Shown: one piece after another, positions 1 through 31,264 of the stretch
How the letters are laid out: each line of letters begins with the position of its first letter
Numbering within the stretch: position 1 is the stretch's first letter
Virus record (IMG/VR): IMGVR_UViG_3300044676_007062
Location: 1-31,264 of that record
DNA from: a virus
Lineage: Duplodnaviria > Caudoviricetes
DNA: 31,264 nt
Strand: one strand, 5' to 3'
The notes under the pieces: model-generated
The model's input: the letters and a program-made list of their open reading frames with translations, nothing else
What the model was told of the DNA's origin: nothing
The model's database searches: none
Made by a program: the position numbers and the translations under genes

Positions 1-58
1 CATTGACGGGGCGCACACTACACACGCACGAGGACCGGCAGCGCATCCCGTCCCCGCC

Positions 59-667
59 GTGCTCTTGGCGCCGGCCCGTGACCCGTGGTTTAAGAGCAGC
101 AGCCTAGCCCAGCGGGCCGAAAGCCTAGCGCTTGAGCTACCGCCACCACAGGTCCCCGACGGGTACAGGGGCCGAGAAAGCGTAGGACTAGCCAAAGGCG
201 ACGAGAGGGCTACATGGATTTATTACATAGATCAAATACAACGCCGTTGGCCCGCACCACTAACAGCAAGCGATCTAGGCAGAATCACGGGGGCGCCGGT
301 CCGTTGGTGCTATGCAATGCTTGAGGAATGGCGAGCGCTATTGAGCAAGGGCATATCAGAAGACCAGCGTAGAGGGCTAGCGCTCAGTTTAAGCGCAGAA
401 GCGGAAGCGATAGCACGGGAAGCCTTGGCGCTTGTTAGTGGTTCAGAAGACGAACGAGTTAAAGCCGGCGCTTTAAAACTAGCGCTTGATGCACTTGGAC
501 GGCGCCAAAGTTTGGCCGGCCTAGATAAGATCACGTTAGAAGCCAAAATCGAACAAAAAGCCACAAATTGGACCGAACAAGCGGCGGCGGCGGGGCTCAG
601 TGCGGACGAGCTCAGACAAATTGGAGACATAACAAGCCGAGCCTTGAGCCGAAAATCTGAAAACTAA
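59..667 (+). CDS. Putative terminase small subunit / HTH protein (frame open to window edge, so 5' end may lie upstream)
   Basis: No stop in frame from position 2. Helical protein with 'ALKLALDALGRRQSLAGLD', resembling the RRAKLLGLD-type motif of many TerS proteins. Lies upstream of TerL. Confidence 0.4.
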   Translation: MLLAPARDPWFKSSSLAQRAESLALELPPPQVPDGYRGRESVGLAKGDERATWIYYIDQIQRRWPAPLTASDLGRITGAPVRWCYAMLEEWRALLSKGISEDQRRGLALSLSAEAEAIAREALALVSGSEDERVKAGALKLALDALGRRQSLAGLDKITLEAKIEQKATNWTEQAAAAGLSADELRQIGDITSRALSRKSEN

Positions 668-744
668 AAAAGTTAAAATCCTAACATTCAATAACAGTTT
701 ATTATCGAAAGTTAGAAAAATAAAAAGTTTTTAAAGAGGACAAA

Positions 745-1089
745 ATGCAAGTGACAATAAGGCCAAATCTTAATAAAAATCAGATAATTACAGTACACAA
801 AGGACGCCTTGGCAAGGTGGAGTCTTATAGAAAAGCCGTATCAATACGCTGCACTAATACAGTAATAAGGCCCGCCGGCCATGCCAGAGCGAAAGCGGGC
901 TTGAAAACAGTGTACGCCGGTTTAATCGGGGAGTTGATAGATGAAGTGGTGCCCGTACAGCCGGACAGTATAGAGATAACATACCGCCCCCATTTAGGGG
1001 ACGATACATTTAAAGTGAACGGCGAAGAATACACGGGCGGCGGTATTGTTACCGGCGTAGGGTGGCGCTTCTACTTAATAAAAATGTAA
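745..1089 (+). CDS. Conserved phage hypothetical protein
   Basis: SD-like GAGGA upstream. Pattern 'RPAGHARAK..KTVYAG..G...ITYRP' recalls a widespread phage family of unknown function. Confidence 0.6.
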   Translation: MQVTIRPNLNKNQIITVHKGRLGKVESYRKAVSIRCTNTVIRPAGHARAKAGLKTVYAGLIGELIDEVVPVQPDSIEITYRPHLGDDTFKVNGEEYTGGGIVTGVGWRFYLIKM

Positions 1090-1103
1090 TGTTTACAGCT
1101 AGA

Positions 1104-1146
1104 TAAAAAGAAACCCCCGCCGGCAAAAACCAACGGGGGCTCTTTT
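1104..1146 (-). terminator. Rho-independent terminator of the reverse-strand operon (possibly bidirectional)
   Basis: Minus strand reads GAGCCCCCGTTGG-TTTTTG-CCGGCGGGGGTTT followed by CTTTTTAT: a 13-bp stem with G-U pairs, between convergent genes. Confidence 0.7.
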
Positions 1147-1265
1147 ACTGAGTCCCTAGCCAAGCAAAAACCCGACTAAGGCCCTGTATTGTTGCATTTA
1201 AAATGCTCTCTCTCACCTTTATGTTTGTCTCAATAGCTATAACGATTGAGCCGGCGCTTGTGTGA

Positions 1266-1562
1266 TCAGTTATTTTTAAACTTTTTATTGAAAGCTTTAC
1301 CCGCTGCTTTGTTCTCTTGATCAATAAAAGCTATATTTTCGCTTGTAAGCCCGTTTTCTTGCTCAAGGGGTCTAACGACAAAGGCCCCGCCCCTTTCATG
1401 CGTTCTAAGCGCCGTTTCTAAACTCTCTAAGTGGTCCGTTAATTTTTCATAAATTGCTTCTAATGCTGGGCGCTCGTCGTCTAGCTCAATGATCATCATC
1501 CTAAGCTGATCTAGCGGCGCTAGTATGCTGCTCTTGTATCGTTCTTCTGTTAGCTTGATCAT
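1266..1562 (-). CDS. Hypothetical coiled-coil protein (early island)
   Basis: ORF 1266..1607. ATG at 1562 is preferred because AGGAG precedes it and it avoids overlap with the upstream gene. Confidence 0.6.
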   Translation of the reverse strand: MIKLTEERYKSSILAPLDQLRMMIIELDDERPALEAIYEKLTDHLESLETALRTHERGGAFVVRPLEQENGLTSENIAFIDQENKAAGKAFNKKFKNN

Positions 1563-1575
1563 GTTTCCCGCTCTC

Positions 1576-1950
1576 CTAGCATTGAATAAAAAACTGACAT
1601 GATTCATCCCGTGACTCTAATAACTCAAGGCCTGCATTAATTAATCGGCTCTGCATTTCCGTACTAGATAACTGTTTACAGTGCTCGGCTCTTACGGGGT
1701 GGCCCTTTTCTCCGATTTGATACAATAACCATTCCGGTACTAGCAAGCTTGTCTCAATGGTATAGTCGGGCTTTTCTGATAAATCAAGATTAGCGGTTAG
1801 GGCTTCAAGCATTGCTATACGCAATACATAAGCTTTTGTTAATTCACCATGTAGGATGTGTAAATTATTATCGCCAAATCTCCCAAATAGGGTGCGCAAT
1901 CGTTGTTCATTTATTGCTGTCAATTTACATTTAATCCGCTTCATTCTCAT
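1576..1950 (-). CDS. Hypothetical protein, possibly tandem ribbon-helix-helix-like DNA-binding protein
   Basis: Tightly packed in the operon. Two beta-helix-helix-like halves (IKCKLT..LTKAYVLRIAM; TSLLVPEWL..QSRLINAGL). The function call is weak. Confidence 0.5.
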   Translation of the reverse strand: MRMKRIKCKLTAINEQRLRTLFGRFGDNNLHILHGELTKAYVLRIAMLEALTANLDLSEKPDYTIETSLLVPEWLLYQIGEKGHPVRAEHCKQLSSTEMQSRLINAGLELLESRDESCQFFIQC

Positions 1951-1951
1951 T

Positions 1952-2260
1952 TTAAAATCCTTTCTTTACATAGCGCTTGGCCCATGTAATTTTCTCTTGT
2001 ACGTTCTCCGGTCCGATTTTCCGGCAATACCAAACCATAAGGGAGTAATTGATTGATTTGTTCAAGCCATTAGCACCGTGTATCAAGTGCCTGACTTGGC
2101 GCTGGCTTAGTTGTTCATCAAGTGCATGAATACAGTTAATCTCTCTTTTTTCTTTGGGGCTCGGTTCGCTGCACATATAGAGCGCTATGGTGGCGCCAAT
2201 AATTACGATATTGATCAAAGCGATTTTTAGGTCTGTGAATAGTTGTTTGTCGGGGCTCAT
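1952..2260 (-). CDS. Hypothetical membrane-anchored protein
   Basis: N-terminal hydrophobic stretch IALINIVIIGATIALYM; operon packing. Confidence 0.6.
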   Translation of the reverse strand: MSPDKQLFTDLKIALINIVIIGATIALYMCSEPSPKEKREINCIHALDEQLSQRQVRHLIHGANGLNKSINYSLMVWYCRKIGPENVQEKITWAKRYVKKGF

Positions 2261-2285
2261 GTTCTTTCTTTCTTTGTCCGGTGCC

Positions 2286-2573
2286 TTAGTAGTTAGTTAG
2301 AGTAAAAGGGGCCTTGTAGTCGTCAAGCGGCAATAGCAATCTGATCTCAAACATCATGCCTACATTTTGCGCTTCTCCTGTTTCGATCAATCGTTTCATT
2401 GATTCAATGCAATGATCGTCCTCAAGGTTAGCGGCGGTTAGCTCTGCAAAGGTCAAGATGCGTTCTGAATCGTCCGCATAATCCTTGAGGATTAAAGGGG
2501 TCTTCTCGCATATTAAATTGATCGTATAGCTAAGGCGCTGGCAGTAAAAAATAACATTCATAAAGCTGCTCAT
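2286..2573 (-). CDS. Hypothetical protein (early island)
   Basis: 95-aa ORF between repeated leaders. Confidence 0.6.
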   Translation of the reverse strand: MSSFMNVIFYCQRLSYTINLICEKTPLILKDYADDSERILTFAELTAANLEDDHCIESMKRLIETGEAQNVGMMFEIRLLLPLDDYKAPFTLTNY

Positions 2574-2600
2574 GGTTCTTTTGGTTCTTGGTTCGGGTTC

Positions 2601-2879
2601 TTAGTTGGCTTTAGTGAGTGAGTTTTTTAGTCCTCTGATATTTGATTTTTTACCATTGATAAAAATGGGGGCGGTCGATCTGTTATAGCGACACGATATA
2701 TCACAATACAATCGAGCGTTGATCTCCCGCCCGTTAGCGTCTACACCCTCAAGAGTCATAGTAAATCTTGCATGAGCCCGCTTCCGGTCGCTGGCGCTCA
2801 TGTAGTTAGCGTTTAGGCGCTTCATAAGCTGCATTTCACTGATAAAAAGATTGATTTGTTGATTAGTTAATTTTTTCAT
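2601..2879 (-). CDS. Hypothetical basic protein (early island)
   Basis: 92-aa ORF between repeated leaders. Confidence 0.65.
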   Translation of the reverse strand: MKKLTNQQINLFISEMQLMKRLNANYMSASDRKRAHARFTMTLEGVDANGREINARLYCDISCRYNRSTAPIFINGKKSNIRGLKNSLTKAN

Positions 2880-2915
2880 GTTCTTTTCTTTCTTGGTTCT
2901 TGGTTCGGTGGTTAA

Positions 2916-3218
2916 TTAAAGTGCTTGATACAGTGCTTCAAACTCTGCGGGCGCTAGTGTGCTCTGTGCTTTCTTTAGCAATCGCTTATAAAGATCATAG
3001 CGAAAGTCTGAAACATCAAGGGGCATTGAGCCTTGCGCTGTGTGGATTTGCTTTACATAGTCAGCATCAATCTGATCAAGTGCATCCCCAAAGCGCTTTG
3101 AGAGTAGGACAACGGCGTCCGTATGGCAATTCCAAAGGGTTAGTTGTGCAATCTCGGCGATAAAGTCTTCAATACTGTTCTTAGGGGCGGCGGTGAAGTT
3201 GAATGATAGTTGGCTCAT
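2916..3218 (-). CDS. Hypothetical protein, first gene of the early island
   Basis: ATG at 3218 preceded by AAGGAC; directly downstream of the TTGACA promoter. Confidence 0.65.
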   Translation of the reverse strand: MSQLSFNFTAAPKNSIEDFIAEIAQLTLWNCHTDAVVLLSKRFGDALDQIDADYVKQIHTAQGSMPLDVSDFRYDLYKRLLKKAQSTLAPAEFEALYQAL

Positions 3219-3274
3219 GTTCAAGGTCCTTAGTGTCAGTGTTTTAGTTTTCAGTTTTCATTGTTTATGAGATA

Positions 3275-3303
3275 GGTATACAGCCATATACTAACACTGT
3301 CAA
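3275..3303 (-). promoter_or_regulatory. Sigma70-type early promoter
   Basis: Minus strand TTGACA (3303-3298), 17-bp spacer, TATACC (3280-3275), with an A/T-rich UP-like tract upstream. The -10 is a 4/6 match. Confidence 0.6.
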
Positions 3304-3371
3304 ATAAAAATTATCTTTTTTTTTAGATCATTGTATAATGCCGAAAATACAGCATAAAAAGGGGCTGCCGG

Positions 3372-3599
3372 ATGTATGATGATGAAACTTTAGACGATTT
3401 TGCAACGTGGCTAGATAAAAAAGCGAAAGCAAGAGTGAGCGGGCGCTTGAGTGTAGATGACGCGATTAGCGCTTATTCAGAGTACACGGGACTTGATGTA
3501 GAGTATAACGAAGCGATAGCACATTTAAGCAGCCGATTTGAGGGACGCTTGGACGAGCTCACCGGCGAGTTATTGTTTTATGCTGTAATCTATGTATGA
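3372..3599 (+). CDS. Small acidic hypothetical protein
   Basis: 75-aa ORF with AAGGGG SD and TATAAT at 3334-3339 upstream. Confidence 0.6.
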   Translation: MYDDETLDDFATWLDKKAKARVSGRLSVDDAISAYSEYTGLDVEYNEAIAHLSSRFEGRLDELTGELLFYAVIYV

Positions 3600-3605
3600 T
3601 ATAAT
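3597..3605 (+). promoter_or_regulatory. Candidate extended -10 promoter (TGnTATAAT)
   Basis: TGATATAAT about 30 bp upstream of the 3638 start; no clear -35. Confidence 0.35.
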
Positions 3606-3637
3606 CAGAAATGATCATTTAAAATGGAGTTATGAAT

Positions 3638-4201
3638 ATGTTCACTGATCTAATTAAGGGCGCCAAGAAAGGCGCTAACTATGACTATGACATGGAAAAG
3701 GCCAAAGACGAAATCAGCGACGAGCGCCTAGACGAAATTATGGCTGAATTATTTGGCGGCGCCGGTTCAGAAGATGAAGATAAAGAGAAGAAAGCGCCAG
3801 CTAAGAGCAAAAAGGCAAAAAAAGCTATGCCCCGTGCTGATTTGCTTAGAGCAATGAACAAGGGCGCCGATATGGAAGAAGAAGAAGAAGAAGAAGAAGA
3901 AGAAGAAGAAGAAATGGAAATGGAAAAAGGCATGAGTCGCCGTGAAATGATGAATAAAGTATACAGCATGGTTGATGACCTTAGTGACAGCGAGCTTGAT
4001 CAATTTTTGTCGAGTCGTGATATTAAGAAAGCCCAAGCTATGGCGGTCTTTCACCAAATGAGCAACAGCGATCTAAAAGATTTTATGAGCGCTAGCGCTG
4101 CAAACGGTGAGGGGGCCCATGAGTCTATGGGAATGAATAAGGGCGCTGATATGGATGATGAAGCCGGCGCAATGGACAATGTTGACGAGTTTGACGAGTA
4201 A
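3638..4201 (+). CDS. Acidic, Met-rich putative prohead core/internal protein with multiple xxK[AG] motifs
   Basis: GGAG at 3626-3629 favours ATG 3638 (MFTDLIKG). Motifs LIKG, MEKA, MNKG x2, MEKG, IKKA; poly-Glu tract. Confidence 0.6.
   Translation: MFTDLIKGAKKGANYDYDMEKAKDEISDERLDEIMAELFGGAGSEDEDKEKKAPAKSKKAKKAMPRADLLRAMNKGADMEEEEEEEEEEEEEMEMEKGMSRREMMNKVYSMVDDLSDSELDQFLSSRDIKKAQAMAVFHQMSNSDLKDFMSASAANGEGAHESMGMNKGADMDDEAGAMDNVDEFDE
3875..3913 (+). repeat. (GAA)13 trinucleotide run encoding poly-Glu
   Basis: Perfect GAA x13, in frame. Confidence 0.9.
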
Positions 4202-4212
4202 GAAGCCTTGCT

Positions 4213-4659
4213 ATGTTCTTTGATCTAGTGAAAGCGAAAGCGCCGAAAGTCCCCGCTAAATACTTAGAGGGCTTGACGGGTACAGAGAGAGAGGAACGAA
4301 AGCAAGAGCTCATTAGACGAATGAAGTCAGGCGGAAGCTTTGAGCCCCTACCAAGTGACAAGGGCGCCGAAACTAAGCCGAGCAAATACAGCCGGACAAA
4401 GTTAGCCGCCGAAACCCGCAAGCGCATGAAAGGCAACAGTAAAGACGAGTTTTTATCAGTTGTCAGTAAACTAACAGGAATCAAGCGCAGCATCCTAAAC
4501 GAAGTACACGAACGGGGGGCGGCGGCGTGGACCAAGGGCCACCGTGTGGGGGCTTCACAAATTGCTTGGAGCCGTGCAAGAGTGTATAGTTTTGCCACGG
4601 GCGGGAAAACACAGAAAACAGCAGATAAGGACCTTTGGAAGAAGCACAAAGACAGCTAG
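4213..4659 (+). CDS. Basic protein with DUF5824-like C-terminal domain; putative internal head protein
   Basis: 'ILNEVHERGAAAWTKGHRVGASQIAWSRARVYSFATGGKT..ADKDLW' recalls the DUF5824-type viral domain (from memory). Leader MFFDLVKA. Confidence 0.6.
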   Translation: MFFDLVKAKAPKVPAKYLEGLTGTEREERKQELIRRMKSGGSFEPLPSDKGAETKPSKYSRTKLAAETRKRMKGNSKDEFLSVVSKLTGIKRSILNEVHERGAAAWTKGHRVGASQIAWSRARVYSFATGGKTQKTADKDLWKKHKDS

Positions 4660-4670
4660 GAGAGAGAGCC

Positions 4671-6356
4671 ATGAACCCCGAGCAACTACTAGCGACAGCC
4701 GGCGGGCGCCGTATGTTAAGCGCAGCAAGTCCACAGTTTTTTGATGCGTACTATTGCGGGATGCGGAGAGCGGCGCACCGTGACAAGTGGCTTGATCTAT
4801 TCGAGAACCAAAGCACCACGGCCCAGCAAACCGGCGTTAAAGGTAAATTGCTTGTATTGGCGCCCCGTGACCACGGTAAAACAGAGGTAGCGATTACCTA
4901 TGCGACTAGAGCTTTGTGCTTAGATCGAGACATAAGAATCCTATGGATAAGCGAGAGCCAAGGACAAGCCGAAAAGCGCATGAGAAGAATTACGAGCTTA
5001 CTCAATAGCGCAAGGATAGTTGAGGATTGGACGCTAGAGCCGGAAGCGGGCGCCCCGCCGTTTAAGGGTGCAGATACTAAATGGACCAATAATCTTTTAT
5101 ATCTACAACGAACAAGAGAAAGCGTTGATGCATCCCTTGAATGTATTGGCGCCGGTGGTGCGGTGACCGGTGGTCACTTTGATCTAATTATATGTGACGA
5201 TATACAGGACGATAGAAATACATATACAGCGGGAGTCAGATCAAAAACCCGTGAATGGTGGCGTGGTACAGTGGCGCCAATGTTAAGCCGAGGGGGCTCG
5301 ATCTTGGTTATCGGTACAAGGAAGCATCACGACGATTTATTTAGTCACTTGATAGATGACCCGACTTACCGAGTAATACATGACCGAGCGATAATTGAAT
5401 GGCCCGAGAAATATGACTTTATTAAAGCGGAAGATGAAAACGGACGCCAGATCATCACGGGCGTGGATGTAAATGGCGGTTTGTCACTATGGCCGGAAGA
5501 ACGACCGCTTGATTATTTGTTATTAGAGCGGCGGGCCGTGGGAAGCCGTTTATTTGCCCGTGAGTTTCAAAATGAAGTACAGGACGAATCTAGCGCCGCA
5601 TTTAAAATGAGTTGGTTAGAAGCGGCAATGAAGCGGGGCGAAAAGTACAGTTTAGGGACAATCCCGCCGGACGTCACGGACATTGTGCAAGGTTGGGACT
5701 TTTCGCTTGTGACAGATGCCAAGGGCGCCGAAGCGAGAGACACTGACTACACGATAGGGATGACTTGGGGCCGTGCTGAGAACGGCGACCGGTACTTGAT
5801 AGATATATTCAGAAAGCGGGGGATGAGCCCGACAGAGTTAAGGGGGCGTGTAGTTGGAGAATATGCAAAGTACGGGCAGCGGGTCCGAGTGGTAGCAGTA
5901 GAAAAAAACGCCTTTGGCGAGCTTCATTATTTAGGACTCCAGCGCTCAAGCGATTTACCATTAAAGGGTCATATTACTCATGCACGAAATAAAGCGGACC
6001 CGTGGGAGGGTGTGCCGGCGTTGTCTGTTCTATTTGAGAATAATAAGGTGATTCTACCAAGTGCAACAGAACGGGACCGAGAACGCCTAGACCCGCTAAT
6101 TAATGAGCTCTTTGCACTAGGTAAAGCCCGCCATGATGACACAGTTATGGCGCTATGGATAGCTGAAACTTGGTTAAGAAAAAGCGGCTTTACATATACT
6201 ATGGACTTTGGCGGGCGTGAATATACAGGGACGAGCGACGAGCGCTTATTTGCTGATGATGAAAATTATACAGAAGCAGAGTACAGAGAAGCGACAACAC
6301 GGGAATCCTATGATAAAATATGGAATGAGTTTATACCGAATCACATTTGGAATTAG
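4671..6356 (+). CDS. terL: Terminase large subunit
   Basis: Walker A PRDHGKT, Walker B LIICDD, coupling motif IGT, nuclease acidic motifs GWD..DYT and HDDTVMA. AGGAG precedes ATG 4671. Confidence 0.93.
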   Translation: MNPEQLLATAGGRRMLSAASPQFFDAYYCGMRRAAHRDKWLDLFENQSTTAQQTGVKGKLLVLAPRDHGKTEVAITYATRALCLDRDIRILWISESQGQAEKRMRRITSLLNSARIVEDWTLEPEAGAPPFKGADTKWTNNLLYLQRTRESVDASLECIGAGGAVTGGHFDLIICDDIQDDRNTYTAGVRSKTREWWRGTVAPMLSRGGSILVIGTRKHHDDLFSHLIDDPTYRVIHDRAIIEWPEKYDFIKAEDENGRQIITGVDVNGGLSLWPEERPLDYLLLERRAVGSRLFAREFQNEVQDESSAAFKMSWLEAAMKRGEKYSLGTIPPDVTDIVQGWDFSLVTDAKGAEARDTDYTIGMTWGRAENGDRYLIDIFRKRGMSPTELRGRVVGEYAKYGQRVRVVAVEKNAFGELHYLGLQRSSDLPLKGHITHARNKADPWEGVPALSVLFENNKVILPSATERDRERLDPLINELFALGKARHDDTVMALWIAETWLRKSGFTYTMDFGGREYTGTSDERLFADDENYTEAEYREATTRESYDKIWNEFIPNHIWN

Positions 6357-6358
6357 TT

Positions 6359-6685
6359 ATGATTGAAACACACACATTTGAAGTCACCAGCGGCGCCGCT
6401 TTGACCATTCAGCCCCGTAATTTTCAAGGACAGCGATTTACAGACGGTCACAGAAACGTCCAAGTCACTTGTCACAATTTAGCGGGCGGAAGCTTTGACG
6501 TATCATATAGATCACCAGAAAGCGCAAACTACATTGAACACATTAAAGGCGCCGTAGAAGTGGACGCTGTAATGATAGCGGGTCCAAGGGCGCCTATTTT
6601 TGACGCTGTAAAAATTGAGTTTTCAAACATCCCGCAAGGGACGGTTACAAAGGTCACAGTGAACACTTGGCCGAGAGGGCTTTAA
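6359..6685 (+). CDS. Hypothetical beta-rich virion protein
   Basis: Operon packing after terL; beta-strand-rich composition. Confidence 0.55.
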   Translation: MIETHTFEVTSGAALTIQPRNFQGQRFTDGHRNVQVTCHNLAGGSFDVSYRSPESANYIEHIKGAVEVDAVMIAGPRAPIFDAVKIEFSNIPQGTVTKVTVNTWPRGL

Positions 6686-6686
6686 C

Positions 6687-6959
6687 ATGAGCACTTTATA
6701 TGGCGAAATGGAAGAAAGCATAGGCGGGGAACAGTGGCAAATTGAGTTTTTTACAGTGACCAATCCGGTACAAACTCAATTCACACTAGCCAACGCCCCG
6801 ACCCTTGATGATGATAATGACCCTTTAGTCATTGTAAAATTAAACGGTGTATCTATGACAAAAGGCACTGACTACACATTGAATAATGATATAATTACAT
6901 GGACGTCGCAAATTGCACTTGAAGCGGGCGAGGTCTTAGAAATCTTTTATAAGCGATAA
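6687..6959 (+). CDS. Small beta-sandwich structural protein
   Basis: 'QTQFTL..P....VKLNGV....GTDYTL...ITW....LEAGEVLEIFY' is a module common in phage fibre and baseplate proteins; similar to the C-terminus of the next gene (LETSDIVEIFY). Confidence 0.6.
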   Translation: MSTLYGEMEESIGGEQWQIEFFTVTNPVQTQFTLANAPTLDDDNDPLVIVKLNGVSMTKGTDYTLNNDIITWTSQIALEAGEVLEIFYKR

Positions 6960-6971
6960 GGAGAAGCTAAT

Positions 6972-8129
6972 ATGGCTTTTATCAAAGGGAAACAGCTTGC
7001 GGACTCAACCGTCACAAGCGCAAAACTAAAACTCGATAGTGGTACCTATGACTTTTCACAGGGTGCAGTATTACAGGCAAGCAGTCCCAGCAACGGTTCA
7101 GATGTAGCAACAAAAACTTATGTTGATTCATTGAGCACTAGCAGCGCCGCTGGTCTTGATTTTAAGGAAAGCGTATTTGTAGCGACTACCGGAAACCTAA
7201 GCGCTACTTATAGCGGCGGAGTTTTAACAGGTGCAGCAGCGGGCGCAATCTCAGTGGACGGCGAAAGCCCAATCGCCGGCCAGCGTATTCTTGTTAAAGA
7301 TCAGACTACAGCTAGCCACAACGGTATTTACACCGTAACTCTAGTAGGCGACGGTAGCAACGCCTTTACTTTGACCCGTGCGACAGACGCCGATAGCTCA
7401 AGCGATCTAACGACCGGCGCTTTCATCTTTGTAGAAGCCGGTTCAGCTAATCAAAATAAGAGCTTTGTACTACAAGCAAATAATGACGGTAGTTCTCCTA
7501 CTCTTGACACTGATGATTTAACATTCATTCAGTTTAGTGGTGCGGGTCAGATCACAACAGGTACCGGCTTATCTAAGAATGTTGATCAAATTAACCTTGA
7601 TTTTGGTAATTTGCCGACAGTGGGCGACGGTAGCTTCTCACTATCTCAAGATTATCTTGTCATAGTTGAGGGCTCAAGCAGCAATGAAGAAAAGCTAAAC
7701 ATTGATAATTTCTTGAAATATATCATTGGAAGCGGCTTAGAGCAAAACACATTAAATAAGAGTATTCAAGTAAAAGCCGGCGCCGGTATCTCTCTTGATT
7801 CAAACGGTGTTAATGCAGCCTTACCACAAGTTGACAGCGGAAGCCCCTTGGCAACAGCCGCCAGCGACGGCGACTCGACCGGTATTACTATTTCAGCAAC
7901 CCCCGCCGGCGACTCTCATGTAAGAGTGACCGTAAACGGCGTAGGCATTAAGCTTGGCGACGGTGCGACAACCGGATGCGACGCATACTTTGACGACGGC
8001 GCCAGCGGTGCCCGTTCTATTGCTGACATTGCGAGCGGTGATGAGTTGCTTTGGAACGGTGACATTAATGGCGAGGGCTCTTATGAGCTTGAAACTAGCG
8101 ATATTGTAGAGATTTTCTATAACGCATAA
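6972..8129 (+). CDS. Fibre / head-decoration-like virion protein
   Basis: 'DVATKTYVD', 'GLDFKESVFVATTGNL', 'RILVKDQTTASHNGIY', 'LTRATDAD', 'FIQFSGAGQIT' form a typical phage fibre module. Strong AAGGAG SD. Confidence 0.75.
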   Translation: MAFIKGKQLADSTVTSAKLKLDSGTYDFSQGAVLQASSPSNGSDVATKTYVDSLSTSSAAGLDFKESVFVATTGNLSATYSGGVLTGAAAGAISVDGESPIAGQRILVKDQTTASHNGIYTVTLVGDGSNAFTLTRATDADSSSDLTTGAFIFVEAGSANQNKSFVLQANNDGSSPTLDTDDLTFIQFSGAGQITTGTGLSKNVDQINLDFGNLPTVGDGSFSLSQDYLVIVEGSSSNEEKLNIDNFLKYIIGSGLEQNTLNKSIQVKAGAGISLDSNGVNAALPQVDSGSPLATAASDGDSTGITISATPAGDSHVRVTVNGVGIKLGDGATTGCDAYFDDGASGARSIADIASGDELLWNGDINGEGSYELETSDIVEIFYNA

Positions 8130-8136
8130 GTAAAAA

Positions 8137-8186
8137 CTTAGCGGCTCTCTATTTCTCTTGAGCGTTGACTTTTTAGGGCCGCTAGG
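8137..8186 (+). other. Intergenic stem-loop (terminator, attenuator or processing site)
   Basis: CTTAGCGGCTCT pairs with AGGGCCGCTAGG (12 bp including G-U), with a large pyrimidine-rich loop and no clear U-tail. Confidence 0.45.
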
Positions 8187-8216
8187 TCATTCTAACTCGA
8201 CGCAAAGGAGAAGCTA

Positions 8217-9563
8217 ATGAAGATTAACGGAAAGCAGCTAAGTGATACGCTAAGAACAGAATCGACACCTTTTGACATTGTCTATTCAGATAGAACAGTT
8301 GGCGATTTAAACGGTGCAGTAAGATTTACAGCGATTAACGATACCGGTTCAGCGATTGAAAAGGGAAAAGTGGTCGCTTTAGTCGAGAACCTATCAGGCA
8401 ATTTGAGCAAGGTCGTTTTAGCGGACGCCGATAGTACATCTATGCCAGCCTTTGGGCTAACAGCGCAGAGCTCAACCGGAAACGGTGATGAAGTGGATGT
8501 TATCACCTTTGGGAACCTAAAAGGCATTGATACGAGTACGCTAGATGTAGGTGATACTTTGTATGTAAGCACAACGGCCGGCGAATATACGACCACGGCG
8601 CCCACGGGCAGCGGTTCAAAGATTCAAAACCTTGGAATGGTGGTAAAATCAGATTCCAACGGGATTATCAAGGTAGGCGGGGCCGGAAGATCAAACGCAA
8701 CGCCCAACTTAGACGACGGACATTTCTTTGTAGGCAACGCCAGCAACGCCAGCACACAGAGCGCTTATCAACTACCGACGACAGTAGGCACAAACGGCCA
8801 AGTCTTGGCGAGTGACGGTACTAATGTGACTTTTCAAGATGCTAGTAGTGGAACATCATATACAGAGGTAACGGCTTCTATAAGTGAAGCAGACTTTACT
8901 ATCCAAGATATGTTCATTCCCACTGATGCTTCAAGTGGAATAGTAATTAATTTACCGACTTTTAAAAACCAATTTACAAAAGCACTTAGTTATGACGGTG
9001 ACCGATTTATTATAGATAATAAATCAACTTACACCGTTCAGCTTCGGGTTGCAGAGCTTAGTAATTATAACAGTTCAGCTTCACCTAGTCGGTATGAACA
9101 AACATTTATGAGACACAGTGGCAACTATGATGCAACGGGAGTTTATAGCAGCAATAATGCAAGCGGTGAACATATATACGAAATAGCCCCCATGAGCAGA
9201 GTTGAAGTAGAGGTGCATCAATACATAAACACAGCACCGTCAACAGACGTATACAGGATAATCTATAATGTTACATCAACAGGCGGTATGATTGGGGCTT
9301 TTTATTACAACTATATAACAGCATCACAAACAGCTTTAACAAATAACATTTATGTGTGTGACGGCACATTCACTTTAACTTTGCCGTCAAGAGATTCTGA
9401 TTTTGGAGAGAGAATTGAAGTTAAGAATTACGGAACAGGGACTATCACACTAGACCCCGACTTAGGCAACATAAACGGTTCAGCTACTTATTCCCTAACA
9501 GCGGGAAGCTATGTAACCCTTATGCGAATCCACTTAGGCACAAATTATTGGATAACCTTGTAG
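8217..9563 (+). CDS. Fibre-like virion protein
   Basis: N-terminus KINGKQL echoes the previous gene. G/S/T-rich, with fibre motifs 'YQLPTTVGTNGQVLASDGT' and 'FTLTLPS...IEVKNYGTGTIT...INGS'. Confidence 0.7.
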   Translation: MKINGKQLSDTLRTESTPFDIVYSDRTVGDLNGAVRFTAINDTGSAIEKGKVVALVENLSGNLSKVVLADADSTSMPAFGLTAQSSTGNGDEVDVITFGNLKGIDTSTLDVGDTLYVSTTAGEYTTTAPTGSGSKIQNLGMVVKSDSNGIIKVGGAGRSNATPNLDDGHFFVGNASNASTQSAYQLPTTVGTNGQVLASDGTNVTFQDASSGTSYTEVTASISEADFTIQDMFIPTDASSGIVINLPTFKNQFTKALSYDGDRFIIDNKSTYTVQLRVAELSNYNSSASPSRYEQTFMRHSGNYDATGVYSSNNASGEHIYEIAPMSRVEVEVHQYINTAPSTDVYRIIYNVTSTGGMIGAFYYNYITASQTALTNNIYVCDGTFTLTLPSRDSDFGERIEVKNYGTGTITLDPDLGNINGSATYSLTAGSYVTLMRIHLGTNYWITL

Positions 9564-9580
9564 TATTTAAGGACTAAAAC

Positions 9581-9871
9581 ATGAAAAAAATTAAAGTGAT
9601 CAAAGAGCCCTTTGACGGACACGGGCGCACGAAAGAAAAAAACCTACCTTTTATCAGAGCGGGGCGGGTCCTTGTAAGTGACCCAGCGCTTAAGTCTTTG
9701 TTTGCCGGTAGAGAGTACACGGGCGCCAATGAGCTTGGAGAGCTACAAGAGAGCGGCGGCTATGTGAATGTAGAGGAAGTGTTGAAAGTCTTAATCTTAG
9801 AGCTTGCGAAAACTCAAGCGCTTTTAAAAGCGCAAGGACCCGATTCAGATGAAGCTGACACAGAAAACTAA
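9581..9871 (+). CDS. Hypothetical protein
   Basis: AAGGA SD; operon packing. Confidence 0.6.
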   Translation: MKKIKVIKEPFDGHGRTKEKNLPFIRAGRVLVSDPALKSLFAGREYTGANELGELQESGGYVNVEEVLKVLILELAKTQALLKAQGPDSDEADTEN

Positions 9872-10127
9872 ACTAATGATAGGCGGCGGGGCGCTTGTGC
9901 TTCTCGCTATTTATTATTTTATGGGAACGGAAGCGACCAGCGCCGCCGCCGTGGTGATTGCTTTGGGCCAAGAGAAGATTAAACGACAGAAGAAAAAAAA
10001 CGCACAGCGTAAAAAAGATCAAGAACAGGTTCATATTAACGATCTAAAAAATCTTAGTGACGAGATAAAAGAAGCAAGAGAAAAGAAGCGAGAGGAAAAA
10101 GAGAAATGGTTAGATCGACAATTTTAA
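9849..10127 (+). CDS. Membrane protein with charged coiled coil (holin or i-spanin-like)
   Basis: TM segment LMIGGGALVLLAIYYFM, then a K/E-rich coil; adjacent to the CHAP enzyme. Confidence 0.45.
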   Translation: MKLTQKTKLMIGGGALVLLAIYYFMGTEATSAAAVVIALGQEKIKRQKKKNAQRKKDQEQVHINDLKNLSDEIKEAREKKREEKEKWLDRQF

Positions 10128-10552
10128 GCATCTTGTTTTTAACGCCAGCAACGGGGCTATGGATAGATAGCAACGGTACAAAGCGAGAAGTGCCTTGTCC
10201 GCAGAGCTTCCAAGAGGAAAGCCTTGTCCGGCTGCCAGCGGGCTGTAAATTGAAAACGCCCGCCGTGGCCTTTACTCGATCAGAGTATTTAAAAAATGAG
10301 GAATACATAGCGCAGCTAATGGCCCAGCGGGACCATTGGGAACAGGTAGCACAGCGAGAGAAGAAGCTTAGAGAACAAGTAGAGCAAGACCTTGATGCAT
10401 TGATTACCGACTTTGAGCTTCAATTTAAAATACTCCAAAGCACTTGTAAAAGTAAGCTAGATTGCCCAACAGTAAAGCCGGCGCTAATAGGCGGGGCCCT
10501 TACATTTAGTCTTTGTGCGGGGGCGTGGGCTACTAGCAAAATGCTCAAATAA
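10106..10552 (+). CDS. Exported/membrane coiled-coil protein (spanin-like candidate)
   Basis: Signal-like N-terminus, Cys pairs, central coiled coil, C-terminal hydrophobic segment; overlaps the previous gene. Confidence 0.4.
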   Translation: MVRSTILSILFLTPATGLWIDSNGTKREVPCPQSFQEESLVRLPAGCKLKTPAVAFTRSEYLKNEEYIAQLMAQRDHWEQVAQREKKLREQVEQDLDALITDFELQFKILQSTCKSKLDCPTVKPALIGGALTFSLCAGAWATSKMLK

Positions 10553-10597
10553 CGTGTAAACTAAGCGCAAACTAACCCTTTTAAAAAGGTGCGCTTT

Positions 10598-11215
10598 ATG
10601 ATGAACCACGACGACCGCCGCCAGCTTCGATCTAATTTACTAGATGAATTAGATACTCCTACACAAACAGCATTACCGACAGACTACCAAGCGCCGGAAC
10701 ACGGCGAAAGAGCGGTAGAGATTGCACTTGAGGAATGGCGACAAAACATTTTAGAGCCTAAAGTAAAAGTCAACACGGGGCCTATTTTGATTAGATACAT
10801 CAGACAAGGGGCGCTTTGGACTTGGGTCAAGGAATATCAAAACAGAAAGTTTGCATGGTGCGGATGCTTTGCGGCGTATGCATGGCGAGAAAGCGTAAGC
10901 GGTGCAACAAGGAAAACATCATTCCCGAGCACTTACAGACTCCAGCAATGGGCTAGGGGGACCAAGCGAGAAATCAGTGGACTAGAGAAAGCCCGTGCGG
11001 GTGATCTTTTAATTGTTGGTAAAAAGAAAGCGTGGGGAGAACATATTACATTGATTGAGCGCATTGAGCCGGACTTAAGCGGGGCTTGGACGGTAGAGGG
11101 GAACGCATGGGGAGAAACCCCCGAGTCAACCCAACGCCAAGAGGGCGTTATCAGGCGCTTCAGATCAGTGGACGAGGTCCATGCGATTTATCGACCTTTG
11201 GAGAGTGATAAATAA
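10598..11215 (+). CDS. CHAP-domain cysteine peptidase (putative endolysin)
   Basis: AWCGCFAAY (catalytic Cys), AGDLLIV, HITLIE (His), TVEGN. Confidence 0.8.
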   Translation: MMNHDDRRQLRSNLLDELDTPTQTALPTDYQAPEHGERAVEIALEEWRQNILEPKVKVNTGPILIRYIRQGALWTWVKEYQNRKFAWCGCFAAYAWRESVSGATRKTSFPSTYRLQQWARGTKREISGLEKARAGDLLIVGKKKAWGEHITLIERIEPDLSGAWTVEGNAWGETPESTQRQEGVIRRFRSVDEVHAIYRPLESDK

Positions 11216-12702
11216 TGAGCGACGACATTAAAAAAACATTTGAGGACTTTGGACTTGTAAAGAGTGCCAAATCAAGAGCCTATGAGCTCAACCCGTATGA
11301 CACAGAGTTTTCAGCAACGCATACCAGCGGACTACTAGACGATACTCACCAAGGTACTACAGGCGGCTTGAGCTATGAAAGTTTAAGAAGCCTAGCAAAA
11401 ATGCCCCTTGTGAGTGCAATCATACAAACAAGAGTAAACCAAGTTGCCGAGTTTGCAAGGCCACAGCCGGACCGATACAGCGCCGGATTTGTGATCAGAC
11501 AGCGGAACCAAGGCGCCGAGATTAGCGACAAGGTAAGAGCTCAAATTGCAGCTTTGCAAGAATGGCTTTTACAGTGCGGTGAGCAAGGCATCACGGGGTT
11601 TAATACATTTGAAAACTTTTTAAGGGCAATTACTAGGGATAGTTTAGTCTTTGATCAATGTTGCTTTGAAGTGATCAATCGAGGGGGGCGCCCCGCCGCA
11701 TTTAAGCCGGTGGACGCCAGCACAATCAGACGAGCGGCCCCGAGTGATGCAGAGATAAAACGAGGGCAGCGAGATCATAAAAAAACGGCCTTTGTACAGG
11801 TGATCAAAAGTAGAGTAGTGGCCGAGTTTGACGAAGACGAAATGTGCTTTGGAGTTAGGCGCCCACGGTCAGAGATAGCCGCCAATGGTTATGGCTACCC
11901 CGAAATGGAAGAAGCCGCCCCGACAATTATTGATATGATCAGAGCCAAGGCGTATAACAGCGCCAATTTTACACACGGCTTACACTTAAGCGGAATACTA
12001 GCAGTAAAAAGCAAAATGAGCCCCGCCCTATTTAGAGCATTTAGGCGGGAGTTTTATGCAATGCTACAAGGACCCAGCGGCGCAAAGAAAACCCCTATCA
12101 TTCAGCTTGACCCCGAAGCGAAAGAAGATGTGAGCTCAGTTAATCTCTCTAATTCAAATAGTGATATGGAATATTCTCAATGGCTCAATTTTTTGATTAA
12201 AGAAGTTTGTGCACTTTATCAAATGGACCCTAGCGAATTAGGGTATGTATTCGGCGCCGAGGGGCAAACAAGCAGTTTGCAGACACAAGGCCCGTCACAA
12301 CGAATCCAATACTCAAAGGAACGGGGACTAAGGCCACTTTTAAGGGCGCTTGAAACATGGATTAACCGGTGGCTTATTTACCCAATAGCGCCACATTTAG
12401 AGTTTAGCTTTGTAGGACTAGACACAGAGACAGAAAGCGCAAGAATTGACGCTATTTCTAAAAAAGTTAAATCTTACATGACAGTAAACGAAGCCCGAGC
12501 CGCCTTTGATCTTGAACCGTTGGAAAACCCGATAGCAGATTATATTCTTGATTCATCATTTATTAACGCCGCTCAAATGGCAGAGCAGCAAGAGGAACCC
12601 GAGGACCAAGAGGAACCCGAGGACCAAGAGGAACCCGAAGACCAAGAGGAACCCGAGGACCAAGAGGGACCCGAGGACCAAGAAATTAATATGGAGTTTT
12701 AA
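11215..12702 (+). CDS. Portal protein (SPO1/Herelleviridae-like)
   Basis: 'SAIIQTRVNQV..FARP', 'RDSLVFDQ', 'PVDASTIR', 'DMEYSQWLNFLIKEVCALYQMDPSELG', 'SKERGLRPLL', 'MTVNEAR'. Confidence 0.92.
   Translation: MSDDIKKTFEDFGLVKSAKSRAYELNPYDTEFSATHTSGLLDDTHQGTTGGLSYESLRSLAKMPLVSAIIQTRVNQVAEFARPQPDRYSAGFVIRQRNQGAEISDKVRAQIAALQEWLLQCGEQGITGFNTFENFLRAITRDSLVFDQCCFEVINRGGRPAAFKPVDASTIRRAAPSDAEIKRGQRDHKKTAFVQVIKSRVVAEFDEDEMCFGVRRPRSEIAANGYGYPEMEEAAPTIIDMIRAKAYNSANFTHGLHLSGILAVKSKMSPALFRAFRREFYAMLQGPSGAKKTPIIQLDPEAKEDVSSVNLSNSNSDMEYSQWLNFLIKEVCALYQMDPSELGYVFGAEGQTSSLQTQGPSQRIQYSKERGLRPLLRALETWINRWLIYPIAPHLEFSFVGLDTETESARIDAISKKVKSYMTVNEARAAFDLEPLENPIADYILDSSFINAAQMAEQQEEPEDQEEPEDQEEPEDQEEPEDQEGPEDQEINMEF
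12589..12683 (+). repeat. 18-bp tandem repeat x5 (CAAGAGGAACCCGAGGAC) encoding (QEEPED)n in the portal C-terminus
   Basis: Five units starting at 12589, 12607, 12625, 12643 and 12661; single mismatches in units 3 and 5. Confidence 0.9.
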
Positions 12703-12704
12703 AA

Positions 12705-15700
12705 ATGAATAAGGGCATTAAATCAAATCAAGATGTACCAATGAGCCGGCGCCGTGCCAAGCTACTTGCGGATTATGCGAATAGACTTGCTGAAATGCTA
12801 GAGAACGCCCCCGACGACAAAGACCTAGCCGAATGGGTACAGAGTAAAATTGACCGAGCGGCTAGCGCTATACAGAGCGCTTATCATTACCTTGAGCATG
12901 ACGAGCTAGAAAAGGGGGCGAGTCATAAATATATTAGGCGTATTCCTAAAGGCCGTGATAAACGAACAGGCCGCATGAGATATGACTATGTATATAAAGA
13001 GCATCATAGGGGCGGGCTAAGAGCAGCCGTTGAAGATTTAAAAGCCGGTGAAGCTTTTAAACTAAAGGACCCGCAAACCGGACAGGCCGGACACTTTCAT
13101 GTAAAAGCTGTTAAGGGTAGTGTAGTTGTAGTTGAGCATGACGAAACGGGGCGTAGCGTCACCATGACAAAGAGCGAGCTCAAAGCTTTGATTATGAAAG
13201 AACATGGTCAGGCGCTTAAAGAAAACTTTCAAGCGAAAAAGGAAACCTATGAGCGCATGAAACGAGACACCCCGAAGCATATCGGGCTTAAAGCGGCGTT
13301 TAATAGACTCCAAGCGGCGGCGGATAAAGCGGGAATTAAATTACCAGCAACGGCAAGAGAGCGCTATGCTAGTTGGTACAAAGAACAAGCAGAAAACCAA
13401 GAGCCAAACAAGGAAGTTGGCGCCTTGATGCGAACACCGGAACCACCGGCACAAGGGCAACATAAACCACTATCACCTAAGTTTTTTGCGGCATATAGAA
13501 GAAAATTAAACACAGACAAAGAAAGATTGCGGCACCTTAAAAACATATACGAACACCCCCATAACCCTAGCCGCTTAAACCGGCCTAATGAGATGACAAC
13601 AGAGCTTTATGCAGAAGTTAAGGCGAATCTTTTAGAGGATATAAAAGAGCTAGAAGACCAAACAGGGGAACATACCTTTAAACAGCCGGCAAACAGTAAA
13701 GAAATATTTACAAGGGTAAAAAGGTTCTTCCCCGAAATAGAAACAATTTACGATAGAGGTATTACCGCAACAATAAAGGTTAAGGCGGGACAGGTTAAAG
13801 GTCTTAAATCAAAATTAATTAAACACCCTACACACCCTATCCAAGTGACAGGCAACTTATTAAGGGGTATACACTTAAGGGACCTTATTGAAATACTTAG
13901 AGGTGAGGAGAACAAGGCCGCATACCAAGCGCAATCTAAAGATAACTTTGAGACTATGCCCGAACCGGTCCAAGAGCCAGCACAAGCGCCACAGCCGCCC
14001 GCCCGTGCTCAGTTAATTGAGACAGCGACACAAGAGCCCGCACAGCCCGCCAAGATTGACAACTTTGAGCTTGCAGAACATACGCACACAAAGACCGGCG
14101 TTAAACTGTACACAGCAAAGCAAAAAGACCGTGTAGACCGTGATGAGTTTAAGCGCCGTGTACAGATAGCTAAGAAGTACAAGGGGCGCTATGACAGCCG
14201 CTATGCAAAAGCATATTTGTTCAAGAACGCAGAAGACGCCCGCAAGTTTGCTTTAGAGGTAGAGGGGAAGTCAACCGACAGCCCAACAACGGCACCGGCG
14301 ACCAATAACTTTGAGACTATGCCAGAGGTTGAAAGTGTAGATAACTTTGAGACTATGCCGGAAACACAAGGCGGCACAGCCCAAAGGCTCAAAGAAGCAC
14401 ATTCATTACTAAAAGAGAGCTCTCAAAAGGATGAAATAAAAAACGGTAGGAGAGCAAGAGCATCAATTAATGCAGACAAAAAGCTTATTGAACATATCCA
14501 AAAGATCATAGACAACGATTTTAAAGACATTGAACACCCCGACTTTACACCATTCCAAGACAGAACACCTAAACAGAATGTTTTAATGGAAATGAGAGGG
14601 TCTTTAAGCCATTTAAAAAATGAACAGAGACTTTTAAGGGGCTCAAGACAAAACCATGAGGATATTCAAAGGGAAAGAAACAAATCGAGAGAAAACTTGA
14701 GAACGGCACTTAATAATCTTGAAAAACTAAGCGCCAGCAACTTTGAGACTATGCCCGAAAGCAAGCTACCGCCGAAAGGTGAAAGAACCGCCGAGGATGC
14801 CAAGAAGTGGTTCGGAGAACCTACCTACTTTGAGACAAAAACACCAATAGGCACAAGAAGATATTTTCAATATGAAAGAGAGGGTCTAAGAGTACGGGGC
14901 GGGCCTATAGGGGCTAATGGTCAACTTTTGTCGGGCACAAGAACAAAGGTATATACATCCATTTTATTGACACCGGAGAATAGACAAAAGATAAGTGGGG
15001 CACAATTCTCTCAGACAGAATTAGGGGAATATAATTCAATAGACGAAGCCCTAAGGGCAGCTATTAATTTCTTTGATAAAGACCCACAAAGTCAGTTTAT
15101 AGGCTATCAAAACAAGGATTTAGAAAGAGACAGACAAAGCGCCGCAAGACGAATGGGCTTAATGGAACAGCGCCAACAGAAAACCCCCGCAAGAGCCGAG
15201 CTTATAGAAGCTAGTGACTTGGTAAGTGACAAAACAGACGGCTTAAAAGGGTCCTATTGGGATAGGAACGAACGCCCCGAAATCAAGCGCTTATTGGATG
15301 AAACAGCCTCAAGAGGGCATTACCAAGCCCGCTTTGAAACGGGGTATACACCAAGCCTATACGACTTAAAGCAAGCAGTACAAAGCGCCGATAAGTTAAA
15401 ATTAGTTGATGCATGGAATCACAACCAAGACACACATAATCGAATTGTAAACTTTGCTGAAAAAGAAGACTTTGCTTCTCTCAAAGCACTATTAAAAGAC
15501 TTTAGAACAGACTACCTTTCTATAATAGCAAGAAACTCTTTACATAACGGGTACGGAAAACTTGCTAAGAGAGTCATTAGAGACAGCAAAACACCAGCAC
15601 ACCGAGAACTAGCAAAGCAAGAATACTTAGATTTTGAAAAAGAGTATGTAGCAAGAGCTAAACAGATCTTTGAAGAAACAAGAACAGAAACCGACGCTGA

Positions 15701-17240
15701 AATAATCCAACACCTAAAAGAGCGCTACTTTAGATACAAAGACCGCCCGTCGGAGTTTAGCACAGCACCGCAGCTAACCACGAGCGAACGGGCTCAAATT
15801 ACAAAGCGCTTTGATGAAGCCGCCGCTAAACTAAGCGCCAATAACTTTGAGACTATGCCGGAGATAAACTTTAGCGAACCCCGCCAAGCTAAAAAAAGAA
15901 AAGTATTCAAAGAAGTGACAGCGGGAGAGTTATATCAAACTAGGGCGCTTATTGACGAGTCCGAAGTGCGGGGCGTTTACGAAGATGAAACACTAGCCAG
16001 CCTAAAAAAGAAGCTAGAGCCCGATAGACTAGCGGCGGAAAGCGGGATAGGAGAGCGAGGGCTATTACAAGGTATAGAGAACACTACCGAAACAAACCCG
16101 CTTGCAAAGGAATATAAAAACTTTCAAGTAAAGACAGCAATTAGCTTTGATCGAAAAAATAAGGCAACTTTAAATGAGAGAGGAAACCCAAGGGGGATTT
16201 CAGATTTCATTAGAGAAAAGTTAAACCTTAACTCTATTGAGAAAGTAAGAGCACAGAAAGAGGAAATTGGAAAAATTGCTAGTGAGTTATTAACACTAGG
16301 CATAGGGGATGCAGTAAAGAGAACAAAAGACACAGCAGCCAAGCGAAAAAACAAAACAGAAGAACGGGCGATAAGCATCTTTGACTATCACATTGAACAA
16401 GCCCAAAACAGACTAGATACTATTAAGGCATCCAATCTAAAAGAAGATGAAAAACTAAAGTCCGGAATAGAGGAAACGATAGAGCTCACCAAGGAAGCAA
16501 AAGAAGTCTACAAGCAGAGAAGCGAAAGCTTACTAAAGGAAGCACTATCTAAAAACAATAACCAAGCTATTATAGACGGCCTATTAGAAAACTCGTCCAC
16601 CCGATTTTATTTTACAATAACGCCCCAAGGCCCAGCAGCAAAAAAACTTACAGAAGCTATTGTCAAGGACACCCTTGAGCAAGTCTTAAAAAACATTGCT
16701 AAAACAAGCCTTGAACCGAACAGGGAGAGCGAACCAGCACCAGCACCACAGCCAGCCGCCAGAGCTCAATTGATTGAAACAACAGACCAAAGCGCCGAAA
16801 GTGCAGCGGTCAGAATTACACCGAGTTTGAGCGAGGAACGATTGACCAATTATTCAAGTGAGCTCAATCCAAGTGAGATAGCGCAGATTTATGACCGGTC
16901 CCGATTCATTACAGTGGCAAAGGAAACCCCGACTAAAACGCTAATGAGATCAAAGAAGCAACGTGCAATCGACAATGAATTAATTCTAATGCACCAGCGC
17001 TTAGATATTCACGCCGGAAAGATTTTAGGCCCGCTAAAGCCACGAGTCACACAGGCCCATAAATATGGTCCAATGTTCAATGAGGGAACAAGAGAGCCGG
17101 AACATAGGGAAAAGATCAGAGCAAAGATTAAGGCGGACATTCAAAAACTATATAGGGCGCTTAACCCCGTGAAGAAAAGCGCACATAGTTTAATTAACTA
17201 CCGTGCAGCGATCTATAAGGCATTGAACGGCGCCGCTTAA
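12705..17240 (+). CDS. Giant modular (polyvalent-type) putative internal virion protein, 1511 aa
   Basis: Leader ending LEKG; N-terminal domain paralogous to 22403; five NFETMPE and three ARAxLIE linkers between unrelated modules; C-terminal VKKS and IYKA. Confidence 0.7.
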   Translation: MNKGIKSNQDVPMSRRRAKLLADYANRLAEMLENAPDDKDLAEWVQSKIDRAASAIQSAYHYLEHDELEKGASHKYIRRIPKGRDKRTGRMRYDYVYKEHHRGGLRAAVEDLKAGEAFKLKDPQTGQAGHFHVKAVKGSVVVVEHDETGRSVTMTKSELKALIMKEHGQALKENFQAKKETYERMKRDTPKHIGLKAAFNRLQAAADKAGIKLPATARERYASWYKEQAENQEPNKEVGALMRTPEPPAQGQHKPLSPKFFAAYRRKLNTDKERLRHLKNIYEHPHNPSRLNRPNEMTTELYAEVKANLLEDIKELEDQTGEHTFKQPANSKEIFTRVKRFFPEIETIYDRGITATIKVKAGQVKGLKSKLIKHPTHPIQVTGNLLRGIHLRDLIEILRGEENKAAYQAQSKDNFETMPEPVQEPAQAPQPPARAQLIETATQEPAQPAKIDNFELAEHTHTKTGVKLYTAKQKDRVDRDEFKRRVQIAKKYKGRYDSRYAKAYLFKNAEDARKFALEVEGKSTDSPTTAPATNNFETMPEVESVDNFETMPETQGGTAQRLKEAHSLLKESSQKDEIKNGRRARASINADKKLIEHIQKIIDNDFKDIEHPDFTPFQDRTPKQNVLMEMRGSLSHLKNEQRLLRGSRQNHEDIQRERNKSRENLRTALNNLEKLSASNFETMPESKLPPKGERTAEDAKKWFGEPTYFETKTPIGTRRYFQYEREGLRVRGGPIGANGQLLSGTRTKVYTSILLTPENRQKISGAQFSQTELGEYNSIDEALRAAINFFDKDPQSQFIGYQNKDLERDRQSAARRMGLMEQRQQKTPARAELIEASDLVSDKTDGLKGSYWDRNERPEIKRLLDETASRGHYQARFETGYTPSLYDLKQAVQSADKLKLVDAWNHNQDTHNRIVNFAEKEDFASLKALLKDFRTDYLSIIARNSLHNGYGKLAKRVIRDSKTPAHRELAKQEYLDFEKEYVARAKQIFEETRTETDAEIIQHLKERYFRYKDRPSEFSTAPQLTTSERAQITKRFDEAAAKLSANNFETMPEINFSEPRQAKKRKVFKEVTAGELYQTRALIDESEVRGVYEDETLASLKKKLEPDRLAAESGIGERGLLQGIENTTETNPLAKEYKNFQVKTAISFDRKNKATLNERGNPRGISDFIREKLNLNSIEKVRAQKEEIGKIASELLTLGIGDAVKRTKDTAAKRKNKTEERAISIFDYHIEQAQNRLDTIKASNLKEDEKLKSGIEETIELTKEAKEVYKQRSESLLKEALSKNNNQAIIDGLLENSSTRFYFTITPQGPAAKKLTEAIVKDTLEQVLKNIAKTSLEPNRESEPAPAPQPAARAQLIETTDQSAESAAVRITPSLSEERLTNYSSELNPSEIAQIYDRSRFITVAKETPTKTLMRSKKQRAIDNELILMHQRLDIHAGKILGPLKPRVTQAHKYGPMFNEGTREPEHREKIRAKIKADIQKLYRALNPVKKSAHSLINYRAAIYKALNGAA
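13944..15859 (+). repeat. Dispersed 17-bp repeat AACTTTGAGACTATGCC (NFETMP), 5 copies
   Basis: Exact copies at 13944, 14307, 14343, 14739 and 15843; partial AACTTTGAG at 14061. Confidence 0.95.
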
Positions 17241-17285
17241 TGTTCTACTCTCATTAACCCTAAAAAGTTATTGAGAGAGGAACCT

Positions 17286-17738
17286 ATGAACCCAAAGCAT
17301 TTAAAAATCAGAATTGAGCAATGTAAGTTGATTGCCAGCGCAAGCCCTTGCGGTCGTCGGAAAGTGGGCGCTTTAATAATAGACCCACAATCGAACACGA
17401 CAATAAGCGAGGGCTACAATGGAACGCCTAGAGGGTCAGATAAGGCGCTTTGTGGCGGCTCATTTTGCCAAAGGGAAGTCAGGTACATTACAAGCGGAAC
17501 ACAGAACGATATAGGCTGCCACCATGCGGAAATGAACGCCATTTTAAACGCTACAAGAACCGGAATATCTACACTTGGCGCTTGGTTAATTGTAAATTGT
17601 GACCCGTGCTTAATGTGTAGCAAGGCGATTCATCACAGCGGGATAGTACAAGTTTACACACCCCTAACAACGCACAGCGCCGGCATAAAATATCTAAGGG
17701 AAAACGGAATAGCAATTTACTCGACACAGGACATTTAA
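17286..17738 (+). CDS. dCMP deaminase (cytidine/deoxycytidylate deaminase family)
   Basis: 'RRKVGALI', 'GYNGTP', HAEMNAI and PCLMC zinc-binding motifs. ATG 17286 follows GAGG. Confidence 0.92.
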   Translation: MNPKHLKIRIEQCKLIASASPCGRRKVGALIIDPQSNTTISEGYNGTPRGSDKALCGGSFCQREVRYITSGTQNDIGCHHAEMNAILNATRTGISTLGAWLIVNCDPCLMCSKAIHHSGIVQVYTPLTTHSAGIKYLRENGIAIYSTQDI

Positions 17739-17786
17739 TGGCATATTGTAAGAAGCCCTAAACTTTAAAAACCGAGAGGGCGAGTT

Positions 17787-19766
17787 ATGATTGACGAGTT
17801 TGTTTATAAGCTCAAATATGCACGATACAATAAAGAAGCACAGCGGCGGGAAGAATGGCCGGAGAGCGTAAAAAGATACATTGAAATGCACCGGAACCGA
17901 TTCCCCTATGAATCAGACCATGGATTGATTGACCCGATAGAAAAGGCAATCTTGAACAAAGAGATTCTACCGTCCATGAGAGGTCTGCAATTTGGCGGGG
18001 CGGGTATTGAGCGAAAGAACATGAGAATGTACAACTGTACAAGCTCGCATTGCGACCGCCCAAGATTCTTTGCAGAAGCGCTTTGGCTTTTATTGTGCGG
18101 GTCCGGCGTAGGATTTTCAGTACAAAAACACCATGTAGCCCAGCTTCCACAGATCAGAGAACCGAAAGAAGACATGGTTTATATTGTGCCGGATTCTATT
18201 GAGGGGTGGGCGGATGCGGTTAATATGTTAATTGGCGCTTTTATGCTGAATGTATGTTATCCGATATTTGATTATTCACAGATCAGACCCGAGGGGGCGC
18301 CCTTATCAGTAGGCGGCAAGGCGCCCGGCCATTTACCACTGAAACAGGCTTTAGAAAACATAGAGCCAATCTTGAGAGGGGCCATAGGGCGCCAGCTAAA
18401 GCCGCTTGAAGCATTTGATATTGTAATGCACCTAGCAAACTGTACAGTGACCGCCGGAACCCGTAGAAGCGCAACAATAGCGTTATTCTCACTTGATGAT
18501 GATGAAATGATGAACGCTAAAACGGGAAATTGGTTTGAGGAACACAGCCACAGAGCAAGAGCCAACATAAGCGCCGTTGTTTTACCAAGTGCACAGGAAC
18601 AGGACTTTAAGCGGCTATTTGAGAGCACAAGGCAATTTGGAGAGCCCGCCTTTTTATTCTTAGAAAGCACAGAACATTGCGTAAATCCTTGTGTAGAAAT
18701 TGTCATGTGCCCTTTGCTGATCAAGGACCCCGAGGGCTACATAGTAGACGACTACACACTAGACCTAATTAATCCAGCAAACAGAACGCTATATGAGGAC
18801 CAAGGCTACACCTTTGAAAGCGGGTGGCAAGTTTGCAACCTAACATCTATAAATGTAAGCAAAGCAGAGACTAAGAGCGACCTTGTAAGGCTTGCCGGAC
18901 TTGCGGCCCAGCTAGGAACATATCAAGCGGATTACACGGACAGCGGCTACCTTGGAGAAGTGAGTCGAGAAATTATTGAGCGTGAAGCATTATTAGGCGT
19001 AAGTTTGTGCGGCGTCCTCTCGAACCCGAACATAGCGCTAGATAAGGAGACCCTAGAAACGGCAGCTTTGACAGCACGGGAACGAAACAAGGCGACGGCC
19101 TTTAGAATTGGTATTAATCCAGCGGCAAGAATCACTTGTGTAAAACCCGAGGGAACAGCAAGCCTTGTCTTGAATACATCTAGCGGCATACATCCGAACC
19201 ATGCAAGAAAATACTTGCGCCGTGTTCAAACAACAACAGGCGAAGAAGTCTTTAATCATTTCAGAGAAACGAACCCGCAAGCCGTAGAAAAAAGCGTATG
19301 GGGGAATGGATATTGTGTAGTGTTCCCTATGGAAGCCGAGGGGCTAACCAAGGCAGACCTAACAGCGATTGAATTACTAGAAACAACCGCACTAATCAAG
19401 CGCCATTGGATTGACCCAACGACAGACAAGAGGTCCCTAGAGGGCGCTAGTCACAATGTAAGTTTAACGGTGACCATTGAGCCCAACGAATGGGAAGCCG
19501 TGGCCGATTATCTTTGGATGAACAGAGAGAAATATACCGGTGTATCTCTTTTAAGCGTCACGGGCGATTATGACTACCCACAAGCGCCACTTGTCGCCGT
19601 ATCTGAAAACGGGCAAACGGACCAAGAAAAAGAAGCTTGGCAGCTATGGCAATCATTGAAAAATACAATGAAAAATGTAGACTATTCAACAATGATTGAA
19701 ACAGTTGATAATACTAGCCCTTTAGAAGCACAAGCGTGTGCGGGGGGCGCTTGTGAGTTAAAATAA
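17787..19766 (+). CDS. nrdJ: Class II (adenosylcobalamin-dependent) ribonucleotide reductase
   Basis: LPSMR, YNC, GSGVGFSV, RRSA, NPCVEI (thiyl Cys), CNL, TCVKPEGTAS and C-terminal CAGGACE. No NrdB gene in the window. Confidence 0.9.
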   Translation: MIDEFVYKLKYARYNKEAQRREEWPESVKRYIEMHRNRFPYESDHGLIDPIEKAILNKEILPSMRGLQFGGAGIERKNMRMYNCTSSHCDRPRFFAEALWLLLCGSGVGFSVQKHHVAQLPQIREPKEDMVYIVPDSIEGWADAVNMLIGAFMLNVCYPIFDYSQIRPEGAPLSVGGKAPGHLPLKQALENIEPILRGAIGRQLKPLEAFDIVMHLANCTVTAGTRRSATIALFSLDDDEMMNAKTGNWFEEHSHRARANISAVVLPSAQEQDFKRLFESTRQFGEPAFLFLESTEHCVNPCVEIVMCPLLIKDPEGYIVDDYTLDLINPANRTLYEDQGYTFESGWQVCNLTSINVSKAETKSDLVRLAGLAAQLGTYQADYTDSGYLGEVSREIIEREALLGVSLCGVLSNPNIALDKETLETAALTARERNKATAFRIGINPAARITCVKPEGTASLVLNTSSGIHPNHARKYLRRVQTTTGEEVFNHFRETNPQAVEKSVWGNGYCVVFPMEAEGLTKADLTAIELLETTALIKRHWIDPTTDKRSLEGASHNVSLTVTIEPNEWEAVADYLWMNREKYTGVSLLSVTGDYDYPQAPLVAVSENGQTDQEKEAWQLWQSLKNTMKNVDYSTMIETVDNTSPLEAQACAGGACELK

Positions 19767-19768
19767 AT

Positions 19769-21733
19769 ATGAGAATAGTCTCGATAGATAGACCGCCCTT
19801 ATTTACAGCACGAAACAAACTTGCTTGGAGTCAAGACTTTGAAACCCTAAAACAGTTAGGCGTTATCAAAGCGCTAGGGCCGCCGCACTTGAGAGACAAG
19901 ACGCTAGATTTATTAGATAGAGCCCAGCGAAAAGAACAGCTAACAATCTCACAAGAAAGCCGGCTGAGTACGATCATTACTAGGCTCACGGATTTATGGT
20001 GTCAATGGACCGACGACGAAAGAGAATTGTTTTTTTATCAATTTTGTGAGGTATCAGAACAGCCGATAATCAGACGGCGGGACATTGAAACGCCAATCCT
20101 TGTCGAGATTCCCCACGGCATGGCAAAAATGAGCCTTAAAGGGTGGACCCCACACATTTACCAGCAAAGGGCCGTGTATTTTGCAACGATCAATAAAAGA
20201 GCTCTATTAGCGCTTGAAATGGGACTTGGTAAGACTTTAATAGCCTTGCTCACATATCACCATTTGAAGCAGCGTAGAGAGCTAAAAAGAACAATTATCA
20301 CAGCGCCTAAAAGCGCCTTTAGCTCATGGCAAGAACACTTAAAACTTAGTGATGCTAATATAGTTATCTTGGAAAACGTGAGCCCCGCAGAAAGAGAAGA
20401 TACCTATACAAAACTTTATCTTGCTCAAATTGACGGCGTAATAATAACACCTCAGACATTTACTAGAGATTTTAAGTATTTTCACAAAATATGTACCGAA
20501 CACAAAACACTATTGATTGCTGATGAAGTACATAAATACAAAGGGACCGGCAAGACCGGCCATGCCTTTGAAGCGGTAAGCGAAAGAGCTTACAGGGTAA
20601 TTGGGCTCACCGGTACACCCAAGCCGAACAAGGTCGAAGATTTTTACAATGTAATAAACAGAATCAAGCCGAATGTACTTGGTACATATCAAGACTTTGC
20701 TAGAGAGTATACTTACAAGGTCTTTGATACATTTATTAGCAATAAGGGCGTACAGTACACGGCGGGGGCGTTAAGGGCCGACAAACTAGACGAGCTCTAT
20801 TTAAGGTTGAAAAATGTTCTGTTTATCAGAGCAGCAACGGACCCCGATTGTAAGCTTGACCTACCCGAGCGGGTGGACTTGGCCCCCTATCTAAAACCGG
20901 ACCAAGGCCAGCTAACCTTAATGAAAGCGCTTATCGAAACGACAGCCGCAAGGGAAATTAACTCTAGCTATTTCAATGAAGCGCTAAATGGAAAGTATGG
21001 TTTTATTCCACAGGTCGCCGCCGAGGGCGCCACGGCCACGGCACAGGCACTAGGGCAGCGAATTGAACAGTTAATGATAACGCCGGCTATATGGTCAGAA
21101 ACATTTAGTAGAGCATATCCCGAATATGAGAGCCCTAAAATTAGAATAATAGCGGACCATGTAAAAAGCTTCTTAGATCAGAGAATAGATAAAGGGGCCG
21201 TGATCTTTTGTGAGTATATAGGCGGGCTTACAGCAATATATCATGCACTAGTCAGGCGGGGCGTACACAGAAACTTAATAGACATATACAGTGGCAGCAG
21301 CACAAAGAAAAGCCGCCACGACATGATAGACCGCTTAAACAGAGGGGAATCAAGAGTCCTAATAGGACAAACCCGTGCACTAGAAACGGGGGCCAATTTA
21401 CAAAGGCGGGCTGCTTATGTGGCTCATTTATCGACACCGTGGGCACCGGACACCTTGACCCAATCAACCGCAAGAGTTTACCGGCAAGGCCAAAAAAACA
21501 AGGTCACAGTATTAAGACCAAGTTGCGGACGGTTAGAGGAAGCCAAAAACAAAGCGCTTACAAGAAAGATCATGCAAAGCGCCAGCCTAACGGGCTTACT
21601 GTTTGATTCAGATAGAGCCGTATTAAACACAAGTGCAGACGACAGAGTAAGACAGGCGCAAGCCGATTTACTAACGACAGGCGCCTATAGTTATAGTATA
21701 ATTCAAAAATTATGCGAGGTAGACTATGAGTAA
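19769..21733 (+). CDS. SNF2-family helicase/ATPase
   Basis: EMGLGKT (I), APKS (Ia), DEVH (II), LTGTP (III), VIFCEY (IV), GANLQ (V), QSTARVYRQGQ (VI). Confidence 0.9.
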   Translation: MRIVSIDRPPLFTARNKLAWSQDFETLKQLGVIKALGPPHLRDKTLDLLDRAQRKEQLTISQESRLSTIITRLTDLWCQWTDDERELFFYQFCEVSEQPIIRRRDIETPILVEIPHGMAKMSLKGWTPHIYQQRAVYFATINKRALLALEMGLGKTLIALLTYHHLKQRRELKRTIITAPKSAFSSWQEHLKLSDANIVILENVSPAEREDTYTKLYLAQIDGVIITPQTFTRDFKYFHKICTEHKTLLIADEVHKYKGTGKTGHAFEAVSERAYRVIGLTGTPKPNKVEDFYNVINRIKPNVLGTYQDFAREYTYKVFDTFISNKGVQYTAGALRADKLDELYLRLKNVLFIRAATDPDCKLDLPERVDLAPYLKPDQGQLTLMKALIETTAAREINSSYFNEALNGKYGFIPQVAAEGATATAQALGQRIEQLMITPAIWSETFSRAYPEYESPKIRIIADHVKSFLDQRIDKGAVIFCEYIGGLTAIYHALVRRGVHRNLIDIYSGSSTKKSRHDMIDRLNRGESRVLIGQTRALETGANLQRRAAYVAHLSTPWAPDTLTQSTARVYRQGQKNKVTVLRPSCGRLEEAKNKALTRKIMQSASLTGLLFDSDRAVLNTSADDRVRQAQADLLTTGAYSYSIIQKLCEVDYE

Positions 21734-22403
21734 TAGATTTATATTTAAGGGACCCAAGGCGGCACTACATGACCCAATTAATCAGTGGGAAATTGTCAGA
21801 CAGGTAATGAGCCAGCAAGGTCCAAGGCGCACCTTTGACATAAAAAAAGGCCGTGGATATGTACTCTTAGAAACCGGCGCAACGATCACAAGCCTTGTTA
21901 ATATGCTGAAATCTCAAGCAGTATCAGCTAAAAAGAAAAAAAAGCGGGGTGGTGAGGTTGACTTGATCAAAGAGCTTGCACAGCAAATGAGTGAGGTCCA
22001 CACACGGCGAATTGATACCATGCTCAAGAGCATTGAGAGCCTACTAGGAGAGCCTATCCAAAAGGGCTACAAACCGCCGGCCAATGTAGCAAGAGCCGCT
22101 CTGAGAGGACTAGAGCTAAGACGCAAGTATGGTCGAGGTGGACTAGATGTAAAACAGGCCGCCAAACATGGAATAGGAAGCGGAGTCCAAAGAGCCGTTA
22201 ATCTGAAAAACCGTGATGAATTGAGCGCCGAAACTGTAAAGCGGATGAAATCATTCTTTGCACGACATAGAAAAAACAAGGACGGCAAAAATGATAAAGG
22301 CGAACCCAGCGCCGGCGCCATAGCTTGGCTTTTATGGGGCGGGGATGCGGGGGACCGGTGGAGTAAAAAAGTTGTAGATCAGATCAATAAAAAGGAAAGC
22401 TAA
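21726..22403 (+). CDS. Head-associated hypothetical protein with conserved 'SAGAIAWLLWGGDAG' module
   Basis: The C-terminal ~110 aa recall a small domain often found in phage head-morphogenesis genes. It is preceded by IFKG, IKKG, MLKS x2 and IQKG motifs. Confidence 0.65.
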   Translation: MSNRFIFKGPKAALHDPINQWEIVRQVMSQQGPRRTFDIKKGRGYVLLETGATITSLVNMLKSQAVSAKKKKKRGGEVDLIKELAQQMSEVHTRRIDTMLKSIESLLGEPIQKGYKPPANVARAALRGLELRRKYGRGGLDVKQAAKHGIGSGVQRAVNLKNRDELSAETVKRMKSFFARHRKNKDGKNDKGEPSAGAIAWLLWGGDAGDRWSKKVVDQINKKES

Positions 22404-25282
22404 TGTTTAACACACTAGATCTATTAAAAGCACAAGTTAAAAAGTATTTTAAAAAGGTCCCCAAGGGGGTAGATAAAAAAACGGGGCGGGTAAAATATAG
22501 ATATTACTACAAAGAGCACCACGGCGGCGGGGTGACAGCCGTTGAGGATTTAAAGGCCGGTGCAGCTTTTAAACTAAAAGACCCCAGCACAGGAAAAGCG
22601 GGCCACTTTCATGTTCAATCAGTTGACGGGGATAAGGTCACAGTAAAGCATGACGGCACCGACAAAGAAGTCACAATGACTAAAGCAGAGTTTAAAGCTT
22701 TGATTATGAGAGAACACGGCCAAGCGTTAAAAGAAACCGCCAAGAAGCGCCGAGAGACTTATGAGAAGATGAAGCGAGAGAACCCCAAGCATATTGGGCT
22801 TAAGGCAGCAAAGAACCGAGTCGAAAAACTAGAACGCATGGCCGGCGTTGAGAAGAAGAAGCCCGAACTAAAAGAAGACCCACGAAAAAAGATCAAGCGC
22901 TTAAAGACTTTTATTGAGTATGCAAACAAAGTCCAACACTTTATTTTAGACAATAAAGCAATGGACCATAAAGGGGCTCAAAGAGCCCTAGACCTCATTA
23001 GTGAGAAGTATCTTAGCGACGACTTTCAAAATATATTTACTATAGATCAAGTCTTAGCAATGAGGCCCCCCGCCCAGAAGATTGACTTAGGAAAAATTAT
23101 AAAGGACACAGAGAAAGAGCTCATTAAAACAGAAAATGAGCTCAAGGCGGAAGCCGTCCAGCAAGAACAAAGCGCCGATAACTTTGAGACTATGCCAGAG
23201 TCAAAAGAGCTCTCGAAAAAAGAAAAGGCTTTAGCTAGTCAAATCGAAGCCAGCGCAAAGAAAAACTTAGATTACTTACAACGCATCATTAAAACAGACA
23301 GGCGAGAATCTAACGAGTATAGATCTAAAAAAGCACTACAAGCGGCCGTAGAAAACATTTTTGATGAAGTAGCAAACCCGTTAGGACTAGATACGGATTA
23401 TCTATACTTTGCTAAGAATACGCCGTTTTTTTTAAATATAGATAAATCTGAAAATGCAGATCTTTTTGACGCCATATATGCGATTTATAACGGTGATACT
23501 AATGCGGAAAATGAAAACCTAGAAGCATATCACAAGATTATCGAGAAACTAGTAGATCATGCCAATATACGCACTAGTGGCGGCGGGACCACGGCAGAAG
23601 AAAGACGCAACTTTAAAAAGTTAAAAAAGCGCTTTAAAGACCAAGAGGACCTTATTTCTAAGAAGCTATTAAAGCCACAAGAACAAAGCGCCGATAACTT
23701 TGAGACTATGCCAGAGTCAAAAGAACCCGCTCAAGAAGTCAAACCAGAACCAGCGCAAGAGCCCAAAATACCGAGCAAGGCAGAGTTGACAGAATTATTG
23801 AGCTCATTAGATGAATTATTGAAAGCCAAGCCCGAGCTAAAAAATGACCCTAGAATCGTTGGTTTGTTAGGTACAGAGAACAAGCCCACAGTAGACACCG
23901 ATAAGCGCAATTCAAAGATCATGCTCACCTTGGACGGCAAGAATCAAAAAGAAAGTGTCACTTATCGAATTGTCGAAGCGGGCGACGCCATAGCATCCCA
24001 CGAGCCGGTAGGATTCAGCAAGCGGGAAGAATATCCCGAGGGCGTACAAGAGCGCAAGTATCATAGTGACAAAGCGGAAATGATGAAAGTGGTCAGAAAT
24101 GCACAATCATTTGACCCCGTTTATCTGATCAATACGAACCCCGACGCCACAAACGGCCCGCCGATCATCACACCCGACGGAATAGTGTTGGGCGGGAATA
24201 GCCGAGTAATGAGCACACAGAGAGTCTATGCGAATCACCCCGAAAGCGCCGCAGCCTATAAAGAATACTTAACAAAGCAAGCGGACACATTTGGATTTAG
24301 CGCCGAAGAAGTCAGCAAGTTTAAGGCGCCTTTATTGGTTCGAGAATATAAGCCAAAGACCGAAACAAAAGATCACCTAGCTAAACTTGTAAGAACCTTA
24401 AATGAGTCTAAGACACAAGGTATTGACGAAAGGCAGCTAGGACTAGCGACAGCCGTTAAGATTCGGGACGGGCGGACACTAGGCGCCTTGAAAATTGCTT
24501 TGAAAGAAAGCGGCTTTGATAATGTAGAAAACCTAATGACCAAGCCAAGCCCAGCGCTGAACAGATTCAAAGAAGCCTTGTTTGCGGACGGTGTACTAAC
24601 CAATGAGAACATGAATGAAATGATTAGAACCCACGACGGTACACTGAACGGGCGGGGCCGTGACTTTATCAAGTCCATGTTAGTCGGATATGTAGTCAGA
24701 GACAGCGACTTGTTAGAGGGGCTATCTATTGGAACAATTAACCACCTATCGACAGCAATTAGCAAGCTTGCCAGCGCCGGTATTAATGAACATACAAGAC
24801 TAGCCATGCAAGACGCTATTGAGATTTATCATCATGCAGTTGGTAGAGATAAGTTAAAGCGAGGGCAAACGCCGCAGCAACGAGACGCACAGATGAATGA
24901 TATAATGTTATCAGAGCAAGAGCTATTTAACACAAAGCCCAAGGAAAATGAAACTATGGAAGAAAGGCGCCAGCGAGAGCAGAGCGCTAGATTTGCAAAG
25001 GCCAAAGCAAGAGTAAGCGCTGACCCCTTGTCTAGCTCATTTTTAAAAATGCTGACACTTAGCGTTGGTACAAAAAAATTAGGACAACAAATGGATATGA
25101 TGCTTAAATTAACAGAAGACACGGGCGTCTTTGATATGTTTGCCGGTAATACTAGAATTAGCTTTGGAGAAGCCGCTAGGAAGCTGTCAAAAGAGCTATC
25201 AGATGAGTTTGGCATAGAAGATAAGCTGTACCAGCTAAAAAAGGCCCTTGATCTTTTAACACTGTTAAAGGCTATTAGATAA
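22403..25282 (+). CDS. Modular putative internal virion protein with DdrB-like ParB domain, 959 aa
   Basis: 'YRIVEA..IASH....YP..VQER.Y...DP..L....DATNGPPII..DGIVLGGNSR' (about 23960-24420) matches the ddrB-like ParB pattern. Leader MFNTLDLLKA, two NFETMPE linkers, C-terminal LKKA and LLKA. Confidence 0.75.
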   Translation: MFNTLDLLKAQVKKYFKKVPKGVDKKTGRVKYRYYYKEHHGGGVTAVEDLKAGAAFKLKDPSTGKAGHFHVQSVDGDKVTVKHDGTDKEVTMTKAEFKALIMREHGQALKETAKKRRETYEKMKRENPKHIGLKAAKNRVEKLERMAGVEKKKPELKEDPRKKIKRLKTFIEYANKVQHFILDNKAMDHKGAQRALDLISEKYLSDDFQNIFTIDQVLAMRPPAQKIDLGKIIKDTEKELIKTENELKAEAVQQEQSADNFETMPESKELSKKEKALASQIEASAKKNLDYLQRIIKTDRRESNEYRSKKALQAAVENIFDEVANPLGLDTDYLYFAKNTPFFLNIDKSENADLFDAIYAIYNGDTNAENENLEAYHKIIEKLVDHANIRTSGGGTTAEERRNFKKLKKRFKDQEDLISKKLLKPQEQSADNFETMPESKEPAQEVKPEPAQEPKIPSKAELTELLSSLDELLKAKPELKNDPRIVGLLGTENKPTVDTDKRNSKIMLTLDGKNQKESVTYRIVEAGDAIASHEPVGFSKREEYPEGVQERKYHSDKAEMMKVVRNAQSFDPVYLINTNPDATNGPPIITPDGIVLGGNSRVMSTQRVYANHPESAAAYKEYLTKQADTFGFSAEEVSKFKAPLLVREYKPKTETKDHLAKLVRTLNESKTQGIDERQLGLATAVKIRDGRTLGALKIALKESGFDNVENLMTKPSPALNRFKEALFADGVLTNENMNEMIRTHDGTLNGRGRDFIKSMLVGYVVRDSDLLEGLSIGTINHLSTAISKLASAGINEHTRLAMQDAIEIYHHAVGRDKLKRGQTPQQRDAQMNDIMLSEQELFNTKPKENETMEERRQREQSARFAKAKARVSADPLSSSFLKMLTLSVGTKKLGQQMDMMLKLTEDTGVFDMFAGNTRISFGEAARKLSKELSDEFGIEDKLYQLKKALDLLTLLKAIR
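23162..23724 (+). repeat. Perfect 47-bp direct repeats (23162-23208 and 23678-23724) containing the 17-bp core
   Basis: CAAGAACAAAGCGCCGATAACTTTGAGACTATGCCAGAGTCAAAAGA occurs twice, 516 bp apart. Confidence 0.95.
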
Positions 25283-25284
25283 CA

Positions 25285-26292
25285 ATGCTATTACTAGACG
25301 CCGAAAGACGAACCCGACAAAGCATTATAGATAGTTATGATGCACTATGTATTGAGCTCTTAGGCGTCAGAGGGGCGGGCCTATCCCAAGAGCGTGTAAG
25401 AGAATTAGTACAGCGGGGACTATTAGACATAGAAAGCTTACATGGCTTCAATGTAAATAGCTCAAGTGAGCCATTAAACCCTATCTTATTTATTAGGCGG
25501 ATAGGGCCAATGTACTCAAGAGCAACGCCACAACAGCGGGCTAGAATGAGAGAATATACCTTGCGCCAATGGCAGCGAGAGTTAAAAGGCTATGAGCCCC
25601 CGCCCGCCGTGCGATATACGCCACCAATGGACCGGCCCACAGCGCCGGAAGTGTTAGAGCCCTTAGAGGGCGCAATTCCAGACAGCTTTGGAACGGCGGA
25701 CAAGACAAGTCTAGTAAGCGCTTTTCAATCAGTAGGCGGCTATATTAGGGGGCTAGGGGCTCGATTTGCAGATGAAGCCAGCGCTATCATGTTTGAGGAA
25801 TGGAACGGCGCTCAAATACTCTCAACACCGGACCCCATAAGGCGGGCCGAAATGCTAGATGTAATTAGAGAGGAAGTAGGCGCCGCCGTATTGACAAAAG
25901 ACACGGCGAAAGAGGTTGCACGGCGAATCAGACAGAGAAGCGGGGACTTAGCCCGTAATTTTGATCGAATAGCCGAAACAGAATTGCAAGCGGTCCATAA
26001 TGAGGGCCAAGTGATGCAAGCGGTAGAAATTGACGGGGACGCCGCAAGAGTGGCAAGAATACCGGAGTCCGGCGCTTGTGGCTATTGCAAGGAAGCTTTT
26101 TTAGGACCCGACGGGCTACCCAAGATTTTTTCAGTTTTAGAATTAATAACAAACGGCGCCAATGTGGGAAGAAAGCGGCGGGCATGGTTGCCAAGCGCCT
26201 ATCCTATGCACCCTAATTGCCGTTGTGATACAATACCGGTAGGACCAAACCAATATGTCACCAAAACGGGGAGAATAAAACGTGTGGATTAA
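25285..26292 (+). CDS. MuF-like (SPP1 gp7-family) minor head protein
   Basis: RIAETE, ACGYC and HPNCRC motifs; located upstream of the protease. Confidence 0.85.
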   Translation: MLLLDAERRTRQSIIDSYDALCIELLGVRGAGLSQERVRELVQRGLLDIESLHGFNVNSSSEPLNPILFIRRIGPMYSRATPQQRARMREYTLRQWQRELKGYEPPPAVRYTPPMDRPTAPEVLEPLEGAIPDSFGTADKTSLVSAFQSVGGYIRGLGARFADEASAIMFEEWNGAQILSTPDPIRRAEMLDVIREEVGAAVLTKDTAKEVARRIRQRSGDLARNFDRIAETELQAVHNEGQVMQAVEIDGDAARVARIPESGACGYCKEAFLGPDGLPKIFSVLELITNGANVGRKRRAWLPSAYPMHPNCRCDTIPVGPNQYVTKTGRIKRVD

Positions 26293-26989
26293 TTTATACA
26301 AAGCAGAGCGCATTGATAGCGCCGAGAATATAGCAAAAATAGCCGGCGTAATTAGTACAGATGAAATTGACTTACAAGGCGAGTCAGTAAAGCAGGACGG
26401 GCTAGACTTTACCTATTTTCTAAAAAAAGGTTGCTTCAACTATGAACATAAAGCCGGCGCTGAAAATATGTTAGGTTACCCAACTAAAGTCAGGCAGCGG
26501 AAAGGCTACACAGAGGTTGAGGGCGTTTTATTGTTAGACAAGCCCAAAGCACAAGATATATATCAAACGGCCCAAGCGCTAAGAAAAGCGGGACGGCAGC
26601 GCACACTAGGATTTAGTATAGAGGGTCAAGTGCTAGAGCGGGATTCAATGAAGCCCCAGCTAGTCACAAAAGCACGGGTCATTAATTGCGCTATAACGTC
26701 AAATCCAATTAACCCGAACACCAGCCTAGAATTGATAAAAAGCATCATGGCGTTAAAAGGGGTAGGTTATCAAACACCGTCCCAAATTGACTCTAATGGT
26801 ATTTCAGCGCTAGTCCCACAACAACTATCGAGTGACCTTGTAAACGCAAGCTCAATAGTAAATAGCGAGTTTAACTTGAGTGACGAGCGTTTAGAACGTA
26901 CAATACGAACACTAAACAAATTATTCCCTAGCGCACCAGCGCCAATGCTTGTGCGTATTTCCAAAAAATTATTAAGTGGAGAGATCTAA
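26282..26989 (+). CDS. Prohead protease (Herelleviridae-like)
   Basis: 'GVISTDEIDLQGESV.QDGLD..YF...G.FNYEH', 'LGFSIEG', 'CAITSNPINP'. GTG start with GGAG upstream. Confidence 0.88.
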   Translation: MWINLYKAERIDSAENIAKIAGVISTDEIDLQGESVKQDGLDFTYFLKKGCFNYEHKAGAENMLGYPTKVRQRKGYTEVEGVLLLDKPKAQDIYQTAQALRKAGRQRTLGFSIEGQVLERDSMKPQLVTKARVINCAITSNPINPNTSLELIKSIMALKGVGYQTPSQIDSNGISALVPQQLSSDLVNASSIVNSEFNLSDERLERTIRTLNKLFPSAPAPMLVRISKKLLSGEI

Positions 26990-27570
26990 TGGATTCACAG
27001 GAATTAATCCAAATGATGAAAAGCGTGGGCGCATCCGACGAGGTCGCAGAGGTGCGAGCCCGTGACTTTATCCGACAAAAAGAGGACAATGAGCGATTTG
27101 AAAAGTCATTGACCGCCTTGGAAGATGTAGCACTTGCACAGCAAGAAGCAGAAGAAGCGCATCAAGACCGCCTTGTTAAAGCCTTTGACGACGGTCAGCA
27201 ATCAGTAGCAGAAGCAATGGCGCCCGCCCTTGATTCATTGCTTGCAGAGCAACGAGCCCAGAACGAAGCACTTTGCAAGGGCCTAACCGGTGCTTTAGAG
27301 CTCATTAAAAGCTTAAAGGCAGATGTACAAGCGCTAAAGGGTCAGAATGTAGCAGTAGAAGCGCCAGCAATGGCTAAAAGCGTTTCTTACTTACCGTCCC
27401 CAAATGACAATGTGAATAATGACAGTGATCTGAGCCGTGACGAGCTTTTTAAGGCTTTAGGCGAAATCTCTACTAACTCACCGGAACGAGCAGCGGACCT
27501 TATGAAAGCCGCCGCTTTACTAGAATCCGGCGTAAATCCGAACGAAATCAAGAGCCGTTTTAACATTTAA
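26989..27570 (+). CDS. Putative scaffolding protein
   Basis: Between protease and MCP; acidic coiled coil with about 10 xxK[AGS] motifs (MMKS, FEKS, LVKA, LCKG, LIKS, MAKS, LFKA, LMKA and others). Confidence 0.7.
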   Translation: MDSQELIQMMKSVGASDEVAEVRARDFIRQKEDNERFEKSLTALEDVALAQQEAEEAHQDRLVKAFDDGQQSVAEAMAPALDSLLAEQRAQNEALCKGLTGALELIKSLKADVQALKGQNVAVEAPAMAKSVSYLPSPNDNVNNDSDLSRDELFKALGEISTNSPERAADLMKAAALLESGVNPNEIKSRFNI

Positions 27571-27580
27571 GGAGAAAATT

Positions 27581-29032
27581 ATGTCTTACGGTGTACCCTC
27601 AAGCGCAGATATGGCGGCTCTAATGGGCCAATTACAAAAAGCAAATAGCAGTTATGTTGGCTATCAAAGCCCCCTAGTACCAGCGGGCGGAAGTCAAGTT
27701 GCTAATAACATTTCACCGCTAGTCCCTCAGCAATTAGCACAAACTTTGAGCATTGCTACCTCTAGCATGAATGATCTTAAGTTGTGGCCTATGCTCTCAA
27801 AGGTAGCGGCTCAAAATACAGTTGTTGAATATAACCGAGTTTTACAGCACGGTGCAGAACACGCCCCTTTCATTGCAGAGGGCGGAACCGCCGCACTAAA
27901 CCGCTCAACCTATGAAAAGGTTGCTGTACAAATCAAGTACATGGCTGAACGCCGTGAAGTGACCGATCAAGCTTCAATGGTTAATATCGTTGGGCCAAGT
28001 GCGGACGGTATTGCAGAAGAAACCCGCCGTGGTACAGAGAACCTTTTACGCCGCCTTGAAAAAGAATTATTTCATGGCGATAGCTCTCTAAACCCGCTTG
28101 CTTGGGACGGTATTATTAAGCAAATCAAAGACGGCGGTAATGTTGCAGATTTGCGTGGCAAGGCCGTAGATGCTCTTTATCTTTCAGAGGTACTAGGCGC
28201 TCTTTATTCGGCGCCTTTCTATGGTATGATCTCTCATATCCTAGTGACTCCTAAAGTGCTTTCTGAGCTCATTAAACAAACTGTTCACCATGGCCGCCAT
28301 GATCAAATCCAAATCAGCGGTTCAAATGTGACCTTTGGTGCTCAATCTATCAGCATCACCGGCCCTTATGGTCCTGTTCCTGTTGTGGCTTGTCCTTTCC
28401 TAGAACGCCATGATCGCATTGCGCCAGCTTTAGCAACTAGCTCAGTATTTGACGGCACCGTCACCGCCCCTACAATCGGCGTAGCAGCGGCAGCGGCTCA
28501 AAATGCGGCTTCTAAGTTTGTAGCGGCTGATCAAGGCGACTACATCTATCGTGTTGTACCGGTAGGTAAAGACGGTGTTGGTGAAGCGGTTGACACCGTA
28601 GCGGTTTCAGTTGTAGCGGGTGATCAAGTTACATTTACTATCGCTCAAACTAACACTACCCAAGTTGATTTCTACCGTGTCTATCGTAGTGCGGCAGATG
28701 CGGCAAATGCTGACGGCGCTTTGCTTATTGGTGAGATTGCCCGTACTAATGCGGCTACTGTTTTCACTGATAATAATGAAGATATTCCGGGCTGTTCTGA
28801 TATTGTCTTTGTCAATCAGAGCCCCGATTATATGTGCTATTATCAAATGCTTTCTTTGGTACGCCGTCCGCTTGCACAGCTTTCAACTAGCTATCCATTC
28901 CTCTTAATGATGTTTGGTGCGCCGGCTGTTAAGCTACCTAGCAAGATGTTTGTTGTTACGAACGCCGGTGTTAATGCATCAAGCGGCCTAAGTGGTCTTA
29001 GTGACCCGATTCTACTTGGCTTGAACCCATAA
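27581..29032 (+). CDS. Major capsid protein (SPO1/Herelleviridae-like, with internal beta-sandwich insertion)
   Basis: 'TVVEYNR', 'FIAEG', 'IKYM', 'EKELFHGDS', 'WDGIIKQI', 'DLRG', 'FYRVYR', 'FTDNNEDIPG'. Strong AAGGAG SD; predicted maturation site LQK-A at residues 18-21. Confidence 0.9.
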   Translation: MSYGVPSSADMAALMGQLQKANSSYVGYQSPLVPAGGSQVANNISPLVPQQLAQTLSIATSSMNDLKLWPMLSKVAAQNTVVEYNRVLQHGAEHAPFIAEGGTAALNRSTYEKVAVQIKYMAERREVTDQASMVNIVGPSADGIAEETRRGTENLLRRLEKELFHGDSSLNPLAWDGIIKQIKDGGNVADLRGKAVDALYLSEVLGALYSAPFYGMISHILVTPKVLSELIKQTVHHGRHDQIQISGSNVTFGAQSISITGPYGPVPVVACPFLERHDRIAPALATSSVFDGTVTAPTIGVAAAAAQNAASKFVAADQGDYIYRVVPVGKDGVGEAVDTVAVSVVAGDQVTFTIAQTNTTQVDFYRVYRSAADAANADGALLIGEIARTNAATVFTDNNEDIPGCSDIVFVNQSPDYMCYYQMLSLVRRPLAQLSTSYPFLLMMFGAPAVKLPSKMFVVTNAGVNASSGLSGLSDPILLGLNP

Positions 29033-29052
29033 TCTGACGGGGGTAAGAATAA

Positions 29053-29292
29053 ATGTGGCTTTGTGAACATAGAAAAGACGGGACTTTATCACTTGCGGAC
29101 GGTCTAGTAATTATTAAAGATTATAAGATTGTAAGTGAATTGAGCGACGCACAGACGGCAAAGCTTCATTTATTGCCCCGTTGGAAGTGGGTCCAACAAG
29201 AAGAAGAACAAGCGCCAGCAATGGAAGCAAAAACAGAGGAAGCGCCCAAGCCAAAGAAACGGCGAGGGCGCCCCCGTAAAAATCAAGGATAA
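29053..29292 (+). CDS. Small post-capsid protein with basic AT-hook-like tail
   Basis: Position after MCP; C-terminus KPKKRRGRPRK. Confidence 0.6.
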   Translation: MWLCEHRKDGTLSLADGLVIIKDYKIVSELSDAQTAKLHLLPRWKWVQQEEEQAPAMEAKTEEAPKPKKRRGRPRKNQG

Positions 29293-29298
29293 GTCTAA

Positions 29299-30258
29299 AT
29301 GGCGACTATCAGCGACAGAGGTTTTGATACAAACTACCTAAAAAATACTTATTTGCTAGGTGTTGACCTAACTTTGGACGACGGTAGCCCTTATCCAGAT
29401 GATATATTTTCTAGCTCGATTGTACAGGCAGAAAGAGCCGTGAGCGACGAGCTAGGACTAACATTCTCTCCACAAACCTTTGCAGAGAGACACGATAAAG
29501 AGCCGGACGGGGCGCCGGCATGGTTTCCTATTAGGACACGATACCGGCCCTTAGTCAGTGTTGAAAAATTAAATGTAATCTATGGCCAAAGCACGACGAG
29601 AGCGGAATTACCGCCACAGTGGGCCACGGTCACGGAACCAATGGCCGGACAGATACACATAATCCCCACAACGGACGGCGCAAGCTCTTATATTATGAGC
29701 GGCGGCTTACCCGTGATCTTAGGACTTGGCGGGCTTCATGCTCAGTATTATATACCAGCATATTTTGAGCTCGAATATCTAGCCGGATTCCCGTTGTACA
29801 AAGGTACAGCGACTATCCAACAGGGTCAAACTAGCCTTGAAATTGCAACGCCGCAACGGTTCACAGATAGATATGATGCAGCCTTGACTTTGCCACAAGG
29901 GACCACGGCAAGCGTAATTAACAAGCGGTTTGATAGTTTTACCGTCAAGCTAGACCAAGCAGCAGCCGCAAATATAGACTTGTCATGGACGATTGACACC
30001 TTACCGGCGGATATAATCAGAGCGGTATGCTTGAAAGCGTCACTTTTAACGCTAGATGTAGCGGGTGACTTGATTAGTGGCGCCGGTATAGCGTCGGTTA
30101 GTACCAGCCTAGACGGCTTGAGTCAGAACATTAACACGACCTCAAGCGCTACAAACTCGGGCTATGGCGCCCGTGTGATTCAATTCACAAAGGAATATAA
30201 AGAGCTAATGGCAACGCTAAAGGCGACTTATAGAGCAATGAACATTGCAGCGCTTTAG
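29299..30258 (+). CDS. Head-tail adaptor / neck protein
   Basis: 'YLLGVDL', 'AE..V..ELG', 'EYLAG', 'GDLISGAGIASVSTSLDGLSQNINTTSSATNSGYGARV' match the SPO1-like neck protein pattern. Confidence 0.8.
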   Translation: MATISDRGFDTNYLKNTYLLGVDLTLDDGSPYPDDIFSSSIVQAERAVSDELGLTFSPQTFAERHDKEPDGAPAWFPIRTRYRPLVSVEKLNVIYGQSTTRAELPPQWATVTEPMAGQIHIIPTTDGASSYIMSGGLPVILGLGGLHAQYYIPAYFELEYLAGFPLYKGTATIQQGQTSLEIATPQRFTDRYDAALTLPQGTTASVINKRFDSFTVKLDQAAAANIDLSWTIDTLPADIIRAVCLKASLLTLDVAGDLISGAGIASVSTSLDGLSQNINTTSSATNSGYGARVIQFTKEYKELMATLKATYRAMNIAAL

Positions 30259-30267
30259 GGGCTTATT

Positions 30268-31083
30268 ATGATTCTCAATAGCCGTGTACCTAACAAGCTG
30301 ATACCAAGAGCCGACTTTAAGCCGGAACAGTTTAGAAAAGTGATCATGTCTCACGGCATGGACCTCTCTTGGCAACAAAGCGCCGAATGTCCTTGCAGCA
30401 ATCCCAGCGCCGACTATGGGTTCAATATAGCGAGTCAAAGCACCGCCTACAGTGAGCAAGCTAGAAATGATTGTGAAGCTTGTTATGGGCGGGGCTATAT
30501 ATGGCACAGTAAACAACAAATAAGGGCCGTAGTCACAGGACTAAGAAAAGATGATCAAAGGTTTAGCGATATAGGCGGTACAGAGTTTAGCAAGGGTCAG
30601 ATAGGTATCACATTACTACCGGAACACTTGCCAGCACTAGGGGACCGCTTCACCGTTTTAAGTAGTGCTATTGTTTACAGAGAAACCCTAACTAGATCAA
30701 ATACACTGATTGACGCCCCTAAATATCCAATCATAAAAAGAAGCCATGATCTAATTGGCGGCGTTATTGAGTTTGGATTACGGCACTTAGTTGTATCTGA
30801 TATAAACGGCGTTGTAGATCTAAATGCACAGCCTTTAAAGGGCACAGACTACCAAGTAAGCGCCACCGGTCAAATTGAATGGCTAGACGCACAAACAGCA
30901 CCCACACAAGGCCAACGATTCTCTATTGAGTATTACGCAAACCCAACTTATATAGTGACCAGCCACCCCCATGTAGTCAGAGATACACAGATTCAATTTA
31001 AAGCGCCGGCGCCCTATCATGCAGAATTGCCAATTTACGCAGAAGCAACCTTAGAGTTTTACGGAACACCCGAGGGGGCCTAG
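30268..31083 (+). CDS. Head completion / neck protein
   Basis: 'W..S..CPC', 'CEACYGRGY' and 'DRFT' motifs; typical gene after the adaptor in SPO1-like phages. Confidence 0.75.
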   Translation: MILNSRVPNKLIPRADFKPEQFRKVIMSHGMDLSWQQSAECPCSNPSADYGFNIASQSTAYSEQARNDCEACYGRGYIWHSKQQIRAVVTGLRKDDQRFSDIGGTEFSKGQIGITLLPEHLPALGDRFTVLSSAIVYRETLTRSNTLIDAPKYPIIKRSHDLIGGVIEFGLRHLVVSDINGVVDLNAQPLKGTDYQVSATGQIEWLDAQTAPTQGQRFSIEYYANPTYIVTSHPHVVRDTQIQFKAPAPYHAELPIYAEATLEFYGTPEGA

Positions 31084-31264
31084 ATGATTGATCTAAAAGA
31101 ATACGGCTTAGATTCACGATCTAGGCGGGCCCGCATGAAAAGAATTGGCGTCGCAATCGTAGCAGCTTGGAGAGCTAGCGCAAGTGAGTCCGGTTTAAAA
31201 AGCACATTGCGAGAGTATAAGAGGGGCGTACAAATCACAGAGTCAAGCGAGAGTCATGTAATAG
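31084..31264 (+). CDS. Neck / tail-completion protein, truncated by window end
   Basis: ATG directly after the previous stop; frame open to the end (MIDLKEYGLDSRSRRARMKRIG..LKSTLREYKRGV). Confidence 0.5.
   Translation, partial: MIDLKEYGLDSRSRRARMKRIGVAIVAAWRASASESGLKSTLREYKRGVQITESSESHVI

Follow-up and report, generated by a model that had tools for sequence, protein, structure and literature searches.

A short peptide, [DN]N[FW][ED]TMP[ED], is conserved at the protein level in giant phage proteins, where it lies in linkers predicted to be flexible, and module loss and reordering with crossovers at this motif are real in relatives of the phage studied here and in a wild population. Our best explanation, to which we assign a probability of roughly 0.55, is that the peptide was selected as a docking motif in the linkers and that its repeated coding DNA is used for shuffling. 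The peptide likely docks the giant, likely virion-packaged proteins on one conserved partner, and the repeats probably provide patches of homology, so that ordinary recombination would delete, swap, and reorder modules in frame. A motif conserved at the protein level together with homology-driven shuffling is highly probable. Given that much, docking is somewhat better favored than cutting as the role of the peptide.

The window, that is, the whole stretch of DNA analyzed, is one whole virus record of 31,264 bases. Its head and packaging genes encode a terminase, a portal, a minor head protein, a prohead protease, a probable scaffold, and a capsid protein, and two giant genes lie between the portal gene and the minor head, protease, and capsid genes (Table 1). 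The major capsid protein is distantly Herelleviridae-like, with top cultured matches about 25% identical. Against cultured phages, gene 1 gave a single 71-aa match, in Thalassomonas phage BA3, and the matches of gene 2 were confined to its ParB domain. At least half of the sampled words of gene 1 were contained in 8 of the 21 listed metagenome runs, from estuary, marine, marsh, and seawater. A search for the host in the genome collection scan gave no informative prophage.

Table 1. Coordinates of the giant genes, their linker motifs, and the neighboring head genes in the window
Feature	Position	Strand	Remarks
Portal	11215..12702	+	PF04860, E 6e-24
Giant gene 1, 1511 aa	12705..17240	+	Directly 3' of portal gene
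N-terminal domain, gene 1 copy	12903..13337	+	Common to both giants
Motif copy 1	13944..13960	+	DNFETMPE, aa 413-420; joint of modules A/B; coil, pLDDT<50
Second linker motif copy 1	13998..14030	+	PARAQLIET; accompanies NFETMPE copy 1
Motif copy 2	14307..14323	+	NNFETMPE; first member of tandem pair, 12 aa spacing
Modules C-D-E, 500 codons	14341..15840	+	Absent in frame from dominant variant of run X5
Motif copy 3	14343..14359	+	DNFETMPE; left crossover of natural deletion and of relative's B-to-F junction
Motif copy 4	14739..14755	+	SNFETMPE; C/D joint; rearranged relative's homology begins exactly here
Second linker motif copy 2	15186..15218	+	PARAELIEA; D/E joint
Motif copy 5	15843..15859	+	NNFETMPE; E/F joint; right crossover of natural deletion
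Second linker motif copy 3	16755..16787	+	AARAQLIET; F/G joint
Giant gene 2, 959 aa	22403..25282	+	Directly upstream of minor head gene
N-terminal domain, gene 2 copy	22418..22852	+	Common to both giants
Motif copy 6	23162..23208	+	17-mer at 23180 within 47-bp exact repeat
Motif copy 7	23678..23724	+	17-mer at 23696 within second 47-bp repeat; right edge of variable slot
Minor head protein	25285..26292	+	phrog_115, E 1e-11
Prohead protease	26282..26989	+	phrog_1028, E 2e-44
Probable scaffold, 193 aa	26989..27570	+	Between protease and capsid genes; 8 hydrophobic-x-K[ASG] sites
Major capsid protein	27581..29032	+	phrog_752, E 2e-65

Gene 1 encodes an N-terminal head-type domain (N) followed by modules A to G, with no Pfam or PHROG family at threshold. 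In gene 2, the N-terminal domain is followed by a variable module slot (about aa 151 to 431), a ParB domain, and a helical tail. The original prediction described modules with no evident mutual similarity, which must be amended for the N-terminal domains of the two giants, 62% identical over about 145 aa. In gene 1 this domain is composed of a hydrophobic-x-K[ASG] site, a basic aromatic hairpin, a small beta-barrel, and a helix. A fold search with the gene 2 copy returned weak SH3/Tudor/KOW rows only (E of at least 0.55), and fold searches with the predicted models of both giants returned nothing at E≤0.001. Residues 515 to 650 of gene 2 form a DdrB-like ParB domain (PF18763, E 2.7e-20), and residues 505 to 654 match P1 DdrB (27%, E 3e-5).

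These features recall the polyvalent proteins, which are large multidomain proteins whose architecture has been explained by accretion (Iyer et al. 2017, PMC5512222). The giants are likewise large, multidomain, and encoded beside virion genes, and their modules fold separately and are separately distributed. Gene 2 bears the DdrB-like ParB domain of the polyvalent set, and gene 1 bears no domain of that set. A Pfam match was found for 17 of 30 motif-bearing relatives, several of them to the polyvalent set; domains in other motif bearers include ART-PolyVal, InPase, RadC, DarA_C, LPD25, and SNF2 or methylase. A zincin MPTase is embedded in about 36% of polyvalent proteins and is not required (PMC5512222); its signature, HExxH, was not found in either giant by a scan for that pattern. 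Judged from their genes, the motif-bearing giants are of the polyvalent type and fit that class on its testable features. Two differences stand out: the word "linker" is absent from the main text on polyvalent proteins, whose passages on motifs describe no peptide of this kind, and the text invokes accretion rather than in-frame crossover guided by repeats (PMC5512222). The product of gene 1 is likely packaged cargo, and gene context, the DdrB-ParB domain, and terminal K-sites suggest that both giants would be packaged and ejected. Head-incorporated cargo is also known from the Dar system of phage P1 (DdrB, DarA, and DarB), but there the N-terminal 30 residues of DarB direct its targeting, the account mentions no motif repeated within the proteins, and the capsid lineage is another one (PMC9024508).

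The 17-mer AACTTTGAGACTATGCC occurs exactly seven times in the window, always on the + strand and in frame (gene 1 aa 414, 535, 547, 679, and 1047; gene 2 aa 260 and 432), as the original prediction had stated, and no further copies exist in the window at up to three mismatches. By chance, 100 shuffles gave a mean of 0.04 copies and a largest count of 1. A codon check confirmed that the Pro (CCC/CCA/CCG) and Glu (GAA/GAG) codons vary after the invariant wobble bases of N, F, E, and T. Under window codon usage, all four wobble bases would be alike in seven independent copies with P = 4e-7, so the seven copies are not independent. The sharp stop of DNA identity at 17 bp was correctly described for the core common to all seven, but not for pairs: the 21 copy pairs have 17 to 47 identical bases each, the copies at 23180 and 23696 having 47 in common, and in the nearest relative at least 19 bases are common to all seven copies. 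The 17-bp edge is simply the intersection of seven copies. A structure-prediction check agreed with the expected placement at domain boundaries, since in the models of both giants all seven copies fall in predicted coil (pLDDT<50) between folded blocks. The models have mean pLDDT values of 69 and 58, and low pLDDT is not proof of disorder everywhere because parts of gene 1 are poorly modeled.

Across relatives, it is the peptide rather than the DNA word that is kept. The search of related contigs for the exact 17-mer, proposed with the original prediction, found two close relatives with seven and five copies plus scattered singles; other lineages carry mostly other words. A codon-degenerate DNA scan gave 81 loci. 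Before codons were counted, we removed 3 near-duplicate giants and 13 short ORFs in which NFETMP occurs by chance, 8 of them coding for near-identical proteins of 423 aa and 5 for others. This left 89 copies on 43 contigs; almost all of the copies lie in giant ORFs, and gene GC3 ranges from 0.21 to 0.90. Beyond the window's lineage, 70 copies on 40 contigs are written in 21 DNA words, with the exact 17-mer in 8. Mixed words occur in 11 of the 20 multi-copy contigs and the other 9 are homogeneous. Wobble GC tracks gene GC3 (rho 0.68, n = 43). The degenerate scan fixes the peptide by design, so residue variants come only from protein searches. Searched against 1.84 billion representatives, a 32-column linker profile matched 51 clusters (E≤0.001), and these include NWETMP, NFDTMP, and NFQTMP, with F/W and E/D substitutions; at the DNA level, four of eight NWETMP matches lie in frames open across the 620 bases examined. 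When 17 gene 1 sequences were aligned, the seven residues of the motif were the only invariant columns. The carriers belong to at least three phage lineages with capsid proteins 18 to 31% identical, and 42 of 50 motif loci have homologs of the window's head or packaging genes in the examined flank. From the synonymous word diversity, the GC-tracking wobble bases, the variants from protein searches, and the spread over three lineages, we conclude that selection acts on the peptide.

The motif is also specific to its setting. Among the complete ORFs of seven records, NFETMP occurs in seven giants and one 255-aa protein. The genome collection gave nine matches, three in phage-like giant ORFs and six in unrelated frames, with no recurrent cellular protein among them; no cellular protein with this peptide was found there that could be a model for mimicry. 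Many gene 2 orthologs do without the motif (69 of 114 homologs, including all of P0023 to P0040), which makes it dispensable per protein; motif-free orthologs with the same N-terminal domain exist. A literature search, which covered few subscription journals, found NFETMP in no paper.

Within a genome, the copies resemble each other more than selection on the peptide requires by codon usage. At N, F, E, T, and P, codons within a contig are identical more often than codon usage predicts (for example, 0.83 versus 0.59 at N, 0.61 versus 0.34 at T, and 0.53 versus 0.32 at P). The flanks of the copies are homogenized genome by genome, with QEQSA in the window and KKEAKS in a relative, and common tracts reach about 50 bases with variable ends. 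Codon likeness and genome-specific flanks together point to conversion or repeated copying of copies. In the window and two relatives, all 19 copies keep the same 15 to 17 bases despite 9 to 42% synonymous change elsewhere; independent neutral drift would keep 15 bases with P of about 0.02 for the nearest relative and 6e-4 for the rearranged relative. For these 19 copies, a neutral reading of the DNA is rescued only by conversion or copying. Gene conversion or repeated copying would have homogenized the copies and produced the invariant 17-mer of the window's lineage. The Glu codon GAG is commoner than expected even when clusters are the unit of counting (z of 3.4 with 25 clusters, 3.1 with 20, and 1.8 with 9), and codon context gave no explanation of this excess.

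The original prediction held that modules are gained, lost, or swapped at the motif. This was seen in a rearranged relative (contig L005), in run X5, and in the gene 2 slot. The module order is N-A-B-C-D-E-F-G in the window and N-A'-B-F-D-E-G in L005. DNA homology blocks between the two begin or end at motif copies, one of them exactly at the first base, and one motif copy in L005 combines a left flank matching that of the copy at 14343 (90%) with a right flank matching that of the copy at 15843 (70%). A check for junction-spanning deletions, suggested with the original prediction, was productive: in a run X5 contig, position 14340 is followed directly by 15841. This contig extends 51 bases beyond the junction on its shorter side and has a depth of 61.1, versus 11.4 for the full form. 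Coverage in this run is 11.4 across 14605 to 15486 versus 70 to 88 on the flanks. The deletion is 1,500 bp long, divisible by three, with its crossover within 22 common bases. It was seen on one contig in one of the four runs examined (of 20 with sequence) and not in the other three. In gene 2, a 1,348-base contig of run X6 departs from the window where copy 7 ends, at 23712, and the homologs P0020, P0021, and P0022 either have other sequence in the slot that precedes copy 7 or lack the slot. An assembly artifact was rejected, as zero-difference contigs bridge the full arrangement in runs X1 (12725 to 16082), X5 (14237 to 15891), and X2 (14724 to 15859), and an independent relative has the full-length arrangement. 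No back-joints between motif copies, such as excised circular cassettes would give, were seen in the contigs of the four runs, where assembly into contigs drops rare forms.

Of the 75 copies in 48 motif-bearing homologs, 54 have a homology break no more than 20 aa away, compared with null expectations of 18 for uniform placement and 38 for disorder (largest 52 in 1000), although X-masking of the motif may itself favor alignment ends there and inflate the association. Counted from the side of the breaks, 77 of 374 lie near the motif and 297 elsewhere. Synonymously varied NFETMPE codons and breakpoints unrelated to the motif, which the original prediction had named as evidence against itself, were both found in part, the former as the 21 words. 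A second linker motif, with the form TPREQLTETAR in relatives, has three synonymously diverged copies in the window that nevertheless mark breakpoints too, and the nearest relative has a 127-aa insertion at its third copy. The paralogous N termini of the giants have been exchanged in three of the four runs. The breaks elsewhere, the insertion at the second motif, and the N-terminal exchanges together make NFETMPE one preferred joint among several.

The peptide's conservation on both sides, aromatic anchor, acidic flanks, and fixed spacing (close motif pairs are always 12 to 13 aa apart) fit a docking motif for an oligomeric partner. We favor as that partner a slowly evolving, conserved host protein met during or after ejection over the capsid wall, because the motif stays constant while the capsids diverge to 18 to 31% identity and because so many orthologs with the same N terminus lack it. 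The docking motif is likely separate from the inferred K-site code of the head protease. HK97-type proteases cut after Lys. Hydrophobic-x-K[ASG] sites cluster in the scaffold (8 in 193 aa) and also in the protease, at the N terminus of the capsid protein, and at the ends of gene 1, with none in gene 1 aa 155 to 1488, and the prohead protease would trim the termini of the giants at such sites. NFETMP itself is absent from the scaffold, capsid, portal, protease, and minor head protein, and NFETMPE as a prohead-protease site is accordingly disfavored.

A second protease, of phage or host, might cut at the peptide and free single domains in the head or after ejection, with shuffling as a by-product. 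The copies lie at domain joints in predicted coil, x-x-E-T is present in both linker motifs, P1 DdrB is processed, and for polyvalent proteins a peptidase has been proposed to release domains (PMC5512222). We nevertheless regard this as unlikely. The scaffold and the giants' termini are marked by the different K-type pattern, and none of the 19 window proteins checked has HExxH. Wherever a cut fell, conserved residues, seven to eight in all, would flank it on either side. Paired sites with a constant spacing of 12 to 13 aa would serve no purpose in cutting, and most breakpoints are without the motif.

We give still less credence to a role in cargo loading, with the peptide as a handle that would attach to the inside of the capsid wall, the portal, or the minor head protein during assembly. 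Encapsulin targeting peptides are cargo-loading handles of this kind. The motif is confined to phages of one broad capsid family and is multivalent with fixed tandem spacing, both of which would suit such a handle, and DdrB aids the addition of DarB to the P1 capsid (PMC9024508). On the other hand, the motif is unchanged across the diverged capsid proteins. Orthologs with the same N-terminal domain lack it, and NFETMP was not found in the examined head regions of LE1, LinZ_10, and Dolphis, which are of the same capsid family.

The original prediction saw the 17 bp as a DNA-invariant recombination core, like an integron inside a reading frame. Such a core would be recognized by a recombinase, either a dedicated one or one of the host. 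Both integrons (IntI, attC) and shufflons (Rci, sfx) have short repeats at cassette joints, and shufflon products keep the reading frame. Short repeats at module joints are found here too, all 19 copies of the window and its two close relatives have the same 17 bp, crossovers map to the 17-mer, and there is the residual GAG excess. We consider this reading very improbable, as the core dissolves into 21 words, mixed within 11 of 20 multi-copy genomes, with F/W and E/D changes in the motif and variable ends of the common tracts. The synonymously diverged second motif and the paralogous N termini mark breakpoints as well. All copies are direct, which implies deletion or exchange and not inversion. 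No palindromic site or consistent hairpin was found: six copies folded as RNA had no common, attC-like structure around them, and no inverted repeat at the copies is among the 25 longest in the window. The prediction's remark that the window has no recombinase held for the ORFs scanned, integron-type enzymes included. Tyrosine and serine recombinases (PF00589/PF00239) are also absent from the multi-copy records G002 (98% complete, 3 copies), G003 (100%, 3 copies), and G006 (87%, 4 copies), the last being the nearest large record and of the window's lineage. G001 and G005 encode one tyrosine recombinase each, 35 to 44 kb from their single motif. An integron or shufflon recombinase was rejected, as none was found in these records where it would be needed. 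Among the proteins of G006 are a family A polymerase, a PD-(D/E)XK nuclease, and a VRR-NUC protein; replication and repair enzymes of this sort, or those of the host, may carry out short-homology recombination.

Least credible is that the linker is neutral, recently copied, and functionless, or that its Met is an internal translation start. In 9 of 20 multi-copy genomes the copies are homogeneous, and many orthologs lack the motif, but the idea of a neutral linker is already largely refuted by conservation of the peptide across GC3 of 0.21 to 0.90 and three lineages, and the internal start, raised in the original prediction for the embedded ATG, was rejected because no Shine-Dalgarno sequence stands at usable spacing before the motif Met (mean energy +0.4 kcal/mol, versus -6.0 at 21 gene starts and -1.5 at 80 other internal Met codons).

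Under the docking and homology-patch explanation, the closest parallel for the DNA is found in the PeSL cassettes of the T4-type phages RB49 and phi1, which are promoter/stem-loop units roughly 100 bp long that lie between genes and shift entire genes (PMC2839356). In both systems, repeats kept for another function are sites of homologous recombination that excises or inserts modules, and a module is lost when the dispersed repeats on either side of it recombine; as presented there, no dedicated recombinase is shown for PeSL, and T4 recombination needs under 50 bp (PMC2839356). The difference is that the repeats here are 17 to 47 bp of coding DNA, selected for their peptide, lying in frame inside ORFs in all window copies rather than between genes, and moving domains within one reading frame. 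The shuffling acts like PeSL cassettes, but within a reading frame.

A bolder version of the docking idea is that a myovirus clade injects scaffold-like cargo in which two docking words, NFETMPE and PREQLTETAR, grip one universally conserved host machine and double as recombination joints, so that new effector domains could be plugged in frame, already target-wired. This is speculative, and we would bet against it. If it were true, the GAG bias would mark weak DNA-level tuning of the joint.

The findings offer a concrete route to mosaic polyvalent phage proteins, in which a linker peptide kept by selection provides homology in frame; in one wild population, a loss of three modules has been caught while still segregating. 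Unchanged across lineages with 18 to 31% capsid identity, the eight-residue peptide is a precise, previously undescribed probe, and a pull-down with a synthetic peptide could find its partner without culturing the phage.

The window encodes two giants, the 1,511-aa gene 1 and the 959-aa gene 2. Module joints in gene 1 are marked by a second linker motif in addition to NFETMPE. The second motif reads ARAQLIET in the window, whereas the relatives have TPREQLTETAR; it is widespread in the giants of the window's lineage, and further module joints and breakpoints coincide with it. In the NFETMPE motif itself, the Glu codon GAG is in excess and ACA is in deficit across all lineages. Both biases remain after clustering, and neighboring-codon context does not account for them. 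Phage-like contigs carrying NFETMPE were also found in archaeal and Patescibacteria genome bins (L102, L103, and L106); these are probably mis-binned phage DNA.

Exchange between gene 1 and gene 2 of the basic aromatic hairpin at their N termini was seen in relatives and in three of the four metagenome runs compared. In other lineages, the hairpins following the K-site (hydrophobic-x-K[ASG], the inferred head-protease code) are different.

Locations of head-region features
Feature	Location	Strand	Remarks
18-bp tandem repeat	window 12571-12701		portal C terminus; encodes (QEEPED)n
Basic aromatic N-terminal hairpin	window 12903-13040 (gene 1), 22418-22530 (gene 2)		
Second linker motif, 3 copies	window 13998-14030, 15186-15218, 16755-16787		
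dCMP deaminase, class II ribonucleotide reductase, SNF2 helicase	window 17271-21733		within head module, between the two giants
Two small genes	window 3632-4201, 21726-22403		many hydrophobic-x-K[ASG] sites
VFDMFAG, gene 2 aa 903-909	window about 25110-25130		near C terminus
Third cargo gene	L012:13400-17152 (contig of a close relative)	minus	between portal and gene 1

The two small genes likely encode further head-internal proteins. Close to the gene 2 C terminus, DMF[GA] is conserved in the family consensus and resembles a sliding-clamp binding motif. A relative's portal C terminus has (DQE)n in place of (QEEPED)n.

Both close relatives have an 80-aa N-terminal extension on gene 1 and a third cargo gene of about 1,200 to 1,250 aa, missing from the window, which joins the N-terminal domain to an SNF2-like helicase; NFETMP was not found in this gene of either relative. 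The gene order that places the three enzyme genes of window 17271-21733 inside the head module, between the two giants, is largely conserved across the lineage.
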